DNA of 61,774 nt, taken from NCBI GenBank assembly GCA_018060545.1, contig JAGOVW010000004.1, positions 1-61,774 of the forward strand. Reading direction: 5' to 3'. Below are positions 1 to 61,774 of the stretch, piece by piece; positions within the stretch are counted from its first letter, which is position 1, and each line of letters begins with the position of its first letter. A model generated the notes under the pieces. The model ran no database searches and had not been told where the DNA came from. It saw only the letters and a list, made by a program, of their open reading frames with translations. The stretch is from Minisyncoccota bacterium (lineage in GTDB: Bacteria > Patescibacteriota > Minisyncoccia > Phycocordibacterales > UBA2100). The position numbers and the translations under genes were made by a program.

Positions 1-2473
1 CTTGAGAGTTGGTGATGGCGAGGTTTGAGAGCGTGGTGATGGAAGCGACTGAGGTGGTGGCGGCCAAGTTGGTGACGAAGTTGTTTGTAGCGCGAGGAGT
101 GGTGAAGTATAGGTTGTCTCCTTCAGTGAGTGCGGTCGTTGTTGTTGCTGCGAGGTTCTGTGCAAAGTTTGATGATGCACGGCTCTGGGTGAAGTACAGA
201 TTGTTCGTGCCTTCGTCCAAGCCGTCGGTGGTGGTGGCAAAATACGCGGCGAGTGAAAGCTTCGCATCTAGCGCGTTTTGCAAATCAGTCTGATTTGAGA
301 GTGTTCCGGTGATAGCTCCCCATGTAGAAGATCCGCTCCCTGCAATCCCTAATGACGATGTCGCAACTAGATCATACCCACCAAAAGAATTCCCTAAGAG
401 CACCTGTCCGTACGATGGCGCTGTTGAGGTTCCCGTACCACCATTGGTAATACCGAGCACACCTGAGATCTCCGTAGCAAGACTCACGAGGCCAGTCGAC
501 ACTTTGCCTGCTGCAGCGCGCAACACACCCGTCAAAGATCCTATGTACAAATTGGAAGTTGTTGCATTCACCACAACCGCATTCGTTGCATATGTGTTTG
601 TCGAGGTTGCATTCGTCGTCGTTGCATTCGTAGCGGAAATTCCTCCACTGAAGGTTGAAGAAGCTGCGACGATAACCCCAACGCTCGTCGTTGGTGCAAG
701 TGCACCGTTTACCAATTCAAATGCCTGCCCAAAAGTAGCACCACTGCCGCTGGTAATGCCCAGCGAAGACGTGGCGACCCACTGCACTCCTGCACCCGTT
801 GTTTGAAGCACATACCCGTTGGCACCACTTGTGCCCGATCCATCATACAGACGCCCGCCGACTGCAATATTCGTAGCAGAAAGATTCGGAAGTGTAGATG
901 TTGCAGAAGAAGTCGCGGTGATATTGCGAGCAACCACTTCACCCACCACCGACAACGCTGCATACGGCGACGAAGTCCCGATACCAAAACGCCCTGTTGC
1001 ATCATCGAAGTACACGGTCGCACCACCGAGCACTCCACCATTGTTGTACTGAAGCTGAGCATCAGACCCACCAGGCAAACCAGCTCCACCACTAATCCCC
1101 AACGATGATGTGGCCAGCAACTGATATCCTCCAGCACCATCGCCAACCAACACCGCGCCATAAGAAGGTGCCGTGCTCGTTCCTGTTCCGCCGCTCGCAA
1201 CTGCCACAACTCCCGAGAGGTCGCTGACGGAAATAGAAACGCCAGACAGAGAACCGCCAGAAATACTCGCATTGCTTATTGTTCCTCCAGAAATGGAGAC
1301 GTTCGAAAGCGAATCAATCCGCTGCGAGAGTCCAAATGTACTTGGGTAAGTTTGTGCAACCGTACCTCCGTAAGAAGAGAACACAGGCGGGACCATTGCG
1401 GTAACACTCTTTATCTGGGAGGTAAACTTGTTATCAAGTTGATTCAAGAGGAGCTGCATGTCAGCAAGGGACAACGCATCCCCGGCAACAACACGCTCCA
1501 CTATGCGTTCACGTATTGGCTGCTCCACGACTGTTTGCTGCACGTATTTTGTTGTGGCAGCAACGGACTTTTGTACTTCAGTCGGTTGTGGCGTAAATGG
1601 CACCACAGTCACGCGCACCATACCATCTTGAGCATTCCGCTGTGGGAGAACTAAAGCAAAAGAAGGAAGACTTGAAAACATTGCTCGCGATACAAATCCG
1701 TCAACAAAGGCACGCGTACGTACAGCCAGGATATCCAGGGCCCCACCAGAAGCAGCCGCTGCAATCTGAGCGACAGATTCTCCCCCCTCATTCATCTGCT
1801 GAAGTCCGTCTACTAGAGCCACTGTACGCTCAGGCACTGAAGCGACAGTTTCGACAGCCTGCTTCGATGAAGCTATGAGCGATCGCGCATAGTCAGCGTC
1901 TACCACTGCATATGTCCCAAACGTCAACATAAACGCAAGAACCAGTGCAAGCACCTTGTGCGCAAAATCGAAAATCGGCGAAAGAAGTGGAGCATGAGCG
2001 ACACCGTGCACAGCGGCCTGACGCACCGCATCAGTGGAAAGCGGCATCGTGACCGCAAGAGTCTTTGCCACGTGCGCTTGCATCGTAGAGACCTTATGAG
2101 AAACACGGGGTGCCTCTTCTTCAGGCAATAAAAAAACTTCGGGTTCCGTAATGACTATTGCCGCGACAGGCTCAACTACCGCTCTCGCAACTGGTGCAGC
2201 TACAGGTGCAACGATCGCAGGAGCAACGGCACCATAGGCACTCTTACGCTCCCTCGCCAAAGCACTATATCTTTCTTCATTGCGACGCCGCTGATCATGA
2301 ACGAACGTATCAAGCGACTTAACATCTACGAACCACTGGCTACCAACACGGCGCGCCACAATTTTTTGCTCACGACAGAGTCGCCCAATGTAGTCACGTG
2401 TAAAGTCATGAAGTGCTGCCGCATCTCCAGCCGAAATGTATTCCCGTCCATCAAAATAAAGATTATTACTCAT
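1..2473 (-). CDS. Large membrane-anchored protein, truncated at window edge: N-terminal HTH_17/excisionase-like domain, one TM helix, long Thr/Ser/Gly-rich fibre-like repeat region
   Basis: Translated by hand; absent from the ORF track because it runs off the edge. Open frame from ATG 2473 (MSNNLYFDGREYISAGDAAALHDFTRDYIGRLCREQKIVARRVGSQWFVD) to position 1, >=824 aa. TM-like KVLALVLAFMLTFGTYAVV at ~1890-1955. Repeats: GGTGTSTAPSYG.VL.G...GGY.L.ATSSLGI x2 and EG(TN/D)NLYFT..RA..NF..NLAATT x2. Confidence 0.85.
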   Translation of the reverse strand, partial: MSNNLYFDGREYISAGDAAALHDFTRDYIGRLCREQKIVARRVGSQWFVDVKSLDTFVHDQRRRNEERYSALARERKSAYGAVAPAIVAPVAAPVARAVVEPVAAIVITEPEVFLLPEEEAPRVSHKVSTMQAHVAKTLAVTMPLSTDAVRQAAVHGVAHAPLLSPIFDFAHKVLALVLAFMLTFGTYAVVDADYARSLIASSKQAVETVASVPERTVALVDGLQQMNEGGESVAQIAAAASGGALDILAVRTRAFVDGFVSRAMFSSLPSFALVLPQRNAQDGMVRVTVVPFTPQPTEVQKSVAATTKYVQQTVVEQPIRERIVERVVAGDALSLADMQLLLNQLDNKFTSQIKSVTAMVPPVFSSYGGTVAQTYPSTFGLSQRIDSLSNVSISGGTISNASISGGSLSGVSISVSDLSGVVAVASGGTGTSTAPSYGAVLVGDGAGGYQLLATSSLGISGGAGLPGGSDAQLQYNNGGVLGGATVYFDDATGRFGIGTSSPYAALSVVGEVVARNITATSSATSTLPNLSATNIAVGGRLYDGSGTSGANGYVLQTTGAGVQWVATSSLGITSGSGATFGQAFELVNGALAPTTSVGVIVAASSTFSGGISATNATTTNATSTNTYATNAVVVNATTSNLYIGSLTGVLRAAAGKVSTGLVSLATEISGVLGITNGGTGTSTAPSYGQVLLGNSFGGYDLVATSSLGIAGSGSSTWGAITGTLSNQTDLQNALDAKLSLAAYFATTTDGLDEGTNNLYFTQSRASSNFAQNLAATTTTALTEGDNLYFTTPRATNNFVTNLAATTSVASITTLSNLAITNSQ

Positions 2474-2499
2474 AATGTCGGGTGTGCGAAATTACTAGA

Positions 2500-2505
2500 A
2501 TTATA
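2500..2505 (-). promoter_or_regulatory. Putative -10 box (TATAAT) for the large HTH-TM gene
   Basis: Perfect TATAAT ~27 nt upstream of ATG 2473 in an AT-rich intergenic region; no clear -35. Confidence 0.4.
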
Positions 2506-2956
2506 TGGTGTTTTCGGTAAACACATCGCTTTCACGATGATTCACGTGTGGACAAGATTCCACCAAAAAATTATTTTAAAAAAGTTTATTTTCACACAAT
2601 ATTTTTCTCTCTCGAATATCAAAAAGAACCGGCTCCGAGAAGTACTCGCAACCTCACTTGCATATCATTAAGCTACTTTCAACCATTCAATTGAGGCCAT
2701 CCCGATAAAAAGTGGATATGAATATAAAAAATCTGTTTAATGCCGTTCATGTACTTCCGTATAAAAATGCTCCATGGGAGCTCTACTGCTCACAGAGTCA
2801 GGCCTACGCTTTAAAATTGCTGCGTTTTGCACCTCAACGGCACACCAGGTGACTACTGGGGTGGGATTTCAGATAAAACGTAATGAGACCTTAGTTGCTT
2901 GATGCGTCTAAAGACGACAGAAAGGAGGTGTCAGGATACCCGATTTGTCTATATTT

Positions 2957-3820
2957 TTAGCGACTTCTTGAGTACTCCGCGTGACCAGCAAGTACATCTG
3001 AAAGTGATACTACAGAGGCGGCGGCAGCGGCTACAAATCGCTCATTGCTCGTGGCTCCGTATGCTAGAACAAGTACAAAAACTGCTGAAACCGTCACCAG
3101 AGCCAGTGCAAGCGTACGACGTGGTGCAGGGACGGACATCTGTGGTGCCACCTGAAGGCTCATGGAAGGTCTACGTGTGACATCAAAACCATGCTTTGGG
3201 GGCATAACTACTATGCTTCGCGGCAATTCAGAAGGTTCATGCAGTGGCGGATGGACGATTTCACTTCTTTTCGCGCTAATATCAGGAAAAAGTGCTCGAT
3301 TGTCTGGCGTATATGAAAGCAAGGGTGCCGGTTGCTTTTTCTTTTCCTGATCTGGACGGACTATCGAGACACCGGACGCAGCGGCCTGCACAGCTGCAAG
3401 AAGAGCATCATTGTGCTCCTTGTGTTTTACAAGTTCAACCTGACCGACGTACCACCTGCTCCCAACCTGTTTTGCAGGAATTTTGCCTTCCCGTGCTAAC
3501 TGCGTCACATAGTCATGGCTATAATGGCTTATTTCCGCTGCTCGCTTTGCCGAGACGTACTCAAGGCCGTCTAGACCAACGATCGTATCTAGCGATTCTG
3601 AATGCTCGAGTGGTGGTGGAACTGGAACATACAATTCGGCCTGCTCCTTGTGTTTTTGAAGGGAAGGCACATTAACAAACCAGGCCCGCTCCACTCTTTT
3701 AGCAAGTATCTTGCCTCCCCGAGCTAGCTGTCCGATGTAGTCAGCCGAATAGTCTAGTAATTCTGCGGCTTGCTTTGCCGAGACATATTCTTGACCGTCA
3801 ATAAGAATACTGTCCTTCAT
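2957..3820 (-). CDS. Tandem HTH_17-like DNA-binding protein with C-terminal TM helix
   Basis: Two repeats: YVSAKQAAELLDYSADYIGQLARGGKILAKRVERAWFV and YVSAKRAAEISHYSHDYVTQLAREGKIPAKQVGSRWYV. Hydrophobic TLALALVTVSAVFVLVLAYG near the C-terminus. Start moved to MKDSIL (TATACT-6nt-ATG). Confidence 0.8.
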   Translation of the reverse strand: MKDSILIDGQEYVSAKQAAELLDYSADYIGQLARGGKILAKRVERAWFVNVPSLQKHKEQAELYVPVPPPLEHSESLDTIVGLDGLEYVSAKRAAEISHYSHDYVTQLAREGKIPAKQVGSRWYVGQVELVKHKEHNDALLAAVQAAASGVSIVRPDQEKKKQPAPLLSYTPDNRALFPDISAKRSEIVHPPLHEPSELPRSIVVMPPKHGFDVTRRPSMSLQVAPQMSVPAPRRTLALALVTVSAVFVLVLAYGATSNERFVAAAAASVVSLSDVLAGHAEYSRSR

Positions 3821-3877
3821 ATACCCAGTATACATCGCGACATGCAGCGTCGCTTTCTAGGTGTGGAGAAAACGTAA

Positions 3878-5308
3878 CTACACCTTAGCCACCTCCTCCA
3901 GGAGCAGGTTAAGCATTACCGTTGGGTTAGCCGAACCCTTTGTTTCCTTCATTGCCTTTCCGACTAGGAACTGGAGTATCTTTTCCTTGCCTTGTTTATA
4001 CTCAGCTACGATGTCCGGATGTTCAGTGATGAGACGCGCAGCAAGTGGGCGCAGCTCATCCTCACCGCCCTTCTGAAGCAAACCTTGCTCGGTTGCGATT
4101 GTTTCTGGATCACGACTGTCGGTCATCATGTAGCGAAGAGTATCCTTCGCACCTCGCGATGAGAGCTTTCCGCCAATAACCATCTCAATTAGTTGTGCGA
4201 AGTTGGAGGGGCTAAAAGGGATTTTTGACCGCATTTCCGTGTCTTGCCCGTGGATATCTCGGATCAAGCTCACCAAGTCACTCGTGAGATAGTTCGTGGC
4301 GAGCCGAGCAAAATCAGGAGATCCCACGCCTTCTGAGAGAACGGCATCAAAGAATGTTGCGAGCTCCGGTGCGCGAGTGAGGAAGTCTGCGTCTGCAGGT
4401 GCAATACCTAGGCCTTGATACCGCACACGGCGGGCGTCAGGCAACTCCCCAAGGTTAAGGGCTCCCACAGCGAGATCGGACACCTCGCTACAGAGAACCT
4501 TTGGCAGATCGGGGTCGGGAAAGTAGCGATAATCCGCCGATCCTTCCTTTACACGCTGCGCGAAGGTTATCTGTCGCCCCTCATCCCACCCTCGTGTCTC
4601 CTGCTGAACAACCTTGCCAGAAGCTAAAAGCTCCTTGTGGCGGGCAACTTCATACTGAACGGCGCGCTCCATAGAACGAAATGAGTTGAGGTTTTTTACT
4701 TCCACTTTGGTACCTAACTGACCTTCTGGTGCGACAGAGATATTGGCTTCCACTCGCATCTGCCCTTTTTCCATATCAGCGTCAGAAACCTTTAAGTATC
4801 GCAAGAGTAGCTGTAGCTCTCGAGCAAACCTACCCGCTTCTTCCGCAGAGTGAATCACCGGCTCTGTTACTAACTCCATCAAAGGTACCCCGGCTCGGTT
4901 GTAATCAACGAGAGTTGCACCTGTCTTCGTATCGTGGATAGAACGCGCGGTGTCCTCTTCAAGGTGAATGCGCGTAATTGCTATATTACACAGCTGCCCT
5001 CCCGTAACCAGCGGGAATGCAAATTGGCTTAACTGGTAGCCCTTAGGGAGATCTGGGTAGAAGTAGTTCTTACGATCAAACTCGGTGTAATCCGCCAGAG
5101 TAGCTCCAATAGCTTTACCAACCTTAAGGACGTGCTGGACAGCCCTAGCGTTGATTGTTGGCAGTGTTCCAGGGTGTGCTAAGCAGACAGGGCAAATATG
5201 AACATTGGGCGAATCAGCCTCTGGGGAGTTTTTTGAGGAACAGAACATTTTTGTTGCCGTTTTCAACTCAACGTGAATCTCGAGCCCAATGGTTGTCAGA
5301 AGTTCCAT
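3878..5308 (-). CDS. gatB: Asp-tRNA(Asn)/Glu-tRNA(Gln) amidotransferase subunit B
   Basis: IGLEIHVEL, KMFC, CPVCLAHPGTLP, FDRKNYFYPDLPKGYQ, RIHLEED, DYNRAGVPLMELVTEP, YRYFPDPDLP. Confidence 0.97.
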   Translation of the reverse strand: MELLTTIGLEIHVELKTATKMFCSSKNSPEADSPNVHICPVCLAHPGTLPTINARAVQHVLKVGKAIGATLADYTEFDRKNYFYPDLPKGYQLSQFAFPLVTGGQLCNIAITRIHLEEDTARSIHDTKTGATLVDYNRAGVPLMELVTEPVIHSAEEAGRFARELQLLLRYLKVSDADMEKGQMRVEANISVAPEGQLGTKVEVKNLNSFRSMERAVQYEVARHKELLASGKVVQQETRGWDEGRQITFAQRVKEGSADYRYFPDPDLPKVLCSEVSDLAVGALNLGELPDARRVRYQGLGIAPADADFLTRAPELATFFDAVLSEGVGSPDFARLATNYLTSDLVSLIRDIHGQDTEMRSKIPFSPSNFAQLIEMVIGGKLSSRGAKDTLRYMMTDSRDPETIATEQGLLQKGGEDELRPLAARLITEHPDIVAEYKQGKEKILQFLVGKAMKETKGSANPTVMLNLLLEEVAKV

Positions 5309-5626
5309 GTGGGCATTCTAACTGCAACTAGCCAGGACACAAGGACTCGCCATGTCGCACAAAGGACCGAAAAATAGCACGGAAGCATTTCAGAACTATT
5401 GTCGACAAAATGGCGAACAGACCAAAAAAGGGAGTATCAAAGGCCGCTCTGGCATATCACCGCGATATCATTATATTTCCAGTACTCGTTTGTCCGAGAT
5501 AACGTATATTCGTAGCTCGTGTTGCCGAGATTCCTTGAGTTTCGGACCAGACCTAGAGATAAAAAGCCTCATTGCTGGGAGGAGTTTGGGTCACCTGACC
5601 ACCTTAGTTGTCCACAATGAGGTTTT

Positions 5627-5791
5627 CTACTTACCGGATTTCCCGCTAATTTTGCCAACACCACTCTTCTCGCCACACCATGGGCAGTACCAGAAGGGAC
5701 GCCGGGGTGCGTCACCAATACTCCACCAATGCGAACAGCTGGCACATCGAAAGTGTGCCAGCTGTTCGTCCGAACGGGCGTGCTTCTTCAT
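5627..5791 (-). CDS. Small zinc-ribbon protein (54 aa, CxxC...CPWC)
   Basis: MKKHARSDEQLAHFRCASCSHWWSIGDAPRRPFWYCPWCGEK. ATG overlaps the secA stop (TGATG) and has TATAGT 6 nt upstream. Confidence 0.65.
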   Translation of the reverse strand: MKKHARSDEQLAHFRCASCSHWWSIGDAPRRPFWYCPWCGEKSGVGKISGKSGK

Positions 5792-8310
5792 CAAGATACT
5801 ATACGCCACTCCCCCGACTCCAGGAGCGGCTCGGCCTTCTTGTACTTCATTTCTTGAGTCTCTGTACCATTGGTGATGGTTACTTTGTCATTTCTTCCAT
5901 ACTCGGTTTTAGCAACCACGCCCTGCGTCCGGGTGATTTGTGCAACCCCCTGACTCAGCGCTTTGAAATCAATCACTGGCTTTGGCGCCATGCCGCTAGA
6001 GGTGAGCTGAGGTAACAGACGTGCCACATGCCCCGCGTATGAAAGTTCCATGTCTTGAAACAAACGAAGACCCTCTTTCTTGTACTCTACCAATGGATCG
6101 CGTTGTCCGTATGCGCGCAAATTCACACTCGAACGCAGATGATCCATCATCTCCAAATGGTCTACCCACAGCAGGTCAATGGTTTGCAGCAAGAGTTTGC
6201 GAACATGTCGCTCGAAATCTTCTGGAGCCAACTCTTGCTTTTTAGTAGTAAAAGAAGTCGCAATAGTTGGTTCTATCGTCGCCAGTCGCACCAATTCTTC
6301 ATCGAGGTCCGCAAGCGTACCCGTGAGGAGCATCTTTCGTCTCGTGTACACACTGGCGCGCTGTGCGCTCATGACGTCGTCGTAGGATAGTACGTGTTTG
6401 CGGGAATCAAAGTGAATCTCTTCAATTCGAGTCTGCGCCTTTTCGAGCGTCCGAGTAATCATGCGGTTATGGATAGGCTCTTCTTCAGGAATGCCAAATG
6501 TACCCATGACGCGCTTCACCACATCTGATGCGAATACGCGCATGAGTGAATCTTCGAGAGACACGAAGAATTGAGTTTCGCCTGGGTCTCCTTGTCGCCC
6601 CGCTCGCCCACGGAGCTGGTTGTCGATGCGGCGAGCTTCGTGCCGTTCGGTTCCCAAAACAAACAGGCCACCAACTGATTTAATCTCGTTGTACACTTCC
6701 TCCGTAGAAGGGTTCCCGCCAAGCTTGATGTCGACACCGCGCCCGGCCATGTTTGTCGCAATGGTAACAGCTCCCCTTCTCCCTGCCTGCGCAATAATCT
6801 CTCCTTCTCGCTCATGATTCTTTGCGTTCAAAATTTCGTGAGGAATGCCCTCCTGCTTGAAGTACGCAGAGAGAAGCTCATTGTTCTCTACTGAAACGGT
6901 GCCCACAAGTACTGGCTGCCCTTTTTCATACAACTCCTTCACTCGTTTAGCGATTGCCTTCATTTTCCCTTTCTCGTTCTGGAAGATGAGATCGTCGTGA
7001 TCGATACGCTGCGCAGCGCGGTGGGTTGGAACAACGACGGTATTAAGGCCGTACACTTTATAGAACTCCTCTGAAGAAGTAATAGCGGTTCCGGTCATAC
7101 CAGCGAGGTGCTCGTAGAGGCGGAAGTAGTTTTGGTACGTGATCGAAGCAAAGGTGCGCGACTCTTGCTGAATGGGTACCCCTTCCTTTGCCTCCATAGC
7201 CTGGTGCAAACCTTCAGACCATCGACGCCCTGGTTGCATACGACCGGTAAACTCATCCACGATGACAACCGTTCCGTCCTTCACCACGTAGTCTTTGTCA
7301 CGCTCGAAGAGTGCGTGCGCGCGTACCGCTGTTTCGAGGTGGTGCACATACTTCACTCCAGCATCTGTATAGATGTTGTCGATACCGAGCGCCTTTTCCG
7401 CCTTCTCGATACCGCTCTCGGAGAGAGCGATAGTGCGGTGCTTCTCGTCAACAGTAAAATCTTCATCACGGACGAGCGTTCGCGCGATCCCAGTAAAACG
7501 ATCGTAGAGCCGCTCCGCGTCTCCTGATGGGGCGGAAATAATAAGCGGCGTGCGTGCCTCGTCAATTAAGATGGAGTCAATCTCGTCCACGATCGCAAAG
7601 TACGGCACTCTCTGGCGAAGGCGACTCGCCTCCTGCTCGATGTTGTCACGTAGGTAGTCGAAGCCAAACTCCTGGTTTGTTCCGTAGGTAATGTCTGCAG
7701 CGTAAGCATCCTTACGTGACACAGGCTTCAGAAATTCATGGGCAACCTTGAATGATCCCATGTCGTCGCGCTCCTTATCCACCTCATCTGCCTCAGCTGG
7801 AGCCACGTGCTCCGGATCATAGAGGAATGACTGCTCATGGTTGATAACGCCTACGGAGAGACCTAGTGCGGCGTAAATTTGTCCCATCCATACCGCGTCG
7901 CGTCGCGAAAGGTAGTCGTTCACCGTAACCACATGAACCCCCTTGCCACTAAGGGCATGCACGTACGCAGGCAGGGTCGCAACCAATGTTTTACCTTCCC
8001 CCGTTCGCATTTCAGCAATGTCGCCAAAGTGAAGAATGGCCCCTCCAAGCAGCTGGACGTCGTAGTGGCGCTGCCCGAGAGTGCGTCGGGAAGCCTCTCG
8101 AACCAACGCAAAACCTTCAGGAACAATATCATCCATAGAAGCCCCTGCCGCAAGCCGAGCCTTGAATTCGAGGGTTTTTGCTTTGAGAGCATCGTCTGAA
8201 AGCGTCATCAGTGAGGACTCAAATGCATTGGCAAGTGGTACTATTTTTTCAGCACGCGCAAAAGCGGCCTGGTTTTCGTCACCAAGAATACCCCGTAAAA
8301 AACGTAGCAT
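5791..8310 (-). CDS. secA: Preprotein translocase ATPase SecA
   Basis: MRTGEGKT, VTVNDYL, DEIDSILIDEARTPLIIS, TNMAGRGVDIKLGG, RIDNQLRGRAGRQGDPG, QRDPLVEYK. C-terminal GRND lacks the Cys/His metal motif. Confidence 0.98.
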   Translation of the reverse strand: MLRFLRGILGDENQAAFARAEKIVPLANAFESSLMTLSDDALKAKTLEFKARLAAGASMDDIVPEGFALVREASRRTLGQRHYDVQLLGGAILHFGDIAEMRTGEGKTLVATLPAYVHALSGKGVHVVTVNDYLSRRDAVWMGQIYAALGLSVGVINHEQSFLYDPEHVAPAEADEVDKERDDMGSFKVAHEFLKPVSRKDAYAADITYGTNQEFGFDYLRDNIEQEASRLRQRVPYFAIVDEIDSILIDEARTPLIISAPSGDAERLYDRFTGIARTLVRDEDFTVDEKHRTIALSESGIEKAEKALGIDNIYTDAGVKYVHHLETAVRAHALFERDKDYVVKDGTVVIVDEFTGRMQPGRRWSEGLHQAMEAKEGVPIQQESRTFASITYQNYFRLYEHLAGMTGTAITSSEEFYKVYGLNTVVVPTHRAAQRIDHDDLIFQNEKGKMKAIAKRVKELYEKGQPVLVGTVSVENNELLSAYFKQEGIPHEILNAKNHEREGEIIAQAGRRGAVTIATNMAGRGVDIKLGGNPSTEEVYNEIKSVGGLFVLGTERHEARRIDNQLRGRAGRQGDPGETQFFVSLEDSLMRVFASDVVKRVMGTFGIPEEEPIHNRMITRTLEKAQTRIEEIHFDSRKHVLSYDDVMSAQRASVYTRRKMLLTGTLADLDEELVRLATIEPTIATSFTTKKQELAPEDFERHVRKLLLQTIDLLWVDHLEMMDHLRSSVNLRAYGQRDPLVEYKKEGLRLFQDMELSYAGHVARLLPQLTSSGMAPKPVIDFKALSQGVAQITRTQGVVAKTEYGRNDKVTITNGTETQEMKYKKAEPLLESGEWRIVS

Positions 8311-8546
8311 TACGCCATCCTACCACCAATTGCACCCGCTCTCCACTATAGAAAATGCGGGAAAATGGTTCCTTGTGGGTGCATATAAAAGCAGATGTGA
8401 GGAATATACTCTGCGGCATTTGTGGCTCAGCATCACACTGCGGCAAAGATATAGTCACAATGTGCATTCTAAGCATAGAAAGCGCCCATGTGCGAAAGTG
8501 TCCTACAAGCACAAGGAAATCAACATGACATATGCGTAGCTATATA

Positions 8547-8580
8547 AAAGAAAACAGCCCCTTGCGGAGCTGTTTTCTTT
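8547..8580. terminator. Intrinsic terminator-like hairpin (possibly bidirectional)
   Basis: aaagaaaacagc...gctgttttcttt inverted repeat; GCAA tetraloop and U-tract on the minus strand, just after the Lys-rich ORF. Confidence 0.75.
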
Positions 8581-8590
8581 GCGAAGATGC

Positions 8591-8662
8591 TTAGGTGCGC
8601 TTCTTCTTTGAAACTTTCTTTGCCTTCTTCTTAGCAGCCTTCTTAGCTTTCTTTTTTGCCAT
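8591..8662 (-). CDS. 23-aa Lys/Ala-rich basic peptide (MAKKKAKKAAKKKAKKVSKKKRT)
   Basis: Below the ORF-track cutoff. Clean ATG-TAA frame, extreme Lys bias using mixed AAA/AAG codons, terminator immediately downstream. Confidence 0.7.
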   Translation of the reverse strand: MAKKKAKKAAKKKAKKVSKKKRT

Positions 8663-8980
8663 AGTAGTTGGATTGCGTATCTAAATTTTATTTCGACCGC
8701 TCCTTGTGGGAGCTGTTACAAACATTATGGATGAATATTTGCTGCGTGATGTATTTTTTTTGTCATGTTGTGGATAAGTTAGATATGCATATATATTCAT
8801 ATATAGTTTCCGCATGCAAAGCATATCTGACATGACAGCTCAAGAGATTATTCCTCATCACAATCCAGGATGATGCCGCACATCGTCGAACACGTGACTA
8901 CGCAATCTCATCCTTATCCGACATATTGGTATCAACATAATCATTGAATGTTCGCTTCTTACTTCATCATTCCAAAAACG

Positions 8981-9011
8981 CAAAACAACCGCCTCATCAG
9001 CGGTTGTTTTG
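8981..9011. repeat. Hairpin repeat copy 1 (terminator-like)
   Basis: caaaacaaccgcctcatcagcggttgttttg; differs from the copy at 9230-9260 by one compensatory base pair. Confidence 0.8.
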
Positions 9012-9095
9012 TTTTGAGTTACACTACAAGAGCACTTCCCTGTTCTACAGTGCTGGCGCACCAAGAACAGGATGTCGCCCCCACGATGGAGGACG

Positions 9096-9111
9096 CCTGC
9101 CGGCAGGCAGG
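9096..9111. repeat. 16-bp palindromic insertion CCTGCCGGCAGGCAGG
   Basis: Present in cacgatggaggacg|ggtgcgagc (9082-9120), absent from the paralogous cacggtggaggacg|ggtgcgagc (9275-9297). Related palindrome at 59815-59837. Confidence 0.7.
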
Positions 9112-9229
9112 GGTGCGAGCACGCAAATCGCTGCGCGTTGGAAACCTCTCGGTTTCCAATACCTTCCTCCACGGGGAAACATCCAGTTTCCCCGACCCCT
9201 TTCTCCATTTGTCGCTCGCATACCGTGTG

Positions 9230-9260
9230 CAAAACGACCGCCTCATCAGCGGTCGTTTTG
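9230..9260. repeat. Hairpin repeat copy 2 (terminator-like)
   Basis: caaaacgaccgcctcatcagcggtcgttttg; would terminate a minus-strand transcript from the 9744-9771 promoter. Confidence 0.8.
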
Positions 9261-9278
9261 TTAGTTGTCGCACACACG

Positions 9279-9737
9279 GTGGAGGACGGGTGCGAGCTCC
9301 AAATGAAAATCTTATTGTGAGTGCCGCCGCCCTCCACCCTGCGGACGACACGTACAAACTGTAGCATGCTAATCACTTCGAACCCGGGTACGCGTGTGCA
9401 TTGCATTATTCCCTACCAACCTCGTAGAGTGAGCTCCCGCAGAAGCCTCTGCAGCTCCGCCCTTTTCGCGTTTCTGTACTTCAAAACTCTGCTACCGCAG
9501 AGTGAAGTGAGTACGCAAACCCACGAGTCCTGCTGCGCAGTGCACGTGAGCACGGCTCGCTGTTCTCCACACGTACGAGCAAAGCTCGCGTGTGGAGCCT
9601 CTGCAGCTCCGCCCTTTTCGCGTTTCTGTACTTCAAAACTCTGCTACCGCAGAGTGAAGGTACGGAAACGCGAAAACCCGCCGAGACGGGTGTTCACGTA
9701 GATTTTCTTGGAGACGCCACATTGCAATGGCACCCAC
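9279..9737 (-). ncRNA. Candidate structured non-coding RNA of unidentified family
   Basis: Bounded by a strong promoter and a terminator; no credible ORF. Nested end-to-end stems: 9730-9735/9288-9293, 9708-9713/9297-9302, 9700-9707/9305-9312. Many internal hairpins. Confidence 0.45.
9444..9659. repeat. 64-bp perfect direct repeat (9444-9507 and 9596-9659) around an 88-bp hairpin-rich spacer
   Basis: agcctctgcagctccgcccttttcgcgtttctgtacttcaaaactctgctaccgcagagtgaag occurs twice with a 152-bp period. Confidence 0.9.
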
Positions 9738-9743
9738 ACAGAA

Positions 9744-9771
9744 AGTATAGCTCTCGCTATTTTTGCGTCAA
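9744..9771 (-). promoter_or_regulatory. sigma70-type promoter TTGACG-N16-TATACT
   Basis: Minus strand reads ttgacg caaaaatagcgagagc tatact, pointing into the non-coding 9.0-9.74 kb region. Confidence 0.65.
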
Positions 9772-9791
9772 GCTCAATAGCGCCCTCTTCC

Positions 9792-11987
9792 CTATTGCCC
9801 CAGCTTTGCAGTACCATTCTTCACCTCTTGAATGAGCGCCTGCGCTTGCTGTGCCACTGCTGGAATATCTATGGCGATCTGCTCAAGTGTTTCAATGGCT
9901 TTTGCTTTGTTTCCTGCTGCAAAATACGACGCGGCAACAGAGAGACGAGCCTGTACGTCCTGTGGATTAGCCTTGGCCTTGCTCTCCCACAGTGCCCCCA
10001 CAGCCGTGTAATTCTTGCGTGCTGCGTACGCGGCGATCACACGCTGGTCTGCAACCTCTGCCGTACCCATAAGTGGTGCCAACAGTTCTTCCGCCATCTT
10101 TTCGTTACCTGATTGAATGAGTGCCGCCGCGTACACCATGCGTGCATCGAGATACTTTGGCTCTAGTTCATATGCCTCCTTAAGATAATTCAGTGCCTCA
10201 TCGGTCTTTCCACGCGCATTTGCATTCATCGCCAACTGGAGGATAATCGCCTGCTTCTTAGGAGAGAGTGCACGAGCCTGCTCGAGTGCCGCCTTAGATT
10301 TGTCGTGCTGTCCATATGACGCGTAGAGAAGGCCCAAGAAAAGTGGGAATCGCGCATCAAGTGGTGCTGCGGCAATCTGTGTCTGCATCTCTTTTTCAGC
10401 CAACTCAAACAACTTTCCTTTCGCTTCAGGTGCAAGGTTCGTGTTCCCTGCAGCGCGCGCAGCAATCTGCACCAGCTGTTCACGCGCCTCCTGTGTGCCT
10501 ACGGAACCGTACTCGACTGCCTTTGCAAAGGCAGCGATGCTGGCATCAGGTGACCCCTGCTGCTGGAGAGCCGCAATAAGTGCACGGTTCTGCGTGAGCG
10601 GAGCTGCGTTTACGCCCCACGCAGTGCCCCACAACACCAGCACCGCCACGCCCGCTGCTGCAGGAAGAAACTTCCATGGCAACGCTTTTTCAAACAATGG
10701 CTGCGCATTACGGGCATCTGCTACGCGATAGGCAATGAACCCGAGGGTGAAGATAAAGAACATGTAGCTCGTGATGTTGTCGAACACGAAGATGTTGTTG
10801 AATGTGTACGCAGCCAAAAGGCCCGTGAGCATACTGCGCTCTGCAATCGAGAACGCGCCACTCATCCACACACCCCACAGAGCAGCTAAGAAAATACTTA
10901 CGTAGGCAAGGAAGCCGAGGATACCTCCAGCAATCAACCAATCGAATACAATGTTGTGCACTCGATCAAACCACGGTTCTTGGCCGTACATTTTTGGATC
11001 ATAGTACTTGTTGAACACCACGTTGTAACCTTCCTGACCCCACCCCAAAAGCGGCCGCTCCTTCACACCCTGCAGGGCCATCTGGTAGTTCATAAAGCGC
11101 GATGCTACCGTCCCATCTGAAAGAGAAATATCAGCCAAGCGCTTGAGTGGCTCTACCGATTGCACTAGTGCGGTATTTTTTGCCATAAAGAACCCTCCGA
11201 CCATGAGCGCGATAACAGCGATCACACCGGCACTTGCGCGCCATGCATTGCGCGAGTCACGAGCAAGCAATACCAGAAGAATTGCTGAGAGAAGTGCGCC
11301 ACCCAAAAGCCCCAAGATGGCACCACGAGTTGCTGTAAAGAACAGTATGGTTGTCTGGAGCACCATAATGGATCCGTACATAAGCCCTGTTCCCCACTTT
11401 GCAGCACCTTCGCGCCATGCCTTTTCCCACATCATGGCTGTAAAGAACACATGGAAGAGCATGTACACCGCGAGGTAGGTGGCATTACCGAATGTTGCAT
11501 CCAAACGCACACCACCCTGATTGATGGTGATAAAGCCTGCAAGCTGGAACACCCCATAGAGCCCTGCCAAAACAGACACACCGATTGATGTGTGAAACAA
11601 ACGACGCCAGAGCGTCTCTGTGGTAAGTACACTGTAAGAAACGGCGAGAAACACGAGGAGGTGTGCGAGCGTTACCCACCCTTCCATGCGTTCGTAGTTG
11701 CTCCAGAAACTCTTGAATGTGTTTACTCCAAAAGCATCAGCAATACCAATAATGAGCACAAACAGCGCGAACGCGCCCAAGAGAAGGCTCTTGCGCGGGC
11801 GATACAGTGGCGAAATCACCGCAAGTGCGAGCCATGCTGCGGCGATGATTTCCACAATGATGCGGAACGAAAAGTTCTTCCCGGTAATGAACGGAAAGAA
11901 GAGTGTATTGGCTACAAACAGAGGAATAAATGGGATCGCGAAAATGCCGGCTAATACAACTCCGCGGAGGATTTTTTCTAATGTCAT
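9792..11987 (-). CDS. O-antigen ligase/Wzy_C family membrane protein with C-terminal TPR-like region (possible O-oligosaccharyltransferase)
   Basis: Many TM segments; R...ATFGNATY, T.TRGAILG, RPLLGWGQEGY, DRVHNIVFDWL motifs; TPR-like helical C-terminus. Start MTLEKIL (TACAAT-7nt-ATG). Confidence 0.8.
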   Translation of the reverse strand: MTLEKILRGVVLAGIFAIPFIPLFVANTLFFPFITGKNFSFRIIVEIIAAAWLALAVISPLYRPRKSLLLGAFALFVLIIGIADAFGVNTFKSFWSNYERMEGWVTLAHLLVFLAVSYSVLTTETLWRRLFHTSIGVSVLAGLYGVFQLAGFITINQGGVRLDATFGNATYLAVYMLFHVFFTAMMWEKAWREGAAKWGTGLMYGSIMVLQTTILFFTATRGAILGLLGGALLSAILLVLLARDSRNAWRASAGVIAVIALMVGGFFMAKNTALVQSVEPLKRLADISLSDGTVASRFMNYQMALQGVKERPLLGWGQEGYNVVFNKYYDPKMYGQEPWFDRVHNIVFDWLIAGGILGFLAYVSIFLAALWGVWMSGAFSIAERSMLTGLLAAYTFNNIFVFDNITSYMFFIFTLGFIAYRVADARNAQPLFEKALPWKFLPAAAGVAVLVLWGTAWGVNAAPLTQNRALIAALQQQGSPDASIAAFAKAVEYGSVGTQEAREQLVQIAARAAGNTNLAPEAKGKLFELAEKEMQTQIAAAPLDARFPLFLGLLYASYGQHDKSKAALEQARALSPKKQAIILQLAMNANARGKTDEALNYLKEAYELEPKYLDARMVYAAALIQSGNEKMAEELLAPLMGTAEVADQRVIAAYAARKNYTAVGALWESKAKANPQDVQARLSVAASYFAAGNKAKAIETLEQIAIDIPAVAQQAQALIQEVKNGTAKLGQ

Positions 11988-12033
11988 AGGGGGCATTGTA
12001 GCAGGCCGGCAGCCACCCTGCCAAAGGGAGCCT

Positions 12034-13110
12034 TTATGCGGCATTAGGGGGCATCGTCGCTTTCAGGGCAGGCAGTACTTCCGCGAAAAAGCGGTCGTAG
12101 CGCAGGTGCTCGGCAAAAGCCTTGCGTGCAGCGCGCTGCATGTTGGCAAAAGATTCGTCGGTGAGAGTTGCATAGAAATCGTGCACTATCTCGCCCAAAC
12201 GATGCACTTCGGTGTGCGGCACCCGCAAAATGAATTTCGAATAGTCCAGTGCATTTTCAAGCGGCAGCACCATATCGGTATCAATGAGTATTGGAATACG
12301 ACCCAAGGAGAGTGCTTCATAAAAACGTGCCGAGTAGTTCCCATCACCCTTCGGTGCGAGTACAAAATCTGAATCGAGCATGTTTTGGATGTACTCCGCC
12401 CGCGCCTGCGTGGGATCAACCTTGGTTGTTGCCGCATTGCCGCCAAATGAGTCGCGGATGATGAAGTTGGTTTTAACACGCGCATCATGACTAAGCACCT
12501 CCATCGCCCACCGCCGAAAGAAAATACCTCGCTTGTATACTAAATGCTGCGGATTGTGCGTCATAAACGCCAGTACGTCCAGAAGCACATTCTTAACCAA
12601 GTACCTCACTATAGTTTTTGTATTCGGAAACCCCGCGTACCCACAAAACCCAACTATAGGCTTTGCACTCTTCTTTCGAATGGACACCTCCCTCCCTTCG
12701 CCTAAGTCTTCCACATATCCTGGGAAAATAATCTCATTAGGTTCAATAGACTTCCTATATTCAGTACCCTTGAAAGCAACCACATATTCTCTGCGCACAT
12801 GCGTTTTGTGCGCTAAATCTCCTCCAATGAATAGATATGTCGGCTTCCCTACGTTTTGCGCCTGGGTATAGACTGATTCAAAATATCGATTCCAGACCTC
12901 ACTAGGTCGCTTCATTGCCTGGGGCACCAACACAGCGTCCGCCTCCTCAAGCTGCGATGTGAACGTAATGGCAGAAAGATCCCAGTCACTTGGCAAACCT
13001 TTAAAGAGCAGAGGTTCTAGGTCCCCGCCCTGAGTCGCATGTGTGCGTACAATCCGAATCGAAGGTTTATGAGGAGCAAAAGGGGCCGCTAGATACAGAC
13101 GTATTCCCAT
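12034..13110 (-). CDS. Exostosin-family (GT47-like) glycosyltransferase
   Basis: SDFVLAPKGDGNYSARFYEALSLGRIPILIDTDMVLP. Start may extend to 13134. Confidence 0.8.
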   Translation of the reverse strand: MGIRLYLAAPFAPHKPSIRIVRTHATQGGDLEPLLFKGLPSDWDLSAITFTSQLEEADAVLVPQAMKRPSEVWNRYFESVYTQAQNVGKPTYLFIGGDLAHKTHVRREYVVAFKGTEYRKSIEPNEIIFPGYVEDLGEGREVSIRKKSAKPIVGFCGYAGFPNTKTIVRYLVKNVLLDVLAFMTHNPQHLVYKRGIFFRRWAMEVLSHDARVKTNFIIRDSFGGNAATTKVDPTQARAEYIQNMLDSDFVLAPKGDGNYSARFYEALSLGRIPILIDTDMVLPLENALDYSKFILRVPHTEVHRLGEIVHDFYATLTDESFANMQRAARKAFAEHLRYDRFFAEVLPALKATMPPNAA

Positions 13111-13124
13111 AGCAACACAGTTGA

Positions 13125-15095
13125 TTAAAACCACTTCTCAAGACGCTCGAGCGCGATCCAGAACCCTTCTCCTCCATTTTCGTGCCCTTGCCATATTTCA
13201 GGAATAAACCCGGCAGCGGGAGCTGCCCTCTGCAAATCATAAGAAAGTTGCTTAAAATCAAGAGTGCCTTCTCCGATCTGCAGCCCCTCCTCTCCCACAC
13301 CTGCCCCATCAACGACGTGTAAGTAGGCAATATGGGGCCCAAGCGCTGTCACAAATTCGGTCATTGTTCGACTTAAGTGATTCGCGGCAAGGAAGGAGTG
13401 CGACGTGTCAAAGCACAGTCGATACCCATAGCGAGCACAAAAACGAGCGGTGTCCTCGGGGTCCAAAAAGAGATTGTGGAACATCTGACCTCCCAAGAGC
13501 CATGGATATGGAGGCATGGTTTGAATAATAATTTCAACTCCCTCTTGGGCTACCTGGGACAAGCTGTCTGCTACCCGTGCATACAGTACATCTCGATCTC
13601 CAGGTTTAAGTGGGGCGTGCTTGGTGAACCCGCCCACGTTCACAATAATCATCGGCTTTTTGGTCTTCGGAAACGACTCTTTGAGTATGCGAGTGTGGTC
13701 CACGCAGCGTTGTAAGTTTGCAATCGACAACTGGCGGTAAGCATCATCTTCTGAAGCCAAGTCTAGGATGTGATCATTTTCAAATGTTTCTACCCCATGC
13801 ACCACGAGCCCCACATCGTACACACCTTCGCACATTTTTCGTGGATCGAGCCCCAAGTCACGATAGCTCATGTGAAACTCCAAGAAATCAAAATTTGATT
13901 TCCCAAGCATAGTTTTAAAATCATGAAAGCGGACAGGTATCCCGAATGGGCGCTTGAAAGAATAGTTTCTCGGGAGCACAACTTTGTCGAGCAAGTCTGT
14001 TGGATAAAAGACATCTCCCTCCTTCACGTCACGCCGCGACAACCGCCCAATGAGATTACCTTTTTTGTGCGGTTGAAGACCACGCCCAGGACTTTTAATA
14101 GACACCATGTCTTCTGTGATACGTTCACCTTTTTTAACAGCACGTGTTGCCACGAGACTCTTCGCAAGGTTGGCGCGGTTCATACGCTCCCCTTGGGTCA
14201 TTGAACGTTTGGTGTGCGTGCCAATCGATGCTTCGACTTGGCGAATCGCTTCTACCATCTCACGGAACTCTTCAGGGAGCAGTGACGCTTTGTGGTCAGT
14301 GCCTTCCATATCACGATCTATAGTGATGTGCTTTTCTACAATCTTTGCTCCGCGTGCAACTGCGGCTACTGCAACGTGCACTCCACGCTCGTGACCAGAG
14401 TAGCCATAGAGCGCGGTGCCGAGCTTATCCATGAGCTGCAGCTGAATATCCTGAAATGGGGCTGGGTAGGTTGAATTACAATGCATGAGAACATACTTCG
14501 CACCCAGGCGTCGCAAGAGCCGGTTCGCGTCTCCAATCTCTTGTTCGTCAGCCATTCCGGTTGAGACAATGACTGGCTTTTTTGTGCTCACCAACGCTTG
14601 AAGCAATTCGTGGTTTGTCAGATCCGGTGAGCCCACTTTATACGCATCTACACCATACTCTTCGAGACGCCGTGCACTTACCACGTCGAATGGTGTACAA
14701 AGTGGAAACACACCACGCTCTTTCGCGTAGTCCATAAGCGCAAATACCTGCTCGGGTTTTAAGTCAACTTTTGAAAGTAGGTCAAGTGAGTACTGCGTGG
14801 TGAGGTTAACACTCGCATCACTCGAGTTCTGTGTCACATACAAACTCGGAAGATCGCGGAGCTGGAACTTGACGCAATCCGCACCGGCTTCCACGGCCTT
14901 ATCAATTAGAGTTCGGGCCAACTCGGGATCACCGTTGTGATTAATGCCAATTTCAGCAATGACAAAGACGGGCTCGTTTTGTCCCACATACCGCGTCCCA
15001 AATTTTATGCGCCTAGGAGGCCCCAGTAATACACTCTGGGCTCGTCGCCAGAATGTGCCGACTTTCTTGCGCACCGCGTTTAGAACACCAGACAT
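13125..15095 (-). CDS. neuB: N-acetylneuraminate synthase family (NeuB) + SAF + C-terminal xylose-isomerase-like TIM barrel
   Basis: VIAEIGINHNGD, CVKFQ, YSGHE, VEKHIT; SAF-like KSLVATRAVKKGERITEDMVSIKSPGRG; C-terminal CFDTSH and LHVVDG. Confidence 0.88.
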   Translation of the reverse strand: MSGVLNAVRKKVGTFWRRAQSVLLGPPRRIKFGTRYVGQNEPVFVIAEIGINHNGDPELARTLIDKAVEAGADCVKFQLRDLPSLYVTQNSSDASVNLTTQYSLDLLSKVDLKPEQVFALMDYAKERGVFPLCTPFDVVSARRLEEYGVDAYKVGSPDLTNHELLQALVSTKKPVIVSTGMADEQEIGDANRLLRRLGAKYVLMHCNSTYPAPFQDIQLQLMDKLGTALYGYSGHERGVHVAVAAVARGAKIVEKHITIDRDMEGTDHKASLLPEEFREMVEAIRQVEASIGTHTKRSMTQGERMNRANLAKSLVATRAVKKGERITEDMVSIKSPGRGLQPHKKGNLIGRLSRRDVKEGDVFYPTDLLDKVVLPRNYSFKRPFGIPVRFHDFKTMLGKSNFDFLEFHMSYRDLGLDPRKMCEGVYDVGLVVHGVETFENDHILDLASEDDAYRQLSIANLQRCVDHTRILKESFPKTKKPMIIVNVGGFTKHAPLKPGDRDVLYARVADSLSQVAQEGVEIIIQTMPPYPWLLGGQMFHNLFLDPEDTARFCARYGYRLCFDTSHSFLAANHLSRTMTEFVTALGPHIAYLHVVDGAGVGEEGLQIGEGTLDFKQLSYDLQRAAPAAGFIPEIWQGHENGGEGFWIALERLEKWF

Positions 15096-15145
15096 GTAAC
15101 CACTCTACCTGAGAAACTTCAGATTGTCAGTTGTTTGAGTGACGC

Positions 15146-17074
15146 CTATTTCAAGGAGTTTCTAAAAATTTGAGCAAGACTCACACGATCAAATCGGTGA
15201 TATTCGAGCACCTCCTGATTCTGTCCACACAGGGGAATCTCGGTCACTCCGTGGAGCGTAATGCGCGTATCAAGCCCCAAGCGCCCCACCGCAGCTGCCA
15301 GATGTTCACCAAGTCCACCTTTCACGTAATGGTTATCGAGCACAATAATGCGAGAAAATCGCTTGGCAATCTCGGTAAACCAGGCGTCGTCTAGTCGATT
15401 GAGCCATGGCATGTTGTACACAGCAACCGAGGTACCTTGCTTCTCCATTTCGTCCGCAGCGGCATACGCCTCCGTCGTCATGATGGGACCGTAGGCAATC
15501 ACCGCAAGATCTTTACCCTCTTTGAGGCACGTTCCGACACCCACAGCATCCAAGGAGTGTGCTGGTGTCTTGAATGGGATATTCCACGGAACACTCACCA
15601 GGCGAATGTAGGTACTGTGTACGTTCTTGTGGAGCGCATACTCCACCGCACGCATCACCTCACCCTCGTCAGTTGGTTCGACAACAACCAGTTCAGGGTG
15701 CGCACTCATAATAGCGATGTCGCGTACTGATTGATGTGAGTGACCTGGCATTCCCGGCAGAATCCCTGCAAGCCCTCCCATGTAGACCACCTTAGTGTGC
15801 TCCGTTGCATTATTGTACATCTGCTCGTTTGCGCGTGGTGTCATGAAGCATGCAAACGAATTCACGACTGGGGTAATCCCTTCAAGCGCCAAGCCACCAG
15901 CGAACGAAACCATATCTTGCTCTGCAATCCCGGCTTGTATATAGCGATTAGGATACTTGTACTTAAACGGTAGCAGCCCAAGATCCTTGGTTAGATCTGC
16001 ATCCATGACCATGAAATCTTTACTCTTCCCTCCCTCCGCTACAAGCGCATCACCGTACGCCTTAATGAGGCTTTGTGAACCTGTTGTTTGTGGGCGCGCA
16101 TGCAACACTTCTTCTTCCGTGAGTAACATCCCTGCCTTTTGTTTCTTTAAAAGATTGTTTATGTCAGCAACAAGATGTTTCACCGCTGCTGCATACATTT
16201 CAGGACTCAGTGCCCCGCTATGAAAGTTGTAGATACCTTTTGCGTCAACTTTTTCCATGAATGGGACCCCTTTGCCTTTTACCGTATCGGCAATGATTAC
16301 TTGCGGACGCTTCTTCTCTTTACGTGTCGCCGCAATCACTTTCGCAAGCGCCTTCATGTTGTGTCCATCCACGCGATACACTTTCCAACCAAACGCCGCA
16401 AACTTTGCTTCCAAGTCACCCAAATCGCTCGTATCTTTTACCCAGGTATCCGACTGGATTTTATTATGATCCACAATCGCCACGATGTTTGCGTATCCGT
16501 GGTTTGCGGTCGGTTGTAGCGACTCCCAGAACTGCCCTTCCTGCAATTCACCGTCACCAGTGAGCACGAAGAAGGTGCCGGCTCTTTTCTGCGCACGATA
16601 TGCCTTGGCCATGCCACGCGCTTTTGAAATACCCATACCAAGAGACCCTGTGTTTGTTGGGATGTGCTCGGTACCTACATCAGGGTGCCCCGGCAACCCT
16701 CCCTGGCGTCGCAATCCCTCTATCAGCGAGTACGGCAACTTGCCCAACCCGATGAGCGCCGCATAGAGTGCTGGTGCATCGTGTCCTTTTGATGAGAAGT
16801 ATACGTCTGCGATTTTTGCATCAGAATTTGGATTTTTCAGCACCTCGCTCCACAAGTACGTCACTATGTCGAGTGAGCTCATGCAGGTCCCAATGTGCCC
16901 TGACCCAGCGGTCTGAATCATGTACAACGTATTGAGTCGGTTGATGTGCGCCAGCACAGCCGCGCGCTCCAACGGCTTTTTTATAACTTTCCGAATGCGG
17001 CTAATTTCAGTCAGCGGAACCCGTACACGCATGTAGCCCTCTTGTGCTGTTTTTGTGAATGTTGCTTCTCCCAT
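15146..17074 (-). CDS. Transketolase/DXS-like TPP-dependent enzyme (fused N, pyrimidine-binding and C domains)
   Basis: GSGHIG, SKGH, GHPD, TGSLGMG, TPP motif GDGELQEG...N, GIAEQ. Confidence 0.88.
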   Translation of the reverse strand: MGEATFTKTAQEGYMRVRVPLTEISRIRKVIKKPLERAAVLAHINRLNTLYMIQTAGSGHIGTCMSSLDIVTYLWSEVLKNPNSDAKIADVYFSSKGHDAPALYAALIGLGKLPYSLIEGLRRQGGLPGHPDVGTEHIPTNTGSLGMGISKARGMAKAYRAQKRAGTFFVLTGDGELQEGQFWESLQPTANHGYANIVAIVDHNKIQSDTWVKDTSDLGDLEAKFAAFGWKVYRVDGHNMKALAKVIAATRKEKKRPQVIIADTVKGKGVPFMEKVDAKGIYNFHSGALSPEMYAAAVKHLVADINNLLKKQKAGMLLTEEEVLHARPQTTGSQSLIKAYGDALVAEGGKSKDFMVMDADLTKDLGLLPFKYKYPNRYIQAGIAEQDMVSFAGGLALEGITPVVNSFACFMTPRANEQMYNNATEHTKVVYMGGLAGILPGMPGHSHQSVRDIAIMSAHPELVVVEPTDEGEVMRAVEYALHKNVHSTYIRLVSVPWNIPFKTPAHSLDAVGVGTCLKEGKDLAVIAYGPIMTTEAYAAADEMEKQGTSVAVYNMPWLNRLDDAWFTEIAKRFSRIIVLDNHYVKGGLGEHLAAAVGRLGLDTRITLHGVTEIPLCGQNQEVLEYHRFDRVSLAQIFRNSLK

Positions 17075-17122
17075 ATCTGCCCACTATCTCATGGGTAAAG
17101 TGTGGGCGCAATAATGACCAAA

Positions 17123-18565
17123 TTAGGAGTCAACACTGACCTGTTGCCAGTTTGCGTAAAAATCAAGCGCAGTCACCCCTGGTTCGCGCCACCCATTCCC
17201 TGAAAGACCGGGACCACCAAACGGCATGTGCGGTTCGCTACCAAAAGTCGGCCCATTAATGCGAACTACGCCAGCGCGATATTCTCGCGCAAATTTCTTC
17301 GCCACATCCAGAGTACGTGTGTGAATTGCGCTCGAAAGACGGTAAGGCGAATCCTTCGCGAGACGCAACGCCTCATCGTAGCCAGAGACTTTGCGGAATA
17401 TCACGACCGGACCAAATAATTCCTGCCTCCATAAAGGGTCGGTCTCTTTTACATTCTCAAGTACCGTTGGTTGCATAAAATACCCTTGGTCCCCATTGCG
17501 CTTTCCACCAAGCGCGATAGTAACGCCGCGGTTCTGCGATTCCTGGACAGCAGCCAGCAAGGCGTTGAGTCGCTCTTCACTAATCAGAGCCCCCATATCC
17601 GCATCACCAACACCGATACGCATCGCCCGTGCTTTTTCAATAAAGGCTTGCTTGAATGTGTCATAGACTCCTTCGTATATCAGGAACCGGCTCGCAGCGG
17701 CGCAGCGTTGTCCGCTATCCACAAACGCAGAGGCGACTGCAAAGTTTACGGCCAGCAGTAGATCTGCATCGTCACATACTATAAATGGATTCTTACCACC
17801 TGCCTCAATGGAAACTTTTGCGAGCCGTGGTGCACTCGCCTCAACGATTCTTGCCCCAGTCGATGACGAACCTGTAAAGGATATGAAAGAGACGTCAGCG
17901 TGCGATGCAATTAAAGCGCCGATTCCTGCACCCGTACCTTGCAGGACATTGAATACTCCATCAGGCACTCCTGCGTCTTTGAGTACCTGTGCAAACCACA
18001 CAGGAATATATGGTGTAAGTTCGTGCGCCTTCAAGATTACTGCATTCCCGCACAAGAGCGCCGGAAACGTTTTTGCAGCAATCTGAGCCAGTGGAGTGTT
18101 AAACGGTACATACAGTGCACCGACACCTACAGGCGCACGCACTAGCTCCACCGTTCGCCTCGGATGAGAAGTTGGTAGTGGTATAGGCTCAAAACGAGCC
18201 AATTCTCCTGTAAAATAAGTTCCCGAAACGCTCGCCCCGCCAACCTCCCCCATCACTTCCGCATCCGGCCGCCCACACTCCTGCGCGATGATACTAGCGG
18301 CCTCTTGCGCACGCTCTTTAATGAGTTCAGCAGCTTTCTTCAGTATCAAAGCACGTTCTGACAATGGAGTAGCTGCCCAAAGGGGAAAGGCATCTGACGC
18401 AGATGTCAGAGCGCGCGCAAGTTCACTCTCGCCTGCAGCGGCCACATCCGCCAATTTTACACCGGACGCTGGCGCATATTTCTCCTGACTGGGCCCAGAT
18501 CCAGCTACAGCACCTCCTCCAATCCATGACTGAACTGTTTTCGGGTACTGGTGCATAGTATGCAT
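17123..18565 (-). CDS. Aldehyde dehydrogenase
   Basis: FTGSSSTG, EAGGKNP (catalytic Glu), SGQRCAA (catalytic Cys), ELFGPV. Confidence 0.92.
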   Translation of the reverse strand: MHTMHQYPKTVQSWIGGGAVAGSGPSQEKYAPASGVKLADVAAAGESELARALTSASDAFPLWAATPLSERALILKKAAELIKERAQEAASIIAQECGRPDAEVMGEVGGASVSGTYFTGELARFEPIPLPTSHPRRTVELVRAPVGVGALYVPFNTPLAQIAAKTFPALLCGNAVILKAHELTPYIPVWFAQVLKDAGVPDGVFNVLQGTGAGIGALIASHADVSFISFTGSSSTGARIVEASAPRLAKVSIEAGGKNPFIVCDDADLLLAVNFAVASAFVDSGQRCAAASRFLIYEGVYDTFKQAFIEKARAMRIGVGDADMGALISEERLNALLAAVQESQNRGVTIALGGKRNGDQGYFMQPTVLENVKETDPLWRQELFGPVVIFRKVSGYDEALRLAKDSPYRLSSAIHTRTLDVAKKFAREYRAGVVRINGPTFGSEPHMPFGGPGLSGNGWREPGVTALDFYANWQQVSVDS

Positions 18566-18581
18566 ACTTCCATGCTAAGCC

Positions 18582-19685
18582 TTATTTTGCAAAGCCCAAT
18601 GTCTCTATCATATCAACTTCATCGATCAGTGAGCCGAATTTCGTTATTTCGGTGATTGCCTCCACTTCTATGCGTCTGCCAGCTGCATGACCTAAAAGCA
18701 CGTCACCAACCTTCCTTAAAAGAAGCTCTCTCATAAATAGAGGGAGTTGCCCAATCATGGGGCCGTACGAGGGGTTAATAGAACAATATGCATCCAAAAA
18801 TGACTGCACTGCATCAGGGATAGCCACTGCGGGACTGCGGTCGCAAAAAACAACATGCTGGCGCACTAGTCGGTGGCATGCCATACCAATATCTACTGAT
18901 AGCACGCCCCAACTCGCATTCCCGAAATCAATGATTGCATTGAGACGCTCGTCTTGGAAAAGGAAATTCTGGGGGTGCAGATCGGTGTGGATTACCTGTT
19001 CCGATAAGGAGCCTGACTGGCGCAAACTTTCCACCTCAGCATGTGCTCGAAGTGCCTTCTCGCGAAGCTGGAGTATTTCGACGTGACGTGCTACATCACT
19101 ACCTTTCAGTACATCCATCGCAGCATCCCACTCACGGACATCGATCGAACCGTACGCTTTTTGAGGAAAGCTGGAGACGTGCGGATACTTCGCGAGAGCA
19201 AGGTGCATGCGCGCTATTCCTCGAGCTGCTACTTCCAATTCCACATCCGATCCGCGATAGTACATTCCATGTACGAATGGAAATCGCTGCCACAGAGCCC
19301 CCTCATGTTCCACTACATATGTCTGCATTTCGGGCGTCGGGAGGGGCGCTGGCACTGGCACCCCTTCTGCGTCCAGAAAAAGGAGTAGTTCACTTGATTT
19401 CTGCACATCGTCTAATGCGGCACGCTTTGCACGTCGATACACAAACAACTCAATGCGAGTACCGTGCAACTCTTCAACAATCCAATTGTCACTCATCAGA
19501 CCCGCCATTATGCGCTGAGCGGTGCCGACGACCGTACTGTCGGCAGCGAGCACCCGACTCACTTCTGCCAATAGGGCGACCTCATCAGGCGTCGCAGGCT
19601 GAAGCAGCACCTCCGAATAACTATGCGCATTTGCACCAAAAAGATCCCGCGGATCATGTGGCAATCGACATTGGCCAATGATCAT
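18582..19685 (-). CDS. APH/homoserine-kinase-II-like phosphotransferase
   Basis: VIHTDLHPQNFLF and IIDFG motifs. Confidence 0.8.
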   Translation of the reverse strand: MIIGQCRLPHDPRDLFGANAHSYSEVLLQPATPDEVALLAEVSRVLAADSTVVGTAQRIMAGLMSDNWIVEELHGTRIELFVYRRAKRAALDDVQKSSELLLFLDAEGVPVPAPLPTPEMQTYVVEHEGALWQRFPFVHGMYYRGSDVELEVAARGIARMHLALAKYPHVSSFPQKAYGSIDVREWDAAMDVLKGSDVARHVEILQLREKALRAHAEVESLRQSGSLSEQVIHTDLHPQNFLFQDERLNAIIDFGNASWGVLSVDIGMACHRLVRQHVVFCDRSPAVAIPDAVQSFLDAYCSINPSYGPMIGQLPLFMRELLLRKVGDVLLGHAAGRRIEVEAITEITKFGSLIDEVDMIETLGFAK

Positions 19686-20254
19686 ACAACTGGAAATTCT
19701 CGCTCATCTCGGCTGTACGCATCAAGCAGAAGTTCAGCAAATTCTCTTAACGACCCCTCCGCTGCTCGCGCAGCTGTAATAACATCCGCAATCGATCTGA
19801 TGCGGCGCGTACAGTTAGCAGGCGCCACAGTGAGACCCCCCTGAGCCTTGAGCATCTGCATCGCTTCATAATCATCGATATCGTCGCCCATGTATGCACA
19901 GGCATCCCCAGATACAGCATGTAACGCAAGCCACGCCTCAACACGCGACTTCTTATCGCTTCCGATGGGAGCAAAGACAGCCTCGTGCCATCTCCCACTT
20001 TTCACCGACGGCAGTGCATTAATCTTATCAACAATACTCTGCAACGGCTCACCGTCCCCCGAAACAAAAACAACGCGGATTCCCATTTCCCGCATAAATG
20101 AAAGTCCCTGCCCGTCAATAAGTGACCGCCGCTTAATCAAAACGACATCATTCTGAAATATAAGGCGCAATTCGTCACCGGAAAAGAAAACGCCATCCGC
20201 GTCGATAAATAATACAGATACCCGCCTCAGTGACTCAGTTGCTGGTATTGTCAT
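19682..20254 (-). CDS. KdsC-like HAD phosphatase, copy 2
   Basis: FIDADGVFFSG, DGQGL, YMGDDIDD, VAPAN. Start set at MTIPATES. Confidence 0.8.
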   Translation of the reverse strand: MTIPATESLRRVSVLFIDADGVFFSGDELRLIFQNDVVLIKRRSLIDGQGLSFMREMGIRVVFVSGDGEPLQSIVDKINALPSVKSGRWHEAVFAPIGSDKKSRVEAWLALHAVSGDACAYMGDDIDDYEAMQMLKAQGGLTVAPANCTRRIRSIADVITAARAAEGSLREFAELLLDAYSRDEREFPVV

Positions 20255-20261
20255 ACGACGT

Positions 20262-21092
20262 CTACAACGCCCCCCACCCGCCATCCGCAACAATTGTGGT
20301 CCCGGTTATGTACGACGCTGCTGGGGACACTAAAAATAATATTAGCCCAGCATATTCGTCCGGACGTGCCATACGACCCAGAGGAACATGCTTTACGTAT
20401 GCATCTTTAAAACGTTGGTCACTCTTTGGGTTTTCGACCCCTCCGAAGGCAACCGCGAGGGATCGAATGCCGTGCGGGCCCCATTGTACCGCCAGGTCGC
20501 GCATCAGCGCGTTCATACCAGCCTTTGATGCGCCGTACGAAGCATCTTTCACAAACCGCTCTTTCCCATCGTCAACTTTGTATTGATAAATTCCATGGTC
20601 AGGAGAGTTCAGCGAGTAATGGGACGAGATACCAACAATTACCCCAGACCCTTTTTCTACCATACGTTTTCCGACCACTTTCGAACACACGGCGGCGCTT
20701 TTGAGGTTTATCTTGATGACCGTGTCCCAAAGTTCCATGGAATACTCCTCAAATGGCTTACCTGCCCCCTGCGGATCGTTTGGCGACGCCTTCCAGCCCG
20801 CATTGTTAATGAGAATAGTTGGCACACCCCATGTCGCTTCGAGTCCTTGGATAGCTTTCTCAACGTCTTGCTCATTCGTAACATCTGCTTTGAGGAATCG
20901 CAGTGGGTATTGTTCGGCAAGACGCTGCAACGTTTCGTTCGGAGTATCCACCACATCAAGCGATGCGACGCGAGCACCTGCCTTGACAAGCACCTCTGTC
21001 ATATGTGTCGCCAACTTTCCCAGGCCACCAGTGATGACTACAACTTCTTTCTCTAAACTGAACAATCGGGATACGTATCTCTCGTCAATCAT
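20262..21092 (-). CDS. Short-chain dehydrogenase/reductase
   Basis: TGGLGKL, LINNAG, YGASK, PLGRMARPDE. Confidence 0.9.
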   Translation of the reverse strand: MIDERYVSRLFSLEKEVVVITGGLGKLATHMTEVLVKAGARVASLDVVDTPNETLQRLAEQYPLRFLKADVTNEQDVEKAIQGLEATWGVPTILINNAGWKASPNDPQGAGKPFEEYSMELWDTVIKINLKSAAVCSKVVGKRMVEKGSGVIVGISSHYSLNSPDHGIYQYKVDDGKERFVKDASYGASKAGMNALMRDLAVQWGPHGIRSLAVAFGGVENPKSDQRFKDAYVKHVPLGRMARPDEYAGLILFLVSPAASYITGTTIVADGGWGAL

Positions 21093-21094
21093 AC

Positions 21095-21625
21095 TTAGTA
21101 TGTAAGTTTCGTCACGTAAGAGTTAGTGTGACTGTTCCATGTATTCTGGGCACGCATGATGATCTCGGCCACTTCCGCGATTACACCATGCCCACCAGTG
21201 GCATTCGTAACAATATCTGCCACTTTCTTGTTTTCACGTGATCCGTCGGCAGGAGTCACCGCTACACCCGCTTTATGCATGCAGTATAAGTCGCTCCAAT
21301 CATCTCCAATATACAGAACTTCTTCAGGTTGGACTTTATATTTTTCACCCAGCACATCGAACAAATCCTTCCCCGTGTCGTTTATAGCCTGCTTATAAAT
21401 TAGGTCAACTTTGAGCTCACCAGCGCGCCTTTCTACCGCAGAACATTTGCGCGCAGTAAAAAGTACGAGAGGTATACCACTGCGCAGGAGCACAGCTGTT
21501 CGCGGCGCATCCTTACTCCAAAAAGACTTGAGCTCTTCACCGCCCCCCAAATAGATCTTTCCATCGGTAAGGACCCCGTCCACATCGGAAACAACAATTT
21601 TTATTTTTTTAAGCTTCTTTTTCAT
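21095..21625 (-). CDS. KdsC-like HAD phosphatase, copy 1
   Basis: SDVDGVLTDG, YIGDDWSDL, GGHGVIAE. Confidence 0.88.
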   Translation of the reverse strand: MKKKLKKIKIVVSDVDGVLTDGKIYLGGGEELKSFWSKDAPRTAVLLRSGIPLVLFTARKCSAVERRAGELKVDLIYKQAINDTGKDLFDVLGEKYKVQPEEVLYIGDDWSDLYCMHKAGVAVTPADGSRENKKVADIVTNATGGHGVIAEVAEIIMRAQNTWNSHTNSYVTKLTY

Positions 21626-22368
21626 AGTTCCACATTACTTGCTCGGTCCCTTTTGATTCTCTCATTCATCAAGACTTCAGCAATATCGAAATCGAGCGGG
21701 TGATTAATGTCGAATGCGTCGAGCTCATCCATGAGCACATATTTCAAAATAGTGCCTGATGTTGTACCTATTTCACGATGCGTCTTGGTCCACGCAACAC
21801 CCGAGGCACCGAGGTGCTGATACATTTCTGGAAATAGTTGTCGTGGCATGTTGTAGGGCTGCTCATGACCTGTCACTTCAGGAGAAAATGCAGGGACCAT
21901 GTACTCACCCTCTGTACGCCACGCTTTATACGGGTGGTGCGAAAGGCGCGCAATAGGACGCACTGAGTGCACATCAGGGTTCTGCATCAAGAGCTCAATT
22001 GCTGCGTCAATCGTTGCAGCAGTGCGCAGTGGCGTCGTAGGAGAAAAGCGAGCAACAATATCCGGTATGTAGCCTTCTTCGCGCTCGAGCGTATCTAAGG
22101 CGTGAATGACAAATTCTTGATCAGTCGCCAAGTCCCCCGAGATTTCCTCCGGGCGCAAAAAAGGAACTTCAGCACCATGGTCTCGCGCCACTTCCGCGAT
22201 CTGCTCGTTGTTAGTTGAGACAATCACACGCCCCGCGAGTTTCGCACGCAAAACTTCGTCAAGAGTCCACACAATAAGTGGCTTTCCTGCGAGTAGTTTG
22301 ACGTTCTTTTTAGGCACCCCTTTTGAGCCGCCACGCGCAGGTATGATGGTGAGTACTTTTAAATTCAT
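21622..22368 (-). CDS. neuA: Acylneuraminate cytidylyltransferase (CMP-ulosonate synthetase)
   Basis: IIPARGGSKGVPKKNVK, LRPEEISGD, PTTPLR, DINHPLDF. Confidence 0.9.
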   Translation of the reverse strand: MNLKVLTIIPARGGSKGVPKKNVKLLAGKPLIVWTLDEVLRAKLAGRVIVSTNNEQIAEVARDHGAEVPFLRPEEISGDLATDQEFVIHALDTLEREEGYIPDIVARFSPTTPLRTAATIDAAIELLMQNPDVHSVRPIARLSHHPYKAWRTEGEYMVPAFSPEVTGHEQPYNMPRQLFPEMYQHLGASGVAWTKTHREIGTTSGTILKYVLMDELDAFDINHPLDFDIAEVLMNERIKRDRASNVEL

Positions 22369-23747
22369 AGTGACGATAAGATAGCTTCAGCGACCCGCTG
22401 AGAGGACTTACCATCCACACGGTACAACAACTTTTCACGTAGTTCAACTCGTTCGCGTTCTTCTGCCTTTGGGTTATCGAGATATCGGCGGATGGCCTGT
22501 ACCAGTTCTTCTTTATTTTTGGCGAGCGCAGCCCCTTTTGTATCCATCACATAGATGTAATGGTTACGATCATAGTTCCGGACTATTGATTCCGGGTATG
22601 GCAATACTCGGTCCCCGTCGTATCCAATTAAGATAACAGGCTTGTCGAATGCCGCACCGTCTAAGGTCATCGTAGACTCAATGTTCAAAACCATGTCACT
22701 GTGGTAAATTGAGTTCGCTAAATGTAAAATGTCTTTGTCAGTAAATGTCCACGCAAAAGTTTGCGCAGCGGATGTATCTAGTGACTTCTCTTGTCCAGAT
22801 CCGAAATAGGTACCAGGGCGATCAATAACGACATGCTTAAAGTCTTTCCTCTGCTCCGTCTTACAGGTGTACTTGGGATGCACTCGTGCCAGGATGGTGG
22901 TATTCCGTGGCAACTCGCCAGCCTCGATAGCGTCATCAACATGCTTCACCACCTCATCAGTGAAGGGCATTTTCCAATCACCAGGAACAGCGAACAGTAG
23001 TATGTGGTGCGCTGGATTGATACCCATACGTGCACAAAATGCTTCGCGGGTTTCGATTGCTTCTTTCTGAGCGTACACATCGAATTGCGGAAAACCGGTC
23101 ACGATTACTTGATCTTCACGATAGTCCCCAAGCTGCACCGCCTCAATTCGATTGAGTTCGTTAAATACAAGAATTTTGTCTGCACGAACACGCGTAAATG
23201 CCTTGGTGGTGAGCACATCCCAACTCTTTACGGTCGTCATGGTCTTAATGCCACGCTTTCTCGCAGCTTTTAAAAGCCGGCAGTCTTCGGCAGAAAACAT
23301 GTTGGGGGCAAAGACTATATCAGGCTGATACTTGGTGAACACATCGGCAGCATAATCATCAGGAATCATCCAGTAGCACATTCGCAACAATTCACGCCAC
23401 AATCGTGCTCGCCCAAGAAAGCCAAGCAGGCGCTCGATTGAGTAGCGGAGCAGCTTCTTGTGAATGAGATACATGTCATGCCGACGCAAATACACTGAGT
23501 AGGTGGGAATGGAGTTCCATCCAGCATGATTCCATATTGCCTCCGCTCGCGTTGATGCACTTGGCAGAAGATCGACGACCACATTGCTGTCCGCAAAATT
23601 TTCTCTGTAGTACTCAAGACGTTTCTCAGAACGAATGAGTAGGACGATACGGTGCCCGGAAGTCTTCACGTGGCGCAGTACGTCTGACCGGAGAATGTTT
23701 TTCTCTGTGTCGCCGTCATATATAGAAACAGCAATAGTCTTTTGCAT
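22365..23747 (-). CDS. CDP-glycerol glycerophosphotransferase-like GT-B enzyme (candidate ulosonate transferase)
   Basis: SWDVLTTK, VTGFPQFD, RVHP, STMTLDGAAFDKPVI, DGKSSQRV; next to neuA. Confidence 0.65.
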   Translation of the reverse strand: MQKTIAVSIYDGDTEKNILRSDVLRHVKTSGHRIVLLIRSEKRLEYYRENFADSNVVVDLLPSASTRAEAIWNHAGWNSIPTYSVYLRRHDMYLIHKKLLRYSIERLLGFLGRARLWRELLRMCYWMIPDDYAADVFTKYQPDIVFAPNMFSAEDCRLLKAARKRGIKTMTTVKSWDVLTTKAFTRVRADKILVFNELNRIEAVQLGDYREDQVIVTGFPQFDVYAQKEAIETREAFCARMGINPAHHILLFAVPGDWKMPFTDEVVKHVDDAIEAGELPRNTTILARVHPKYTCKTEQRKDFKHVVIDRPGTYFGSGQEKSLDTSAAQTFAWTFTDKDILHLANSIYHSDMVLNIESTMTLDGAAFDKPVILIGYDGDRVLPYPESIVRNYDRNHYIYVMDTKGAALAKNKEELVQAIRRYLDNPKAEERERVELREKLLYRVDGKSSQRVAEAILSSL

Positions 23748-23759
23748 ACAGAGGGCGTA

Positions 23760-24608
23760 CTACTTTCTCGCAGTCAGGGCGTACCCTTCCGTAAAATCCG
23801 GTGTTTGTGTAGGATATGAATACACACCGCGCAATAGTGCAATCTTCATCTGCTCGACCTTCCACAACACCTTCACCAAGAGCAACAGTGGCAAACGCCA
23901 TATTCCTGAACGCTCTCGAATTGAGGAAATGACATAGGTATAGAAATGTCTCTGGACCGTCGCATATACATCACGCGGGTCAGACAAGGCCTCAACCACC
24001 ACACTCTTGAAACCAGTTTGATGAGCAAGCCATTCCCATTTGTAATGGGTGTACCGATTATAGTCGTAAGGCTTTTGATGGATGCGCATCATGAATGGAA
24101 CGGTCGCTAAGAGCACACCTCCGGGCTTTAATATGCGAAACACCTCTTTTAAGATTTCTTCTGTATTGGGCAAGTGTTCAAATGTGTTCGATGAAATGAC
24201 CACATCGAAAGCAGCGTCTTTGAATGGCAGTGGTTTTGTTAGGTCTGCTACCACCTGGACTGGCTCGAACGCGCGAAAATCGACTCCGACAGTGGTTTTG
24301 AAACGTTGTGTCAATTCTCCGAATTGACCTGGACCTACCCCGAAATCAAGGACTGTGGCACTCGATGAAATGTCCGCAAGTTCTCGTTTGTAGAAAAGAA
24401 AGTTTTTGCGACGCCATTCACTCCAGGTAGCGTGGTTTTGAGTTGAAGTGACCCCAGACCCTTCATAATCTTGTGGAACATCTGTAAAGAAAGCTTTGCC
24501 CGACCGCACATCATACGATGTATGACATACAGCACACACAGCAGAATCGTTCCGGAGCTTAAGAGAGCCTCGGCACGTCGGACACGCCGTTAGTGATAAG
24601 TAGTCCAT
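23760..24608 (-). CDS. Class I SAM methyltransferase with N-terminal Trm112-like CPxC module
   Basis: MDYLSLTACPTCRG...CAVC, VLDFGVGPG, LPFKDAAFDVV, FEHL, LKPGG. The ORF-track upstream extension overlaps the opposite-strand gene and is rejected. Confidence 0.85.
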   Translation of the reverse strand: MDYLSLTACPTCRGSLKLRNDSAVCAVCHTSYDVRSGKAFFTDVPQDYEGSGVTSTQNHATWSEWRRKNFLFYKRELADISSSATVLDFGVGPGQFGELTQRFKTTVGVDFRAFEPVQVVADLTKPLPFKDAAFDVVISSNTFEHLPNTEEILKEVFRILKPGGVLLATVPFMMRIHQKPYDYNRYTHYKWEWLAHQTGFKSVVVEALSDPRDVYATVQRHFYTYVISSIRERSGIWRLPLLLLVKVLWKVEQMKIALLRGVYSYPTQTPDFTEGYALTARK

Positions 24609-24692
24609 AGGCCAGAGCATAACAGAAAAGGTCGCATCGCGGTAAGTTGTCGCGCAACTATACTTTTTACTCCCACGCTCTATACTGCCCCC

Positions 24693-26135
24693 ATGTTTCA
24701 AGCGATTGGCGATTTCTGGCAGCATAAAAAACACCTCGTGTGGGTCGCTCTTGGTGTGACCGCGCTCCACCTCTGCATCTTCTTTGGCACGGCAGCGCTT
24801 CTTGCGTCGCACGGTGGAAGCATGGCCAATGTCATTAACCACCAGGACGAGCAGGAGTACATTTCGATCGCTCATTCCATGATTGCGCTCGGCGAGTTTC
24901 GCATTAACGGCGGCGTCGAAACTGAAACGTTCCGCACCATTGGATACCCCGCACTGGCCGCATTCATTCTCCTTCTCACCGCTGGCTCATTCTGGGCTAT
25001 CTACATCAGCCACACGTTCATCACGGGGTTAACTGCCGCGGTGACCACTTGGATCGCAGCATTAATCGGTCTCTCGCGCCGAACCAGTATCATCGCTGGT
25101 GTTTTGTTTGGTATGAGCTCGGGACCATTCCTCCTCACTACTTCCGGCATGGGAAGTGACAAAATGTTTCCGCTCCTCTACGCGCTTTCTGCGGCACTCC
25201 TCCTCACCTTTACCGCTACCAATCGCTTGAGACAGGCCGCGCTCATGGGGGCTATTATGGGTATCGCCACACTGATTCGCCCGATAGGTATACTCGCGTC
25301 GCTGCCATTATTCACCGCCATTCTGTTTGTCCCACCGCTGACCGTCTTTCCTGCTATCCCCGATCGTATTCGTGCAACAGTGATAGCGCTTATGGTCTTT
25401 GTCGCAGTGATGGTGCCGTGGCACTATCGCAATTACGAATTAGCAGGACGGTTCTCTCTATCGTCTCTCCCTGTTTACAACTTTGTGTACTACAACATCC
25501 CTCTGTATTTGGCTGGGTGGGAAGGCAAAAATGAAATTGCCGAACGCGACCGCATCATTGCGGAATTAGGGAATCCAAATCTGATGACGTTGCGCGGATA
25601 CTTTTACCACGACGAACTTGCCGTGATGCAGAAGGATTTCATTAAGGAAAAGGCAGTCCCGTACACCTTGTTCCACGTGTACAAAATGATTCCATTCTTT
25701 TTAGGAAGTGGGTTCAACGTGGCACACGCTATTCTTGCGATTGAGGCGCCTTCGATGCGCTCATCTCTATTCCCTACCGAGCAGGAAAATCTCACCTCAG
25801 CTATTTTGCGTGGCGACTATGCCGTGGTGTGGCGCAACGTCACGGCGTACCCCGTGGTCACACTTGAGCGACTCTCGTGGCTCGTGATTTTCGGACTGGC
25901 CTTCCTTTCTCCACTTTTGGCACCCGCTGGCCCTGTGCGACGTTTCCTCGTACTTGCCGCCCTGTTCATTCTCTCGATGGCATTCCTATCCAGCCCCGTC
26001 ATACAGCCCCGCTACCGCGTGCCGATAGAACCGCTCTTGTGGCCAATGTTCTTGTATGCCCTCTTGGGCGGCTACTACACGCTCGCACTGTGGTACAAAA
26101 ACCGTGGTTTCGCAAAGCAAAAAGCGCAGCTATAA
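24693..26135 (+). CDS. GT-C fold (PMT/ArnT/GT39-like) membrane glycosyltransferase
   Basis: Multi-TM; DEQEY in the first loop, FRTIGYP, TLIRP, PRYRVP. Confidence 0.7.
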   Translation: MFQAIGDFWQHKKHLVWVALGVTALHLCIFFGTAALLASHGGSMANVINHQDEQEYISIAHSMIALGEFRINGGVETETFRTIGYPALAAFILLLTAGSFWAIYISHTFITGLTAAVTTWIAALIGLSRRTSIIAGVLFGMSSGPFLLTTSGMGSDKMFPLLYALSAALLLTFTATNRLRQAALMGAIMGIATLIRPIGILASLPLFTAILFVPPLTVFPAIPDRIRATVIALMVFVAVMVPWHYRNYELAGRFSLSSLPVYNFVYYNIPLYLAGWEGKNEIAERDRIIAELGNPNLMTLRGYFYHDELAVMQKDFIKEKAVPYTLFHVYKMIPFFLGSGFNVAHAILAIEAPSMRSSLFPTEQENLTSAILRGDYAVVWRNVTAYPVVTLERLSWLVIFGLAFLSPLLAPAGPVRRFLVLAALFILSMAFLSSPVIQPRYRVPIEPLLWPMFLYALLGGYYTLALWYKNRGFAKQKAQL

Positions 26136-26142
26136 TATCTTC

Positions 26143-26607
26143 ATGATTGAACCTGACGTGGTAACGACCCCCGAAGCCACCCCGTCTGTCGCCCTGTCCT
26201 CCATGGGATCTGAAGGTCTCCATGAATTCATTCGGTACGTCGTTGCTTCTGCCATCGCACTCGTACTCGACATTGCCACGCTCTCACTCCTCACGAGCAT
26301 CCTCGGCGTCCCTTACCTTGTATCAGGTGCGGTGGCCTTTCTGGTGGGCCTCACTGCGGTGTACATCCTCAGTGTGCGCTGGGTATTTGCCGTGCGCGCA
26401 CTTTCTAACCCTTGGACTGAATTTCTGCTGTTCGCAGGAATCGGGGTCGTGGGTCTTCTCATTAACGAAGCGGTGCTCTATCTGTTCACCAGTGTGTTTG
26501 GATTTTTCTATCTCGTTTCAAAAATCGCAAGCGTGATATTTGTATTCACCTGGAACTTCGGTGCCCGCAAGATATTTTTATTTAAAACACGCATACAAGC
26601 TGCCTAA
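26143..26607 (+). CDS. GtrA-family membrane protein
   Basis: EFIRYVVAS, NE..L, SKIAS...WNFGARK; four TM segments. Confidence 0.85.
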   Translation: MIEPDVVTTPEATPSVALSSMGSEGLHEFIRYVVASAIALVLDIATLSLLTSILGVPYLVSGAVAFLVGLTAVYILSVRWVFAVRALSNPWTEFLLFAGIGVVGLLINEAVLYLFTSVFGFFYLVSKIASVIFVFTWNFGARKIFLFKTRIQAA

Positions 26608-26610
26608 CAT

Positions 26611-28170
26611 ATGGCTACGAAGAAAACAGCACTCATCATTGGCGCGGGTCCTGCAGGCCTCACTGCTGCGCATGAACTTCTGGCACGCACCGATATCCAT
26701 CCGATTATCTGTGAGGCAGATCCGACCTACGTCGGTGGTATTTCGCGCACCGTAAATTACAAAGGTAACCGGATTGATATTGGCGGACACCGTTTCTTTT
26801 CAAAATCCGACCGCATCATGCAGTGGTGGGCCAACGTCCTCCCCATTGCACTTCCGAAGGGCGCGTCTACGGATGTTACCTACCAGCGCACCACGAAGGC
26901 GCTCACCCAAGGCCTCCTGACTGCCACAGACAAAAACGGCGAAGCAGTGATGCATGTGCGCCCGCGCAAAACACGCATCATCTATGGTGGAAAATTCTTT
27001 GCATACCCTATCGAACTATCACTCGACACCCTCTTGAAGCTGGGGCCCGTGAAAGTGGTGAAAATCGGTGTCACCTACCTCCAGGCAGTACTCTTCCCTA
27101 TACGACCTGAAAAAACACTGGAAGATTTTTTCTTGAATCGTTTTGGGCGCGAATTGTACGAAACGTTCTTTAAGTCCTACACAGAAAAAGTGTGGGGCAC
27201 CACGTGCGACAACATGTCTGCTGAATGGGGTGCGCAACGCGTCAAAGGCCTCTCCATCATGAAGGCAGTGCTCCACGCTGCAAAGAAGATCGCGCGCATT
27301 GGCGCCCTTTCTGGTAAGGGCGTCGAAACCTCCCTCATCGAGCAATACCTCTACCCTACCTATGGGCCAGGGCAGATGTGGGAAGAGGTCGTGAAAGATA
27401 TCAAAGCCAAAGGTGGTGAACTGCGCATGAACACCCGAGTGGTTGGCCTACAGCAATCTGGCTCACGCATCACGCACGTAACGCTCGAGTCGAACGGAAC
27501 GAAAGAAACCATTGCCGTAGACTACATTTTTTCTTCGACCGACATTAAAGCACTTGTCGCCATGCTCCCGTCTGCACCAAAGGCCGTGCACTCTGTTGCA
27601 GAGAGTCTTGAATACCGAGATTTCCTTACCGTAGGCCTTCTCTTGAAAGAAAAAATTAAAGAGCCGGATGGGTCGGTGCTCACCGACACCTGGATGTACG
27701 TACACGAAAAAGGTGTGCATGTTGGTCGTGTGCAGCTATTTCACAATTGGCACCCGAAGCTTGCGGCAAACCCAGCCCACGGATGGATCGGCCTCGAATA
27801 CTTCGTGAACGAGGGCGACCATCTCTGGAGCATGGACGACACTGCTTTGGTCAAACTAGGTACCGACGAGCTCGAGAAAATTGGCTTGCGACGCGGCATC
27901 GATGTGATAGATGGGACCGTTATCCGACAGCCAAAAGCGTACCCAGGCTACTTCGGTGGCTACGAACAATTCCCCGTCGTGCGTACGTATCTCGACACCA
28001 TAGAAAACCTCTTCCCCGTAGGAAGAAACGGCATGCATCGCTACAACAACCAGGACCACTCCATGCTCTCGGCCATGACTGCCGTAGACAACATCATTGA
28101 GAAACGCACCGACAAATCAAACCTCTGGGCAGTGAATACTGAAGAGGAGTACCACGAGGAGAAGAAGTAG
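26611..28170 (+). CDS. FAD-dependent oxidoreductase (protoporphyrinogen oxidase/UDP-galactopyranose mutase-like superfamily)
   Basis: [48 protein letters not shown]. Confidence 0.8.
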
Positions 28171-28223
28171 GAATAACGCGCAGACGGCAGGTAGAACCAA
28201 GAAAGCAAAGAAACACGAGACAC

Positions 28224-29351
28224 ATGAAACTATTCCTCATCTTTCACGGACGGTTCCCCAGCGAGAAAGCAGCGGCACTGTTTGCTGCCAAGAGTGCTGA
28301 AGCATTTGCACGCGAAGGAGTACGTGTGGAGCTATTGGTCCCACGCCGCCTTGGTCGCGACCTAAAAGACCCACACACATACTACGCGCTCGATAGGAAT
28401 TTCTCTGTTCACTACCTACCAGTATTCGATGTCTTCAATATTCCCCTTCTCAGACCCGTCGCCTTCTGGATCAGTTTCTTCTCTTTTTCCCTTTCAGTAT
28501 TTGTGTATCTCATTTTCAAAGCAAGAAAAACAGACATGGTCTACTCCAATGAGACACTGCCTCTGGTGATGCTGAACCCCTTTTTCAAGAACACCTTGTA
28601 CGAGGTGCACGATTTCCCTGAACAGAATCTGTGGTTTTATCGCAGTTTGTTTGGTGGTGTGCAGCACCTCCTCTCTACTAACACGTGGAAGGCACGCATG
28701 CTCACCGAGCGCTTTGGTATCGCGCACGAGAAAATTTTTGTTGAACCAAACGCAGTCGAAACAACCATGTTTGCTATCAGTGAATCGCGAGCACAGGCGC
28801 GCGCAAAGTTGGGCATTCCAGTTGAGGGAAAGGTGGTCGTCTATACCGGGCACCTCTACAGCTGGAAAGGGGTCGACACACTCGCGTCTGCTGCATCACT
28901 GTTACCGAATGTGTCTTTCTACTTCGTGGGTGGCACTGTCCAAGACGTAAAGCATTTCTCATGCGTGTGGGGACACCACGAAAATATTCACATGATGGGA
29001 CACCGGCCGCATACAGAAATTCCGCTATGGCAACGCGCGGCGGATATATTAGTGCTCCCCAATACAGCAAAGGAAGAGATCTCCGCCCACTACACATCCC
29101 CAATGAAGCTGTTTGAATACATGGCTTCAGGTACCCCGATCGTGGCGAGCAACCTCCCCTCGATACGAGAGATTGCTGAAGGGCGCGCAACACTCGTCGA
29201 GCCTGACAGCCCTCAAGCCCTCGCGCATGGTTTGCGAGCTATTTTTGAAGGTTCCACAGGCTCCATAGAAGCCGATGCCGCCGCACAGTGGGTTGGTGAG
29301 CACACCTGGCAAAAACGCGCCGCACGCATCCTTGCTCGCATAAAATTATAA
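28224..29351 (+). CDS. GT4 glycosyltransferase
   Basis: [22 protein letters not shown]. Confidence 0.9.
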
Positions 29352-29414
29352 GGGACCGATCTTTATAATTTTGGATACCTTATTGGCACTGCGCGATAGT
29401 GCTACACTTTTCTC

Positions 29415-30674
29415 ATGACACTCGCTACCACGCGCCTTGTAGTACTCGCGCTTGCATTCACTCTCGGCGTGTGCCCGTCCATGTCTGCTGCGGCGATTTC
29501 TACCAACTTGAAATACGGTTCGCGCGGAGCTCAAGTCACCGAGCTCCAGGATTTTCTCATAGCGAAAGGCCTCCTCGTGCCACCTGCAACGGGTGGCTTT
29601 TTTGGACTCACTCGAACAGCAGTAATTGCGTACCAAACATCGATTGGTCTCCCCGCAACGGGGTTTGTAGGCCCTCTTACTCGCACCGCCATATCTCTTG
29701 AACAAGGATTGATGGCCACAACAAATGCACAGGCAGCCACAGCGACCCTTTCAGAACCCAAGACATCCATTAACGGACCAACCGAACTGACTTTTAACCC
29801 CGCCTGGAAGGATGCCGTAGTTAACCTATTCTGCGCGAGTCGCTACGGTGGCGCCGACGATATTACGAGTGGCAGTGGGGTGATCATTGACCCACGTGGT
29901 GTGATTCTTACGAACGCGCACGTTGCATCCTCGTTTCTTTTTGCCGACTGGCCACAGCCAAGTCTCTACCAATGCTCAGTGCGTATTGGTTCACCTGCCG
30001 CGGCAACATACAAGGCGTCACTTCTGTATATTCCTGACCCATGGATGAAGGACACGCTCGCCTCCCTTTATGCAACCGACGATAACACGGTATATGGCCA
30101 GCACGACTATGCATTGCTGGTCATTACAGGACGCACCGATGAAAGCTCGCCTCTCCCCGCAACATTTCCGTACATGCCACCCGCCATATCAACCGAACCG
30201 ACTGCTCGCGCCCCGGTGTATCTAATTGGATACGCAGCGAGTTTTCTGGGTGGGGTAATTGCTCAAAAAAATCTGTACCAGCTCGCTTCCCCTGCCGTGG
30301 TGCATCAAGTGAAATCAATTGGGACGAGTACCCTCCGCGACACACTTTCCTTCGTTGGAAATATTGCCGGACAACACGGTTCATCAGGAGGTGCAGTGGT
30401 TGCCGATGGCGGTACGCTCGCGGGCCTCATTACGTTCTTCGACAGTGACTACGGGTACGCGACGAGCGAGCGCGTGGTAAATGCGATAACTACCAGCTAT
30501 GTGAGCCGCGATCTAGAGGCACTTACAGGGAGTGCTCTGCCACAATTCCTCAGCAAAGTAGACATGATTTCCGCAGCGAAAGATTTTATGGCAACAAAAG
30601 GCGCGGAGTACCATCGCGCATACGCACAACTATGGCAAGAGAAGCAAGGCATCACGCCACCCGGCGTGTACTAG
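29415..30674 (+). CDS. Secreted trypsin-like serine protease with peptidoglycan-binding domain
   Basis: Signal peptide; LKYGSRGAQVTELQDFL...GFVGPLTR; GSGVII, LTNAHV, HDYALL, GSSGGAV (His-Asp-Ser triad). Confidence 0.8.
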   Translation: MTLATTRLVVLALAFTLGVCPSMSAAAISTNLKYGSRGAQVTELQDFLIAKGLLVPPATGGFFGLTRTAVIAYQTSIGLPATGFVGPLTRTAISLEQGLMATTNAQAATATLSEPKTSINGPTELTFNPAWKDAVVNLFCASRYGGADDITSGSGVIIDPRGVILTNAHVASSFLFADWPQPSLYQCSVRIGSPAAATYKASLLYIPDPWMKDTLASLYATDDNTVYGQHDYALLVITGRTDESSPLPATFPYMPPAISTEPTARAPVYLIGYAASFLGGVIAQKNLYQLASPAVVHQVKSIGTSTLRDTLSFVGNIAGQHGSSGGAVVADGGTLAGLITFFDSDYGYATSERVVNAITTSYVSRDLEALTGSALPQFLSKVDMISAAKDFMATKGAEYHRAYAQLWQEKQGITPPGVY

Positions 30675-30716
30675 CGTACTGATCTTTTCCGAACCTCTCC
30701 TTGCCAGCCCACTGCC

Positions 30717-32375
30717 CTATTTTCCTTTTTCCACCAAGAAATCACCGATGGCGAGCACATCAAACCCCGTTGCGAAGAAACAACGAACTGCATCTTTAGG
30801 CGACTGCACGATGGGCTCTCCCACGTCGTTAAACGATGTGTTCATGACCACTGGGTATCCTGTCAGTTTTTCAAGCTCTTTTAGGAAGGTGTAGTATCGT
30901 GCATTTTGCTTTTTGGTGACCGTCTGGATCCGCGCCGATCCATCAGTGTGAGTGATGGCGGGGAGTTTGCTGCGATACTCTTCGCGAACATAGTGTGTCT
31001 GCAACATGAACGGGCTCGTGTCCATTTTCTCAAGACCGAGGAAGTACTTTGGCGCATCCTCTTTGGTGACCGAAGGCGCAAACGGGCGCCACACTTCGCG
31101 GTGCTTTACATCCACATTCACTTTGTCGTTCATACCCTTGATGCCCGGGTTTGCAAGAATCGAGCGGTTACCAAGTGCCCGCGGCCCAATTTCCGAGCGA
31201 CCCTGGAACCATCCCACTATTTTCCCGTCCGCCACATGCTTCGCTGTTTCTTTTTCTATGGCATCCGACTTGCGGTACGGTACCTTTGCTTCCTTCAGAA
31301 TCTTTTCAATCTCGTCGTTCGTGTAGCCAGGACCCCAATACGCATGGTCGTAGTCCGCAATGAAATCACCATCACCCAGCAGGTGCATCGCTTCAAGGGC
31401 CGCACCAAGTGCGATGCCACCATCGTGAGATGCAGGCTGAATAAAAATATCGTCACAGAAATCCTGTTCGGCCAAACGTGAATTGGCATTACAGTTGAGT
31501 GCACATCCGCCCGCTAGTGCGAATTTCTTGAGCCCCGTCATGCTGTACGCGTCGCGACCCAGATTCACCACAGAATCCTCGAGTGCTTTTTGCAGGCTCG
31601 CTGCAAAATCTTTGTGATCTTGAGTCAACTCACCTTTTGGATCCTTTCGTCCGAAAGACTCGTACTGTTTGAGTGCGCTACGATCTATCGTCCAGTCTTT
31701 CCAACTGCGAATATTAAGAACCTTAGAGAAATCCAAACGTGGCTCTCCATATGAAGCCAAGCCCATAGTTTTGCCTTCAGCACTGTCACCCAAGGTGAGC
31801 ATGGCAGTGACGCGACTATATACGGCTCCAATCGAGCGACGCTTTGTTTTGTCGAACCTACGTGCAATAGGAATCCATGCGCGGCAGATCAATTTCCCAT
31901 CCCGCCCTTCAAACAATGAAGCGGTCTCTGTCTCCCCTGCGTTATCGATGACGATAGTATTTGCATCGCCAAAATTCGCGCAGCGATATGCCGTTGCCGC
32001 ATGTGCACGGTGGTGATCAATGTACACAAGCTTCGCGCCTGATTTCTTCAAGAGGTCCCTCACGCCATGGCGATAGAGGTAGAACGCAAGGAGGTAGTTG
32101 AACATTGACCACGCAGAAAGAAAGAAGAAGAAGCGCTGCAAGATCGCATAGGGGTTGTAGCCAATAGCGATCACATCAATATCTTCTTCCTGAATCCCCG
32201 TTTCTTTGAGGCAGTATTGTATTGCCTGTCGCGGGTAGCCTTTTGAATGGCGCTGGCGATTCAAGCGCTCTTCCTCAACAGTCGCTATTAATTTTCCGTC
32301 TTTAATCAGTGCCGCTGCGGCGTCGTGCTGCCCGGTCAGGAGCCCGGCGACCTGGTTGATGCCAAGGATATTCAT
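30717..32375 (-). CDS. O-carbamoyltransferase (NodU/CmcH family)
   Basis: HDAAAAL, EEERL.R..H, HHRAHA, GKTMGLASYG, AGGCALN, EIGPRALGNRSI, VKHRE.WRPFAP, NTSFN. Confidence 0.93.
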   Translation of the reverse strand: MNILGINQVAGLLTGQHDAAAALIKDGKLIATVEEERLNRQRHSKGYPRQAIQYCLKETGIQEEDIDVIAIGYNPYAILQRFFFFLSAWSMFNYLLAFYLYRHGVRDLLKKSGAKLVYIDHHRAHAATAYRCANFGDANTIVIDNAGETETASLFEGRDGKLICRAWIPIARRFDKTKRRSIGAVYSRVTAMLTLGDSAEGKTMGLASYGEPRLDFSKVLNIRSWKDWTIDRSALKQYESFGRKDPKGELTQDHKDFAASLQKALEDSVVNLGRDAYSMTGLKKFALAGGCALNCNANSRLAEQDFCDDIFIQPASHDGGIALGAALEAMHLLGDGDFIADYDHAYWGPGYTNDEIEKILKEAKVPYRKSDAIEKETAKHVADGKIVGWFQGRSEIGPRALGNRSILANPGIKGMNDKVNVDVKHREVWRPFAPSVTKEDAPKYFLGLEKMDTSPFMLQTHYVREEYRSKLPAITHTDGSARIQTVTKKQNARYYTFLKELEKLTGYPVVMNTSFNDVGEPIVQSPKDAVRCFFATGFDVLAIGDFLVEKGK

Positions 32376-32401
32376 ATAGTCATTCTACCCCGCAGATGCC
32401 G

Positions 32402-33772
32402 CTATGCAACCAAGCCTTTGAGCCGTTTTTTGACCATATCGAGGATCTTCTCTATGAACACCACGTCGATATGCTCGGGCATAAATAAACTCGTGATTGG
32501 GATGGCTTGCTGGTCGCGTGCCCGTATAGCGCGTAGGCGAAAATACACGACTATGTCGGCATTCAATACCTGCCATGCCAAGAAACCTACAAGGCCACCT
32601 ACATACAGAAATACAGGAAGTACCGCGAGCATGGCCAATTTTGGCACCGTCGATACAAAAAAGAGCGACTGTTGTAGGCCAAGGGCAAAGAAGTACTCCC
32701 CCGCAATAACACCCAAACCCCGCAGCGGGAGCGTAAGTATGAGAATGGCAACGTACGGCAACGCCGGTGCATATAGTGGGAACAGAATCGGTGTGACGGT
32801 GGCAAACAGCGCCACCAAGAGAACACCGCCGACCATGTAGATCCACACACTGTAACGCATGGCGCGCAAGAGCCATGCATGCATCAGCTGCATGTCTCCC
32901 GTAGTGCGTGGCAAGACTGAGCGCAGCACGTATTGAATTGGTATGGAGGTTGCCACCTGCCCCACTGCGAGGAGTGCAATACTAATGAGACCGAGCACTT
33001 CGACGCCAAGAAAATACCCAGCAATCCACGGCCAGAAAGAACCTGTAGCAGCATTGGCACCATCAGTGAGTAGCGCCCAGCGCCCACGTACCCATAGGTC
33101 GCTGAAAAATGTCTTCCATGTTCCTGGTTGCCAATCGATGGCTGCCTTCCTCAGAATCAGCCCGACGTACGGCGCATACGCAAGTACTGGCACGAACGAA
33201 GCCGCGACGAAAGCGTAGGCAATACCATCAACACCTCTACCCAAGATGCTGACAAAGAGCACAATGCCGAGCAGGTACCCTACACGCTCAAGTACTTTTG
33301 ACACCTGCGAGTGCACCAGGTGCAGCTGCGACTGAAACACGAGTTGGTATATTTGGCGACAGGCATAGGATACGAGCGTCAGCGAGAGGAGTTGAATGAG
33401 AAATACCAAGTTGATACCCGTGTAGGCCCCTACCACGGACGCCAAAAAATACATGGCCAGTGCACCGAGTACGCCAAGGAAAACAAAGAGAGCGGCGGCA
33501 TGGAGTAGCATGTTGTTCGCATATGCGTCGTTCTTTTTCCCATACTCACGTGAAAGATCGGCCACGAGCATACCAGCAATACTAGGCACCGACACCACAC
33601 CGAACGCAACCGAAATACTCAGAAGAAGCTGCCACAAACCGTACTGGTAGGGCGATACATGCGCAAGAATAATAGCCGTACTGATGAAACCAGAAGTCTT
33701 CAAAAGAATATCGCCAATGGTGCCTGCCAGAAAGCCGCGCGCAGCATGAGTTTTAAGAGATAGGCGATTCAT
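32402..33772 (-). CDS. Wzx-like oligosaccharide flippase
   Basis: About 12 TM segments, SPYQYGLWQLL motif, glycan-cluster context. Confidence 0.75.
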   Translation of the reverse strand: MNRLSLKTHAARGFLAGTIGDILLKTSGFISTAIILAHVSPYQYGLWQLLLSISVAFGVVSVPSIAGMLVADLSREYGKKNDAYANNMLLHAAALFVFLGVLGALAMYFLASVVGAYTGINLVFLIQLLSLTLVSYACRQIYQLVFQSQLHLVHSQVSKVLERVGYLLGIVLFVSILGRGVDGIAYAFVAASFVPVLAYAPYVGLILRKAAIDWQPGTWKTFFSDLWVRGRWALLTDGANAATGSFWPWIAGYFLGVEVLGLISIALLAVGQVATSIPIQYVLRSVLPRTTGDMQLMHAWLLRAMRYSVWIYMVGGVLLVALFATVTPILFPLYAPALPYVAILILTLPLRGLGVIAGEYFFALGLQQSLFFVSTVPKLAMLAVLPVFLYVGGLVGFLAWQVLNADIVVYFRLRAIRARDQQAIPITSLFMPEHIDVVFIEKILDMVKKRLKGLVA

Positions 33773-33785
33773 AGTGGCTATCAAA

Positions 33786-34919
33786 TCACGCACGCGCCCA
33801 CTCCACAATCTGCCCCACGCGGTAATCCCACGAGTTACTGCGCACTCTTGCATACGCTGCCTCGGCACGCGCATACACTTTTGGCGCATTCACGGGGCTC
33901 GTCACTTCTGCCACGGCCGCCACAAATTCAGACACCGAGCCTGCGCGCACGAACCGCGCCTCATCATCAGTGAGTACTGCACGATTGGTGGGCACATCAG
34001 ACACGATAATCGGGCGTTTGCTTGCCATATATTCATACAGCTTCATCGGCGATGTTTCCTTTTCGAAAAAGACGGTTCCGCCAGGAGGCACGAAGATGAG
34101 CACATCACACGCGAGCACGTATCGTGGAACGGCATCTGGTTGCACGTGCGGCACAAAAAACACACGATCAGCCACACCATGCGACACCGCAAGAGCTGAA
34201 AACGTTTCCACCTCTTGTTTGGCTGCACCCACCAAAAGCGCGACCGTCTTCTTCGGCAACTGCACCAAACCCTCGAGCATGAGCGCAATCCCTTTATCTT
34301 CCCCCAGTGGCGATAGTCTTCCGATGTAGCCAAGGACCGTATCAGACGTGCCAATTCCTAATTCCTTCCGAAGCGACACACGATCATCCGCACTTTTGTG
34401 GTCGTACGCACGCACGGCTACCGCATTAGGAAGGTGGTGCACAGGCACGGCCGTAAGAGATGCGCGCACATCAGCACAAATACCCTCACTCACCCCGAGC
34501 ACACAAGTAGCATGCCTATTCAGAATCGCTTTTTTGCGCTCAGAGAGCAGTGAATGACTCTCGAAGATGATACGAAATCCAAACAAGCGATGAGCGATCA
34601 TCGCCACAAAAAGAAGTGCAGGGTCATTCAAGAAAATAACACCACGCCTCAGACGGCGATGTTGCATCATATATATGCCGAATGCCAATGGAAGCAGTGC
34701 GCGGCGCAGCCGTGCCTTCTTTACCCATCTCCCCCACGAACCAAAGAGGCAAGTGTGTGGAATACCAGCGAGCGTATCGTCGGTCACCGTATTCACGAGA
34801 AAATTAAATTCCAGATCCTCGCGCGCGCTAAAGGCGCGCGCCATATGGAGCCCATGCACCGCATGCGCATACCGCGTCGGATAATCGAACATCGTCAGAA
34901 AAATAAAAGGAGTCCTCAT
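33786..34919 (-). CDS. GT4 glycosyltransferase
   Basis: TSPMKLYEYMASKRPIIVSD. Confidence 0.88.
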   Translation of the reverse strand: MRTPFIFLTMFDYPTRYAHAVHGLHMARAFSAREDLEFNFLVNTVTDDTLAGIPHTCLFGSWGRWVKKARLRRALLPLAFGIYMMQHRRLRRGVIFLNDPALLFVAMIAHRLFGFRIIFESHSLLSERKKAILNRHATCVLGVSEGICADVRASLTAVPVHHLPNAVAVRAYDHKSADDRVSLRKELGIGTSDTVLGYIGRLSPLGEDKGIALMLEGLVQLPKKTVALLVGAAKQEVETFSALAVSHGVADRVFFVPHVQPDAVPRYVLACDVLIFVPPGGTVFFEKETSPMKLYEYMASKRPIIVSDVPTNRAVLTDDEARFVRAGSVSEFVAAVAEVTSPVNAPKVYARAEAAYARVRSNSWDYRVGQIVEWARA

Positions 34920-35902
34920 AGGGCCATTTCTTGGACTAACTGCTTCCCTAATGTATCCAGCGAATTCACCTGGGCGGCCGACACATGTTCTTCGTGCGCC
35001 GCAGCAAACGACGTTTCAATCGCGCGAGCACATGCCTCTGGCGTAGGTTCCGTGTAAATAAATGGTGACTCAGCATTTGCTGAAATCACGGTGCAACCGC
35101 TTGCCGCCGCTTCGAACATGGTTTTATCGTACATACCGGGTTCGGAAAGATTCACGAACACATCGTGTGCAGCAAACACGCGCGCAGCTTCTGCGTGGGT
35201 GACAGCACCGCCTAGATCCACCTGCGATAGCTGCAGTTCTTTAATTCGTTTCTCCAAGGTCTCGTAGTATCCCGCATCACCCACGGGCCCATAGATTGAG
35301 GCGGTGAATAGCTTTCCCTCTTTCGCCAAAAGCCCCAACGCTTCCACAAAAACATCCACACGTTTGGATGGCGCTATACGCCCCAGCATCAGGATGGATC
35401 GCGGTACGCGAGCTTCTGATTGAGAAGTGCTAAAACGGGCCAGATCTACCCCCACCGGCATACGCACAGCATGGGGAAATTGTGCAGTAAAAGACGATTG
35501 CGAGGTGTAGAACACTTTCGTGCACACAGAGCTGGCGAGGCGCGTGAGCCAAGACCCGGCATAGTGATTGCGCCAGAGGTACAGCGGTGTCCGCCCCAAC
35601 TTCCACAGCGGCGCACCCATCAAGACATACTCTTGGTTCATGTGCACAAATACGGCATCGTAGGTGCCGCGCAGTTGCCATAGGTACGCATAAAAACGCC
35701 ACCCGTAGACCATGCGTGATACACCGCGCTCTTTCCCCAAAGAGAGCACCTGCACGTTCGAAGGAAGTGAGTGCTGCCCCGTTTTCAAACACACGACAGT
35801 GATGTGCTCGACTCGTGCAGCCAATACCTCAATCCATCGGTGAAAAAAACCGAGGATTGGATCCGTACTGTCTACGATTTGTGTGTACACAAGAAGGCGC
35901 AT
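34916..35902 (-). CDS. GT4 glycosyltransferase
   Basis: GRIAPSKRVD, YDKTMFEAAASG. Confidence 0.85.
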   Translation of the reverse strand: MRLLVYTQIVDSTDPILGFFHRWIEVLAARVEHITVVCLKTGQHSLPSNVQVLSLGKERGVSRMVYGWRFYAYLWQLRGTYDAVFVHMNQEYVLMGAPLWKLGRTPLYLWRNHYAGSWLTRLASSVCTKVFYTSQSSFTAQFPHAVRMPVGVDLARFSTSQSEARVPRSILMLGRIAPSKRVDVFVEALGLLAKEGKLFTASIYGPVGDAGYYETLEKRIKELQLSQVDLGGAVTHAEAARVFAAHDVFVNLSEPGMYDKTMFEAAASGCTVISANAESPFIYTEPTPEACARAIETSFAAAHEEHVSAAQVNSLDTLGKQLVQEMAL

Positions 35903-35911
35903 AGAGATACA

Positions 35912-36817
35912 TTATGCAGCCTTGCCGCGCTTTTTCTGTCTCTCCACAATGCGTCGCTTCTTTGGGCGCATCGTTTTGCCATACACCCCGTGCACCAAAT
36001 CAATATCTTTTCCACTCCCTACCAAAAGCTGCACATTCTGGATCTCTATGGCCTCAAGAAAACGCACTCCTGCCTCATCACCCGTGCGCGCATAGCGATC
36101 AACAAACGCGGCAAAATCTTTAATGAAGCAGTGCCCTCCCGCACCGCGCTTAGCGCCGCCGCCGTGTCCACTCTCGTGCACCGGTTCTAGGTGCGATGCC
36201 CCAATGCGCGGATCAGCACGCATGGCGTCTGCCAATTCATGCCACACCACCCCTTCTTCCTGTGCCAGGTTGTAAAGCGCGTTCATAAACACCACTTTCG
36301 TCATCAGAAAACAATTCCCCGCATATTTAGTTAATTCAGCTGCGCGTGCGGGCATGATTTTTTGATACGGTGCGCGTGGCAAGAGCGCCAGCACGCGCTC
36401 GGCTGCTTGCTTGAAGCGTCGTGAGTTTTCAGGAATGCCAATGATGTTTCTTTCGGGATGACGTGCATCGTACGCGGCATGCTTTTCACGCAAAAATTCT
36501 GGCGAGTGCAGCACCAGCAGATGTGGAAAATCTTTCTGCAGGGCCTCGGTCGTACCCATCGTGACGGTTGATTTTATTACTGCAATTGCCCCGTCCTTCA
36601 ATAAACCAAGAGCGCTACGCAAAATCGAATCGTCAAAACCTTTGGGGGTCGTCGGTGTAGGGACCGCGATAAATACCACATTGCACACACCAATCGCTTC
36701 TTTGTTCCCCGCATATTCCTTTTCGAGCCCATAGCGCACAATGGAAAGGCCGCGCTCCTCAAAGTCATCAGCGTAGTTTTTGCCAATGAACCCTTGCCCA
36801 ATAAAGCCAATACTCAT
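35912..36817 (-). CDS. UDP-glucose/GDP-mannose dehydrogenase family protein, short form without C-terminal domain
   Basis: GFIGQGFIG, FIAVPTP, IKST, SPEFLRE, AELTKY, GGHCFIKD (catalytic Cys); only 301 aa. Confidence 0.85.
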   Translation of the reverse strand: MSIGFIGQGFIGKNYADDFEERGLSIVRYGLEKEYAGNKEAIGVCNVVFIAVPTPTTPKGFDDSILRSALGLLKDGAIAVIKSTVTMGTTEALQKDFPHLLVLHSPEFLREKHAAYDARHPERNIIGIPENSRRFKQAAERVLALLPRAPYQKIMPARAAELTKYAGNCFLMTKVVFMNALYNLAQEEGVVWHELADAMRADPRIGASHLEPVHESGHGGGAKRGAGGHCFIKDFAAFVDRYARTGDEAGVRFLEAIEIQNVQLLVGSGKDIDLVHGVYGKTMRPKKRRIVERQKKRGKAA

Positions 36818-36842
36818 GTGTCCATCCTAGCGATAAAGTCGT

Positions 36843-36870
36843 GCCCCCGCCAGCAATAGCTGGCGGGGGC
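36843..36870. terminator. GC-rich hairpin, terminator-like
   Basis: gcccccgccagc-aata-gctggcgggggc, just after the 36885 ORF. Confidence 0.6.
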
Positions 36871-36884
36871 AGAATTGGGCCCCA

Positions 36885-37163
36885 TCAGGCGGCCTTGCGG
36901 GACGCGTGTTGGGAAGGCCAGCCAAAGGCTTGGCAGACAACGTAGCGGGCCGACGTGGGGCCGCTATCGCCTTCATTCAGAACCTTCTTGCTCTCCTCGA
37001 GTAGGCGCCGCAGAGCGGCGAGCGCATCATCCTCGGTCGGGGCTGGATTGCCGTGCTGTCGAAGGACCACTTTTGCTTCTTCCAAAACCGCAGCCATACC
37101 ACGAATACTCATCGGAAACTCCTCATTCTTTGGGGCACTGTTGCCGAAAACACTGTGCATCAA
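36885..37163 (-). CDS. Hypothetical small helical protein
   Basis: Fills the gap between two genes, amphipathic helical composition, followed by a hairpin. Start uncertain. Confidence 0.5.
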   Translation of the reverse strand: MMHSVFGNSAPKNEEFPMSIRGMAAVLEEAKVVLRQHGNPAPTEDDALAALRRLLEESKKVLNEGDSGPTSARYVVCQAFGWPSQHASRKAA

Positions 37164-37196
37164 AAAAGCTCATTATGCAAGAGGCGGAAGTGCAAT

Positions 37197-37892
37197 CTAC
37201 TCCACCAAACTCTCCTGCCCTGCAATCTCAAGTAGTGGCTTATACAGTGGATCGTGAACCCACTCTTTCAACTTTTTTTCGTGGTAGTGGAACTGTGGAT
37301 TGTTGCGGGCCACTACATACAGATGAGGAATGTATGCGCCGTAGATATGATCGAGCATAGGTGAGGATGACACAAACGGGCGCACAGCGTCCACCGTCCA
37401 TCCCGCACGTTCAACCGTGAGTCGCAAGCTGTCTCGGGTGAAGAAATTGACGTGTGCATGGGCGAGTGCGCCGCGGAATTTATTCAGACGCATGAGTGAC
37501 GCCACACGTGGTATCACGGGGACGCCCAACACCAACACTGCATCGTCTGCAGCAACGGTTTTCAGGTGCATGAGAAATGAGTGTGGTGAGAGCAGGTGTT
37601 CGAAAAGATTATTTGCCCAGATAGCATCAAACTGCCCCGTGAGTGGGATGTCTTCGATGCGCTCGACATTTCCTTCGATAATCGAAAGTCCTCGTGTTGC
37701 GCCGTACGCCACTTCGTGCGGCGTCGTGGTAACGCCCACACTACCCTTTCCAAATTTCACTAAGTATTCGCCGTAGCCACACCCCAAATCGAGTACTCGC
37801 TTCGTGCGCAAATCGAGATCGTCTAAGATGCGATTGAACACGCGTGACGTTTCAACGGGCTTAAAACGCTGGTCTGCTTCGCTAAAATCCAT
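37197..37892 (-). CDS. Class I SAM methyltransferase
   Basis: VLDLGCGYG, FDAIWANNLFEHL. Start set at MDFSEAD. Confidence 0.88.
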   Translation of the reverse strand: MDFSEADQRFKPVETSRVFNRILDDLDLRTKRVLDLGCGYGEYLVKFGKGSVGVTTTPHEVAYGATRGLSIIEGNVERIEDIPLTGQFDAIWANNLFEHLLSPHSFLMHLKTVAADDAVLVLGVPVIPRVASLMRLNKFRGALAHAHVNFFTRDSLRLTVERAGWTVDAVRPFVSSSPMLDHIYGAYIPHLYVVARNNPQFHYHEKKLKEWVHDPLYKPLLEIAGQESLVE

Positions 37893-37915
37893 GTGGGTAG
37901 AGTCTAGCAGATTTC

Positions 37916-38959
37916 TTACATGCTGCGAGGTTGGGCGGTTGCATGAACGTCGGCGACCCACGCATCCACATACTCTTTTTGATTGGCATATGGGTAGCTG
38001 TGCAATTCCCCACGGCGCGGCCCACTGCTCGCCCAAGAAAGCACGGTAGCGGCAAAGTCTTCGTGCGGGGCAATGATGGCTCCCATCTCCTTCGCTATAC
38101 CCACGTCAGTCGAAATAACGGGCACCCCCGAAGCGAGCGCCTCGATAATGACCAAGCCATAGCCTTCATAGGCCGAGGGCACCAAGAGCACCTCCGCACG
38201 CGCCAAATACGGAACCACATCGCTGGTTTGCCCCACCATTTCCACAAACCCATCCACCTTGTGTTTCCGTGCTTCCGCCACCAAATGGGCATGCTGTCGG
38301 CCCGAACCCACTATGGTGAGCCCTGCATCGTGCCCGTGCGCGCGCAACAGCGCCAGCGCCTGGATCCCCTCTTCGAAGCGTTTCTCTGCTTCAAGTCTGC
38401 CGAGCATCAAGAGGTTGATTTTAAAGCGAGGATGCTTGGTACGTGCCAGATCTTTAAATCTACTGAGATCAACAAAAATAGGAAGTACTGTAACGGGTAC
38501 ACGCACACCTGTCGCCACCAGTTTTCCTTTGAGCTTCTGCGAAACCACGCGTATCCGTGCGGCCCGAGCCAACACATACCGTGCCACTTTTTGTCGCCAA
38601 AAATTTCCACGGTGCACCTGCGCAAACTCGGCAGAAAACAGGTCAGTATGAATCTGGAGGTGCAGTGGTTTGCGCAACAGCAGTGCGATCACTAACGCAA
38701 ACAAACCTGCCTCAAATGGATCTTGCGAAGAAATAATGTCCGTCCGTTTTACTATGCGCCAAAACTCTCGTGAGAAGAGCACCTTCCACGTAAGCCCGAT
38801 GGCCTGTGCATTATGTGCAAACGTGCGTCGTCCTGCGGCACGTAAGCCTTTAGATCCCACCACTATCGTGTATGAGTCAAAATGTGAGGCGTATGCGATT
38901 TGGAGAGGCGTCTCGCCCGAAAGAATCTTTCTATCTGTAGAAAAAGCTACGAGGTGCAT
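37916..38959 (-). CDS. GT4 glycosyltransferase
   Basis: GRLEAEKRF, PSAYEGYGLVIIEALASGVPVISTDVG. Confidence 0.9.
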   Translation of the reverse strand: MHLVAFSTDRKILSGETPLQIAYASHFDSYTIVVGSKGLRAAGRRTFAHNAQAIGLTWKVLFSREFWRIVKRTDIISSQDPFEAGLFALVIALLLRKPLHLQIHTDLFSAEFAQVHRGNFWRQKVARYVLARAARIRVVSQKLKGKLVATGVRVPVTVLPIFVDLSRFKDLARTKHPRFKINLLMLGRLEAEKRFEEGIQALALLRAHGHDAGLTIVGSGRQHAHLVAEARKHKVDGFVEMVGQTSDVVPYLARAEVLLVPSAYEGYGLVIIEALASGVPVISTDVGIAKEMGAIIAPHEDFAATVLSWASSGPRRGELHSYPYANQKEYVDAWVADVHATAQPRSM

Positions 38960-40038
38960 ATGGTTCGAATGTATCGGGCGAGCTCGCGCGCGACGTGTTC
39001 CGTGGAAAATGACGCTGCTTTCTGTTTAGCCACAAGCACACGCTCTGCACTGTCTGCAGGGTGTTGAAGCATATGCTGCATGGCGCGCACAAGATCATCA
39101 GCATTTTCTCCGGGTAGCACGTACTGCACCGTATCCCCTGCTGCTTCACGATTTCCTGGTATGTCGGTGGCAATAATCGGAACACCGCTGTGCATGGCTT
39201 CCACGAGCGTATGCGAGAACCCTTCGTATGTGGAATTTAGTACAAACATATCTGCAGCGGCTACCCGCATGAGCGCCTCATCGTGTGGAAGCTGTCCAAA
39301 AAAATGCACGCGATCTTCGGTATCCCTATCAACACTGCGCTGTTCAAGCAGTGCGCGCTCGGGACCATCACCAATGATGTGCAGGTGGGATCCAGGAAGC
39401 TGAGCCACAGCGTCAATAACCTGATCCACCTTCTTCCACGCAACAAGCCTTCCCAATACCACCACCAAAGGATGCGAGGCAGCATCTATCTTGCAGGCGC
39501 CGTAATCCGCAAACGAAATGCCGTTGTAAATCAACTGCACACGCGTGGGCGACACTCCCCATTTTTCTACGATTCCTCTAAGGTATGCACTAGGGACGAG
39601 CACATGCGCGCGAAAAAGCACCACTTTCTGAAGCAGGCGCAAGAAAAAAAGGTACGGCCGCAGAGGCCACCGTGGAAATTCGTCGAGCGATTGCTGCACC
39701 CCGAAGCGAGCGACCCCTTGCTCCCAGACATGATCTCCTGGCACTCGTACGATGAATGGTTTGAGGAGTAGCGCCGCCGCAAGTCTTGCGGGCAGACCCA
39801 CGCTCATGGTGTCCTGTGCAAAGACGACATCTACTCCTATAGAGTGTTTTATGCACAGAAAGAAATACACGACGTGTCGCACCACATGAGGCAAATGGCG
39901 CACGGTGGAAAATGGGAGCACCGACACCGCGATGTTTTCCTCTGGGAGAAACTCTTCCATCATGCGTGTGTGCGTGGCTGGCCCACCGCTTTCCGGAGGA
40001 TACAGGCCCGTTGCCACACACACTCGCAAGCGTTGCAT
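38947..40038 (-). CDS. GT4 glycosyltransferase
   Basis: YPPESGGPATH, STYEGFSHTLVEAMHSGVPIIATD. Start set at MQRLRV. Confidence 0.9.
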   Translation of the reverse strand: MQRLRVCVATGLYPPESGGPATHTRMMEEFLPEENIAVSVLPFSTVRHLPHVVRHVVYFFLCIKHSIGVDVVFAQDTMSVGLPARLAAALLLKPFIVRVPGDHVWEQGVARFGVQQSLDEFPRWPLRPYLFFLRLLQKVVLFRAHVLVPSAYLRGIVEKWGVSPTRVQLIYNGISFADYGACKIDAASHPLVVVLGRLVAWKKVDQVIDAVAQLPGSHLHIIGDGPERALLEQRSVDRDTEDRVHFFGQLPHDEALMRVAAADMFVLNSTYEGFSHTLVEAMHSGVPIIATDIPGNREAAGDTVQYVLPGENADDLVRAMQHMLQHPADSAERVLVAKQKAASFSTEHVARELARYIRTICTS

Positions 40039-40092
40039 GAGTACACTGTAGCGCACTGAGGGTGGGCTGGGTAGGACGGCACGGGAAATGAG

Positions 40093-40114
40093 ACGAGGCG
40101 CCAAGGCGCCTCGT
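40093..40114. terminator. Hairpin, terminator-like
   Basis: acgaggcgcc-aa-ggcgcctcgt, downstream of the 38-aa ORF. Confidence 0.55.
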
Positions 40115-40156
40115 TCAGTATTGCCTACACCTTCCAGGAGGTGCGCCTATATCAGG

Positions 40157-40273
40157 CTATGCTCGTGGAGGTCCGTGGAGTGGTAGAAGGAGGAGGCGCT
40201 CGAGCTCTGTGCGCTGCTCGTTGATTTGCTCTTCGAGCTGCAGCAATCGAGCTGTCGAAATCTTCTGAGACAT
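40157..40273 (-). CDS. Putative 38-aa coiled-coil peptide (MSQKISTARLLQLEEQINEQRTELERLLLLPLHGPPRA)
   Basis: Not in the ORF track. SD AAGGAG 6 nt before ATG, heptad-like Leu pattern, hairpin downstream. Confidence 0.5.
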   Translation of the reverse strand: MSQKISTARLLQLEEQINEQRTELERLLLLPLHGPPRA

Positions 40274-40353
40274 GCGAGTCTCCTTCTCGTTCCGCTTCGG
40301 ATTGAAGCTGCCTTCATCCTACTCGGGGACACCCAAAACACAAGTGTGCACAA

Positions 40354-41556
40354 CTACACCCCAAGAAGGGGGGTAAAGACCTTCTCTCGCATGGTGCGCG
40401 CGATCACTTTCCAATCATACTTTTCAATCACCATCATGCGTGCCGTTTCCACTACTTCCTTTACTTTTTCCGGCCGAGCCAGAATGTCGCGAACCGCCGC
40501 CGCAATTTGATCGGGTGCATTTTTATCTACCGCCCAGCCGGTGGTTTGTTTACCAGGATTGCGTTTCTCATCAAAAAGAAAGTCTGCAATCCCGCCTTCT
40601 TGTGTGGCAATCACCGGAATACCTGCCGCCATTGCTTCAACGAAAGAAATACCAAACCCTTCAGAGCGAGAGGGTCTAATAAATACATCTGCCGCGTGCA
40701 CGTACGCGGGTATGTGCTCTTGCTCGATATTTCCAATAAAACGCACTCTCTCTGCGACGCCCATCTCTTCAGCAAGTGCGCGGAGCATCGCCTCATCAGG
40801 ACCAGTCCCCGCAACAACAAATGTAACCCGCGGGTCTATATACGGCATCGCACGAATCACATCATCAACGGCATTTTTTTGCACCAGTCGGGACGTGGTA
40901 AGCAACATCACCGACCCTTCCGAAAGATTGCACTTCTGTTGTGCCACCTCAATCTCCTTTTGAGAGACCGCATGAAACCGCTCCGTATCTACGGCGTTTG
41001 GAATGACCTCTATGCGCCCTCGATACCCCATGCGGCGCGCCCATGTAGCGAGAAAGGTTGATAGAGGCTGCACTACGTCGGCGGCTGTAAAGGCCCGTCT
41101 AAAGAGCGGCCATAATGGGCGCATTTTTACCTCGATGTACTCTGGCGGATCCCCTTCCTGCAAATTGAGAATGTATTTCACGCGCGGGAAAAATATTTTG
41201 AACATCGCCGCAGGCACCCCAGTCGAGTGTGCCATCATTGCCCACGTGGCATCGAAATGATGTACACGGTGCAGCAGTACCGCATGCCACACGGCCCAGA
41301 ATTGAAAGAGTGGCTTATTCAAGACCAGCGGAAATCTCTTTAAGTCCGCCATAGACGGGTTTAGTGTGGTAACTCCAATGCGGTGCACCCACACATTTCC
41401 GAGTCGTTCCATTTTTGGCAGCGTGCTGTCGAATCTGTTCGTGAGCACATGGAACTCAACATCATCAATGCGATCGGTAATTTCTTTAATGGCAACTTCC
41501 GCCCCTCCCACGTGTTTGGGGAAATAAGCCAGGCTGAAAATAAGAACTTTTTTCAT
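40354..41556 (-). CDS. GT4 glycosyltransferase
   Basis: VGGAEVAI, SRLVQKN, PSRSEGFGISFVEAMAAG. Confidence 0.92.
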   Translation of the reverse strand: MKKVLIFSLAYFPKHVGGAEVAIKEITDRIDDVEFHVLTNRFDSTLPKMERLGNVWVHRIGVTTLNPSMADLKRFPLVLNKPLFQFWAVWHAVLLHRVHHFDATWAMMAHSTGVPAAMFKIFFPRVKYILNLQEGDPPEYIEVKMRPLWPLFRRAFTAADVVQPLSTFLATWARRMGYRGRIEVIPNAVDTERFHAVSQKEIEVAQQKCNLSEGSVMLLTTSRLVQKNAVDDVIRAMPYIDPRVTFVVAGTGPDEAMLRALAEEMGVAERVRFIGNIEQEHIPAYVHAADVFIRPSRSEGFGISFVEAMAAGIPVIATQEGGIADFLFDEKRNPGKQTTGWAVDKNAPDQIAAAVRDILARPEKVKEVVETARMMVIEKYDWKVIARTMREKVFTPLLGV

Positions 41557-41559
41557 GTG

Positions 41560-43014
41560 TTACTTGTCCATCCGCTTCTGGAGGTACTGCCCATAGACAA
41601 ACCTAAGTTGATTGGCGAAGGCATCTCCGTCCCCCATGGTGGTGCGCAGTTTCGTCATACTGGATAGCGCCTGCGCAGTTTTGCCCTGGAGAGGTGTCGA
41701 TGCGTACACCTGATCCGCACGGCGCAGAATGAAACGCAGAATGCCGCGCGTCACCGAGGATGTAGCAATGTCCTGATCAGCTAGAGTCACCAAAAGCGGT
41801 AAGCCCGTGAACTGTTTTAACAGGAGCGCTGCAAGCGCTGCGTAGCTCGCCATCAAGGACCACGCAAAAGAATACTGGTGCTCGCGGTGCAGCTGCGCAG
41901 CTTTACGCGCGCCCAAAATCGGCAGCAGCAGCTTGTCGACAGGATTTCCAAAGCCTACATGATGCACGGTGGCATTTGATACGGGGCACATTGCTTCGGT
42001 CGCTTCGCTCGTGAGTCTTGCAGTGACGATATCAAAATGTACCTCAGGCATTGCCCGCATCACATCACACAGCGCTTCCTCGGCGGGGCCAGTTACCGGA
42101 TGAAATGCCGTAGTGAACACCAGCACTCGCGAACCCAGGGCAGCCGTACCGGCTTCTTGTTGTAAAAAAGTGTGTACGTCATCTTCGAGCGAGCGTTTTG
42201 CTTCCCAACCGAGCGCTCGCGATTTTGAGGTGTCGATGCCAGAGGTCATACGGTTTCCTCGACGCTCCGGGAGCATCACGATTTGCCGATTGAACAGCCG
42301 TGCCACTTCCAAAATTGAATACGCCTTTTCATTGCCGAGTGCATACCCGTCGCCTTGGCCCTTCTCACCCACGAGTATCAGACCGTCTACGATATCGTCT
42401 ACATGGGTGAAGTTACGTTGCTGCGTCCCTGGCGAGGTAACGGTGAGTAACCCGCCGTGTTTATAGATTCCTTTAAAGATGCCGATCAGCGTACCGTACC
42501 TGCCTGCCCGCTCGTTCTTGCCAAACACATTGTAGAAATAGGTAATGGCATAGTTGAGTCCATACCATTCGCCGAAATTGCGCACGAGCTCGGTGTTGGT
42601 TGCTTTCGTCCAGCCATACGGTGTCGCGTCACGCGCCTTTCCGTCATCACCAAATTTCGTACTCGATCCTGCGTACACGAGTTTTGCCTTCTTGCGTCTG
42701 CAAAAATCGGCGACTGCAAAGGTGCCGACTTTATTTGCTTCCCAAATGAGTTTCGGATCTTCTTCAAGACTCTGCTCGACACGAGCATATTCGCCCAAGT
42801 GGTATACCAGATCAGGAGATTCCGGAACGAGTGTGTCGATATCTTTCGTATGTCCCACGCGAAATTCCACACCATGAGGAACTTCAGACACTGATCCCGC
42901 GAAGAGGCTGTCGAGCGCAATAACTTGGTGCCCTGCCTCAGCAAGGCGAGCACACAAGTTTGAGCCGACAAACCCGGCTCCACCAGTCACCACGATGAGT
43001 TTTTTTCCCTCCAT
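41560..43014 (-). CDS. NAD-dependent sugar epimerase/dehydratase fused to a GT4 N-terminal-like half domain
   Basis: VTGGAGFVGS, YGWTK, YFYNVFG, RNFTHVDD. C-terminal RVLVFTTAFHPVTGPAEEAL resembles the start of the next gene (KVLIFSLAYFPKHVGGAEVAI). Confidence 0.85.
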   Translation of the reverse strand: MEGKKLIVVTGGAGFVGSNLCARLAEAGHQVIALDSLFAGSVSEVPHGVEFRVGHTKDIDTLVPESPDLVYHLGEYARVEQSLEEDPKLIWEANKVGTFAVADFCRRKKAKLVYAGSSTKFGDDGKARDATPYGWTKATNTELVRNFGEWYGLNYAITYFYNVFGKNERAGRYGTLIGIFKGIYKHGGLLTVTSPGTQQRNFTHVDDIVDGLILVGEKGQGDGYALGNEKAYSILEVARLFNRQIVMLPERRGNRMTSGIDTSKSRALGWEAKRSLEDDVHTFLQQEAGTAALGSRVLVFTTAFHPVTGPAEEALCDVMRAMPEVHFDIVTARLTSEATEAMCPVSNATVHHVGFGNPVDKLLLPILGARKAAQLHREHQYSFAWSLMASYAALAALLLKQFTGLPLLVTLADQDIATSSVTRGILRFILRRADQVYASTPLQGKTAQALSSMTKLRTTMGDGDAFANQLRFVYGQYLQKRMDK

Positions 43015-43023
43015 AAGGAGAGG

Positions 43024-44580
43024 TTACCGTGCTTCTTCGTCCGCATCAATGATGGTCCACTTCGACGCATCAATGTACGCTGGGTCATCGTGTTTTCCAC
43101 TTTCTGCAACAGTGGCCTCGTCACTTCTGACTTCCACAGGAAGCGCATACAAAAGACCTGCCCCCACCACGCTCAGCATACCCACCAGCGCAACAATCCA
43201 TCCCCAGTGCGGCAATGATCCAAAGATGTGGCCAGCGCTTGCCACTTGCCCTGATGATTGCGCCACCGATGACTCAGTTGTTGTTGCCATGTCATGAGCA
43301 CCCTCTTGTGCATCAACACTATCTTGCTGCACTATCTCTGCCGCGTTACCATTCTTCCGCGATGATGCGCTCACGGGCATTGCCTTACTTGTCATAGGCG
43401 AACCAAGAGAGCTGGCAACGGGTGTCACCGTGACTGGTGGGGCACTCTCTTCAGCGAGCAATGCCTCACGCCCATTTGGGTACACGAGAGCTGGTAGTCC
43501 TGGTGGCAGTTTGGTTGCGTCCTGGCGAAGGGTACTGGTTCCTCTTCTGAGCAAAATGGTATTTTTCGGAATGGTGAAAAAAATATCACCGACGCGTACA
43601 TGCCAAAACGATAGGTCTATATCTCGCGTGCTCGCATTTAAAATCTGCACCGCACCATCGTCGAGTCTCTTCACGGTGAGATGCGGTTGCTCTGCAGTAA
43701 CAGTGATTCGGTGTGTTCCCACGTACTTACCACTCGATACATCGAGTACTACTACGTACACACCTGGATGAGCAAAATGATGCGACACAACGACACCTTC
43801 ACCCACTGCACCGTCCCCGAAATTCCAGACGTAACGAACACCATTCCCTTCCAAAAGTTCTCCATCTTTTGAGAGCGCCTTTCCCTCAAAAATTGAATCA
43901 GCACCGACCAGCACGAAGCGATCTTTCCCTGCGTGCGCATATATCTGAGGTTCTACAGGAAACGATGAACCTCCCACCACGGCAGTGCCTGTCGTTGCCG
44001 AATTTGCCTCACCAGTCGGTGGCACCTCGTCGTCTACCTCCTCTCCTGTAACACCACCACCCAACACCACCAATGTGCCCGATCCCGGAGTGGATACTTG
44101 GGCAACAAAAGATGAACTATTGCTTGCCACACGGCTCAGCGTCCTCCCATCTCCTGCAGCGCCACTTTCAGCGGTATACGTGACGGCATCCCGATCAACG
44201 AGGTCAGCGTCGCGCAGCACGAGCTGCTCACCAGAATTCGAAAGACTGAACGCACTATCGAGCAACATGCCAGAGTAAGAAGGATTATCGGTGAGAAACT
44301 TTGCAGGATTATCAGCAATCACTGCGTACACCCCTGATCCTAGTGACACTCCTCCCTGGAACTCCGTAAACTTGTGATTCGTTTCTGCTTCGAATAGTCG
44401 CCAGGTCGTTACATCGATTGCATGTGAGCCGCTATTGAATAGCTCTACCCACTCTCGCCCCGTGTCTGACCCTACTTCCAAATCAAACATGACCTCACTT
44501 AAGAGGAGCTGCGCATGCGCGGCAGAAGGGACAAAAACCATCGTAAAAAAGATGAATATGGCGCGAATACTATTCGCCAT
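43024..44580 (-). CDS. Surface protein: lamin-tail domain + PKD domain + C-terminal TM
   Basis: Signal peptide ending AHA; LLSEVMFD, EWVELFN, FSLSNSGE; YVWNFGDG...HHFAHPGVYVV; C-terminal WIVALVGMLSVVGAGLLY. Start uncertain. Confidence 0.8.
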   Translation of the reverse strand: MANSIRAIFIFFTMVFVPSAAHAQLLLSEVMFDLEVGSDTGREWVELFNSGSHAIDVTTWRLFEAETNHKFTEFQGGVSLGSGVYAVIADNPAKFLTDNPSYSGMLLDSAFSLSNSGEQLVLRDADLVDRDAVTYTAESGAAGDGRTLSRVASNSSSFVAQVSTPGSGTLVVLGGGVTGEEVDDEVPPTGEANSATTGTAVVGGSSFPVEPQIYAHAGKDRFVLVGADSIFEGKALSKDGELLEGNGVRYVWNFGDGAVGEGVVVSHHFAHPGVYVVVLDVSSGKYVGTHRITVTAEQPHLTVKRLDDGAVQILNASTRDIDLSFWHVRVGDIFFTIPKNTILLRRGTSTLRQDATKLPPGLPALVYPNGREALLAEESAPPVTVTPVASSLGSPMTSKAMPVSASSRKNGNAAEIVQQDSVDAQEGAHDMATTTESSVAQSSGQVASAGHIFGSLPHWGWIVALVGMLSVVGAGLLYALPVEVRSDEATVAESGKHDDPAYIDASKWTIIDADEEAR

Positions 44581-46741
44581 ACAGCAGCCGACGCACGGTT
44601 TCCGGGTCCACATCATCATCTGAGGCAAGGGTGTTCGCACGTGCAGGTGTGTCGCGTACATCGCTTCTCTGCTCTTGCGCCCGTTCTACAGGCGGAACAG
44701 GAGTCTCGCGCACTGGCTGTACTGGTTGTGGACCCTGCCTGTTTTGCGGCCGTTCTTGCTGCCGATGTTGCCCTTCCTGTGGACGTGCTGGAGCGGGCGC
44801 TGCTGAAGGATGTGTGGGTCGTGCAACAGGTGGACGTGGCGCAGGGGCAGCCTGTGCCGGTGCGGGCGCAGGCTTCTGAGTATCTGCTGCTTGCGCCCGT
44901 GCTTTAGCAGCTTCAATAGCTGCCTTGAGCGCGTTTCTCTCCTGCTTTTCTTGTGGTCGCTCTGCGGGTCGTGCAGGGCCCGCCGTTGATGCGGGCACAG
45001 ACGTACGTGGAGCATGGTTCGGACGCTGCTGGGTTGAACGCAACAGGTCCGCAGGTGAACGTGCGGGTTGCATCGCCGTGCGTTCAGTGCGTGGTGCGAC
45101 CGGTGGCGCACTCTGCTGCGGCATCGGCGGCCTCACCGCTGGTGGCACTGGTTCATGCCGATCCTCTGTCCACGATGCAGGTTCCCTACTTTCGCGGGGC
45201 CCGTCGGAAAGTGCCGATTCCCGCATCGGCTCCGCTGGTGGCATTGGCCGCTCTTGTGGCCGCTCACTCGGGCGGTCACTTCTGTCGCTTCTATACGGGG
45301 GCCGATCATCGCTTCGCCGAGGGCGATCGTTATTTCCGAACGAAGGCTTTCCACCTCCAAAGCGCGGCACCCCTCCCGGCCCTTTTTGCCCGGGCCCTTT
45401 TGAGCTATCTTCTTTGTGTTTCGATTTTGCCGCTTCCTGCCACTTTTCGTTTGCGTCACGAATAACCTTTTCTACATCGGCACGCAGTCGCCCATATGCC
45501 GCACGCGTATGCTTGATAATATCTTCTCTGAACGAAACGCCTGGTTCTTCAATGGGAGGGATGGTATGTGCAGAAAAAGGTGCAGAACCAACTCCGTCAA
45601 TCATGAGCGTGAGGTAAATCTCTCCACGGCCAAGTCCGACCATGTCCTCAGGGATAAATGTGGGGGCAAACACAGGCTCTAAAAATTGCGCATCCATCGG
45701 GCCCACACGGAAAATTACCGTTGACCCCACGTTTCCAAACACCGCATTGCGCACCTCCTCGGGCATCTGCTCGATATACTGGTTTGCAATCGTGAGACAC
45801 AATTTATACTTACGAGCTTCAGAAAGAATATTTTCGAACGCTTCGTTCACCACGTTTTGGAATTCATCCACATAGAAATAACACTGCGGCAATGTCTTCA
45901 TGACATGCGCAGGTTCTTCAGCGCGAGAGAGCGCTGCCAGATAGACCTTGATCACGAGCATACTTCCCAGAAGTGCTGCATTAGCCTCACCCATGCGTCC
46001 TTTCGAGAGATTCACAATGACAATCTTGCGTTCGTCCATCATCTTTCGCAGATCAAAGGTTGATTTTGGCTGCCCGAGAATGTTGCGGATGAGCGGATTC
46101 GAAACGAACTGACCAATCTTGTTTTGAATTGCAGGCGTCGCTTCTTGTGTATAGCGATCACCATAGTTTGCAAACTCCTCTTTCCAAAACGACGCCACAA
46201 TAGGGTCGGTGATGTATTCGACCACATCGGCCCGAAAGGCCTTGTTCACGAGCATGCGATTCACGTCAATAATGGTGGCGCCTGGGTACTCGAGAAGCGC
46301 AAACAGTGTGTTCTGCAGAATGTACTGCATACGGGCGCTCCATGAATCTGCCCAGATGCGCTCAAACACACCCATGAGTCCTGCGACCACTTTGTGGCGG
46401 TTGTCGTACCCCACATCTTCAAGAATGTTGAAGCCTAAAGGGAATTCCGTATCAAAAGGTGCGAGATAGAGCGTGTCTTTAATGCGGTCTTCAGGAATGA
46501 AGTCGAGCAGCTTTTCTGCGGTTGAGCCGTGCGGGTCAATAAAGACCACTCCTTCCCCACTTTGAATATCTTGGATCGCCATGTTTTCAAGCATGGTTGA
46601 TTTACCCATACCTGATTTACCAATCACATAGAAATGTTTGTCGCGATCTTTGGCACGCACACCAAAAGCGCGGTGCTGTCCGCGTGTGTGTGTTGTCGCA
46701 AAATAGTTAATGCGCTCTGGGTCATTTATCCAGGCTGGCAT
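44570..46741 (-). CDS. VirD4/TraG/HerA-like P-loop ATPase with long Pro/Arg-rich low-complexity tail
   Basis: Walker A GKSGMGKS, IDPHG, Walker B YVDEFQN, SEARKY.L.LT.ANQY. Last ~290 aa look disordered. Start MPAWIND. Confidence 0.85.
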   Translation of the reverse strand: MPAWINDPERINYFATTHTRGQHRAFGVRAKDRDKHFYVIGKSGMGKSTMLENMAIQDIQSGEGVVFIDPHGSTAEKLLDFIPEDRIKDTLYLAPFDTEFPLGFNILEDVGYDNRHKVVAGLMGVFERIWADSWSARMQYILQNTLFALLEYPGATIIDVNRMLVNKAFRADVVEYITDPIVASFWKEEFANYGDRYTQEATPAIQNKIGQFVSNPLIRNILGQPKSTFDLRKMMDERKIVIVNLSKGRMGEANAALLGSMLVIKVYLAALSRAEEPAHVMKTLPQCYFYVDEFQNVVNEAFENILSEARKYKLCLTIANQYIEQMPEEVRNAVFGNVGSTVIFRVGPMDAQFLEPVFAPTFIPEDMVGLGRGEIYLTLMIDGVGSAPFSAHTIPPIEEPGVSFREDIIKHTRAAYGRLRADVEKVIRDANEKWQEAAKSKHKEDSSKGPGQKGPGGVPRFGGGKPSFGNNDRPRRSDDRPPYRSDRSDRPSERPQERPMPPAEPMRESALSDGPRESREPASWTEDRHEPVPPAVRPPMPQQSAPPVAPRTERTAMQPARSPADLLRSTQQRPNHAPRTSVPASTAGPARPAERPQEKQERNALKAAIEAAKARAQAADTQKPAPAPAQAAPAPRPPVARPTHPSAAPAPARPQEGQHRQQERPQNRQGPQPVQPVRETPVPPVERAQEQRSDVRDTPARANTLASDDDVDPETVRRLLYGE

Positions 46742-46847
46742 ACCGATAGTATACTCGCAGCTACTCCGGTGGCGAGACAGGTGTGGGGTACAGCACACGA
46801 CAAAGCGGCGCATTTCTGCGCCGCTTGCGATCAATGCGTCATCCGCA

Positions 46848-47045
46848 TTACTGCTTCACGAGCGAAGCGATAGCGGGACGCGGACGTACTGGCGTCGGAT
46901 TCTTCTGTTCAGCGATATATTGCGCACGCCCTTCAGCAAAGGCGGCCTCAAGGTTTCGCTGCACGACGATGCCGCTTATCCAGTAGAAACCCACGAGGAT
47001 AACCGCGTGAATCCCGACAAAGAGAAAAAAGTCGCGCACACTCAT
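46848..47045 (-). CDS. Small single-TM hypothetical protein
   Basis: FFLFVGIHAVILVGFYWISGIVV TM segment; TACCAT-7nt-ATG. Confidence 0.5.
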   Translation of the reverse strand: MSVRDFFLFVGIHAVILVGFYWISGIVVQRNLEAAFAEGRAQYIAEQKNPTPVRPRPAIASLVKQ

Positions 47046-47156
47046 CATGGTCATGGTACTCACCTTTTCCTAAGCGCCCAGCTGCCGCCAGTATGCAGTA
47101 GTTCTTGTGCCACGCAAGCAGTGGATAAGTTGTTACTGAAACCTGTGTATCCAACG

Positions 47157-48389
47157 TTATTCAGGCAACAACCCTGCTTTAGTGTAGTGGTTGCTTGGCG
47201 CCCAGAGCATCCAAGAATTAAGGCCTACGTCGTAGGTCGCTTGGATTTGGTCACGCACTTCCTTGGGCCCATAGTCGCCACCATAGTCGAAATCTTGCAG
47301 CCAAGGACGCATCATGGTCGCCGGATACGAGGGCTTTCTATACACCGCTGGCGTAGAGGTACCAATGCGCTCGTATGCAAAAGAGCCAATTGGGGTTGTC
47401 GTTGCAACGGTGCGCCGCACGGCGTGCTCCATTGCAAAGTGGATGACTCCATACACATGATAGTTTGGATTTGCCCATCCGTTAAATCGTGGCGGGTAGT
47501 GCGACGGATAGACCATGGGTGCAATGTAGTCAAAATACGGCATGGCCCGTTCGAGGACTTGCCCTATGGAGAGATCGTCTAGGTTGGTCGTCGTCATGCC
47601 AAACAGATCTGCCGAGATAATCGGCATATGCTGATCCTGTTCGACCTTCATGTGCTCATGAAGGTACTTGAAAAACTTTTCTACTTGTTCCGGTTTCGGT
47701 GCAGTCGTTCTGCTGTACACAGCTTCTGCCATAGGCCCGTCTGAAGGAAAACGAATGTAATCGAAATTAATTTCATCGACACCAAGTGCATGCGCTTCGC
47801 GAGCCAGCTTCACCACATGATCCCAATACTCAGTTGCACCAACGTCTACAAACGCGAGCCCTTTGTTATCGCGCCACACGCCACCACCTTTGCGCTGCAC
47901 CGCCTGGTCTGGATGCACTTTTGTATACAGCGGATCTTGGAATACAGTCAGTCTCCCAATAACGTAGATGTTCTCTGCATGCATAGCTTTCACGAGGTCG
48001 CGGAAATCATCAACGGTGCATCCTTTCCCATCAGGGATGGCCGTTTCTGATGGGAATGCCACAGTGCCTGAGTAGTCTTTCAGGTCTACAATGATGCTGT
48101 TTATTTCAGTGGTGCGTGCCAGCTCGAAGAGTTCGTCTCGGAATGATTGCGAACTGGCCGCGCATTGCGACATGTACACTGCCTTCACCTGTGTTGGTGT
48201 TGCCATGTGTTCCACGCGCGGGGGAAGGGGCTTTGCGGGTACCACCGGCTCAACTTGCCCCAGCGCTGCACGCACGCGCATAAAAGTAGCAGATGCTGGC
48301 AGAGGAATATGCTGGATGAGACTTTCTGGAGCAAACAAGGCTCCCCCTAGAAGCAAAGCGCCCGAAAGCGCCGCTATCTTACTGTACAT
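47157..48389 (-). CDS. Putative glycoside hydrolase, DUF4015-like, N-terminally anchored
   Basis: VKAVY, NSIIVDLKD, GRLTVFQDP, DEINFDYIRFPSDG, IGQ, PMVYPSHY, RPWLQDF. Confidence 0.82.
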   Translation of the reverse strand: MYSKIAALSGALLLGGALFAPESLIQHIPLPASATFMRVRAALGQVEPVVPAKPLPPRVEHMATPTQVKAVYMSQCAASSQSFRDELFELARTTEINSIIVDLKDYSGTVAFPSETAIPDGKGCTVDDFRDLVKAMHAENIYVIGRLTVFQDPLYTKVHPDQAVQRKGGGVWRDNKGLAFVDVGATEYWDHVVKLAREAHALGVDEINFDYIRFPSDGPMAEAVYSRTTAPKPEQVEKFFKYLHEHMKVEQDQHMPIISADLFGMTTTNLDDLSIGQVLERAMPYFDYIAPMVYPSHYPPRFNGWANPNYHVYGVIHFAMEHAVRRTVATTTPIGSFAYERIGTSTPAVYRKPSYPATMMRPWLQDFDYGGDYGPKEVRDQIQATYDVGLNSWMLWAPSNHYTKAGLLPE

Positions 48390-48579
48390 ATGGCTGTTGC
48401 GTAGATCGAATCCTCTCTTCCGTACGCAGACGACTCGAACGTCGGACGGCTATTCCCACAAACACCACACTCATACCAAGTATGACAAACATAACCATGT
48501 CCCAAGAATTTGGAAAACCTAAGAAAGGGAGAAATGCGGTAAAGCCACCCAGAAGCATCAAGAGTACATCTTTCGTCAT
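48379..48579 (-). CDS. Small two-TM hypothetical protein
   Basis: LLMLLGGFTAFLPFLGFPNSWDMVMFVILGMSVVFVG; TATACT-7nt-ATG. Confidence 0.65.
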   Translation of the reverse strand: MTKDVLLMLLGGFTAFLPFLGFPNSWDMVMFVILGMSVVFVGIAVRRSSRLRTEERIRSTQQPYVQ

Positions 48580-48637
48580 GGGATGAAGTATACCTGCACT
48601 CATCGCGTTCGAGCAATGTGCACGGAGCGAGCGCATA

Positions 48638-49324
48638 CTACTTTTTATGTACCGGCGAAAACAGGACCACGAACTCGCCCTTCTGTTTCTCCGGCATTGA
48701 GCTCAATCTGAGCAAGAGCTCGCTTGGACTCCCTGAAAGGACCTCTTCGTACATCTTCGTGAGCTCACGGGCCAACACGACGTGCCGCTCATCACCTACC
48801 AAACTCGACAATTCGCTGAGCAACTTCATGATGCGGTGCGTAGATTCAAAGAAAACCGCAGTACCCTCGTGCGCTACCACACCCTTGAGAAAGGTTTGCC
48901 GACCTTTTTTGTGTGGAACGAATCCCAGGAACAAGAGATTTTCTGCAGGAAGACCCGATATTGAAAGTGCGGCAGTAAGCGATGATGGCCCGGGGATAGC
49001 ATCCACGCGCACGCCCGCTTCCCGTGCATAGGAGACCAAACGAACCCCTGGATCAGAGACCGTTGGTGTCCCCGCGTCAGAAACCAGTGCAATGTGCTTA
49101 CCTTCTTCCAGATCTTGAATAATGCGCCCAACGCTCTCGCGCTCTTTGTGAGCATCAAGACGCACCACTTTAGTATGCAAATCGTAGTGCGAGAGTAGCC
49201 GCATCGTCACTCGTGTATCCTCCGCAAGAATATAGTCGGCCTCTTTCAAGACGCGCAACGCACGAAGGGTAATGTCTTCGAGGTTGCCTATTGGTGTGGC
49301 GACGATAGAGAGTCTACCTTGCAT
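48638..49324 (-). CDS. rsmI: 16S rRNA C1402 2'-O-methyltransferase
   Basis: VATPIGNLEDITLRAL, AEDTR, VSDAGTP.VSDPG, FESTHR, RELTK.YEE, KGEFV. Confidence 0.96.
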   Translation of the reverse strand: MQGRLSIVATPIGNLEDITLRALRVLKEADYILAEDTRVTMRLLSHYDLHTKVVRLDAHKERESVGRIIQDLEEGKHIALVSDAGTPTVSDPGVRLVSYAREAGVRVDAIPGPSSLTAALSISGLPAENLLFLGFVPHKKGRQTFLKGVVAHEGTAVFFESTHRIMKLLSELSSLVGDERHVVLARELTKMYEEVLSGSPSELLLRLSSMPEKQKGEFVVLFSPVHKK

Positions 49325-49375
49325 ATAGCCTTATTATATGGCATAATTTGAAGGGATGCAACAGGGGAACACTCA

Positions 49376-49630
49376 ATGATCGCACCCATCAAGCAAAAAG
49401 GCACTGAAGAGCTCGGCGAGCGTACGCTTATCCTTGCCTCAATAGCAACCACGCTCACCCTCGTGGCCTGCACGTACACCACGTGCATGGTGCTGGGTGC
49501 CGCAAGCACCTATCGAGGCCCATCGGCCTGGGTCGAGTTCGCATATGCAACGCTCGCCGTCTGCGGCTTCGCCATGGTCGCAGTAAGTGGCTGGCTGACT
49601 ATCGACCTCTGGCGGCAAGTGGCCTCATAA
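49376..49630 (+). CDS. Small two-TM hypothetical protein
   Basis: Two hydrophobic stretches; fills the gap between rsmI and murA. Confidence 0.4.
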   Translation: MIAPIKQKGTEELGERTLILASIATTLTLVACTYTTCMVLGAASTYRGPSAWVEFAYATLAVCGFAMVAVSGWLTIDLWRQVAS

Positions 49631-49686
49631 AGGGTCGCACTCACTCAACCCATACGCGCCGGACCACATGGTCCGAGCGCGACCTT

Positions 49687-51003
49687 TTATACACCCTCCC
49701 CTTTCGTCTCCACCGCTTCTACATCTGCCCCCAACGTCTTTAAACGCTCATGTAAATTTTCATACCCGCGATTAATGGGGTACACATTTTTTAAGAGTGA
49801 CTCACCTTCCGCTGCGAGCATGCCGATCAGTAACAGGGTTGCTGGCCTCAGTGCAGGTGGCGCATCCACTTCAGCAGCGTGCAATTTGGTGGGGCCATTT
49901 ACGAACACGCGATGGGGGTCTGCCAACACTACGTCAGCGCCCAACTTATTCATTTCGGTATAGTAGATGGCACGGTTTTCATACACCCAATCGTGTACCA
50001 GTGTGCGCCCCACCGCCTGCGTTGCAACCGGCACGAAAAAAGGAAGATTATCGATATTGATGCCAGGATACGGAAGCGGCGCTATTTTTTCAGGCGCTGC
50101 GTAGAGAGTCGATGGGAACAGTGTTACATCACAGAGTCGAACTCGTCCATTGTTGCCAACATACACGGGGCCGCGCTCAATCGTCAGACCCATTTTCTTT
50201 AAATGCTGCAGCTCAAGCTCGAGGAAATCAATCGGGCAGCGCTTGATAGTGAGCTGCGATTTTGTTGTAGCGGCAAGCGCAAAGAAGAACATACTTTCGA
50301 TAGGATCTTCACTCGGTTCACCATGTGCCTCCTTATGGATTTCTGCCACACCATGCACCACCAGTGTTGATGTCCCGATACCTTCAATAGCGACTCCTAG
50401 TCCTTCCAAGAACACGCACAAGTCCTGCACCATGTAGTTACTTGGTGCGAAGCGGATGGTCGTGACTCCTGGAATGGTTGCGGCGGCCAAAAGAATGTTC
50501 TCAACCCCTGTGTCCGACGCTTCATACATCACCACTTCACCTGCCTGCCGATCTCTATTTTTTACCACCCACCCTTCCTCGGTGCCTTCCATATCAATAC
50601 CTAACGTGCGCAATCCATCAATGTGCGCCGTGAGACTGCGGTTCCCCAGGTGGCATCCCCCTGCCACAGGAATGAGAAATTCCCTTTCGCGGTGAGCGAG
50701 CGCGCCTGCAAATAGTGCAATAGAGCGCGTGCGCCCCGCAGCTGTCGCATCCACCTCATGCATGCGTAATTTCTCAGGAGGCGTAATGCGCATCGTGCCA
50801 CCTTCCCATACCACCTCGATTCCGATACTGCGCATGACCTCAATGAGCCGGTTCACCTCTTCTATGTGAGGCATTCGTGTGAGTGTGGTAGTACCTTTGT
50901 TGAGCATCGATGCGGCAAGTAATGCCACAGCAGCGTTCTTCGACGTATTCGTCTCTATCGTGCCTGAAAGCGGCTTTCCTCCTCGTACGCGGTAATTCAC
51001 CAC
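49687..51003 (-). CDS. murA: UDP-N-acetylglucosamine 1-carboxyvinyltransferase
   Basis: SKNAAV, GGCHLGNR (Cys115 equivalent), ENILLAA, D.IE, PYPG, RPAT, RGYE. Start uncertain (GTG at 51000/51003). Confidence 0.92.
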   Translation of the reverse strand: MVNYRVRGGKPLSGTIETNTSKNAAVALLAASMLNKGTTTLTRMPHIEEVNRLIEVMRSIGIEVVWEGGTMRITPPEKLRMHEVDATAAGRTRSIALFAGALAHREREFLIPVAGGCHLGNRSLTAHIDGLRTLGIDMEGTEEGWVVKNRDRQAGEVVMYEASDTGVENILLAAATIPGVTTIRFAPSNYMVQDLCVFLEGLGVAIEGIGTSTLVVHGVAEIHKEAHGEPSEDPIESMFFFALAATTKSQLTIKRCPIDFLELELQHLKKMGLTIERGPVYVGNNGRVRLCDVTLFPSTLYAAPEKIAPLPYPGINIDNLPFFVPVATQAVGRTLVHDWVYENRAIYYTEMNKLGADVVLADPHRVFVNGPTKLHAAEVDAPPALRPATLLLIGMLAAEGESLLKNVYPINRGYENLHERLKTLGADVEAVETKGEGV

Positions 51004-51055
51004 GGAAGCATACCGCAACTTGCCCTCCACCGGAAATACACCGAAGCGCTCGGCG

Positions 51056-51535
51056 TTACTGTGAAGCAGTGTTTCGGTTGCGCACCGCATCAGTGAGCCA
51101 TGATGAAGATTGCACCTTGCCACCATGTCCAACCCCGAACACCATACGAATACCAATCTCCTTGCATACATCGGACTCAGGAGTATTCCCTTTTCCTCGA
51201 TCACCACCGTTTGCAAAAATATCTGGCTTTACGACACGCAACGCTTTGCACACCGTCCTGTCAGGATCTGAATCGCCATGTTTCGTGATGTACACGCGAT
51301 CAGCCCCTAGTGCTTTGATAATTTCTGCGCGCTCCTTTTCCGGCATAAACGCAAATCCTTTTTTGGTGCGCAGCCACGCATCGTTATTGAGAATTACTAC
51401 AAGATGCGTTCCGTACTTCTTTGCACGCTGAAACATCCGCACATGTCCTATGTGAATGGGGTCAAACCCACCGGACACGGCCACCCACACCTCTTTAGAT
51501 TTCATCGCGCTTTTCTTTTTGGTCTTCTTTTTCAT
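51056..51535 (-). CDS. HxGH cytidylyl/adenylyltransferase (TagD-like)
   Basis: SGGFDPIHIGH, ERAEII, FANGGDR, KVQSSSW. Confidence 0.85.
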   Translation of the reverse strand: MKKKTKKKSAMKSKEVWVAVSGGFDPIHIGHVRMFQRAKKYGTHLVVILNNDAWLRTKKGFAFMPEKERAEIIKALGADRVYITKHGDSDPDRTVCKALRVVKPDIFANGGDRGKGNTPESDVCKEIGIRMVFGVGHGGKVQSSSWLTDAVRNRNTASQ

Positions 51536-51539
51536 ATAG

Positions 51540-52841
51540 TTATACTACCTCAGGTAAGGCAAGCTTCTCTGCAACTTTATAGATGTCGCCAGCGCCCATG
51601 GTGAGAAACAAGGTTGCGGGTGACAAGTGACCGGTTTCAGTAACATGCTCGTACAACGTATCGAAAGATGTAGCGGCGTGTGCGGGGGTGCCGAGCGCAA
51701 CAATTTTCTCTGCCAACTTTTCACTCGTCACTCCGTCGATAGGTTGCTCGCGGGCAGGATAAATAGGCGCCAGCACAATCTCGTCAGCAGTAGCAAGAGC
51801 TTTCGCAAATTCGTCCATAAAATCACGCGTACGTGAATAGAGGTGAGGATGAAATGCTACAACAACGCGCATACCAGGGAAGCGCTCCCGAGCCGCCTCT
51901 ATAGTCTTCTGTACCGCTGTCGGGTGGTGCGCATAGTCGTCATACACTAGCGCACCCGCGGCAGACTTCCCTTTGTACTCAAAGCGACGCCATGACCCTT
52001 TGAAGGATTGCAATGCCCTGTCGGCCACAGCATCTTCAAGCGCTGAACATACGGCCCGCGCAGCAGCTTTTGCTGCCCGTGCGTTCTCTCGGTTAAATTC
52101 ACCAATGAGTGGCAGTTCAGGTACAGACTCTTTGGTGTAATCAATGATTGGTGCCTGAGCCGCAGCAAGTACCGCCGCAACAGCGGCGTCGTGCGGGTTG
52201 GCGATGATGAATCCTGACGAAGGCACTCGTGCAACTGCTTTTTTAAATGTATCCTGAAGCGCTTCAAGATTCGGGAAATGATCGGTGTGATCAAGTTCCA
52301 GGTTCGTGATCACGAGTATATCAGGTGATAGTTCGAGCAAGTGATCTTTATATTCACACGCTTCCACCACTAACAGGTCGTCGCGCCCAGGGAGAAAATT
52401 AGAACCAAAATCACGGACAATTGAGCCGACAATCGCGCTCGGGTTCTCTCCTGCCTCCTTCAGCATGTATGCGAGCATACCGGTCGTCGTGGTCTTGCCA
52501 TGCGTACCTGCCACCGCGATAGTACGCACCCCTTTCGTTACTTCCCCCAACATAGCGAAGTATGATTTCTCTGGAATGCCCTTACCCCGGGCAGCCGTGC
52601 GCTCCGGCCCATCTTTTGGAATCGCATCGCTGTACACCAAGAGTTCTATGTCATCAGATACAACGTCTGCACTGTGCCCGATGTGCACCGCAATACCCTG
52701 CGACTCAAGCAGCTCAGTGGTCGGCGATACATCCCTGTCGTTCCCACGTACCGTGACACCTTTTCTCACCAGGAGCTGTGCCAGTGCCGACATGCCAATG
52801 CCACCAATCCCCACCATGTGTACTTTTTTAGGAAGCGTCAT
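51540..52841 (-). CDS. murC: UDP-N-acetylmuramate--L-alanine ligase
   Basis: GIGGIGMSALA, GTHGKTTTT, VEACE, TNLELDH, GSWRRFE, DDYAHHPT, FHPHLYSRT, MGAGDI. Confidence 0.95.
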   Translation of the reverse strand: MTLPKKVHMVGIGGIGMSALAQLLVRKGVTVRGNDRDVSPTTELLESQGIAVHIGHSADVVSDDIELLVYSDAIPKDGPERTAARGKGIPEKSYFAMLGEVTKGVRTIAVAGTHGKTTTTGMLAYMLKEAGENPSAIVGSIVRDFGSNFLPGRDDLLVVEACEYKDHLLELSPDILVITNLELDHTDHFPNLEALQDTFKKAVARVPSSGFIIANPHDAAVAAVLAAAQAPIIDYTKESVPELPLIGEFNRENARAAKAAARAVCSALEDAVADRALQSFKGSWRRFEYKGKSAAGALVYDDYAHHPTAVQKTIEAARERFPGMRVVVAFHPHLYSRTRDFMDEFAKALATADEIVLAPIYPAREQPIDGVTSEKLAEKIVALGTPAHAATSFDTLYEHVTETGHLSPATLFLTMGAGDIYKVAEKLALPEVV

Positions 52842-54174
52842 ACGTTTTAATGAGCGTAACGAATTGGTCATTACGCTCGTACTCGTTTTTAAACATGCCA
52901 AAGGAGGCGAATGCGGGACTGAAGAGAATGGTATCGCCCGGAGCGGCGACGCGCAGCGCCTCTTCGACCGCTGCGGGAAGCGAATCGTATATGGAGTAAT
53001 CTTGCATCAAGGGCGCCACACGGGAAGAACCAGTGCCGCTCAAGAGAATAACGCGCTTGCACGTGCCGGCAATTTCATAGAGCAGATTACTCATGTCCAA
53101 CCCTTTGTCTGAACCGCCCATAATAAGGACAATATTTTTAGTGCCATGCGAAAGCGCTCGCAATCCCGCTATGGTGGCATCCGGTGTGGTTGCGTTGTTG
53201 TCGTTGTATACCTGTACGTGATGAATTTCTCGCAGAAACTCAAGCCTCCCTTCCACGGCGGGAAACGAAGCGAACCCTTCTGTGATGTGCCTAATTGAGA
53301 CTCCGAGAGCCTCCAATGCAGCATTGGCTAGACCTGCATTTTCCCTATTGTGGGTCCCGGGAATACTGAGGGGCACAGATTCAGGGAGCGCCTCTACCAC
53401 CAGAGGCTGAACCGGTGGATTCATCACACGGATTTGTTCGGCAATTGCAGCACCGCATACTAGCGTATCACCAGCTCGCTGGTGCATAAAAATATTAGCC
53501 TTATCCAAAAAATAAGCATTCATATCGGGGTAGTAGTTTTGATGGTCGGGCAAAAGATTCGTGAACACGGCAATGTCCGGGCTTATATGCAGATCACCAA
53601 AACCTTGCAGCTGCCACGAATCGAGCTCGAGTACGGCGATATCCCCCATCGCGACTTCAGGAAGAAGAGCAAGTGTAGACATGCCGCGAACATTGCCCCC
53701 AATAAAAATGCGCCGTTTTGTTTCTGAAGACAGCTCTCCGGTTGCCTGGGTGAGCACGTGGTGAATGAGGTGTGTTGTAGTGGATTTGCCACGTGTTCCC
53801 GTAACACCCACCACGGTGACGCCACGTTCCATTGCAAATTTCGCAAACAGCGCTGTGGTCATGTACACAGGAATACCAGCATCGCGCGCTGCTGAAATAT
53901 ACGGTGAATCAAGTGGAACTCCCGCAGCCTTAAGCACCATGTCGCAATCGGTGAAATCTTCTACACGATGCTCTCCCAGGTGAAAGGTAATGGTAGGAAA
54001 TTCTTCGAGCTGCTGAACTGAAGAAGCGAGTTCCTCTTTAGTTTTTTTATCAGTAACGAGAACATGCGCCCCGCACTGCGCCAAGAACTTTGCATCTCCT
54101 ACGCCGCGCCCCAACAGACCCAGGCCGAGCATGGTAATCCGCTTTCCACTAAAAAAAGTATTGAACTGTTCCAT
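52828..54174 (-). CDS. murD: UDP-N-acetylmuramoyl-L-alanine--D-glutamate ligase
   Basis: GLGLLG, GVTGTRGKSTTT, LELDSWQL, DHQNYY, GRLE, YNDNNATTP, GGSDKG, SPAFASFGMFKNEYER. Confidence 0.95.
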   Translation of the reverse strand: MEQFNTFFSGKRITMLGLGLLGRGVGDAKFLAQCGAHVLVTDKKTKEELASSVQQLEEFPTITFHLGEHRVEDFTDCDMVLKAAGVPLDSPYISAARDAGIPVYMTTALFAKFAMERGVTVVGVTGTRGKSTTTHLIHHVLTQATGELSSETKRRIFIGGNVRGMSTLALLPEVAMGDIAVLELDSWQLQGFGDLHISPDIAVFTNLLPDHQNYYPDMNAYFLDKANIFMHQRAGDTLVCGAAIAEQIRVMNPPVQPLVVEALPESVPLSIPGTHNRENAGLANAALEALGVSIRHITEGFASFPAVEGRLEFLREIHHVQVYNDNNATTPDATIAGLRALSHGTKNIVLIMGGSDKGLDMSNLLYEIAGTCKRVILLSGTGSSRVAPLMQDYSIYDSLPAAVEEALRVAAPGDTILFSPAFASFGMFKNEYERNDQFVTLIKTYDAS

Positions 54175-54365
54175 GTGGGCACGAGAGGACCTGGTCACGG
54201 ATAATTTTGCTCTGCAAAATTTCCGCGACCCCGCCTCGCCAACAAGCACTCGTTGCGCTCGTCTTGTATACCGGCTCCGGCTTTCAAGTCTTCCGTATCC
54301 CTACAATACAATAGTCGCTGCATGCTGTCGCATGCAGCTCTCTTGTTTTGTGGGCACGAGAGGAC
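54174..54365. mobile_element. Miniature tRNA-associated insert bounded by a 17-bp direct repeat of the tRNA-Leu 3' end
   Basis: tgtgggcacgagaggac at 54174-54190 and 54349-54365; internal hairpins at 54193-54230 and 54317-54338; no integrase. Confidence 0.6.
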
Positions 54366-54432
54366 TTGAACCTCCAAGCCTTGCGGCATACGCTTCTGAA
54401 GCGTACGTGTATACCAATTTCACCACGTGCCC
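54351..54432 (-). tRNA. tRNA-Leu (CAG)
   Basis: GGGCACG/CGTGCCC acceptor stem, D loop GGTGAAATTGGTA, anticodon arm TACGC-TTCAGAA-GCGTA, variable arm GCCGCAAGGC, T loop GGTTCAAGTCC; CCA not encoded. Confidence 0.95.
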
Positions 54433-54517
54433 CCACATCTTGATACAACGTGTAGGGGTGTGCCCCACACGTAGCACCAGTGGTTCGCATTGTCTTACAA
54501 AAGACACAAAAAAGGAA

Positions 54518-54542
54518 GTCGCCGCGCAATGTGCGCGGCGAC
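54518..54542 (-). terminator. Intrinsic terminator after the cold-shock gene
   Basis: gtcgccgcgc...gcgcggcgac followed by a U-rich tract on the minus strand. Confidence 0.7.
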
Positions 54543-54557
54543 CATTCATCCAACGAG

Positions 54558-55133
54558 TTATCGCGGCATTCCTCCTTGCCCATCCGGTCGCAGTTCGGCG
54601 GCCATGCACCCCTTCGACCCCATTCCCCATTTCACTTGCACTATCTGCCCTGGACGCAGTTCGGTAAAGCCAAACCGCCGCAGGGTTTCCATGTGCACAA
54701 AGACGTCGGGAGTACCTTCCCCACGTGTGAGGAAACCAAACCCTCGCACGCGGTTGAACCACTTCACCATCGCACGCTCCCAGTCACTGGTTGCTTCAAC
54801 GACCACATGGGTTCGCTGCGGCAACTGCGATGGGTGGATGGCGGTGGTCTCGTCCATGCTGATGATTCGAAACGCCTGCATTCCTTTCGGGCGTTTCAGC
54901 GCCTGAAAGTCGACCGTTGCGCCCTCGTAAGCGGTTTGGTAGCCGCCGGCTCTGAGGCACGTCACGTGCAAGAGCACATCTGGCAGACCGTTGTTTGGAA
55001 CGATGAATCCGTACCCCTTCGATGCGTCGAACCACTTGATGATTCCACGTAACTCCAGAACTTCAAGACCTTGGGTGTCGTGGCCATTTTTGGCCGGCAA
55101 CGGTGAGGTTTGTTGAATGTGTGCGGACGTCAT
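54558..55133 (-). CDS. Tandem cold-shock-domain protein
   Basis: IKWFDASKGYGFI...LLHVT and VKWFNRVRGFGFL...VFVHMET; strong SD AAGGAGGT. Confidence 0.93.
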   Translation of the reverse strand: MTSAHIQQTSPLPAKNGHDTQGLEVLELRGIIKWFDASKGYGFIVPNNGLPDVLLHVTCLRAGGYQTAYEGATVDFQALKRPKGMQAFRIISMDETTAIHPSQLPQRTHVVVEATSDWERAMVKWFNRVRGFGFLTRGEGTPDVFVHMETLRRFGFTELRPGQIVQVKWGMGSKGCMAAELRPDGQGGMPR

Positions 55134-55227
55134 GCGAACCTACCTCCTTGTACTCAGATTCGGCACAGCACCGAATCTACTGCAAAGTAGGGTATGCCCG
55201 TGCGATAGTACTGTCAAATCAATAGAT

Positions 55228-55258
55228 ATGGACGCGCCCCGAGATGGGGCGCGTCCAT
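55228..55258. terminator. Hairpin, terminator-like
   Basis: atggacgcgcccc-gagat-ggggcgcgtccat right after the purN-like stop. Confidence 0.6.
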
Positions 55259-55262
55259 GGCA

Positions 55263-56000
55263 TTACGCAGCAGCGGGAAGAAAATCGTATCCGCTCGGTA
55301 TGCGAAGTGATTTAGGATTAACTCCATCCCAACTGATGTGTCGCTCCAGCACGAGTTTCGTCACGTACGGCTGAAAGCGATGCTCCATAGCATTCACCGC
55401 CTTCGCCAATGTCTCTGGCGTATCCCACGGCATGATGGGTACGGGCCACTCGAAAATGATCGGCCCTTTATCGTACTCCTTCGTAACAAAATGCATCGTG
55501 ACCGCGGACGCTTTCACACGTCCTGCGCGGTAATCTTCCATAACGCGTTCATGCACGAAGTGTCCATACATCCCCTCTCCACCATAGCGCGGATGCCCAT
55601 CGTCTCCTTTGATCGAAAGCGGGCCAGGATGAATATTTACCACGTAGCGTGGGTCAAGACCTGACTCATCGCCGTGCGGCGTACCGCGCATTGGTACGAG
55701 CCACAAGCAACCCGAGAGCATCACGAAATGATTCACACCGCCAAGCCGTTCCACCAGGGCTTCGTGCCCTTCTGGAGTACGAAGTGCCTTTGGGAAATGT
55801 TCGAAGTGCACACCGTGTTTGCGAGCCTTGGTTTCGACACCACCGCCGGCGTAGTTACCCACCACGGAAACGCGCGACACGGGGATGTTGCCCGCCTCAA
55901 TGTGATTGAGGAGGTTGTCCATACCCGAGCCACCTTCGCCGGGCTCTTTGCCGCCTGTTGCAAAGATGATGAGATTGGTTTCGTTGAGTGGCGCTTTCAT
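55263..56000 (-). CDS. Formyltransferase, PurN-like
   Basis: FATGG...GSG, VNIHPGPL, GMYGHFVH, VTMHFVTKEYDKGPII, EH. Confidence 0.85.
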   Translation of the reverse strand: MKAPLNETNLIIFATGGKEPGEGGSGMDNLLNHIEAGNIPVSRVSVVGNYAGGGVETKARKHGVHFEHFPKALRTPEGHEALVERLGGVNHFVMLSGCLWLVPMRGTPHGDESGLDPRYVVNIHPGPLSIKGDDGHPRYGGEGMYGHFVHERVMEDYRAGRVKASAVTMHFVTKEYDKGPIIFEWPVPIMPWDTPETLAKAVNAMEHRFQPYVTKLVLERHISWDGVNPKSLRIPSGYDFLPAAA

Positions 56001-56068
56001 AGTTGGTGTATCCTTTACTTGCTGAACTCGGCTGAGTGTACGGCAAAAAGCGATCCATGAAAAGAGAA

Positions 56069-56091
56069 CCGCCGCAGCTTCGCTGCGGCGG
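56069..56091 (-). terminator. Intrinsic terminator
   Basis: ccgccgcagc-ttc-gctgcggcgg with U-rich tail on the minus strand. Confidence 0.6.
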
Positions 56092-56106
56092 CAAAACGTG
56101 AAAGAC

Positions 56107-56601
56107 TTACTCGTAGAACCTCCACTCTTTAGCGCGCAAACCTTTCGGTCGCGTCTCTACAGTCAAAATGATTCGCTGTCCGATGCGAGGATAACGCACA
56201 GGCTTCGGTCCCTGCATGACATTGACCAGCGCGCTTTCTCCTCCATCCAGATCTGCAAAGCCAAACCCTTTGCCTTCGTCGAATGACCGCACCGTAGCGG
56301 CATTCTCGCCGGGAAGTAGCGTTACCACATGTGTGTGCGCTGCGCTCGCGTCATGACCATTGTGGGCAGGGTCACGCACTGGCTTTTCATAGATGGGCCA
56401 CTCGCTTCCGTCAGCGAGTCGCACGCTTCTTGCTTCGGCGTCTTTGCCGTTGCGGGCGGGCGCGCCCACCTCAAACTCCACTCGCCTGCCGACTACCTCG
56501 TCTTGACGGACATTAGGCACTCGGAAGAAAAATAGTTTGCCGTGCGCGGTTTCGATGGTGCCATACCCGTGCTTACGAAAGCGTTTAACGACGCCTTCCA
56601 T
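56107..56601 (-). CDS. Divergent tandem cold-shock/OB-fold protein
   Basis: MEGVVKRFRKHGYGTI...LFFF...VEFEV and VRSFDEGKGFGFA...KGLRAKE; SD AGGAG. Confidence 0.7.
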   Translation of the reverse strand: MEGVVKRFRKHGYGTIETAHGKLFFFRVPNVRQDEVVGRRVEFEVGAPARNGKDAEARSVRLADGSEWPIYEKPVRDPAHNGHDASAAHTHVVTLLPGENAATVRSFDEGKGFGFADLDGGESALVNVMQGPKPVRYPRIGQRIILTVETRPKGLRAKEWRFYE

Positions 56602-56704
56602 GGAGATGCTCCTATTTGCTGAAACTTGAGCGAGTGTAGCAAAGATGGTGTAGTTTTCAATGGTGGAGTATTTCTTTTTTACATATTTGTGATATAATAC
56701 AAAC

Positions 56705-57409
56705 ATGAAGCGCAAACGCAAAGGAGTCCAGTTTTGGAATAGCGAGTACGCGAAAAGCGGTACCTTTGCACTATCTCACGAACCTAGTGAGGACCTGGAA
56801 AAATTCTGCCGCTTTCTTGAACGCGACTATGGTCGCAAGTACTTGAATCCCCTGTGCCAAGCAGTGGACTTGGGGTGTGGTAACGGTCGCAACCTCATCT
56901 ATCTATCCGAACATTTCGGATTTAAAGGGTACGGCGTAGACAGTGCCAAAGAAGCCATCGTGCAGGCTCGAGCGCATGCGCAGGAAAAAGAACTCCCACT
57001 TACCTTTGCCGTAGGATCAATCAAAGACCCACTCCCTCTCAAAGACAAAACTCAGGCAATCGTGATTGACGCTATGGTGTCGCACATTTTGAAAAACGCA
57101 GAGCGCGAAGCGATGCTTGCAGAAATTTTGCGCGTTCTGCGCCCTGATGGATGGTACTTCTTTAAAACGTTTCTCTTGAATGGCGACGAACATGCGGCCC
57201 GCCTCCTGGCCGAACATCCTGGATCCGAGCCCCACTCATACATCCATCCTGAAATCGGTGTGGAGGAACATGTCTTTAGTGAACAGGAACTGCACGACCT
57301 CCTCGAACCTAATTTCATCGTACACAAAGTGCACAAATCCCATGGCCATATGAAGAATGGTCGTGCATTCCGCCGACGCTCGGTCACGGTGTACGCGCAG
57401 AAGCGCTAG
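56705..57409 (+). CDS. Class I SAM methyltransferase
   Basis: AVDLGCGNGRN, GVDSA, LRPDGW; TATAAT-6nt-ATG. Confidence 0.88.
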   Translation: MKRKRKGVQFWNSEYAKSGTFALSHEPSEDLEKFCRFLERDYGRKYLNPLCQAVDLGCGNGRNLIYLSEHFGFKGYGVDSAKEAIVQARAHAQEKELPLTFAVGSIKDPLPLKDKTQAIVIDAMVSHILKNAEREAMLAEILRVLRPDGWYFFKTFLLNGDEHAARLLAEHPGSEPHSYIHPEIGVEEHVFSEQELHDLLEPNFIVHKVHKSHGHMKNGRAFRRRSVTVYAQKR

Positions 57410-58626
57410 TGCCCGTGGCCGGTAGTAATTTCGCCGTCGTAGACATCTGGATTAGGTTCTCCGGAAACCTTGAGCACTCCCCACGCACCGCGATCCAAGC
57501 GCGAGAGGGCGTGATCCACAATCACGTAGTTTCCTGGTACTTGGGTATCAAATTCAGCAACAGTTGCTCCACCGGCGGGAACAAGCGTAGTCTGTATGTC
57601 TGCATGTGGTTCTCTGATTGCCGCCTCAGGGAACACGCGGTCAAAGACCTCACCAATGAGGTGGAAGGATGAAATCAGATTCACTCCCCCATTCCCCACA
57701 TAGAAACGCGCCGTCTCACCAGTCGACATGGCCATCTTTTCATTAAGACCTCCGACGCGGCCATTGAACACAATGTATTGAGGCTTTCCATCGAGCATGG
57801 CTTGTGGATCAAAAATCTGCAGCCCTTTTCTTCCCATTTGCCCTGCGGTATAAAACTCACCTTGCATGAGGTAATACTCTTTATCCACCTTGCTCAGCCC
57901 TTCAGCAGGTTCAACAAGAATAAGACCGTACATGCCGTGCGTCATATGATTGGCAACATTCGGGTGCGCACAGTGGTACACGAAAAGTCCTGGGTGCAGT
58001 GCTTTGAACGTGACTGTTTTTCCTTCTCCTGGCGCAACCATCGTTGAGACAGCACCCCCGCCAGGGCCAGTAACTGCGTGCAAATCGATGTTGTGGTGAT
58101 GCAGACTGGTGGGGTCATTATTGAGCGTAAGCTTAACGGTGTCCCCTTCCCGAACGCGAAGCATTGGCCCTGGGACCGTGCCGTCAAACGTCCAGTAGTT
58201 TATGAAAACTCCTGGCGCCATTTCGGCTATGACCTCTTTTGCAGTGAGGCTAATTTCAACAGTGGTAGTGCCCACTCTATCTATCGGCAGCGGCACGTCA
58301 TTTGGGTTGCGTGCAATGTCAGTGACGCGCTCAAAATTTTTGAAATGCGTGAAAAAATCAGCCACATTTTTAAACGGTAATACTGGGCCGTCTGCTGGGC
58401 CGTACGTTTTGAGAAAGAATGGGTACGCAAAACCATGCGGGAGCCCGTTTGGCGCGTAGAAGAAAATCGAAACACCCAAAAACACAAAAAGAAGCGCGAC
58501 GGTTACTTTTAGCGAATGTAACTTCCGTAGGATAAGAAATATAAATACTGCTGCAAAAAAGTATGCAATGAATAGTCCTGCACTCTGCACAATCGTGCCG
58601 ATAGTGAACGAAAGTATGTCTGCCAT
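57406..58626 (-). CDS. nirK: Copper-containing nitrite reductase with N-terminal TM anchor
   Basis: HNIDLHAV (T1 His, catalytic Asp, T2 His), YHCA...HMTHGMYG (T2 His, T1 Cys/His/Met), SSFHLIGE (catalytic His), VDHAL (T2 His); two TM helices at the N-terminus. Confidence 0.93.
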   Translation of the reverse strand: MADILSFTIGTIVQSAGLFIAYFFAAVFIFLILRKLHSLKVTVALLFVFLGVSIFFYAPNGLPHGFAYPFFLKTYGPADGPVLPFKNVADFFTHFKNFERVTDIARNPNDVPLPIDRVGTTTVEISLTAKEVIAEMAPGVFINYWTFDGTVPGPMLRVREGDTVKLTLNNDPTSLHHHNIDLHAVTGPGGGAVSTMVAPGEGKTVTFKALHPGLFVYHCAHPNVANHMTHGMYGLILVEPAEGLSKVDKEYYLMQGEFYTAGQMGRKGLQIFDPQAMLDGKPQYIVFNGRVGGLNEKMAMSTGETARFYVGNGGVNLISSFHLIGEVFDRVFPEAAIREPHADIQTTLVPAGGATVAEFDTQVPGNYVIVDHALSRLDRGAWGVLKVSGEPNPDVYDGEITTGHGH

Positions 58627-58716
58627 ATGTTTCATTATACGCCGCTGCACAGATGGCTAGACACGCGGGTGCATATCACACAGAAAGGGCGAGCGCGTAG
58701 CGCTCGCCCTTTTTCT

Positions 58717-59217
58717 CTACTTCACATTATCTTTCCGCATCGCACGCCCCACATACTCCGCAAGCGTCATCCGCGTCTGTGCGCTTGGCGGTCCGTACAC
58801 CATCGTCTCTGCCGGCACATCTTTTGCCACCATCGTTCCCGCACCGATGACCGCTCGCTTCCCGATAGTTACCCCAGGAAGCACAATCACTCCAGCGCCC
58901 AACAGACACCCTGTTTCAAGAACGATCTCGCGCAGTATGTCTTCGTTAGCTGCCCCGTGTATGCCGATGGGGTGCCACACACCGACGAGCGAGCAATTCG
59001 GGCCAATTTGCACTTCAGCGCCTATGTGCACTTGCTCGGCGTAGGTACCCGCATTAATTTCGGCACCAGCACCGACTGAGCACCGTTTCAAGGACACCCG
59101 TTCGTAGATACGCGCACCTGCACCAATGGTGCAGGTGCGCAGCGTTACAAATTCACGTACTTCGACGCCGTCCTGTATGGGGGTGTCGACGATGACCGAT
59201 AGTCCGCTCACTGCCAT
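58717..59217 (-). CDS. Hexapeptide-repeat (left-handed beta-helix) acyltransferase
   Basis: IGAGARI, VGAGAEI, IGAEVQIGPNC, LGAGVIVLPGVTIGKRAVIGAGTMVAKDVP. Confidence 0.85.
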   Translation of the reverse strand: MAVSGLSVIVDTPIQDGVEVREFVTLRTCTIGAGARIYERVSLKRCSVGAGAEINAGTYAEQVHIGAEVQIGPNCSLVGVWHPIGIHGAANEDILREIVLETGCLLGAGVIVLPGVTIGKRAVIGAGTMVAKDVPAETMVYGPPSAQTRMTLAEYVGRAMRKDNVK

Positions 59218-59344
59218 GTGCCACTCTCCTGTTTTTCCTATACTGAACCTACCATGTGAGGCACAGCATGCACATACCCACATACTCCTTGCGTGACAAG
59301 CCAACATACGATTATCTATCAAGAGGCCCCAAAGGAGTATCGCT

Positions 59345-59614
59345 ATGCATGATCGCGACTTCCAGGCACAGATCAAAGGCTTCAGTCTCACAACCGCGGA
59401 GCTGCTCTACCGACTACCTGATTTCCCAAAAATTCTGCAGGTGTATGTGTGGCAGGATTACGACCTGCATCCACAATTTCCCAAACTACGGAAATTTCTC
59501 GATTATTGGACAATCAATATTGAGGGGAAGCTCGCTCATGTACGCATCATGCATGCGCGACTTATTACTCCACGCGAGATTGGTTTTGTGGACAAGGAGT
59601 TTAAACTGAACTGA
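59345..59614 (+). CDS. usg: Usg-like protein
   Basis: LTTAELLYRLPDFP.ILQ.YVWQDYDL.P.FP.L..FL.YW...IEG.L..V matches the Usg family pattern as I recall it. Confidence 0.85.
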   Translation: MHDRDFQAQIKGFSLTTAELLYRLPDFPKILQVYVWQDYDLHPQFPKLRKFLDYWTINIEGKLAHVRIMHARLITPREIGFVDKEFKLN

Positions 59615-59637
59615 CTAGTTCGCAGACGAAAACACAG

Positions 59638-59664
59638 AAGCGGCCCGACGTAGTCGGGCCGCTT
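59638..59664. terminator. Hairpin, terminator-like
   Basis: aagcggcccgac-gta-gtcgggccgctt. Confidence 0.65.
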
Positions 59665-59771
59665 GTCATCACGCAACCTTATTCTTATCGATCGGATAGT
59701 GGCCAGTTTACTTTGCAAGCATTCGCAGACATATTCAATTCTACCGCATCTATTCTGAGGGTTTCTATCTC

Positions 59772-59977
59772 TGAACGCACCAGGGATGTCTCCCACAAGT
59801 TTTCTTGTCGCCGACCCTGCCTGCCGGCCAGGCAGGGCGTCAAGAAACTCGCGTGCCGCTCCTCGCTCCCCACGCTGCTGCGTGTGGGCCCACTGCGGAC
59901 CTTCGACCCCCAGTCGCAACAGTCTCCCAGACTGTTGCTTGCAAGCCTAAAACTTCGTTTTTGTGCACGCACTAGGG
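59772..59977. mobile_element. Miniature tRNA-associated insert ending in a degenerate copy of the tRNA-Ile 3' end
   Basis: tgaacgcaccaggg (59772-59785) vs tgcacgcactaggg (59964-59977), 12/14 identical. Internal hairpin ~59798-59850 is capped by palindrome ccctgcctgccggccaggcaggg. Confidence 0.45.
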
Positions 59978-60036
59978 GTCGAACCTAGGACCTTTCGAGT
60001 ATCAGTCGAATGCTCTACCAACTGAGCTATGCGTGC
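59964..60036 (-). tRNA. tRNA-Ile (GAT)
   Basis: GCACGCA/TGCGTGC acceptor stem, TAGCTCAGTTGGTAGAGC D arm, TTCGA-CTGATAC-TCGAA anticodon arm, CTAGG-TTCGACC-CCTAG T arm. Confidence 0.92.
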
Positions 60037-60086
60037 GTATGTTTTAACCAAACCTTCACCTTAAAATGCATTTCAGTTGAATGCTC

Positions 60087-60118
60087 CCCGCCCGTACCGA
60101 ACGGTACGTTCGGGCGGG
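60087..60118. repeat. GC-rich imperfect palindrome upstream of tRNA-Ile
   Basis: cccgcccgtaccgaacggtacgttcgggcggg. Confidence 0.55.
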
Positions 60119-60188
60119 TACCAACTCATCTTCAGGCGTGGGGGCACTATAGCAAAAAAGACTCTTTTTGTGAACCCATAAATCGAAA

Positions 60189-60211
60189 GGCGCCGCGCGA
60201 TGCGCGGCGCC
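60189..60211 (-). terminator. Intrinsic terminator
   Basis: ggcgccgcgc-gat-gcgcggcgcc followed by TTT on the minus strand. Confidence 0.6.
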
Positions 60212-60235
60212 CCCATTCACACACCAAAACTGAAC

Positions 60236-60577
60236 TTATGCCCGCCGCCACCACAACACCGTGGCCGTAATGAGCGCACCCAGCGTTAGTGGCCAAAAGT
60301 ACAATGCCATCGCAGCGCCACCATACGCGAGAGCAAATGCCACGTTGGTGACACTTCCTGCCAGCCGTTCGAGCGATCCGCCTGCTGCTTCAAAAAGTGC
60401 CAACGCGACGAATGCCCCCATCAGGATCTGCACCCACCGATGTTCGCGCGTGTACCTCCATGCGCGATACAGCGGATAGCGCGCACCTTGTTTCCAGCCC
60501 TTAAAGAGCTCGACGATAAACGAGGCAACGGCACCACCCATTGCGTGGGCCAGCCATTTGCCAACAAACCATTTCAT
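60236..60577 (-). CDS. Small membrane protein (about 3 TM)
   Basis: SD GGAGG 5 nt before MKWFVGK; hydrophobic segments; terminator downstream. Confidence 0.7.
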   Translation of the reverse strand: MKWFVGKWLAHAMGGAVASFIVELFKGWKQGARYPLYRAWRYTREHRWVQILMGAFVALALFEAAGGSLERLAGSVTNVAFALAYGGAAMALYFWPLTLGALITATVLWWRRA

Positions 60578-60682
60578 ACACACCTCCATGGTTGCTACCG
60601 AACAAATTATGGCACAAAAATGGATACAAAGATAGCGGCTGATCCAAAGGATCAGCCGCCATATACTCACGACAAGAACGCC

Positions 60683-61708
60683 TTACTTTCGGGCATTCTC
60701 GAGGGCACGCTTCGACGACTCGAGGAGGTCTGCCACCTTTTCGGCGCCAACCTCCTTCATGTCATCCCACATGTCCTTCCAGGACACGAGGCCGGGACGC
60801 AGATCAGTTGCGGGCACGTCCTTCATGCGCGCAATCGTCGCATTCACTCGCTGGAGCACGCGGCGATTGTCTGCCGCGACCATCTTCGGGTCACCGGTAA
60901 TGAGTGCGACCGACGTGCATGCGGTGGTGTGAAAGACCGGCTTGCCAGTAACCCATCCACCAGATGCAACTTTCAGCTGCAAGTAGGTGTACGTTCCTGA
61001 GAGAGCATCGTCGATCACCGGCACCAAGTTCAAGCCTTTCGATTTGATCTTGATGAACGTCTCAGACGCCGGATCAGGCCGCATCACGAAGAAACCGAAC
61101 GCCGCCTGCCGCTCCGCAACCGCATCCACGATCTTGTCGGCGCTGCCGATGTGCTCGACAGGAATCTCAGCAAGATCACTGAACACCGATTGCAGAATTT
61201 TCCAAGTCCCGAAGGAGCCAGACTTCTGCCCACCGGTCAGAACCGTGAGGTCGAAGCCGTTGCCGCGCACGTGGCCGAACGTGGTGTACGTCTTCTCCTT
61301 GGTGACCAGGTAGAGGCACTCGGGGCCGATGTTCTGGTGCAGCACCGTGAACGCGTACTTCTTGTCCTTCTGATCCGGAATCGCCTGCCCATTGAGCTGC
61401 CGGAGAATATCCAGCTGGCCGACGGCGAGCCATGCCGGGTTCGCGGTAATGAGTTCTGCGTTGTGGATGGTAGCGTCGGTATCTCCGCAGCGCACATACC
61501 CCGTGAGCCTATTCCCTTCCATCACTTTAATGATGTGTGGGACATAGTCCTTGGAGTAGACAGACCCTTTCGGGTCCCCACCGCCACAGATTTTCTTCAG
61601 CTCCGCGTCGGCGGCCACGACAGTCGGCGCCGCCTTCAGGTTCTGAGCATGAGCACCCATGGTGCTCAGAAGTAGTGCGCCAAGCGCACCAATGACTCTG
61701 TTTCGCAT
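60683..61708 (-). CDS. Secreted periplasmic-binding-protein-like protein, TAXI-like
   Basis: Signal peptide ending AHA; AVGQLD, ECLYLV, GGQKSGSFGTW, AFGFFV motifs reminiscent of TAXI/NMT1 binding proteins. Family call is from memory. Confidence 0.55.
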   Translation of the reverse strand: MRNRVIGALGALLLSTMGAHAQNLKAAPTVVAADAELKKICGGGDPKGSVYSKDYVPHIIKVMEGNRLTGYVRCGDTDATIHNAELITANPAWLAVGQLDILRQLNGQAIPDQKDKKYAFTVLHQNIGPECLYLVTKEKTYTTFGHVRGNGFDLTVLTGGQKSGSFGTWKILQSVFSDLAEIPVEHIGSADKIVDAVAERQAAFGFFVMRPDPASETFIKIKSKGLNLVPVIDDALSGTYTYLQLKVASGGWVTGKPVFHTTACTSVALITGDPKMVAADNRRVLQRVNATIARMKDVPATDLRPGLVSWKDMWDDMKEVGAEKVADLLESSKRALENARK

Positions 61709-61774
61709 CGTTCTCTATTCCTCTGTAGGACTCTAGATTGGATGGCCCTTTCGGGATCCGCCAGAATAGTACAC

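Follow-up and report, generated by a model that had tools for sequence, protein, structure and literature searches.

A contig from a Kaiserbacteria-type ultra-small wastewater bacterium revealed a two-gene module in which a small membrane protein with two DNA-binding-type winged helices, the companion (or partner), is encoded beside a giant fibre protein headed by a third copy of the same domain. The whole contig (61.8 kb), hereafter the window, holds one copy of the module, whose conservation across Kaiserbacteria-type Paceibacteria (Patescibacteria) is well supported, as are its architecture, the intracellular placement of the winged-helix heads and the linkage of the two genes. Relatives of the companion are encoded in 202 species genomes, and an HTH-headed gene follows the companion in 72 of 76 evaluable loci (family median spacer 415 nt), in agreement with the pairing that a preliminary description of this DNA had noted; its ORF coordinates and architecture (two HTH_17 domains with a C-terminal membrane helix in one protein; a third HTH, a membrane helix and >600 Thr/Ser/Gly-rich residues in the next) were confirmed as well. 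The module usually adjoins secA-gatB; the window and the loci L002, L004 and L005 all show the order secA-gatB-partner-giant. Many HTH-headed membrane proteins occur per locus. Complete copies of the HTH-headed giant reach 2,673 aa, and incomplete ones exceed 3,000 aa. We found no relative among 2.9 million viral contigs and no description of the companion/giant-fibre pair in the literature searched. Much of bacterial diversity belongs to the Patescibacteria, which are thought to live attached to other cells; to our knowledge, little is known about their host attachment (type IV pili aside) or about gene regulation in these bacteria, whose transcription factors are very few. The module occurs in hundreds of species under a dedicated and conserved promoter architecture; in it, a conserved DNA-binding-type domain is linked directly to the probable main fibre of the cell surface.

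The companion has the following predicted layout:

2957..3820, minus strand: companion gene, 287 aa; two winged helices in the cytoplasm, then linker, membrane helix and ~30 aa of outer tail
3647..3820, minus strand: companion winged helix 1 (residues 1-58); HTH_17, class C1 consensus
3374..3586, minus strand: companion winged helix 2 and the conserved helix after it (residues 79-149); family consensus KDALLAAVQAESVG
3047..3121, minus strand: companion membrane helix (residues 234-258), preceded by Arg-Arg; hydropathy and AF2 helix

Its reading frame is open from 3835 (2957-3835, minus strand; 292 aa). Translation almost certainly begins with the ATG at 3820, the start given in the preliminary description: the exact 287-aa product is on record and the 292-aa product is not, homologues align from that Met, and 6 nt separate it from the end of a TATACT −10 box. 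Pfam assigned HTH_17 to two stretches (E 1e-9, 38.9 bits vs a cut-off of 27), and nearly all of the 102 companion homologues carry a precomputed PF12728 match; a sub-threshold HTH_31 match (18.4 bits) was the one Pfam hit of the companion not of HTH_17 type. The AF2 model (mean pLDDT 83, pTM 0.42) gave winged helix 1 the order strand-strand-helix-helix-strand-strand-helix at pLDDT ~97. In winged helix 2 the best HTH_17 stretch spans residues 94-140, with an AF2 helix at 127-149 and near-invariant family columns. The single strong hydrophobic segment lies near the C-terminus (hydropathy peak 2.46), and across the family its N-terminal flank is the richer in Lys/Arg (3.85 vs 1.6; richer in 69 loci, poorer in 3). 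This strong positive-inside bias places both excisionase/MerR-type winged helices in the cytoplasm, a well-supported prediction that agrees with the topology first suggested.

The giant protein is represented by its N-terminal part:

2..2473 (2473 to <1), minus strand: giant HTH-headed fibre gene, first 824 codons, open at the contig end
2288..2455, minus strand: giant winged helix (residues 7-62); HTH_17, paralogue HMM, AF2 pLDDT 97-98, Foldseek
2225..2323, minus strand: long helix straight after the winged helix (residues 51-83); AF2 pLDDT 95-98
1901..1981, minus strand: conserved membrane helix (about residues 165-191); P..E..HK..AL..A..LTFGTYA
1907..1915, minus strand: Thr-Tyr-Ala (residues 187-189), putative candidate type-I signal-peptidase site
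1394..1468, minus strand: predicted helix outside the cell ahead of the fibre (residues 336-360); AF2
2..1273, minus strand: fibre-like part (residues 401-824); 43% Thr+Ser+Gly, two GGTGTSTAPSYG motifs (residues 428 and 678)
47..220, minus strand: 29-residue (87-nt) repeats; NLYFT at residues 758 and 787, contig ends within

It is collinear with, and 74% identical to, a relative of at least 2000 aa (L006). The HTH_17 match of its head (residues 13-61; 18.4 bits, E 0.0027) is by itself below threshold; orthologues reach 34.4 and 28.4 bits, and the head in the window matches the partner-derived HMM at E 4e-38. In the long helix, which is likewise predicted to be cytoplasmic, R76, E79 and Y80 are invariant or nearly so. 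AF2 modelled the strongly conserved hydrophobic segment as a continuous 27-residue helix, and its small-residue face (A176/A180/T184/G186) suggests helix packing. The flanks of this helix show no positive-inside bias and their charges are uninformative; the placement of the head inside and the fibre outside, as in the preliminary description, is well supported as a prediction from architecture, with 165 residues and no signal peptide before the helix and, in relatives, extracellular-type domains beyond it. The helix at 336-360 (10-residue block mean pLDDT 74, 92 and 81) stands out from otherwise poorly modelled surroundings.

Beyond the membrane helix, >600 residues are rich in Thr, Ser and Gly. 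The gene is incomplete, lacking its C-terminus, and the contig stops inside the 87-nt repeat units, where depth is ~7-fold higher and where four runs contain a variant that skips 87 nt. An independent Logan assembly matched positions 221-7056 of the window with one mismatch and no gap, and the contigs of four runs showed no indels; the HTH and the repeats are thus in one continuous frame, free of any stop or frameshift that might have separated them. The window fragment itself had no PHROG or Pfam fibre match. Its best relative, P0110 (50% identity), matched the tail-fibre family phrog_863 (E 4.6e-49) and Pfam Gly_rich_2, and the head-bearing relatives P0213, P0152, L011, P0204, P0263, P0246 and P0225 carry Peptidase_S74 (E down to 9e-16) and an Ig-like domain. 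In full-length relatives the C-terminus consists of Peptidase_S74, the chaperone of trimeric phage fibres, followed by the Ig-like domain; Pfam found no Peptidase_S74 in L056, L067, L085, L021, L066 and P0105. Through these collinear relatives, the earlier assignment of a phage-fibre- or adhesin-like ectodomain became well supported as phage-tail-fibre-like, and the Peptidase_S74 chaperone of full-length relatives makes it probable that the ectodomain is a trimer.

The three HTH copies, two in the companion and one in the giant, are 31-39% identical and clearly paralogous, and an HMM built from them matched these three places at E 1e-31 to 1e-38 and nothing else in the 61.8-kb window, which bears out the third copy noted earlier at the giant's N-terminus. 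Each class is conserved separately (52-63% identity within classes, 34-42% between them), with no extra similarity within a locus, as expected of ancient paralogy. The heads gave HTH_17/TIGR01764 (excisionase-type) matches and no OmpR/PhoB-type (Trans_reg_C) match in Pfam, and AF2 predicted a winged-helix fold at pLDDT 95-98, with a beta-hairpin wing that follows two helices and is itself followed by a C-terminal helix. By Foldseek, both heads matched TraN (probability 0.96-0.99), the top match, and every close structural relative was a DNA binder. The heads resemble Pukovnik Xis (4j2n; TM 0.70-0.71), BldC (6amk/6ama; TM 0.74-0.78, rmsd 1.6-2.1) and, with RacA also among the matches, RdfS (8dgl); over Xis, BldC and RdfS together the target-normalised TM-score was 0.53-0.78 and the rmsd 1.6-3.5 Å. 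These proteins are small and soluble, whereas the heads described here are membrane-tethered, fused to or paired with a surface fibre, and extended by an N-terminal beta-hairpin. TraN of plasmid pIP501 (4pm3, 4p0z), like the companion, has two tandem excisionase-like winged helices in one chain; however, only single domains superpose (rmsd 21-25 Å over both, with a companion model of pTM 0.42), and TraN is soluble and belongs to a conjugation system, whereas no conjugation genes are present here. Mean net charge was +0.1 and +1.2 for heads 1 and 2 of the partner, respectively, and +1.6 for the giant head; at least 40 of 52 sequences of the latter retain R26, R31, R34, K37 and the basic wing residues R41-R42.

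The companion and giant genes each have their own promoter:

2474..2956, minus strand: intergenic spacer, 483 nt; 39.5% GC vs 51.9% for the window
3827..3832, minus strand: TATACT −10 box of the companion
3862..3870, minus strand: TTCTCCACA, the form taken in the window by the ATCC[A/C]CA box ahead of the companion
2547..2555, minus strand: TTGTCCACA box, 82 nt before the giant start codon
2481..2518, minus strand: giant-gene promoter block, diverged copy, CCGAAAACACCA-TATAAT-T-CTAGTAATTTCG, with TATAAT at 2500-2505

With its −10 box 6 nt from the ATG, the companion mRNA would be leaderless or nearly so, and the same spacing recurs in most of the 41 companion upstream regions printed. Both genes have an ATCC[A/C]CA box ~58 nt before the inferred transcription start. 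In the window, the TTCTCCACA box is part of the sole box-spacer-TATA[AC]T arrangement (0.19 in shuffles). Across the family, 43 of 80 partner upstream regions contain a box, in most cases 58-62 nt from a leaderless start, and 50 of 81 giant upstream regions contain it, always forward and with a peak at −90 to −81 (−82 in the window). A strict form of it also precedes secA in three loci and, in the window, lies close to secA. TTATCCACA coincides with the textbook DnaA-box consensus, so that the box may be read by DnaA or by some other factor. Over the −10 region of the giant promoter lie a palindrome and tandem CTAG-A/T-rich repeats 11 nt apart. The promoter block is present at most giant genes of the family: 66 of 67 nhmmer hits with E < 1e-3 were upstream of an HTH-headed gene, and none was found elsewhere in 1.1 Mb of related loci. 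The copy in the window falls below the nhmmer threshold of the family model and is identical or nearly so in L006. The spacer, which has no Rfam match, is conserved with the nearest relative only in ~90 nt beside the giant gene and ~30 nt after the companion. Of the earlier interpretation, the architecture, predicted topology, linkage, continuous frame and fibre-like ectodomain thus stood, whereas the proposal that the whole AT-rich spacer is the DNA target was unsupported, only its two ends being conserved. Contact sensing, chromosome tethering and hetero-oligomerisation by way of the common HTH, all raised in that description, are candidate functions, and DNA binding by the heads is likewise putative.

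Our preferred reading, held tentatively and with somewhat less than even confidence, is that the companion and the giant protein together form a membrane-tethered regulator of the ToxR kind. The two proteins would sit together at the base of the surface fibre, and their winged helices would bind conserved sites in their own promoters, namely the ATCC[A/C]CA box of both genes and the palindrome and tandem CTAG-A/T-rich repeats of the giant gene. Fibre-gene expression, or else where the fibre locus lies at the membrane, could thereby be tied to how many fibre bases there are or to their state. The DNA-binding domain would differ from that of ToxR, and a structural fibre would stand where ToxR has its sensor domain. 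The DNA-binder fold, the conserved basic residues, the position-fixed cis elements and the specificity of the block speak for a DNA-binding regulator; the weakly basic heads, the DnaA-like box, the diverged block of the window, the lack of co-variation between heads and block, the lack of a positive-inside bias in the giant and possible cleavage at G-T-Y-A speak against one. If the heads do bind the promoters, the module would be a membrane-tethered regulator with a structural fibre as its 'sensor' and would give minimal cells a simple way of passing events at the surface on to their genes, an idea that can be tested with small soluble domains and short DNA fragments, with no need for cultivation.

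The transmembrane transcription regulators ToxR, TcpP and CadC have been surveyed (PMC10269533), and that survey makes no mention of Patescibacteria, HTH_17 or excisionase. The giant shares with these regulators its predicted layout of an N-terminal cytoplasmic DNA-binding-type domain, a single membrane helix and a large outer part, and with ToxR and TcpP the small bitopic partner gene alongside. ToxS and TcpH are such partners, encoded beside ToxR and TcpP. Unlike the ToxR type, with its OmpR/PhoB-type domain, the module uses an excisionase/MerR-type winged helix (HTH_17), its outer part is phage-tail-fibre-like, thousands of residues long in relatives, rather than a sensor domain, and its companion itself carries two DNA-binding-type domains. 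Excisionase/BldC-type proteins bind direct repeats head to tail, and the tandem CTAG-A/T repeats of the giant promoter, at 11 nt, resemble such an arrangement.

Alternatively, the heads could be protein-binding modules by which the fibre base is put together or put in place. Partner and giant would then touch head to head, or the heads would engage a component of the cytoskeleton or of secretion, and other factors would read the promoter motifs; we regard this as unlikely. RodZ offers a precedent: it combines a single membrane helix and an extracytoplasmic domain with a cytoplasmic HTH whose ligand is MreB and not DNA. The giant shares this order of parts; RodZ differs in the XRE type of its HTH and in having neither a fibre nor a tandem-HTH partner. 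The near-neutral charge of the heads, their very high conservation although promoter blocks differ between species, the conserved membrane helix with its small-residue face, and a box that resembles a DnaA box and also precedes secA are consistent with protein binding. The DNA-binding habit of all close structural relatives, the basic residues retained in wing and recognition helix, the restriction of the promoter block to HTH-headed genes and the lack of any other DNA-binding protein conserved in the locus argue against it. Head residues do not co-vary with the presence or absence of the block.

Binding of DNA irrespective of its sequence, by which the heads would simply fasten the nucleoid to the envelope wherever a fibre base sits, would resemble chromosome anchoring by RacA; we consider it improbable. 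RacA (5i44; target-normalised TM-score 0.49-0.66) is among the structural matches and links DNA to a membrane-associated structure through a MerR-like winged helix, there are many HTH-headed membrane proteins per locus, and the cells, judging by lineage, are presumably tiny. RacA, however, is soluble, reaches the membrane via DivIVA and has neither a membrane helix of its own nor an ectodomain; the net charge of the heads is low for non-specific binding, and the conserved, position-fixed motifs at their own promoters point to specific recognition.

Slightly more doubtful still is a reading in which the giant's helix is an internal signal peptide, cut by signal peptidase I after Thr-Tyr-Ala. 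The fibre would lose its head through cleavage at the conserved G-T-Y-A, and each export would leave behind a membrane-tethered HTH stub of ~190 aa, reporting export to the promoters. A Lys/Arg n-region and a 12-residue hydrophobic core precede the candidate site, where −4 is Gly in 47 of 51 sequences, −3 is T/A/S in 49 of 51 and −1 is A/S in 47 of 51; a conserved VDPxYA follows it, the flank charges are unlike those of a classical anchor, and the layout of the stub would equal that of the partner. Against processing, AF2 gives a continuous helix, a 165-residue folded domain before a signal peptide would be unusual, and the fibre would need another anchor, for which no candidate was identified. 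The same low probability attaches to the idea of the head as a co-translational, cis-acting tether and export counter. The winged helix, leaving the ribosome first, would bind the operator block at its own gene during synthesis, and insertion of the membrane helix would then hold the giant gene at the SecA site for as long as the fibre, with its thousands of residues, is being transcribed, translated and exported. Cleavage at G-T-Y-A after export would leave one membrane-tethered head per fibre, and these stubs, with the two-headed partner, would set fibre-gene expression; if true, this would be a direct protein link from a surface appendage to its own gene.

A prophage or mobile-element remnant, with an excisionase gene beside a tail-fibre gene, would fit the HTH_17/excisionase, tail-fibre, Peptidase_S74 and PHROG matches but is effectively refuted by the chromosomal site beside secA-gatB, fixed across the loci examined, the membrane helices in both proteins, the lack of an integrase or other phage genes nearby and of relatives in the viral contigs, and purifying conservation on each of the three heads. 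The likeness to phage tail fibres and endosialidase tailspikes lies in the C-terminal intramolecular chaperone Peptidase_S74 and the tail-fibre PHROGs of relatives with the same head. The giant differs from them in being chromosomal, with no virion genes, and in an N-terminal helix that is predicted to anchor it in the cell's own membrane; a further difference, read from relatives since the C-terminus is missing in the window, is the Ig-like domain after the chaperone.

The minus strand of the window carries four genes in the order secA, gatB, partner and giant:

5791-8310 (-), secA
3878-5308 (-), gatB
2957-3820 (-), partner gene, 287 aa
from 2473 (-), giant gene, cut off at window position 1

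The preliminary description had assigned two HTH_17-type domains and a C-terminal membrane segment to the partner, and to the giant a third copy of the domain followed by a membrane helix and a Thr/Ser/Gly-rich part; this observation was correct in all checkable details. The partner contains two HTH_17 stretches (E = 1e-9, over the Pfam cut-off; excisionase model TIGR01764, E = 1.3e-5) and one strong hydrophobic segment ∼30 residues ahead of its C-terminus. In the giant fragment (824 codons), one HTH_17-like stretch at residues 13–61, sub-threshold by itself in Pfam, is followed by a hydrophobic helix near 165–191 and then by a region with 43% Thr/Ser/Gly. The three copies, here called heads, share 31–39% identity, and an HMM built from them matched only these three places across the window. 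No stop or frameshift separates the giant head from the repeats: over window positions 221-7056 an independent Logan contig aligned without gaps and differed at a single base, and contigs of four sequencing runs on wastewater or activated sludge (two studies) were free of insertions and deletions between head and repeats.

We place the partner start at ATG 3820, because only the 287-aa product is on record (exact look-up, in a contig shorter than the window; the 292-aa version had no match), alignments of homologues start at this Met, and a TATACT box common to most relatives ends 6 nt upstream of it. This spacing implies a leaderless partner mRNA. The in-frame ATG at 3835 (window 3821-3835) overlaps the TATACT −10 box, so the 292-aa ORF is probably five codons too long. 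At the opposite limit of the pair, depth over the first 230 nt of the window (1-230) is ∼7-fold above that of the rest of the giant gene, a variant shorter by precisely one 87-nt unit (position 113 joined to 201) is present in the contigs of four out of four runs, and NLYFT motifs occur at residues 758 and 787, i.e. 29 residues apart. The contig therefore ends inside a 29-residue repeat array, and the remainder of the giant gene is not recoverable here; at this end, the Logan assembly made from one run stops still earlier than the window. Tandem Repeats Finder reported no repeats in window 1-2500, since the 29-residue repeats are too diverged as DNA, although the contig joints still show the 87-nt unit. 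In L006, the nearest relative of the window, the giant is collinear over all 824 residues (74% identity) and extends for no fewer than 2,000 residues, up to the end of the L006 contig.

There is strong support for a conserved two-gene module. The partner has 102 homologues in a clustered protein collection, nearly all of 280–370 aa with PF12728, and the named ones belong to Kaiserbacteria, Paceibacterota or Parcubacteria. A scan using one genome per species found partner relatives in 202 genomes, from which the best 80 loci were examined. Linkage of the gene pair, proposed from the window, held across these relatives: of the 76 loci that extend far enough downstream, 72 have, as the next same-strand gene after the partner, one that starts with the same HTH. 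The spacer between the two genes has a median length of 415 nt (126–924; 72 loci). Most of these HTH-headed genes (57/72) run off the locus or contig; among the best 80 loci, complete fibre-type giants measure 929–2,673 aa, and lengths above 3,000 aa occur among those left open. The secA-gatB-partner-giant order also recurs in loci retrieved by exact protein look-up, with giants of 2,017, 4,051 and >2,066 aa. An exhaustive HMMER search with the giant fragment (E ≤1e-3) yielded 4,194 proteins; in the top 150, many alignments begin at residue 1, and lengths reach 6,938 aa among the matches listed. When giant residues 1–400 were used in a word-based search, low-complexity words swamped it and no homologue came back.

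The HTH domains had been thought to face the cell interior, and the charge distribution around the partner helix agrees. Its 15-residue flanks hold on average 3.85 Lys/Arg before and 1.6 after the helix, and the N-side flank has the higher count in 69 loci and the lower in 3, a bias that places the heads inside and the tail outside. The outside tail spans about 30–50 residues and has a conserved E-x-x-Y-x-R end. For the giant, the same positive-inside test was uninformative (1.19 vs 1.39 Lys/Arg); its orientation, with the head inside, is deduced from a folded 165-residue N-terminal part without a signal peptide and extracellular-type domains after the helix. A cytoplasmic location of the winged helices of both proteins is strongly supported.

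Relatives of the giant also argue strongly for a fibre-like ectodomain. The likeness to phage fibres in the preliminary description stands through these relatives, whereas neither Pfam nor PHROG gives a fibre match for the window fragment itself. Peptidase_S74 followed by a bacterial Ig-like domain is found in P0213 (E = 9e-16), a relative collinear with the giant (window residues 1–822 align to 1–796), in a second relative, P0152 (E = 4e-11), in the giant beside the partner of locus L011, and in four of six other proteins found with the head of a Kaiserbacteria giant. The best overall match to the giant, P0110, hits tail-fibre PHROGs (E = 4.6e-49). Peptidase_S74 was undetected in several complete giant relatives. 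This domain serves trimeric phage fibres as their intramolecular chaperone, and its presence in relatives suggests that the giant ectodomain is probably a trimeric fibre, which would gather three heads under each fibre.

It is likewise strongly supported that partner and giant have separate, similarly organised promoters. Two elements, a short box (TTATCC[A/C]CA) and a −10 palindrome, were tested on the loci set of this analysis. Of 81 giant upstream regions, 50 contain the box, without exception in forward orientation and with a sharp peak 81–90 nt ahead of the start codon; in the window it is TTGTCCACA at −82. Partner upstream regions contained a box in 43 of 80 cases, mostly 58–62 nt before the leaderless start, and one helical turn closer to the start in the window and L006. 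As no RNA run was found to contain the region, transcription starts were taken from the −10 boxes alone; relative to them, the box lies near −58 in both promoters. We take TTATCCACA to be the canonical DnaA box too; its only exact occurrence in the window is at 8769-8777 (-), in the spacer upstream of secA, and a strict TTATCCACA box precedes secA by 170–240 nt in three relatives' loci (L027, L065, L069).

Over the −10 region of the giant gene lies a further element, the block, with the canonical form CGGATATCCGAAATAACTAGTAAAATACTAGATAAATCGG and the consensus GATATCCGAAATA-CTAGTAAAAT-A-CTAGATAAATCGG, which includes the palindrome CGGATATCCG as well as two CTAG-A/T-rich units set 11 nt apart. 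The block model matched 59 times directly ahead of HTH-headed genes; seven more matches at E <1e-3 all fell within the same partner-to-giant spacers, and none was found at this threshold elsewhere in 1.1 Mb. The window version has diverged to CCGAAAACACCA-TATAAT-T-CTAGTAATTTCG and is conserved with L006, the remainder of the 483-nt spacer being unconserved between the two. Rfam gave no match in window 1-6000 (E up to 1), and since the spacer is mostly unconserved against L006, it is unlikely to encode a long structured RNA.

AlphaFold2 models of the three heads, built with family alignments, reached pLDDT values of 95–98, each with the fold hairpin, two helices, wing hairpin, helix. The last helix of the giant head runs on to residue 83, and a near-invariant KDALLAAVQ motif marks the partner helix that follows head 2. 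Foldseek searches of the PDB gave high probabilities and, as expected for domains of only ∼55 residues, weak E-values; all close matches were DNA binders, namely TraN of pIP501 (probability 0.96–0.99), Pukovnik Xis (TM 0.70–0.71), BldC (TM 0.74–0.78, rmsd 1.6–2.1 Å), the RdfS excisionase, RacA and GlnR. The tandem arrangement of TraN resembles that of the partner domain by domain only (rmsd over both domains 21–25 Å). Across the 80 loci the heads form three orthologous classes, with identities of 61%, 63% and 52% within and 34–42% between classes and no added similarity within a locus, which indicates that the triplication is old and each copy separately constrained. In the giant head, Arg26, Arg31, Arg34, Lys37 and the Arg41-Arg42 wing are kept in most species. 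DNA binding by the heads is plausible.

We tentatively favour a reading, to which we give somewhat less than an even chance, in which partner and giant would form one complex at the fibre base and their heads would bind the promoter sites, giving feedback or tethering. The net charge of the heads is modest (+0.1 and +1.2 for partner heads 1 and 2, +1.6 for the giant), and head residues did not co-vary with the presence of the promoter block; a RodZ-like, protein-binding role of the heads is unlikely but deserves attention, and it is improbable that they act as non-specific nucleoid anchors. The giant membrane helix is unusually conserved (P-x-x-E-x-x-H-K-x-x-A-L-x-x-A-x-x-L-T-F-G-T-Y-A-x-V-D-P-x-Y-A), with Gly186 in 47 of 51 sequences, T/A/S at position 187 in 49 and A/S at position 189 in 47. 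To judge from sequence, this conservation fits helix packing in a complex; it fits, too, the −3/−1 rule of type-I signal peptidase after a 12-residue hydrophobic core, and cleavage at this putative site is a possibility. Export-coupled cleavage leaving a signalling stub would be compatible with the favoured reading, and we see only a slim prospect of it. We rejected a prophage remnant, to which we give next to no credence, as a search of 2.9 million viral contigs found no relative; the pair is chromosomal and characteristic of the lineage as a whole.

Neither full-text searches of a paper library nor the 2023 survey of transmembrane transcription regulators (PMC10269533) turned up an account of a surface fibre headed by HTH_17 or of its partner, and the family is apparently unpublished. 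This analysis appears to add the 72/76 linkage, the division of the heads into three orthologous classes, a test of how specific the promoter block is, the shared position of the box at the two promoters, the implied leaderless mRNA of the partner, the agreement of the box with the DnaA consensus and the statistics of the conserved G-T-Y-A motif.

Several loci depart from the simple pair. A few have the partner alone; at L030:3906-4955 it is followed by glycolysis and pentose-phosphate genes, with no giant. Two MAGs have two partner loci each (L029 and L044; L040 and L049). A ∼224–246-aa gene with the motif FSSQEDYDRFEAYLYLL, which may encode a REP-associated or IS200-like transposase family protein, lies between gatB and the partner or after the giant (L002:9136-9810, L004:8063-8803, L076 near 9050, L021:16186-16863); having neither HTH nor membrane helix and being absent from the window, it was judged not to belong to the module. 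In three relatives the complete giant is followed by a ∼540–800-aa protein that has a hydrophobic segment at its N-terminus and bears the motif AEAAY(T/S)I.NSARFNDDDSA (L056:18077-20924, L066:18450-20557, L065:18441-20843), preceded in L056 and L066 by a 161–163-aa gene. Some loci carry additional HTH-headed genes. Directly after the partner, L008:11113-12774, L020:4910-6583 and L071:11422-12933 encode a short HTH-headed protein (504–558 aa; three hydrophobic segments). Several kb downstream, L008 and L071 have another HTH-headed gene, which is open at the locus end. P0261, a head-bearing giant of 3,543 aa, has a precomputed intein match (PF14890). A third architecture, in P0097, P0100 and P0102, combines one head and a membrane helix with a C-terminal domain of ∼60 aa that is conserved (IRDSFSDEV..PD.SG..GVI.PVF.K..GDDF.YV.VPV); NCBI labels one of the three 'trimeric autotransporter adhesin'.

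Follow-up and report, generated by a model that had tools for sequence, protein, structure and literature searches.

Two adjacent small-RNA genes of Paceibacteria that appear to stay complementary, probably in a genus-specific linked form, in a non-coding stretch near secA

The question raised by the present locus is what kind of RNA is encoded between the gene for an O-antigen-ligase/TPR protein and that for SecA (both named from a Pfam search), where about 1.5 kb of non-coding DNA is retained, though CPR genomes are tiny and gene-dense. The stretch examined, referred to here as the window, is 61.8 kb long, and the related loci (L001, L002 and so on) are regions around secA from 84 Paceibacteria sources; the relatives of its SecA all fall in the Patescibacteria, class Paceibacteria (Kaiser-, Taylor-, Zambryski- and Campbellbacteria). 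Among representative genomes L073 is the closest, its SecA being 92% identical to that of the window, and the four-fold degenerate sites of the two secA genes are 37.5% identical, that is, saturated. An initial annotation of the window, made from its letters, had marked about 460 nt on the minus strand as a single RNA closed by nested end-to-end stems, either a divergent housekeeping RNA or a new motif. Comparison with the related loci supports a conserved, structured non-coding RNA outside the described families and speaks against a single divergent housekeeping RNA: the flagged stretch is probably a composite, in which two small-RNA genes, here A and B, are joined by a genus-specific folded spacer. 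The reading preferred here, to which a probability of about 0.7 is assigned, is that the stretch represents the A/B small-RNA pair of Paceibacteria in a genus-specific, physically linked form. The features of the locus are collected in Table 1.

Table 1. Positions of the features discussed, numbered along the window; strand is given where the feature has one.
Feature	Position	Strand	Basis or remark
Promoter of A, TTGACG-N16-TATACT	9744..9771	-	10/12 match; start site ~9737
Module A small RNA, ~66 nt (66-75 across family)	9672..9737	-	alignment A5, fold
A hairpin 1	9736-9709	-	fold
A seed CUCCAAGAAAAUCUA, single-stranded	9699..9713	-	complementary to B apical loop; duplex -14.8 kcal/mol
A 3' hairpin, 6 bp, then only UUUU	9691-9676	-	degenerate terminator
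Structured spacer, ~320 nt	9367..9671	-	present only in window and L073/L083
Repeat copy 1, hairpin module; 3' arm is a reverse-complement copy of A tail	9596..9659	-	repeat search
Repeat copy 2 (64 nt, no difference from copy 1)	9444..9507	-	repeat search
B promoter, extended -10 TGcTACAGT	9358..9366	-	-39 from B core
Module B, rod-shaped hairpin RNA, ~90 nt	9264..9351	-	model R1, covariation
B stem P1	9339-9327 pairs with 9289-9278	-	13-bp closing stem
B core	GCACUCACA at 9324-9316, plus UUGGAGCUCGC	-	alignment
B apical loop	9297..9316	-	AGAUUUUC at 9312-9305, UUGGAG at 9302-9297; bound by A seed (predicted)
Terminator after B, 12-bp stem then UUUUG	9230..9260	-	inverted repeat; 100% identical in L073
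Trailing unit 2	9014..9229	-	ends with forward copy of B 3' strand GCUCGCACCC...GUCCUCCA
16-nt palindromic insertion splitting copied B strand in unit 2	9096..9111	.	absent in L073
Second terminator copy, 94% identical to first	8981..9011	-	repeat search

On the minus strand, the promoter at 9771-9744 is followed by about 470 nt without a credible open reading frame and then by the hairpin with UUUUG at 9260-9230, and both of these signals stand as the initial annotation had described them; the promoter is conserved, in sequence as well as in placement, ahead of the orthologous RNA at about 25 other loci. For 9745-9225 the folding energy is -237.6 kcal/mol, with a z of -8.7 relative to dinucleotide shuffles. 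The sole long frame across the region, of 182 aa at 8858-9406, has no Pfam match and is broken by a 16-nt indel relative to L073; protein coding was rejected on these grounds, as the initial annotation had it. In DNA sequencing runs, matches were found only to an L073-type relative; among RNA-seq runs none contained the window locus, and the sole overlap was of two words between one metatranscriptome and the L078 homologue, to which none of its reads could be aligned.

In a blastn comparison with the regions upstream of secA, matches to many of them are confined to the final ~60 nt of the flagged RNA, an end that belongs to B. The alignment of 24 instances of B has a 13-bp closing stem, an invariant inner core (GCACUCAYA ... 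UUGGAGCUNGC) with internal loops of 1-3 nt, and an A/U-rich, semi-conserved apical loop of 14-20 nt that varies between lineages. In the real alignment 97.1% of the stem cells are paired, compared with 86.1% after column shuffling (0 of 500 shuffles reached the real value) and with at most 52% when the partners are slid as a control, and both-sided changes occur in 11 of the 13 stem pairs. A covariance model built from this alignment in the present analysis (R1; B is absent from Rfam) finds a single copy per locus in 37 of the 84 sources searched and exactly one in the window, at 9258-9356(-), with 80.5 bits and E = 2.5e-25, against 18.7 bits on the opposite strand. The 3' strand of the closing stem, GUCCUCCACC, had been taken for a tRNA-like tail; in other lineages it is swapped together with its partner, for example to CCGCCGGUC, and varies freely with it. 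Both homologues and covariation, the lack of which the initial annotation had named as grounds for refutation, are found in the relatives. With its promoter, B is 98.1% identical to that of L073, and the terminator behind it is unchanged. In most loci a -10 hexamer, TATACT or TATAAT, lies 38-42 nt upstream of the B core; the window has TGcTACAGT at this family position, so that B probably keeps its own promoter, and although its hexamer is less strong than the consensus hexamer of the family, B is probably still also transcribed from it. The invariant internal-loop core of B is likely to be a binding site for a protein or an RNA.

The other end of the flagged stretch corresponds to A. Upstream of B, about 25 loci carry the promoter TTGACA/TTGCAA-N17-(TG)CTATACT-N6-7, followed by an RNA starting with GUGRGUGC; in the window, the predicted 5' end of this RNA at 9737 reads GUGGGUGCC. 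Alignment A5 shows conservation of the promoter, of GUGRGUGC at the 5' end, of the seed and of the 3' hairpin, and A, which is likewise absent from Rfam, consists across the loci of a short hairpin, a single-stranded stretch of the CCAAA...GAAUGUCU type and a G+C hairpin, usually with a U-run. In most loci A ends in a real terminator; in the window its 6-bp hairpin is followed by UUUUCGCG, an end that is not called by the terminator scan, likewise in L073, and the U-run after the hairpin is also missing in L086, L023, L026 and L030. The window copy of A is 98.5% identical to that of L073. Such near-identity of both A and B (about 98%) despite saturated synonymous sites points to RNA genes under very strong selection. 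A and B appear to be separate genes as a rule, each with its own promoter in most Paceibacteria.

The seed of A is complementary to the apical loop of B, and the two change together among lineages, the seed and loop being GAAAAUCU / AGAUUUUC in the window, GAAAGUUU / AAACUUUC in L085, AAAUGUGU / ACACAUUU in L026, AAAUAAAGUCG / UGACUUUAUUU in L002, GUUGUCA / UGACAAC in L057 and CGAACGAAUGUCU / AGAUAUUCGUUUG in the L078 group. Cognate partners from 27 loci form duplexes of -14.4 kcal/mol on average and permuted partners duplexes of -10.8, with none of 20,000 permutations as good, and the result is again 0/20,000 when one representative is taken per distinct loop (n=21). The duplex of the window itself is the second-best that any of 19 A partners forms on the window loop, only that of the near-identical L073 being better, and no other target of the seed was found across the window. 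In L001, A lies on the opposite strand, divergent and transcribed away from B; the pairing must therefore work between two molecules, in trans. In the consensus fold of the window and L073, the A seed (9707-9699) and the B loop are both unpaired, and could therefore meet as a long-range loop-strand helix, a kind of pairing that RNAcofold, which was run on A plus B, cannot model. These comparisons indicate that the A seed and the B apical loop co-evolve to stay complementary, and that Paceibacteria keep A and B adjacent and mutually complementary. A second contact was considered and rejected, namely that of the 5' octamer of A, GUGRGUGC, with the invariant GCACUCAC of B: the two are perfect complements, yet the variants in L006, L012, L055 and L022 do not covary, and the topology would be awkward.

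The nested stems of the initial annotation can be read in this light. Two of them, ctccaa/ttggag and gaaaatct/agattttc, are the A-seed/B-loop pairing and stand as such; the other two, gggtgc/gcaccc and gtga/tcac, use bases already paired in the local hairpin of B (core and closing stem) and are not kept in relatives. The inner ctgcgg/ccgcag stem lies outside the conserved fold, and the duplex energy of the first 50 nt with the last 60 nt, as a measure of end-to-end pairing, is matched by 84 of 1000 shuffles. The picture of a single RNA closed by end-to-end stems gives way to that of two separate conserved genes at the ends, divergent in L001, with a middle that is confined to one genus.

Neither A nor B matches a curated RNA family. 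At gathering score, Rfam 15 recovers only two tRNAs from the whole window, and ARAGORN finds two tRNAs and no tmRNA in it; at E <= 10, positions 8900-9900 give just terminator-like noise far below threshold, the insert-free homologue from L082 gives just such noise as well, and so do 14 related loci at gathering score. The failure of the initial annotation to match tmRNA, RNase P RNA, SRP RNA or 6S RNA is thereby confirmed with the Rfam models at E <= 10, both with the expansion, at 8900-9900, and without it, in L082, and for tmRNA also with ARAGORN in the window. For tmRNA, RF00023 has no match at gathering score or at E <= 10, ARAGORN is negative, there is no T-arm or tag, and what resembles a tmRNA tail, 'CCACC', belongs to the covarying stem P1, as its 3' strand. 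For RNase P RNA, RF00010 and RF00011 have no match at E <= 10 in 8900-9900 or in L082, and CR-I and CR-V are absent. For SRP RNA, RF00169 and RF01854 have no match, the loop is variable and 14-20 nt long, and there is no GNRA-capped domain IV. For 6S RNA, RF00013 has no match, and B shows its 1-3-nt internal loops without a central bubble. The literature searches returned no description of A or B RNAs, and the pair is absent from public RNA libraries.

A single housekeeping RNA of about 460 nt (tmRNA, RNase P RNA, SRP RNA or 6S RNA), divergent and expanded by duplication, would be in keeping with the very high conservation, the strong fold and the duplication of the B 3' end downstream in the manner of tRNA genes, and the RNase P RNAs of the CPR offer a precedent, being divergent and below model thresholds, yet detectable at lowered thresholds (PMC8172020). 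Detection at lowered thresholds, as for those RNAs, fails at the present locus. Such an identity is nevertheless very improbable, with no family matched at E = 10 on 1 kb or in the insert-free version, no tmRNA found by ARAGORN, none of the hallmarks named above (GNRA-capped domain IV, T-arm or tag, CR-I/CR-V, central bubble), ends that most relatives encode as separate genes, on opposite strands in the case of L001, and a middle that is missing outside one genus.

The position of the locus might suggest instead a cis-acting leader or attenuator controlling secA. It lies upstream of secA in most sampled genomes, a linkage that is partly a sampling effect because all loci were collected around secA, and in L006, L022 and L058 no more than 10-50 nt separate the end of hairpin B from the secA start codon downstream. 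In the window, however, B is followed by its terminator, the second unit, the second terminator and a Lys-rich micro-gene with its own terminator, and secA begins only ~950 nt beyond B; moreover, L001, L003 and L085 have the entire cassette in inverted orientation with respect to secA, and a leader function is therefore rejected as hardly credible.

The distance between A and B is ~85-150 nt in most loci. Among the closer relatives, L082 (SecA 77% identical to that of the window) has A, ~45 nt and B, without an insert; L085 (74%) has ~110 nt between the two; L086 (74%) has a different, unrelated insert of ~290 nt that ends in a terminator; and L073 and L083 (92%) have the same ~320-nt spacer as the window. 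This spacer starts inside the expected U-tract of the A terminator and is built around a reverse-complement copy of the A tail, GUACAGAAACGCGAAAA, and a partial forward copy, the whole being tandemly duplicated. The 12-nt reverse-complement copy in the first repeat is equalled in 1 of 300 shuffles. The internal duplication reported by the initial annotation holds, the two identical 64-nt copies lying 152 nt apart and the repeat reaching 77 nt at 95% identity, and the terminator scan between A and B finds none in the spacer before B. The spacer is 72% identical to that of L073, with a block of ~105 nt almost invariant, and two of its hairpins differ by 8 compensatory double changes. It is known in only two independent versions, those of the window and of L073/L083, and the covariation therefore rests on a single pairwise comparison; another possible source of it is the maintenance of palindromes in the DNA itself. 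When JGI metagenomes were scanned with a conserved 20-mer of the spacer, the sole match was an unrelated high-GC coding sequence. Taken together, the comparison with L073 argues for a spacer that is conserved and structured, and not neutral filler.

Behind B, at a distance of 150-250 nt, a second unit (9229-8981) closes with a repeat of the B 3' strand and terminator; the unit opens with a partial reverse-complement copy. In the window the palindrome divides the forward copy of the B 3' end into 10 + 9 nt; L073 has 30 nt of it, L086 20 nt and L001 17 nt, lengths that shuffled sequences practically never reach (p about 0). The unit was found in the window, in L073 (with an extra partial copy), in L001 and in L086, where it opens with a perfect 13-nt reverse-complement copy of the B core strand, and is absent in L083; between the window and L073 it is 83% identical. 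Several assemblies break exactly at this unit, and its copy number differs among close relatives. The initial annotation had stated that the tail is duplicated just as for the two tRNAs of the window, which is true of B and of tRNA-Leu, whose last 16 nt are repeated at +160 (0/300 shuffles), and less so of tRNA-Ile, which has only a partial forward copy and a 9-nt reverse-complement copy at +53 (10/300 shuffles). Among the trailer units no homology was found except for a shared palindrome of 16-19 nt, that at 9096-9111 being nearly the same in the tRNA-Ile trailer. The 3' ends of stable RNA genes, tRNAs as well as B, thus appear to be copied by a recurrent process into units behind the genes, a process that would shape the non-coding DNA, and break the assemblies, of such genomes.

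By the same process, the middle of the flagged stretch could be a by-product of 3'-end duplication, like unit 2 and the trailers of the tRNAs, or else a distinct element behind A, with A and B staying two independent small RNAs here and the 320 nt between them outside any functional long RNA. The retention of a B promoter, the hairpin and UUUU still present behind A, the make-up of the spacer from forward and reverse-complement copies of the A tail, the unrelated inserts at the same site in other lineages (that of L086 ending in a real terminator), and the variable copy number of unit 2 among close relatives, with assemblies breaking there, would all fit such an arrangement. It is nonetheless unlikely, though to be taken seriously, in view of a spacer 72% identical to that of L073, with its ~105-nt block nearly invariant, where four-fold sites are at 37.5%, of spacer stems that change by compensatory pairs, and of the lack of a terminator separating the spacer from B.

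Under the preferred reading, that of an A/B pair in linked form, B would be a stable rod-like RNA of ~90 nt exposing an apical loop of 14-20 nt, and A an RNA of ~66-75 nt, made from a strong promoter, whose seed would pair with the whole of this loop over 13-20 bp. In the genus of the window, the A terminator would have lost most of its U-tract, and a spacer of ~320 nt would have grown between the genes, from forward and reverse-complement copies of the A tail and then by tandem duplication. With no terminator before B, transcription probably reads through from the A promoter to the B terminator, and an A-spacer-B RNA of ~500 nt is plausible; the 6-bp hairpin with UUUU could still terminate a good share of A transcripts, and the ends and abundance of the A and B transcripts are deduced from their sequences. 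In the long RNA, the seed-loop helix would form within the molecule and close it, which would correspond to the end-to-end stems of the initial annotation. As a working model, A may serve B alone, as an antisense partner by which B is controlled or completed; it would not be a regulator of many mRNAs, because its seed drifts freely provided that the B loop follows. A bolder interpretation, put forward tentatively and regarded as doubtful, is that A and B each contribute one half of an obligate RNA-RNA complex, an unrecognised core ribonucleoprotein RNA of the Paceibacteria, possibly replacing a housekeeping RNA that covariance models miss in that class. If so, the genus of the window would hold a natural 'single-chain' version, tethered by an expansion segment, and the fusion, by the Rosetta-stone logic applied to fused proteins, would argue for one particle and not for a regulator and its target. 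The linked form would be a natural experiment on whether A and B act as one particle, and the pair offers a clean, testable case of two RNAs that appear to co-evolve to remain complementary across a whole bacterial class.

Among known systems, B resembles the 4.5S SRP RNA (RF00169; ~90-115 nt) in being rod-like, with conserved internal loops, in single copy and beside a secretion gene, and differs from it in a loop that is predicted to pair with another RNA, in place of a GNRA tetraloop, and in a pattern of symmetric and asymmetric loops that has no match there. Covariance models often miss 6S RNA in divergent phyla, and B is like 6S RNA (RF00013) in being of hairpin type, strongly conserved and abundant-looking and in having a strong promoter to itself; unlike 6S RNA, a rod of ~180 nt with a large central bubble, it is half as long and has no bubble. 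Dedicated base-pairing RNA pairs are represented by CopA/CopT, RNAI/RNAII and Sok/hok, which act by antisense or kissing-loop contacts, and by sRNA-sponge pairs. As in these, A has the layout of an sRNA, in which a single-stranded seed lies between a 5' hairpin and a 3' hairpin/terminator, is predicted to pair with the exposed hairpin loop of its partner, and appears to co-evolve with it. They differ in that the genes for A and B are neighbours that share one orientation and are not antisense to each other; A and B are, moreover, chromosomal and conserved across a whole CPR class, involve no mRNA, toxin ORF or replicon, and are linked in cis in the present genus. For the trailing units, the tyrT operon repeats of E. 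coli and their rtT RNA (RF00391), in which trailers carry copies of the last nucleotides of the gene in varying copy number, differ in that sequence similarity is absent and RF00391 has no match, that a hairpin RNA, not a tRNA, is the host here and that the units here also hold reverse-complement copies. They are nevertheless the nearest parallel, since the trailers of B and tRNA-Leu likewise copy the 3' end of the preceding gene, in variable number and apparently by unequal recombination.

The invariant octamer GUGRGUGC at the 5′ end of A, the small RNA whose seed pairs with the apical loop of B, is the exact complement of the invariant core strand (GCACUCAC) of B, a rod-shaped hairpin RNA, and GTGRGTGCC sites occur in the window only at these two places; in other loci, variants of the octamer and the core strand do not covary. 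The expansions separating A from B in loci of other lineages (L023, L030 and L086) measure 300–600 nt and are independent and unrelated, some of them again with reverse-complement copies of the A tail; the A–B spacer is a recurrent growth site.

Features discussed in the text and their coordinates
Feature	Position	Strand	Remark
A 5′ octamer/B core strand	9729-9737; 9317-9325	-; +	complementarity
Palindrome CCCTGCCT(G)GCCGGCAGGC	9096-9111		inserted in unit 2
DnaA box TTATCCACA	8769-8777	-	perfect match; between unit 2 and Lys-rich micro-ORF
Lys-rich ORF MAKKKAKKAAKKKAKKVSKKKRT	8591-8662	-	23 codons; own terminator
tRNA-Leu and tRNA-Ile trailers	54175-54349 and 59770-59962	-	copies of own tRNA 3′ end
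Palindrome, near-identical to unit 2 copy	59815-59837		inserted in tRNA-Ile trailer
Independent A–B expansions	L023:1783-2470; L030:2180-2655; L086:2238-2540

Downstream of B, the (G)TTATCCACA box followed by a T-rich run is also found in L082, L085, L086 and the L052/L074/L079 group, and the box of L078 is a one-base variant, TTATCCCCA. The Lys-rich micro-ORF of the window carries a conserved leader, composed of a hairpin and GGUCGAAAU, and has orthologues in L082, L085 and L086; in L085, the cassette of A, B and micro-ORF is inverted as one block. Several metagenome contigs from close relatives (L081, L090, L092, L093 and L094) end, upstream of secA, within the region of the duplicated terminator or of unit 2, the trailing unit 3′ of the B terminator, which suggests that the repeats break short-read assemblies.

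In the tRNA trailers, a 16-nt forward copy of the tRNA 3′ end lies at +160 behind tRNA-Leu, and a 9-nt reverse-complement copy at +53 behind tRNA-Ile; no sequence similarity was found between the two trailers. The L073 orthologue of unit 2 is without a copy of the palindrome, and the inserted element looks like a tiny mobile palindrome.

Follow-up and report, generated by a model that had tools for sequence, protein, structure and literature searches.

The window analysed here, a 61.8-kb stretch of DNA from an ultra-small bacterium of the CPR/Paceibacteria type, carries a run of 12 co-oriented genes (9792-24875); all the genes described below lie on the minus strand. Nine intact, abutting genes with a spacing between neighbours of -4 to +50 nt form a block at 13125-23747, and the run extends beyond it on both sides, with a methyltransferase gene upstream and GT47-like and Wzy_C/TPR genes downstream. 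A preliminary description of the same DNA counted ten genes in the block, possibly by taking the TIM domain of one protein separately; the count is nine, while co-orientation, abutment and intact motifs stand. Catalytic motifs were read directly in the NeuB, transketolase-like (TK), aldehyde dehydrogenase (ALDH), SDR, kinase and both HAD proteins. Gene overlaps of 4 nt suggest translational coupling. An eight-gene order is repeated on an independent contig (L090) with proteins 41-70% identical, and the co-location therefore goes beyond chance. The large ORFs of the window were also scanned for Epimerase_2 (NeuC), DegT aminotransferase and hexapeptide acetyltransferase domains. None was found, nor were Pse or Leg precursor genes found within the 61.8 kb, in agreement with the earlier statement that amino-sugar precursor genes are absent locally.

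The first gene of the run encodes a SAM-dependent methyltransferase (23760-24875; Pfam Methyltransf_11/23/25). Methyltransferases also flank the cassette in L001, L005, L006 and L094, and this enzyme probably O-methylates the glycan or the sugar. The next product is a TagF/TagB-like GT-B transferase (22365-23747; Pfam Glyphos_transf, 47 bits), a candidate for the transfer of the CMP-activated ulosonate; its gene is directly upstream of NeuA also in L001, L005, L006, L007 and L094. The Pse/Leg transferases of Tannerella forsythia (Tanf_01245, BFO_1060; PMC5420450) are a precedent for TagB-like enzymes that transfer nonulosonic acids. With them it has in common the GT-B/TagB-type fold and a gene position beside the genes for CMP-nonulosonate synthesis, although its match to the NCBIfam BFO_1060 family model is weak (61 bits; cutoff 200). 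The third gene encodes a NeuA-like CMP-ulosonate synthetase (21622-22368; Pfam CTP_transf_3, 77.7 bits), scoring 122 bits with the PseF model, under its cutoff of 205.7. At the other end of the run are a GT47 (exostosin-like) glycosyltransferase (12034-13134; Pfam Exostosin_GT47, 61 bits), syntenic in L001, L090, L092, L094 and L119, and a Wzy_C/O-antigen-ligase-like membrane protein with TPR repeats (9792-12044; Pfam Wzy_C, 72.2 bits), syntenic in L001, L005, L090, L092 and L094, which may act as polymerase or ligase for the glycan. The reading as a CMP-ulosonic-acid pathway that includes a TagB-like transferase, as first described, is supported.

The ulosonate-forming enzyme is a fusion of 656 amino acids (13125-15095) with a NeuB domain (residues ~43-295; Pfam 257.8 bits), a SAF domain (~312-368; 55.7 bits) and a xylose-isomerase-like TIM barrel (~375-656; AP_endonuc_2, 70.4 bits). 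NeuB/NnaB is the nearest model for the NeuB part, which scores 319 bits with TIGR03569, under the cutoff of 399.65. The metal and PEP ligand residues of N. meningitidis NeuB are aligned in this domain, and the position of R314, which we take to contact the N-acetyl group, is an invariant Ser in NeuB-TIM.

The TIM part was modelled with AF2 (pLDDT 93), and its Foldseek matches were endonuclease IV (top), MJ1311, UlaE and ketose 3-epimerases. The fold is like that of MJ1311 (3wqo), UlaE (3cqj) and Mtb End (5zhz), with a TM of 0.6-0.74 at an identity of 11-19%, and the DxxH, HxxD and E metal-ligand-type positions are conserved as in other members of the xylose-isomerase-like superfamily, whereas the usual strand-4 Glu of the superfamily is a Gln. 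Unlike these three proteins, the domain always stands behind NeuB-SAF and carries additional invariant His (H34, H59, H264). The fusion partner of NeuB in L086 is a lyxose/mannose-isomerase-type cupin; in L094 a cupin sits between NeuA and NeuB-TIM, and in L005 and L006 a PMI-type cupin gene directly follows NeuB-TIM. Because of the analogous fusion in L086 and the fold neighbours (ketose 3-epimerases, UlaE and MJ1311), the domain is plausibly a metal-dependent ketose-aldose isomerase feeding NeuB, and the isomerase role suggested beforehand for the extra barrel thus keeps its plausibility. A phosphoesterase role may also be considered, since endonuclease IV is the top fold match and strand 4 carries the Gln.

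Among species-representative genomes, at least 591 stretches keep the NeuB-SAF-TIM fusion, and 116 loci with the full-length fusion, from many phyla, were fetched. NeuA lies within 10 kb of the fusion in 87 of the 116, while TK, ALDH and KdsC were found in none of them within a 10-kb neighbourhood. Since these fusion loci have no TK, ALDH or KdsC nearby, NeuA and NeuB-TIM are a self-sufficient pair. L001 has the SecA/GatB/Wzy neighbourhood in common with the window and a NeuB-TIM that is 74% identical, and its cassette consists of the transferase, NeuA and NeuB-TIM only.

The TK is a three-domain ThDP protein of 642 amino acids (15146-17074; three TK Pfam domains). It scores 369 bits with NF004559 (cutoff 488) and stays under every NCBIfam transketolase cutoff; NCBI annotates members of its subfamily plainly as 'transketolase'. 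The nearest solved structure is human TKT (4kxu; EC 2.2.1.1), with which it shares the three-domain architecture, the GDG...N ThDP/Mg motif, the cofactor-activating Glu and the four catalytic His (H37, H77, H110, H258, E366, D155 and N185 are kept, for ThDP, Mg and the catalytic His). In contrast, R318 is replaced by a gap or Ile, S345 by Asp, H416 by Leu and R474 by Ser, these four presumably being the phosphate-binding residues of human TKT, and D424, the Asp reading the C2-OH of the acceptor, is replaced by Pro. The pattern is identical in 22 of 22 TK homologs compared, and K428, H445 and R451 are invariant in the subfamily. As all four phosphate-binding residues are replaced, we assign the protein to a distinct subfamily and not to the sugar-phosphate transketolases.

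Between NeuA and the TK, five further enzymes are encoded. The ALDH (17123-18565; NAD(P)-dependent, 480 amino acids; Pfam Aldedh, 445.5 bits) has the catalytic Cys (GQRC) and Glu (EAGGK), reaches no NCBIfam equivalog cutoff, and is 45-64% identical to the ALDHs of L005-L007 and L088-L090. The SDR, a classical oxidoreductase (20262-21092; 160.8 bits for Pfam adh_short_C2), contains the TGxxxG and YxxxK motifs. Its identity is 63% with the SDR of L090 and 46% with an SDR beside an APH kinase in L074, but only 36-41% with the usual cassette SDRs, which are 50-85% identical among themselves; judged by these identities, it is of another type than the usual cassette SDR and not its ortholog.

The DxD and GDD motifs are intact in both HADs. 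The first, a KdsC-type ulosonate-phosphate phosphatase (21095-21625), scores 123.7 bits with TIGR01670 (cutoff 106.95) and 91.6 bits with the KDN-9-P phosphatase model. The second (19682-20254) is a divergent KdsC/Kdn-9-P-phosphatase-like protein scoring under both NCBIfam cutoffs (49.9 bits for KDN-9-P phosphatase, 49.5 for KdsC), with the motifs FIDADG, S, K and GDDIDD intact and an ortholog in L090 that is 57% identical. An ATG start at 20254 (190 amino acids) is more likely than that of the TTG ORF (203 amino acids). Its 3' end overlaps by 4 nt the start of the gene for an APH-fold small-molecule kinase of 367 amino acids (18582-19685; Pfam APH, 88.3 bits). The nearest solved structure of the kinase is homoserine kinase 2ppq (E 4.5e-8), and the family is rare, with 15 homologs among 5.8 billion proteins. 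HxDxxxxN and DFG-like motifs are present, HxDxHPxN, DF(G) and HRLVRQ are invariant in the family, and the substrate is possibly anionic. The kinase has the same operon position in L090, adjoins the SDR and NeuB-TIM in L074, and adjoins a KdsC-like HAD in L091. Together with the second HAD it is a rarer add-on, found in the window and L090.

The context of the TK subfamily was compared for 10 members, i.e. nine fetched loci and the window. CTP_transf_3 and an SDR are nearby in all 10 and an ALDH in nine, L086 having a GFO/IDH/MocA oxidoreductase instead. Each of the 10 contexts has an ulosonate-forming enzyme: NeuB-TIM in the window, L005-L007 and L090, plain NeuB with a nearby HAD in L086, L089, L173 and L174, and a KDPG-type aldolase in L088. 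TK, ALDH and SDR (the module) are found together with NeuA in CPR, Spirochaetota and Chloroflexota alike, so that the co-occurrence of TK and ALDH with neuB, whose absence from other genomes had been named beforehand as refuting, was found. The NeuAs of module-bearing loci, including that of the window, form one clade (support 97/96), and the module label is clustered on the NeuA tree (as low a value in 0 of 500 shuffles). In the NeuB-TIM tree, on the other hand, module-bearing loci are mixed with those lacking the module (as low a value in 121 of 500), and NeuB-TIM is equally similar in both groups. L094 counts against the tie between NeuA and the module, as it has a module-type NeuA without the module, and the two could travel together from mere adjacency. 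In L088 a CTP_transf_3-SDR fusion is encoded, tying the SDR to activation with CMP.

We tentatively propose, with slightly less than even confidence, that the 12-gene operon makes, tailors, CMP-activates and installs a sialic-acid-like 3-deoxy-2-ulosonic acid, non-amino because amino-sugar genes are absent from the window. The core steps are drawn from families and conservation, and the place of the module from comparative data. The TIM domain would convert a common ketose, free or phosphorylated (e.g. fructose or fructose-6-P), to the matching aldose of mannose type, which the NeuB domain would condense with PEP to a Kdn-like nonulosonate, possibly as the 9-phosphate, and the KdsC-type HAD would take the phosphate off the ulosonate. 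Most likely, SDR, TK and ALDH then tailor the ulosonate and not its precursor. We infer their chemistry as an ordered set, in which a ketol is made and cleaved and the aldehyde is oxidised: the SDR would oxidise the glycerol-like tail at its penultimate hydroxyl, giving a ketol; the TK, which retains the machinery for ketol cleavage but has no phosphate pocket, would release the last two carbons as glycolaldehyde bound to ThDP; and the ALDH would turn the new aldehyde into a carboxylate. The product would be a dicarboxylic 3-deoxy-heptulosaric (Dha-type) sugar, in line with the omega-oxidised, ulosaric-type product envisaged in the preliminary description, which we find plausible. Dha is placed in the LPS core of Rhizobiaceae by Russa (1991, as cited in PMC5713287). 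The module-specific NeuA would activate the sugar to its CMP donor, the TagB-like enzyme would transfer it, and GT47 and Wzy_C would build and then polymerise or ligate a surface glycan. The kinase and the second HAD probably pass one intermediate through a phosphorylated form.

The module is placed after the synthase because the TK has lost its phosphate site and the NeuA/NeuB-TIM pair stands without the module, because the ulosonate-forming partner is interchangeable, and because it is NeuA rather than NeuB-TIM that varies together with the module and an SDR-NeuA fusion exists. The loss of D424 may be read in the same way: the Asp reads a free hydroxyl, and in a pyranose ulosonate that position would be the ring oxygen. 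Against trimming count the replacement of ALDH in L086, the absence of an evident acceptor for the C2 unit, which a transketolase needs, and the Asp at the S345 position, unfavourable for a nearby carboxylate, though the subfamily has invariant basic residues of its own in K428, H445 and R451. As the SDR is not an ortholog of the cassette SDR, the ketol-forming step is less certain in the window than in its relatives.

The reverse order, originally put forward, has TK, ALDH, SDR and kinase acting before NeuB on a central sugar phosphate. They would turn it into a non-amino aldose of an unusual kind (chain-extended, branched or omega-oxidised) for condensation with PEP; in one version the TK provides the tetrose from which NeuB forms a heptulosonate, whose end is then oxidised by SDR and ALDH. 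All the genes are placed within a single operon, between NeuA and NeuB-TIM, the kinase and KdsC-type phosphatases suit a route from sugar phosphate over ulosonate phosphate to ulosonate, the TK retains every residue required for ketol transfer, and the ulosaric-type end product would be the same as with tailoring. We nevertheless consider this order unlikely for TK, ALDH and SDR, whereas the kinase may fit either order. With its phosphate pocket and C2-OH residue lost, the TK cannot use sugar phosphates of central metabolism as a normal transketolase would, and an ALDH ahead of NeuB would tend to use up the aldehyde on which NeuB depends. The 116 fusion loci, the three different ulosonate-forming enzymes, the NeuB-TIM similarities and tree set against the NeuA tree, and the fusion in L088 all speak against it as well.

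Less probable still is branching. The SDR would form a keto-ulosonate, whose keto group would receive a branch of two carbons (glycolyl or dihydroxyethyl) from the ThDP enzyme, as has been proposed for ThDP enzymes and branched deoxysugars; the ALDH would handle the leftover aldehyde of the donor or oxidise the branch. E1-type enzymes put C2 branches on keto sugars in antibiotic deoxysugar pathways, and such enzymes occur as a fused E1 alpha/beta-type ThDP enzyme, not a TK, beside kinase, SDR and NeuB-TIM in L074 and as an extra E1 alpha/beta pair nearby in L088. Branching would, however, yield no sugar aldehyde, yet the ALDH is present in nine of the 10 TK-subfamily loci, and a gene that would supply the donor is not apparent. 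The most improbable reading is a canonical nonulosonic acid (Neu5Ac, Leg, Pse or plain Kdn) with precursors encoded elsewhere, in which TK, ALDH, kinase and HADs would serve another pathway or general metabolism and be merely co-located, since the conserved gene order in L090, the recurrence of the module with NeuA across phyla, the active-site changes common to the whole TK subfamily, the 4-nt overlaps and the Ser at the presumed N-acetyl contact all oppose it, even though the precursor search was confined to the 61.8-kb window, NeuB/NnaB is the nearest model and the TK label at NCBI is an ordinary one.

Among known systems, the Kdn pathway of Bacteroides thetaiotaomicron comprises a Kdn-9-P synthase, a KdsC-type Kdn-9-P phosphatase and a CMP-Kdn synthetase. 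This pathway and the animal Neu5Ac-9-P route have a NeuB-family synthase, a KdsC/Kdn-9-P-phosphatase-type HAD and CTP_transf_3 in common with the window; they too are without amino-sugar precursor genes and, by family assignments, would start from a sugar phosphate of central metabolism. The window differs in the TIM barrel fused to a NeuB below the equivalog cutoff, in the TK, ALDH, SDR, kinase and second HAD inserted between NeuA and NeuB, and in its TagB-like transferase. In the literature searched, we found no report of a remodelling route with TK and ALDH on a sialic-acid-like sugar, and no description of the widespread NeuB-KdsC-SDR-ALDH-NeuA-TK cassette present in L089, L173 and L174. 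In this cassette a KdsC-like HAD follows NeuB, and an Aldedh gene has the same position in L173 and L174. Window and cassette share the TK subfamily with the same phosphate-site losses, the NeuA clade, a KdsC-type HAD and ALDHs at the identities given above. The window differs in having NeuB-TIM as synthase, placed last, an SDR of the other type, the added kinase and second HAD, and a TagF-like transferase where the cassette has a KpsC/S-like one (Capsule_synth).

The cassette consists of nine intact genes on the minus strand of the window (positions 13125-23747), identified from an ORF listing together with profile searches. The intact, co-oriented block reported in the preliminary description is thereby confirmed as nine genes. 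In the order of transcription these encode a TagF/TagB-like transferase, a NeuA-like CTP_transf_3 enzyme, a KdsC-type HAD protein (21095-21625), an SDR, a second, divergent KdsC-like HAD protein (HAD2, 19682-20254), an APH-fold kinase, an ALDH, a three-domain transketolase-like protein (TK) and a fusion of NeuB, SAF and AP_endonuc_2 domains of 656 amino acids (NeuB-TIM, after its xylose-isomerase-like TIM barrel). Adjacent genes either share 4 nt or lie no more than 50 nt apart, and each of the nine proteins retains its catalytic motifs. The start of HAD2 is most likely the ATG at 20254 rather than an upstream TTG. Including a methyltransferase upstream, and GT47-like and Wzy_C/TPR genes downstream of the cassette, the co-oriented run comprises 12 genes. 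A scan for promoters and terminators returned sites no more numerous than in shuffled sequence.

Beyond these genes the window forms a large glycan locus, which encodes numerous GT4 proteins along with a carbamoyltransferase and an epimerase-GT4 fusion. Judged by the names of its closest homologs, the DNA is in keeping with a CPR/Paceibacteria genome. A 480 amino acid ORF without Pfam match (24693-26135, plus strand) runs approximately 180 nt into the 5' end of the methyltransferase ORF (23760-24875, minus strand); either one of these ORFs probably has a misassigned start, or the region is a divergent promoter. Additionally, a TraG/VirD4-like coupling protein of 754 amino acids adjoins a secreted protein with lamin-tail and PKD domains (43024-46834, minus strand) in an otherwise cell-envelope region.

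The fusion has the architecture of the NeuB family, with Pfam NeuB (257.8 bits) followed by SAF (55.7 bits). Residues E25, K53, K129, H215 and H236 of N. meningitidis NeuB, the metal and PEP ligands in its structure of 2005, correspond to E48, K76, K153, H235 and H256 in an alignment to 4ipi/1xuu, and these are invariant in 10 diverse fusions. The score is below the equivalog cutoff both for N-acetylneuraminate synthase (TIGR03569, 319.1 bits, cutoff 399.65) and for pseudaminic acid synthase (TIGR03586, 221.8 bits, cutoff 340.25). Furthermore, the position of R314, the N-acetyl contact in the N. meningitidis enzyme, is an invariant Ser in the window protein and the compared fusions. The KdsC-type HAD protein belongs to TIGR01670 (123.7 bits, cutoff 106.95) with HAD motifs I-IV intact, and HAD2 falls below the same cutoff (49.5 bits). 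NeuA matches Pfam CTP_transf_3 (77.7 bits) and reaches no equivalog, scoring 122.3 bits with PseF (cutoff 205.7) and 34-51 bits with the KdsB models. The transferase resembles the BFO_1060 NCBIfam domain model, at a score below its cutoff (61.3 bits, cutoff 200).

None of the large ORFs that were scanned in the 61.8-kb window encodes NeuC, a DegT-type aminotransferase or an acetyltransferase, and a canonical Neu5Ac/Pse/Leg precursor set (NeuC, or dehydratase, aminotransferase, acetyltransferase and nucleotidase) was likewise absent from them. The preliminary description had likewise seen no amino-sugar precursor genes, and it was right on the kind of pathway, a CMP-ulosonate type. The closest described pathway is the Kdn-9-phosphate route, with which the window shares the families of the synthase, the KdsC-type phosphatase and the CMP synthetase. 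To these the window adds the fused TIM barrel, a module of SDR, TK and ALDH, the kinase with HAD2, and a TagB-like transferase, for which there is a precedent in Tannerella forsythia (PMC5420450).

The three-domain NeuB-SAF-TIM fusion is matched by more than 7,000 proteins. At least 591 stretches of species-representative genomes carry it, from cyanobacteria, actinobacteria, proteobacteria, Chloroflexota, Fibrobacterota, CPR and others. Cultured bacteria of the first three groups are among the carriers, which include Rothia, Paraglaciecola and Nitrosomonas eutropha, and many copies have an extra N-terminal CBS domain. No paper describing this fusion was found in full-text literature searches. 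The window proteins were tabulated against every fetched locus, 116 of which hold a full-length fusion. NeuA lies within 10 kb of the fusion in 87 of these 116 loci; TK, ALDH and KdsC were each found in none, and a distant relative of the window kinase in one. A close relative of the window (L001), with the same SecA/GatB/Wzy neighbourhood and a NeuB-TIM of 74% identity, has a cassette of transferases, NeuA and NeuB-TIM only. Therefore, the pair of NeuA and NeuB-TIM can do without the other six genes. A second conserved cassette around NeuB-TIM was seen in Rhodobacterales, Algibacillus and Flavobacteriaceae (L040, L050 and L051, about 8-19 kb in each). It comprises an NTP-transferase, a CBS-GHMP kinase, NeuB-TIM, a SIS (GmhA-like) protein and/or a second stand-alone TIM barrel, NeuA, a class III aminotransferase, a glyoxalase-fold protein, a methyltransferase and two SDRs, and looks like another undescribed ulosonate variant.

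The surroundings of the TK subfamily were read for ten members, namely nine fetched loci and the window. CTP_transf_3 and SDR stand beside TK in all ten and ALDH in nine, and an enzyme forming a 2-keto-3-deoxy acid is always present. This partner is NeuB-TIM in the window and in four loci (L005, L006, L007 and L090), a plain NeuB with a HAD protein nearby in four others (L086, L089, L173 and L174), and a KDPG-type aldolase in L088, whose SDR forms a fusion with a NeuA-type domain. Two trees, one of NeuA and one of NeuB-TIM, were built from the same loci, and the clustering of labels was compared with 500 shuffles. One clade (97/96), with a single exception (L094), gathers the NeuA proteins of TK-bearing loci, whether the synthase there is NeuB-TIM or another, and the module label clusters more tightly than in any of the 500 shuffles. 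In the tree of NeuB-TIM, module-bearing loci are scattered among module-less ones (a value as low was reached in 121 of 500 shuffles), and the nearest neighbour of the window protein is that of the module-less L001. The synthase thus behaves as if its reaction were unchanged by the module, whereas the activating enzyme varies with it. NeuA is adjacent to the module, and co-transfer alone could yield part of the pattern in the NeuA tree.

The TIM domain matches AP_endonuc_2 with 70.4 bits (cutoff 31.1) and has that fold: its AF2 model (pLDDT 93) is matched by Foldseek with probability 1.0 to endonuclease IV, MJ1311 and UlaE. Neighbours in fold are endonuclease IV, the D-tagatose-3-epimerase-like MJ1311, UlaE and ketose 3-epimerases, at TM 0.6-0.74 and 11-19% identity. 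A profile search with the domain finds MJ1311 (E 6e-10), a sequence search of the PDB with the domain alone gave a marginal match only, and NCBIfam gives marginal matches to fructoselysine 3-epimerase and CbiR. Across 15 diverse fusions 36 positions are invariant, including E32, H34, H59, D189, H192, H219, D222, E229, E259 and H264. With respect to the Glu-Asp-His-Glu tetrad of ketose 3-epimerases (DTE/UlaE), the fusions all have D189, H219 and E259; Gln151 occupies the strand-4 position, and Glu147 close to it is variable. Fold and conserved residues alone do not give the function. Three independent observations favour an aldose-ketose isomerase feeding NeuB, which is probably the role of the domain: L086 carries NeuB fused to a lyxose/mannose-isomerase-type cupin, a cupin sits between NeuA and NeuB-TIM in L094, and a PMI-type cupin gene directly follows NeuB-TIM in L005 and L006. 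The suggestion in the preliminary description that the extra barrel is an isomerase is thus probably correct. Such an isomerase would account for the self-sufficiency of NeuA and NeuB-TIM, and it points to a mannose-derived, Kdn-like sugar. Ranked below this is the possible role of an endonuclease-IV-like phosphoesterase replacing KdsC; an hhalign comparison with E. coli Nfo gave a probability of 31% and aligned only three of nine ligand positions.

Kdn-based wall polymers are known in actinobacteria (PMC11481543), where NeuB-TIM sits in wall-polymer-like loci, and a tie between the two may be taken as a lead. The fusion in L086, a Candidatus Saccharibacteria MAG, has 514 amino acids (15039-16583; cupin of lyxose/mannose-6-P isomerase type) and adjoins NeuB, SDR, TK, NeuA, a HAD protein and a GFO/IDH/MocA oxidoreductase, with no ALDH.

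Residues of TK were read in a pairwise alignment to human transketolase, its closest solved structure, and in an alignment of 23 sequences (22 homologs). All three domains are present, and the ThDP/Mg motif (D155, N185), the activating Glu366 and His37, His77, His110 and His258 are kept. R318, S345, H416 and R474 of the human enzyme, the contacts to the substrate phosphate, are replaced by a gap or Ile, by Asp, by Leu and by Ser, respectively, and the position of Asp424, which reads the C2 hydroxyl of the acceptor, is Pro. The same replacements occur in 22 of 22 homologs, including proteins named 'transketolase' from several CPR groups, one spirochaete and one Chloroflexi bacterium, and the window protein scores below all NCBIfam transketolase cutoffs. 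Transketolase (EC 2.2.1.1) is therefore matched in domains, cofactor site, His and Glu residues, and departed from at the phosphate site and the Asp. An ordinary CPR pentose-phosphate enzyme, as the names of 51-56% identical homologs would have it, was rejected because the homologs share the lost phosphate site and those looked up sit in cassettes of the NeuA/SDR/ALDH type. By its residues and surroundings, TK is a non-housekeeping enzyme, predicted to be unable to bind central sugar phosphates in the usual way. In the locus lacking NeuB (L088:2854-9902, Candidatus Sungiibacteriota, complete genome CP066690.1), TK and ALDH occur with a 531 amino acid CTP_transf_3-SDR fusion and an aldolase of KDPG/KHG type (PF01081), which suggests a pyruvate-aldolase version of the pathway.

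The contrast between the trees, the fusion of NeuA to an SDR, the variable synthase beside TK and the loss of the phosphate pocket together place SDR, TK and ALDH most likely after the synthase and before CMP activation. The preliminary description had the unusual enzymes remodelling the precursor of NeuB; on the evidence of trees, fusion and pocket this is probably the wrong direction, the product of NeuB being the more likely substrate.

A chemistry consistent with this placement can be drawn up. The SDR would act on the three-carbon tail, where oxidation of the penultimate hydroxyl would give a ketol; TK, in which the residues for an HOCH2-CO- donor are all kept, would remove the last two carbons, and ALDH would oxidise the exposed aldehyde. 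A nonulosonate would in this way become a 3-deoxy-heptulosaric acid, in pyranose form and of the same structural class as Dha, and an ulosaric product had already been considered in the preliminary description. The loss of Asp424 would be explained, since the position it reads is the ring oxygen in a pyranose ulosonate. Tentatively, and with more doubt than confidence, we propose that transketolases without a phosphate site cleave the terminal ketol of an oxidised nonulosonate, a reaction new to the class, and with SDR and ALDH form the first known route of CMP-Dha type, starting in the window from a bifunctional isomerase-synthase NeuB-TIM acting on a central ketose. Against this proposal, no acceptor for the C2 unit is evident, L086 carries the GFO/IDH/MocA oxidoreductase in place of ALDH, and Asp replaces S345, although K428, H445 and R451 are invariant and particular to the subfamily.

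Sialic-acid-like sugars shape the recognition of bacteria by hosts, phages and partner cells, and CPR bacteria live attached to other cells. If true, the proposal would give a new tailoring logic for ulosonic acids (an oxidation, removal of two carbons by a ThDP enzyme and a second oxidation), a function for a large gene group annotated just as 'transketolase', and, for ulosaric acids such as Dha, a candidate route that can be tested. The interest for glycobiologists and enzymologists is real, and the support, for the pathway as a whole, comes from comparison of sequences and loci. A review of 2012 (PMC3355719) described the activated form and the biosynthesis of Dha as unidentified in plants and algae, and suggested a prokaryotic origin of the algal genes for it. 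According to a reference cited within PMC5713287, the LPS core of Rhizobiaceae contains Dha. Full-text searches of the literature gave no paper tying NeuB to transketolase, and nothing on nonulosonic acid in Patescibacteria or on transketolase with a branched-chain sugar.

The gene order is NeuA-SDR-ALDH-TK-NeuB-TIM in L005-L007 and NeuA-KdsC-SDR-HAD2-kinase-ALDH-TK-NeuB-TIM in the window and L090 (41-70% identity). The SDRs of the latter two, 63% identical, are of a type distinct from the usual cassette SDR: identity to the usual ones is 36-41%, these being 50-85% identical among themselves. An SDR that follows an APH kinase ahead of NeuB-TIM in Uhrbacteria (L074) is 46% identical to this type. 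The kinase family is rare (15 homologs found), its closest solved structure is homoserine kinase, and an invariant HRLVRQ motif beside the catalytic loop hints at an anionic substrate. A relative of the kinase is paired with a KdsC-like HAD protein away from any glycan locus (L091). KdsC, SDR, HAD2 and kinase may then be an add-on that would pass one or more intermediates through a phosphorylated form.

Three of these loci have further features. In L091 (2751-4448) the kinase relative (31% identical) and the HAD protein are inserted between rpsJ (S10) and rplC (L3) of the ribosomal protein operon. In L074 (5519-15099, a Candidatus Uhrbacteria MAG) a class III aminotransferase, a HAD protein, the APH kinase, the SDR and NeuB-TIM are followed by a 741 amino acid fused ThDP enzyme of E1 alpha/beta type, different from TK in a similar neighbourhood, and NeuA is absent within 10 kb. 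Directly upstream of NeuA in L090 (3629-6315) are a phosphopantetheinyl transferase, a phosphatase-fold (HAD-like) protein that we guess to be FkbH-like, an ACP, a MaoC dehydratase and an SDR, which may be a module for an acyl substituent, absent from the window.

Follow-up and report, generated by a model that had tools for sequence, protein, structure and literature searches.

Small gene-less structured elements tailored to the ends of tRNA and other RNA genes in Paceibacteria/Kaiserbacteria-type CPR bacteria

The window, that is, the whole 61,774-nt stretch of Minisyncoccota contig JAGOVW010000004.1 that was analysed, contains three inserts of 150–250 nt, with no ORF inside, behind a tRNA-Leu gene (case a), a tRNA-Ile gene (case b) and a putative hairpin RNA gene (case c). 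Each closes with a copy of the 3' end of its RNA, here called the tail. A reverse-complement copy of the 3' part of the RNA, the anti-tail, also lies within each of the three inserts and had been overlooked in the preliminary description of this DNA. In the feature lists P2 and P3 are the hairpins of the core, and R1 is the core model built here, made up of P2, the junction and P3. The tRNA-Leu element is composed as follows.

54350–54432, minus: tRNA-Leu(CAG) (ARAGORN and Rfam)
54350–54368, minus: tail 1, the last 19 nt of tRNA-Leu (repeat)
54317–54338, minus: hairpin H1 (GCTGCATGC-GACA-GCATGCAGC), variable in the family (fold and family comparison)
54283–54301, minus: anti-tail GGGATACGGAAGACTTGAA (inverted repeat I3; MFE pairing with the tRNA tail)
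54233–54281, minus: P2, GCC-GGAG-(36-nt stem-loop)-CGA-GGC, with a G.A-type internal loop (R1 alignment)
54193–54232, minus: junction GG and P3 (GGTCGCGG-AAATTTTGC-AGA-GCAAAATT-A-TCCGTGACC) (R1 hit; pair counts)
54174–54192, minus: tail 2 (AGGTCCTCTCGTGCCCACA), starting at T-loop position 57 (repeat)

The two Leu copies (54174–54193 and 54349–54368) match at 19/20 positions, 17 bases being exact, and none of 5000 shuffles reached the 17/18 repeat. The final A of tail 2 also serves as the A in the start codon of murD. The anti-tail is complementary to the T-loop and the 3' sides of the T-stem and acceptor of tRNA-Leu at 14 of 19 positions (best block 10/11). R1 hits 54191–54289 with 53.1 bits (E = 4e-12), P2 covaries (GCC/GGC versus GAC/GTC) and P3 has a conserved G.U and a bulged A; as scored by this model the Leu element is a canonical member of a gene-less family.

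59963–60036, minus: tRNA-Ile(GAT) (ARAGORN and Rfam)
59771–59962, minus: Ile element (best non-self R1 hits; sister-species orthologue)
59902–59914, minus: anti-tail
59861–59901, minus: P2-like part
59794–59853, minus: P3-like hairpin
59817–59840, no strand: palindrome CCCTGCCTGGCCGGCAGGCAGGG inside the P3 loop, lacking in the sister species
59771–59788, minus: tail 2 (13/18)
60040–60127, minus: insert of 88 nt within the 5' leader of tRNA-Ile (window-specific; direct repeats D2 and D4)

Within the window the Ile tail is repeated only weakly (13/18, shuffle P = 0.008), at the same level as the top background among 37 other tRNA flanks. Its inverted copy at 59902–59914 matches at 12/13, tail and anti-tail in the correct order were produced by 0/5000 shuffles, and the sister-species element has a perfect copy of 16 nt at its end, CCCTAGTGCGTGCACA. 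In this insert R1 gave no more than two partial hits, both on the expected strand (E = 0.19 and 0.28); they are the top two non-self hits of the window, as are their counterparts in the sister species. The core as read by eye is CGAGGAGCGGCACGCG. The Ile insert is probably a divergent member of the family. It is identical to its sister-species orthologue at 160 of 167 positions, and the substitutions specific to the window in this comparison are wobble-compatible. The leader insert copies part of tRNA-Ile (positions ~10–35), with a 32-nt palindrome (CCCGCCCGAACGTACCGTTCGGTACGGGCGGG) splitting the copy, and is not present in L326.

9266–9352, minus: putative 87-nt hairpin RNA X, its last 32 nt being the repeated tail
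9201–9262, minus: terminator-like hairpin (9229–9262) and X-tail-complementary pieces GCACACGGT and ATGCGAGC
8975–9200, minus: case-c unit, missing from strain L324 (L321 versus L324)
9121–9200, minus: module M1 of the unit, with tail-complementary GTGGAGGAAGG
9073–9120, minus: tail 2 of the unit, with a palindrome inside at 9096–9111
8980–9013, minus: second terminator copy of the unit, which also has a 56-nt hairpin piece
9444–9680, minus: fourth unit (64-nt exact repeats; R1 at the orthologous place)

The case-c copies (9073–9120 and 9266–9297) match at 29/32, leaving out the 16-nt palindrome (9096–9111); in the sister species the match is 32/32 and the palindrome is absent. X, which had no match in Rfam, is identical at 99/101 positions in the sister species, and M1 with its tail at 107/114. 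Between flanks that are 100% identical the site measures 242 nt in L321 and 11 nt in L324, a strain of the sister species, and the terminator-like hairpin and X-tail-complementary pieces occur in this empty allele too. R1 gave no hit at E<10 on 9073–9297. Case c has the family layout with another core, the resemblance being limited to a GGGGTCG hairpin. The fourth unit consists of exact 64-nt repeats (9444–9507 and 9596–9659), a long hairpin (9612–9680), a P2-like junction (GGC-GGAG-CTGCAG-AG-GCT) and a P3-like hairpin. One 152-bp unit is lacking at this site in run X2, and R1 gives E = 0.05 at the orthologous place in L321/L324. Like the 88-nt leader insert, this unit (9444–9659) had escaped the preliminary description.

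All three RNA 3'-end repeats reported there are real, that of Ile by way of the inverted copy, the shuffles for tail and anti-tail, and the sister species. The parts of each unit also follow one another as described there: first the RNA 3' end, then a hairpin, a purine-rich middle and a long hairpin, and last the 3'-end copy. On pairwise comparison the three inserts have next to no primary sequence in common, and their kinship is visible only through the family model and the relatives.

The family itself is shown to have a common fold, arms tailored to the host gene, gain and loss among relatives, and conservation. In 577 kb of metagenome loci 117 copies were found with R1, whose consensus is P2 (G-N-C GGAG ... 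CGA G-N'-C), junction GG and P3 (GGUCGCG ... CGUGACC, with the G.U and bulged A). Pairing holds in 96.9% of the cells of the core alignment, and at 18 of the 22 pairs both sides vary. Covariation scores 0.57, versus 0.16 for shuffled and 0.06–0.11 for slid alignments. One P3 position is G.U in 115/116 copies, and in the rest of the core G.U outnumbers A.C by 28 to 12, which points to the tRNA-sense strand as the folding strand. The anti-tail scores 25.5 on its own tRNA versus 12.9 on others, its own tRNA being the best match in 47 of 73 cases, and in both 3'-side layouts the bases before P2 pair with those after P3. A direct repeat of 17–18/18 occurs in ~35 members. The helix of tail and anti-tail has no wobble excess (G.U 30 versus A.C 37), and a templated or DNA-level repeat therefore fits better than a long-selected RNA helix. 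Searches of the elements against Rfam returned no family match, nor did we find a paper matching them among the literature that could be searched.

The hosts are ultra-small Paceibacteria/Kaiserbacteria-type CPR bacteria, in which the elements sit at the ends of tRNA and tmRNA genes and of a few others that are highly transcribed. The metagenome scan placed the core after 19 types of tRNA and a tmRNA, occasionally 5' of a tRNA or 3' of a protein gene; its strand is always that of the host gene. The few copies before tRNAs carry a copy and the complement of that tRNA's 5' end. Some ~80 copies are tRNA-linked, all of them cargo-free and 36–345 nt from their tRNA, and in 80 related loci the core was present at only about 4 of 38 tRNAs. 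In many members the first hairpin, between tRNA and core, has the look of an intrinsic terminator with a T-run, so that the core would be found in read-through RNA only. A plain intrinsic terminator or tRNA trailer was rejected as an explanation, as the conserved covarying part sits beyond these hairpins.

Looking for empty alleles, as had been proposed, was rewarded in relatives for both the case-c unit and the tRNA-Leu site, the latter being empty in the sister species. Between the window and that species the 4-fold sites of SecA are 37.5% identical and junk spacers 38–51%. In a second pair, L026 and L051, MurD is 67% identical and its 4-fold sites 38.6%, while the core is about 90% identical and has undergone a compensatory swap from AC/GT to CA/TG. 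The empty sites, together with 94–96% identity of shared copies at saturated synonymous divergence, argue for gain and loss as DNA and for selection once resident. Read from these comparisons, the resident copies are under purifying selection; the same-site conservation could also reflect repeated site-specific re-invasion. Of the proposals in the preliminary description, non-autonomous mini-islands come nearest and are partly supported: no genes are carried, relatives have empty sites, and the repeat spans the T-loop (C56/R57) to the tRNA 3' end as in tRNA-targeting islands.

We favour, with a probability of roughly 45%, a co-transcribed RNA module that is closed by a mimic of the acceptor/T-stem helix and spreads rarely via tail homology. 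The inserts would be copies of a family of small (about 100–200 nt) gene-less structured elements with the DNA layout x - hairpin - x' - core - x. Here x stands for the terminal portion of the host RNA gene, which in tRNAs extends from T-loop position 57 through the 3' end, and x' for its reverse complement. The core, with its conserved hairpins P2 and P3 around a fixed junction, is Y-shaped. We infer that the elements are transcribed, processed and functional. The active form would be the tRNA-sense single strand, most likely read-through RNA from the promoter of the host gene, in which x' zips with the distal x to form a helix that mirrors the acceptor and T-stem stack of a tRNA and closes a three-way junction. 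The enzymes that act on tRNA ends (RNase P, RNase Z and the CCA-adding enzyme) could excise and finish a discrete RNA, whose core would be the working part and probably binds protein. New copies would presumably arise rarely and at the DNA level, by recombination or duplication via tail homology; copy number would shift through the flanking direct repeats and purifying selection would retain resident copies. This reading gives no account of how the anti-tail comes to match each new host gene.

The main rival, which we consider rather unlikely, is non-autonomous site-specific mobile DNA that folds as a single strand and is moved by an unlinked recombinase. The mobile form would be a ~150-nt single strand or a tiny duplex in which tail and anti-tail rebuild the T-loop/3' duplex as attachment site, and P2/P3 would be the handle for an Xer-like tyrosine recombinase or HUH enzyme encoded elsewhere; integration at the T-loop or 3' end would leave the displaced tail. 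The repeat starts in the T-loop or at the 3' end, and Williams (2002) is said to have named both as tyrosine-integrase sublocations in tRNA genes. The attP core of Ms6 lies within the T-loop (PMC1762012), and integrating islands restore the tRNA gene that they split, which is the principle behind Islander (PMC4383910). Empty and filled sites, tandem arrays among members, ~90% identical cores in different flanks within one community, a member on a phage-like contig (L084/L271), the lack of wobble bias in the tail helix and the terminator-like hairpins ahead of the core all suit mobile DNA, and the bulged A and G.T mismatches of P3 may recall strand-selective single-stranded sites. Against it, the absence of a nearby integrase, already noted for the window, extends to the family, no recombinase or transposase family being recurrent within 4 kb of ~100 members, and neither excision joints nor circles were seen among the assembled contigs. 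Selfish copies would be expected to decay, whereas same-site copies are 94–96% identical and show compensatory changes, and the empty allele of case c already has the anti-tail.

A further reading, which we regard as unlikely, makes these the smallest self-targeting mobile elements yet, later adopted by the host as a tRNA-linked RNA. A protein-less nucleic acid of 100–150 nt, its constant Y scaffold recruiting a host enzyme, would use the anti-tail as a built-in guide, pairing it with the universal T-loop/3' end of its tRNA or tmRNA target gene or with the end of some other transcript. Each insertion would copy both arms anew from the target, hairpin-primed synthesis being one conceivable route, and they would for that reason always fit the local gene.

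Improbable in our view is a guide-plus-scaffold RNA for an unlinked enzyme acting on the tRNA or its gene, with the anti-tail, the tail copy or both as guide and P2/P3 as scaffold, in homing, editing, modification or defence. It would have a parallel in the guide RNAs that transposons encode (TnpB omega-RNA, IS110 bridge RNA). A constant scaffold does stand beside a segment tailored to each host, the anti-tail bridges the junction point of the intact T-loop, and the tail copy directly after the scaffold may be likened to the TnpB guide after the transposon right end. No TnpB, IscB, IS110 or RT gene lies near members, however, Rfam gave no hit to omega-RNA or bridge-type families, and some conserved copies have a tail of only 6–7 nt or, as in L051, a core kept without the anti-tail.

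We give equally little credit to a trailer repeat like RtT, a by-product of unequal recombination or slippage that is kept for its terminator or processing structure and has no product of its own. The layout may recall the 178-bp repeats of E. coli tyrT, unit number varies via direct repeats and T-run hairpins are present. But the same covarying core at 19 tRNA types, the tmRNA, some protein genes and before tRNAs means that local slippage cannot be the source; most orthologous tRNAs are without an element, and the RF00391 covariance model was matched neither at its gathering score nor at E<=10.

Scars left by the excision of larger islands, or chance repeats, are very improbable: islands commonly leave short pieces of tRNA 3' ends as scars (PMC9897764, PMC4383910) and plain 3'-half tRNA copies do occur at the related loci L064, L072 and L075, but the shuffle tests, R1 hits, covarying core with compensatory changes, sister-species tail and conservation at saturated synonymous divergence reject this for our three cases, as the cargo-free, closely spaced tRNA-linked copies and purifying selection oppose it in the family. 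RNA-templated duplication, also put forward earlier, is not supported with the mature tRNA as template: tail copies run 0–4 nt into the genomic trailer and are without CCA where the gene lacks it.

Among known systems, tDNA islands and prophages of tyrosine integrases share the tRNA 3' direct repeat around an insert with the intact gene retained, a repeat running from the T-loop or 3' end to the end of the gene, the tmRNA as host, tandems and empty sites. They are, however, kilobases long and carry an integrase, whereas the CPR inserts measure 100–200 nt and have neither an integrase nor another gene; moreover the latter have a covarying core and an internal reverse complement of the target, appear to be under purifying selection across species, and in some cases lie before tRNAs or after protein genes.

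Integron attC, CTX-phage attP(+) and the ends of IS200/IS605 are folded single-stranded recombination substrates. Imperfect hairpins with conserved bulges and mismatches are common to these and the CPR elements, as would be a function that hinges on the fold of one strand, a duplex site made from a sequence and its inverted copy, and gene-less sites that may be moved in trans. The CPR elements differ in the tRNA T-loop target, the long direct repeat left and the evidence of selection at the level of the host, and within 4 kb of ~100 members no recurrent recombinase takes the place of an IntI, Xer or Y1-HUH partner. REP/BIME, Correia, RPE and other MITEs are miniature palindromic elements of bacteria which are likewise small, gene-less, structured, multi-copy, sporadic among relatives and sometimes in transcribed regions; they carry terminal inverted repeats, make short target duplications of fixed size, and are neither tailored to a host gene nor provided with a 3'-end copy.

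In RtT RNA (RF00391) each of the 178-bp repeats at E. coli tyrT ends in the tRNA-Tyr 3' end; the repeats are transcribed together with the tRNA and released by processing of its precursor, and what they do is poorly understood. Units directly 3' of a tRNA gene that end in a copy of its 3' end are common to both, but RtT is confined to a single tRNA (Tyr) in enterobacteria, whereas the one CPR core is found behind 19 or more tRNA types, its tail and anti-tail fitted anew to each. Finally, tRNA-like handles or 3' tags are found in plant-mitochondrial t-elements, viral tRNA-like structures and bacterial YrlA RNAs, and RNase P, RNase Z and the CCA-adding enzyme recognise a tRNA by its acceptor/T-stem stack. 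The predicted helix of anti-tail and tail would resemble such a stack with its discriminator, except that a two-hairpin junction replaces the T-loop, and that the neighbouring tRNA is copied exactly rather than as a generic shape.

The window holds two tRNA genes, beyond which no further Rfam families were found in it at gathering score:

54350-54432, minus strand, tRNA-Leu(CAG)
59963-60036, minus strand, tRNA-Ile(GAT)

Behind each of these, and behind an 87-nt hairpin (RNA X; insert at 9073-9297), the preliminary description had placed an insert ending in a copy of the RNA's 3' end, here called the tail. At tRNA-Leu this repeat is real (19/20, 54174-54193 vs 54349-54368; matched by 0 of 5000 shuffles), its tail copy abutting the start codon of murD, as it is at RNA X, with 29/32 after leaving out a 16-nt palindrome. 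At tRNA-Ile the claimed direct repeat reaches only 13/18 in the window (P=0.008), a weak match that the best of 37 other tRNA flanks, taken as background, equals; a tail and its reverse complement (the anti-tail) in the correct order were found here in 0 of 5000 shuffles. The SecA of the window had no exact match on record; through its homologues we reached a sister species (L321, which shares its assembly with L001) as well as L324 and L326-L328. Since the Ile element of the sister has a perfect 16-mer tail copy and a 12/12 anti-tail, the weak repeat of the window is a slightly altered true copy. An anti-tail, complementary to the 3' part of the RNA, is present in every insert (54283-54293, 59902-59914 and 9162-9172), and the folding of the three regions lies far above that of shuffles (z = -8.0, -5.4 and -7.7). 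Direct alignment of the three inserts gave no useful common primary sequence, and Rfam searches of all three regions, at gathering score and at E<=10, gave chance-level matches only.

The survey covered relatives and metagenome loci in place of a tRNA count in the genome itself. Among 80 loci collected via MurD, few of whose tRNAs have a tail copy, one core proved common to the Leu insert of the window, a tRNA-Ser (L026) and a tRNA-Leu (L067), and about 4 of 38 tRNAs carry it. Its order is anti-tail, G[C/A]C-GGAG, hairpin P2, CGA-G[G/T]C, GG, hairpin P3 (enclosed by GGTCGCG and CGTGACC) and tail. Scanning metagenomes for the core gave 120 loci, with about 80 cores lying 36-345 nt behind a same-strand tRNA (19 amino-acid types) or tmRNA. 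A covariance model trained on 44 minimal cores (R1) matches 117 copies in 577 kb. In these, 96.9% of cells pair, 18 of 22 pairs show both-sided changes, and the covariation score is 0.57 vs 0.16 for shuffled and 0.06-0.11 for slid alignments; the alternative pairs C10-G and A10-U (GCC/GGC vs GAC/GTC) co-vary nearly without exception. G.U occurs at one P3 position in 115 of 116 copies and elsewhere in the core exceeds A.C by 28 to 12, which argues that it is the tRNA-sense strand that folds. The core matches no Rfam family, and no description of the family was found in the literature on Candidate Phyla Radiation (CPR) bacteria, tRNA, repeats and T-loop elements. Of the 15-mer core matches in viral contigs, about 119 of 120 were chance matches from GC-rich phages, L084 being the only true member. 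At this locus (L084/L271, a 34.7-kb IMG/VR contig flagged viral) family members are arrayed in tandem downstream of an NrdD-like C-terminal ORF; the terminal tail of the array is tRNA-Ser-like, and ARAGORN detected no complete tRNA.

Three layouts recur, besides a few copies behind protein genes. The tail of class A runs from T-loop position 57, directly after GTGACC, to the tRNA end plus 0-4 trailer bases, with no CCA gained where the gene is without one; the anti-tail is complementary from T54 onwards, and tandem units are common. In class B the 3'-terminal bases of the tRNA, together with its trailer or terminator, pair with their complement to form a helix ahead of the core, just ~7 nt being repeated behind it. 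The class C core is found 50-100 nt upstream of a tRNA, between a copy of the tRNA 5' end on its 5' side and the complement of that end on its 3' side. The bases preceding P2 pair with those behind P3 in classes A and B, thus closing a three-way junction. Anti-tails are tailored to the host gene, scoring 25.5 against their own tRNA vs 12.9 against other tRNAs, with their own at the top in 47 of 73 cases. Another kind of repeat, comprising the whole 3' half from the anticodon stem onward, occurs at the tRNA-Ile loci L064, L072 and L075, some copies deriving from a different tRNA-Ile allele and that of L075 being accompanied by a form of the core reduced to P3. These 3'-half copies are the classical signature of anticodon-loop integration.

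The Leu element is a canonical class-A member (R1 53.1 bits, E=4e-12, 36-nt P2). R1 finds its next two best matches in the window, both weak, within the Ile insert and in the expected orientation. One (E=0.19) is a P2-like part, the other (E=0.28) a P3-like hairpin whose loop contains a palindrome. The insert behind RNA X resembles the family in layout (tail, terminator-like hairpin, tail-complementary pieces, hairpins, tail copy); its core is different and is not matched by R1. Identification of RNA X as tmRNA, SRP RNA, RNase P RNA or 6S RNA was unsupported by ARAGORN or Rfam, and because it matches no Rfam family we regard it as a putative RNA gene outside the known families. A further unit at 9444-9680 has a P2-like junction, and its orthologue in relatives is matched by R1 at E=0.05. 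The region 9266-9771 belongs to a 1.48-kb gene-free stretch between a Wzy/TPR gene and secA, which contains several structured units, RNA X and a promoter-like site at 9771-9744. In three wastewater runs CCCCGTGGAGGAAGGTATTGGAAACCGAGAGGTTTCC, from 9138-9203, is matched with 2-3 mismatches by short contigs of 35-39 nt whose depth reaches 400-750 vs ~15 for the genome, and 9164-9203 also occurs in longer contigs with other flanks; this suggests that the module at 9121-9200 (M1) is widespread or part of something abundant.

Empty alleles, which the preliminary description had recommended seeking, do exist. The tRNA-Leu of the sister is nearly identical and its upstream DNA syntenic, with the element absent and a 266-aa gene between tRNA-Leu and murD. 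Behind RNA X the sister has the unit, with a perfect tail copy (32/32) and an exact 80-nt direct repeat, and L324 has 11 nt vs 242 nt in the sister between flanks 100% identical over 565 and 699 bases; the empty allele keeps terminator and anti-tail. One contig of sequencing run X2 lacks a 152-bp unit of the repeat within 9444-9680, and the missing middle has no coverage. At the Leu and Ile loci, neither empty-site nor circle joints were seen in the assembled contigs of the DNA runs. Gene loss and insertion in the window have their end points at the tail copies that follow tRNA-Leu and tRNA-Ile, and the elements mark rearrangement hot spots. A NirK copper nitrite reductase gene and a neighbouring 224-aa gene (57406-59391) are absent from the sister, in which Usg adjoins the methyltransferase at this place; the window in turn lacks the NUDIX and 178-aa genes that follow tRNA-Ile in the sister, and homology there ends inside the tail copy, after GTGCGT.

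Smaller palindromes were also encountered. CCTGCC(T)GCCGGCAGGCAGG occurs at 9096-9111 and 59817-59840, and in L003, L010, L071, L274 and L287, at unrelated sites, some of which in relatives are inside or near coding DNA. In the window it splits the RNA X tail copy and, in the Ile element, the loop of P3. As the sister has neither insertion, it behaves like a mobile element in its own right, a very small palindrome. The tRNA-Ile 5' leader contains 88 inserted nt (60040-60127) that the sister likewise does not have; they partially copy tRNA-Ile (positions ~10-35), and the copy is interrupted by a 32-nt palindrome, CCCGCCCGAACGTACCGTTCGGTACGGGCGGG, whose depth is in ~17-fold excess in wastewater runs.

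Copies resident in both species are strongly conserved. SecA is 92% identical between window and sister at the protein level and 37.5% at 4-fold sites, so that synonymous sites are saturated; unconstrained spacers show 38-51%. The Ile element lies at the same place in the sister and is 160/167 identical, its window-specific changes being wobble-compatible (two A>G in the closing helix, G.U for A-U in P3). RNA X is 99/101 identical, the terminator and anti-tail behind it 62/64, and M1 plus tail 107/114. Similarly L026 and L051, with MurD 67% and 4-fold sites 38.6% identical, share a tRNA-Ser element of ~90% core identity with a compensatory swap, that of L051 being without first hairpin and anti-tail. 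Identity kept across saturated synonymous divergence argues that resident copies are held by selection; repeated re-invasion of the same site is a less simple alternative. A small Lys-rich ORF with its own terminator (MAKKKAKKAAKKKAKKVSKKKRT, 8591-8662) is fully conserved in the sister, within a 255-nt block of which 238 are identical.

Gain and loss of the elements take place at the DNA level, the T-loop or 3' end being the joint, a feature comparable to tRNA-targeting islands (PMC4383910, PMC1762012); once present, the elements behave like a structured RNA gene under selection. We favour, at a probability of roughly 0.45, a putative co-transcribed RNA module. Its anti-tail:tail helix would copy the acceptor/T-stem stack of the tRNA, and the module could then be released by tRNA-end enzymes. 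Arguments against are that the first hairpins are terminator-like, that the tail:anti-tail helix has no wobble bias (G.U 30 vs A.C 37), and that metatranscriptomes covered only the neighbouring csp-like gene, with nothing on the elements or RNA X.

The main rival, somewhat unlikely in our estimation, holds that the elements are mobile DNA which folds as a single strand and is moved in trans. The T-loop and 3' end are reportedly among the sublocations used by tyrosine integrases (Williams, 2002). The lack of an integrase in the window extends more widely: clustering of ORFs within 4 kb of ~100 members revealed no recurrent recombinase, transposase or RT, housekeeping families alone recurring. 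A guide-plus-scaffold RNA has a slim chance, and an RtT-like trailer repeat an equally slim one; every reading, the RNA module included, leaves the fit of the anti-tail to each host gene unaccounted for. RNA-templated duplication from mature tRNA, an earlier suggestion, is contradicted by the genomic trailer bases in the copies and the lack of added CCA, on which grounds we reject that origin of the tail. Scars or chance repeats are ruled out for the elements by the covarying core, the shuffle tests and conservation across species.

Under either the RNA or the mobile DNA reading, many "orphan" tRNA 3'-end fragments of CPR genomes are explained by these elements. If RNAs, they would form a widespread, strongly conserved CPR class outside Rfam, each copy riding on a tRNA gene and copying its acceptor/T-stem helix, which poses a testable question on tRNA-end processing or tRNA-linked regulation or quality control in minimal genomes. 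If mobile DNA, they would imply an unlinked, possibly programmable recombination activity, and in size they would fall far below every known integrative element that targets tRNA genes.
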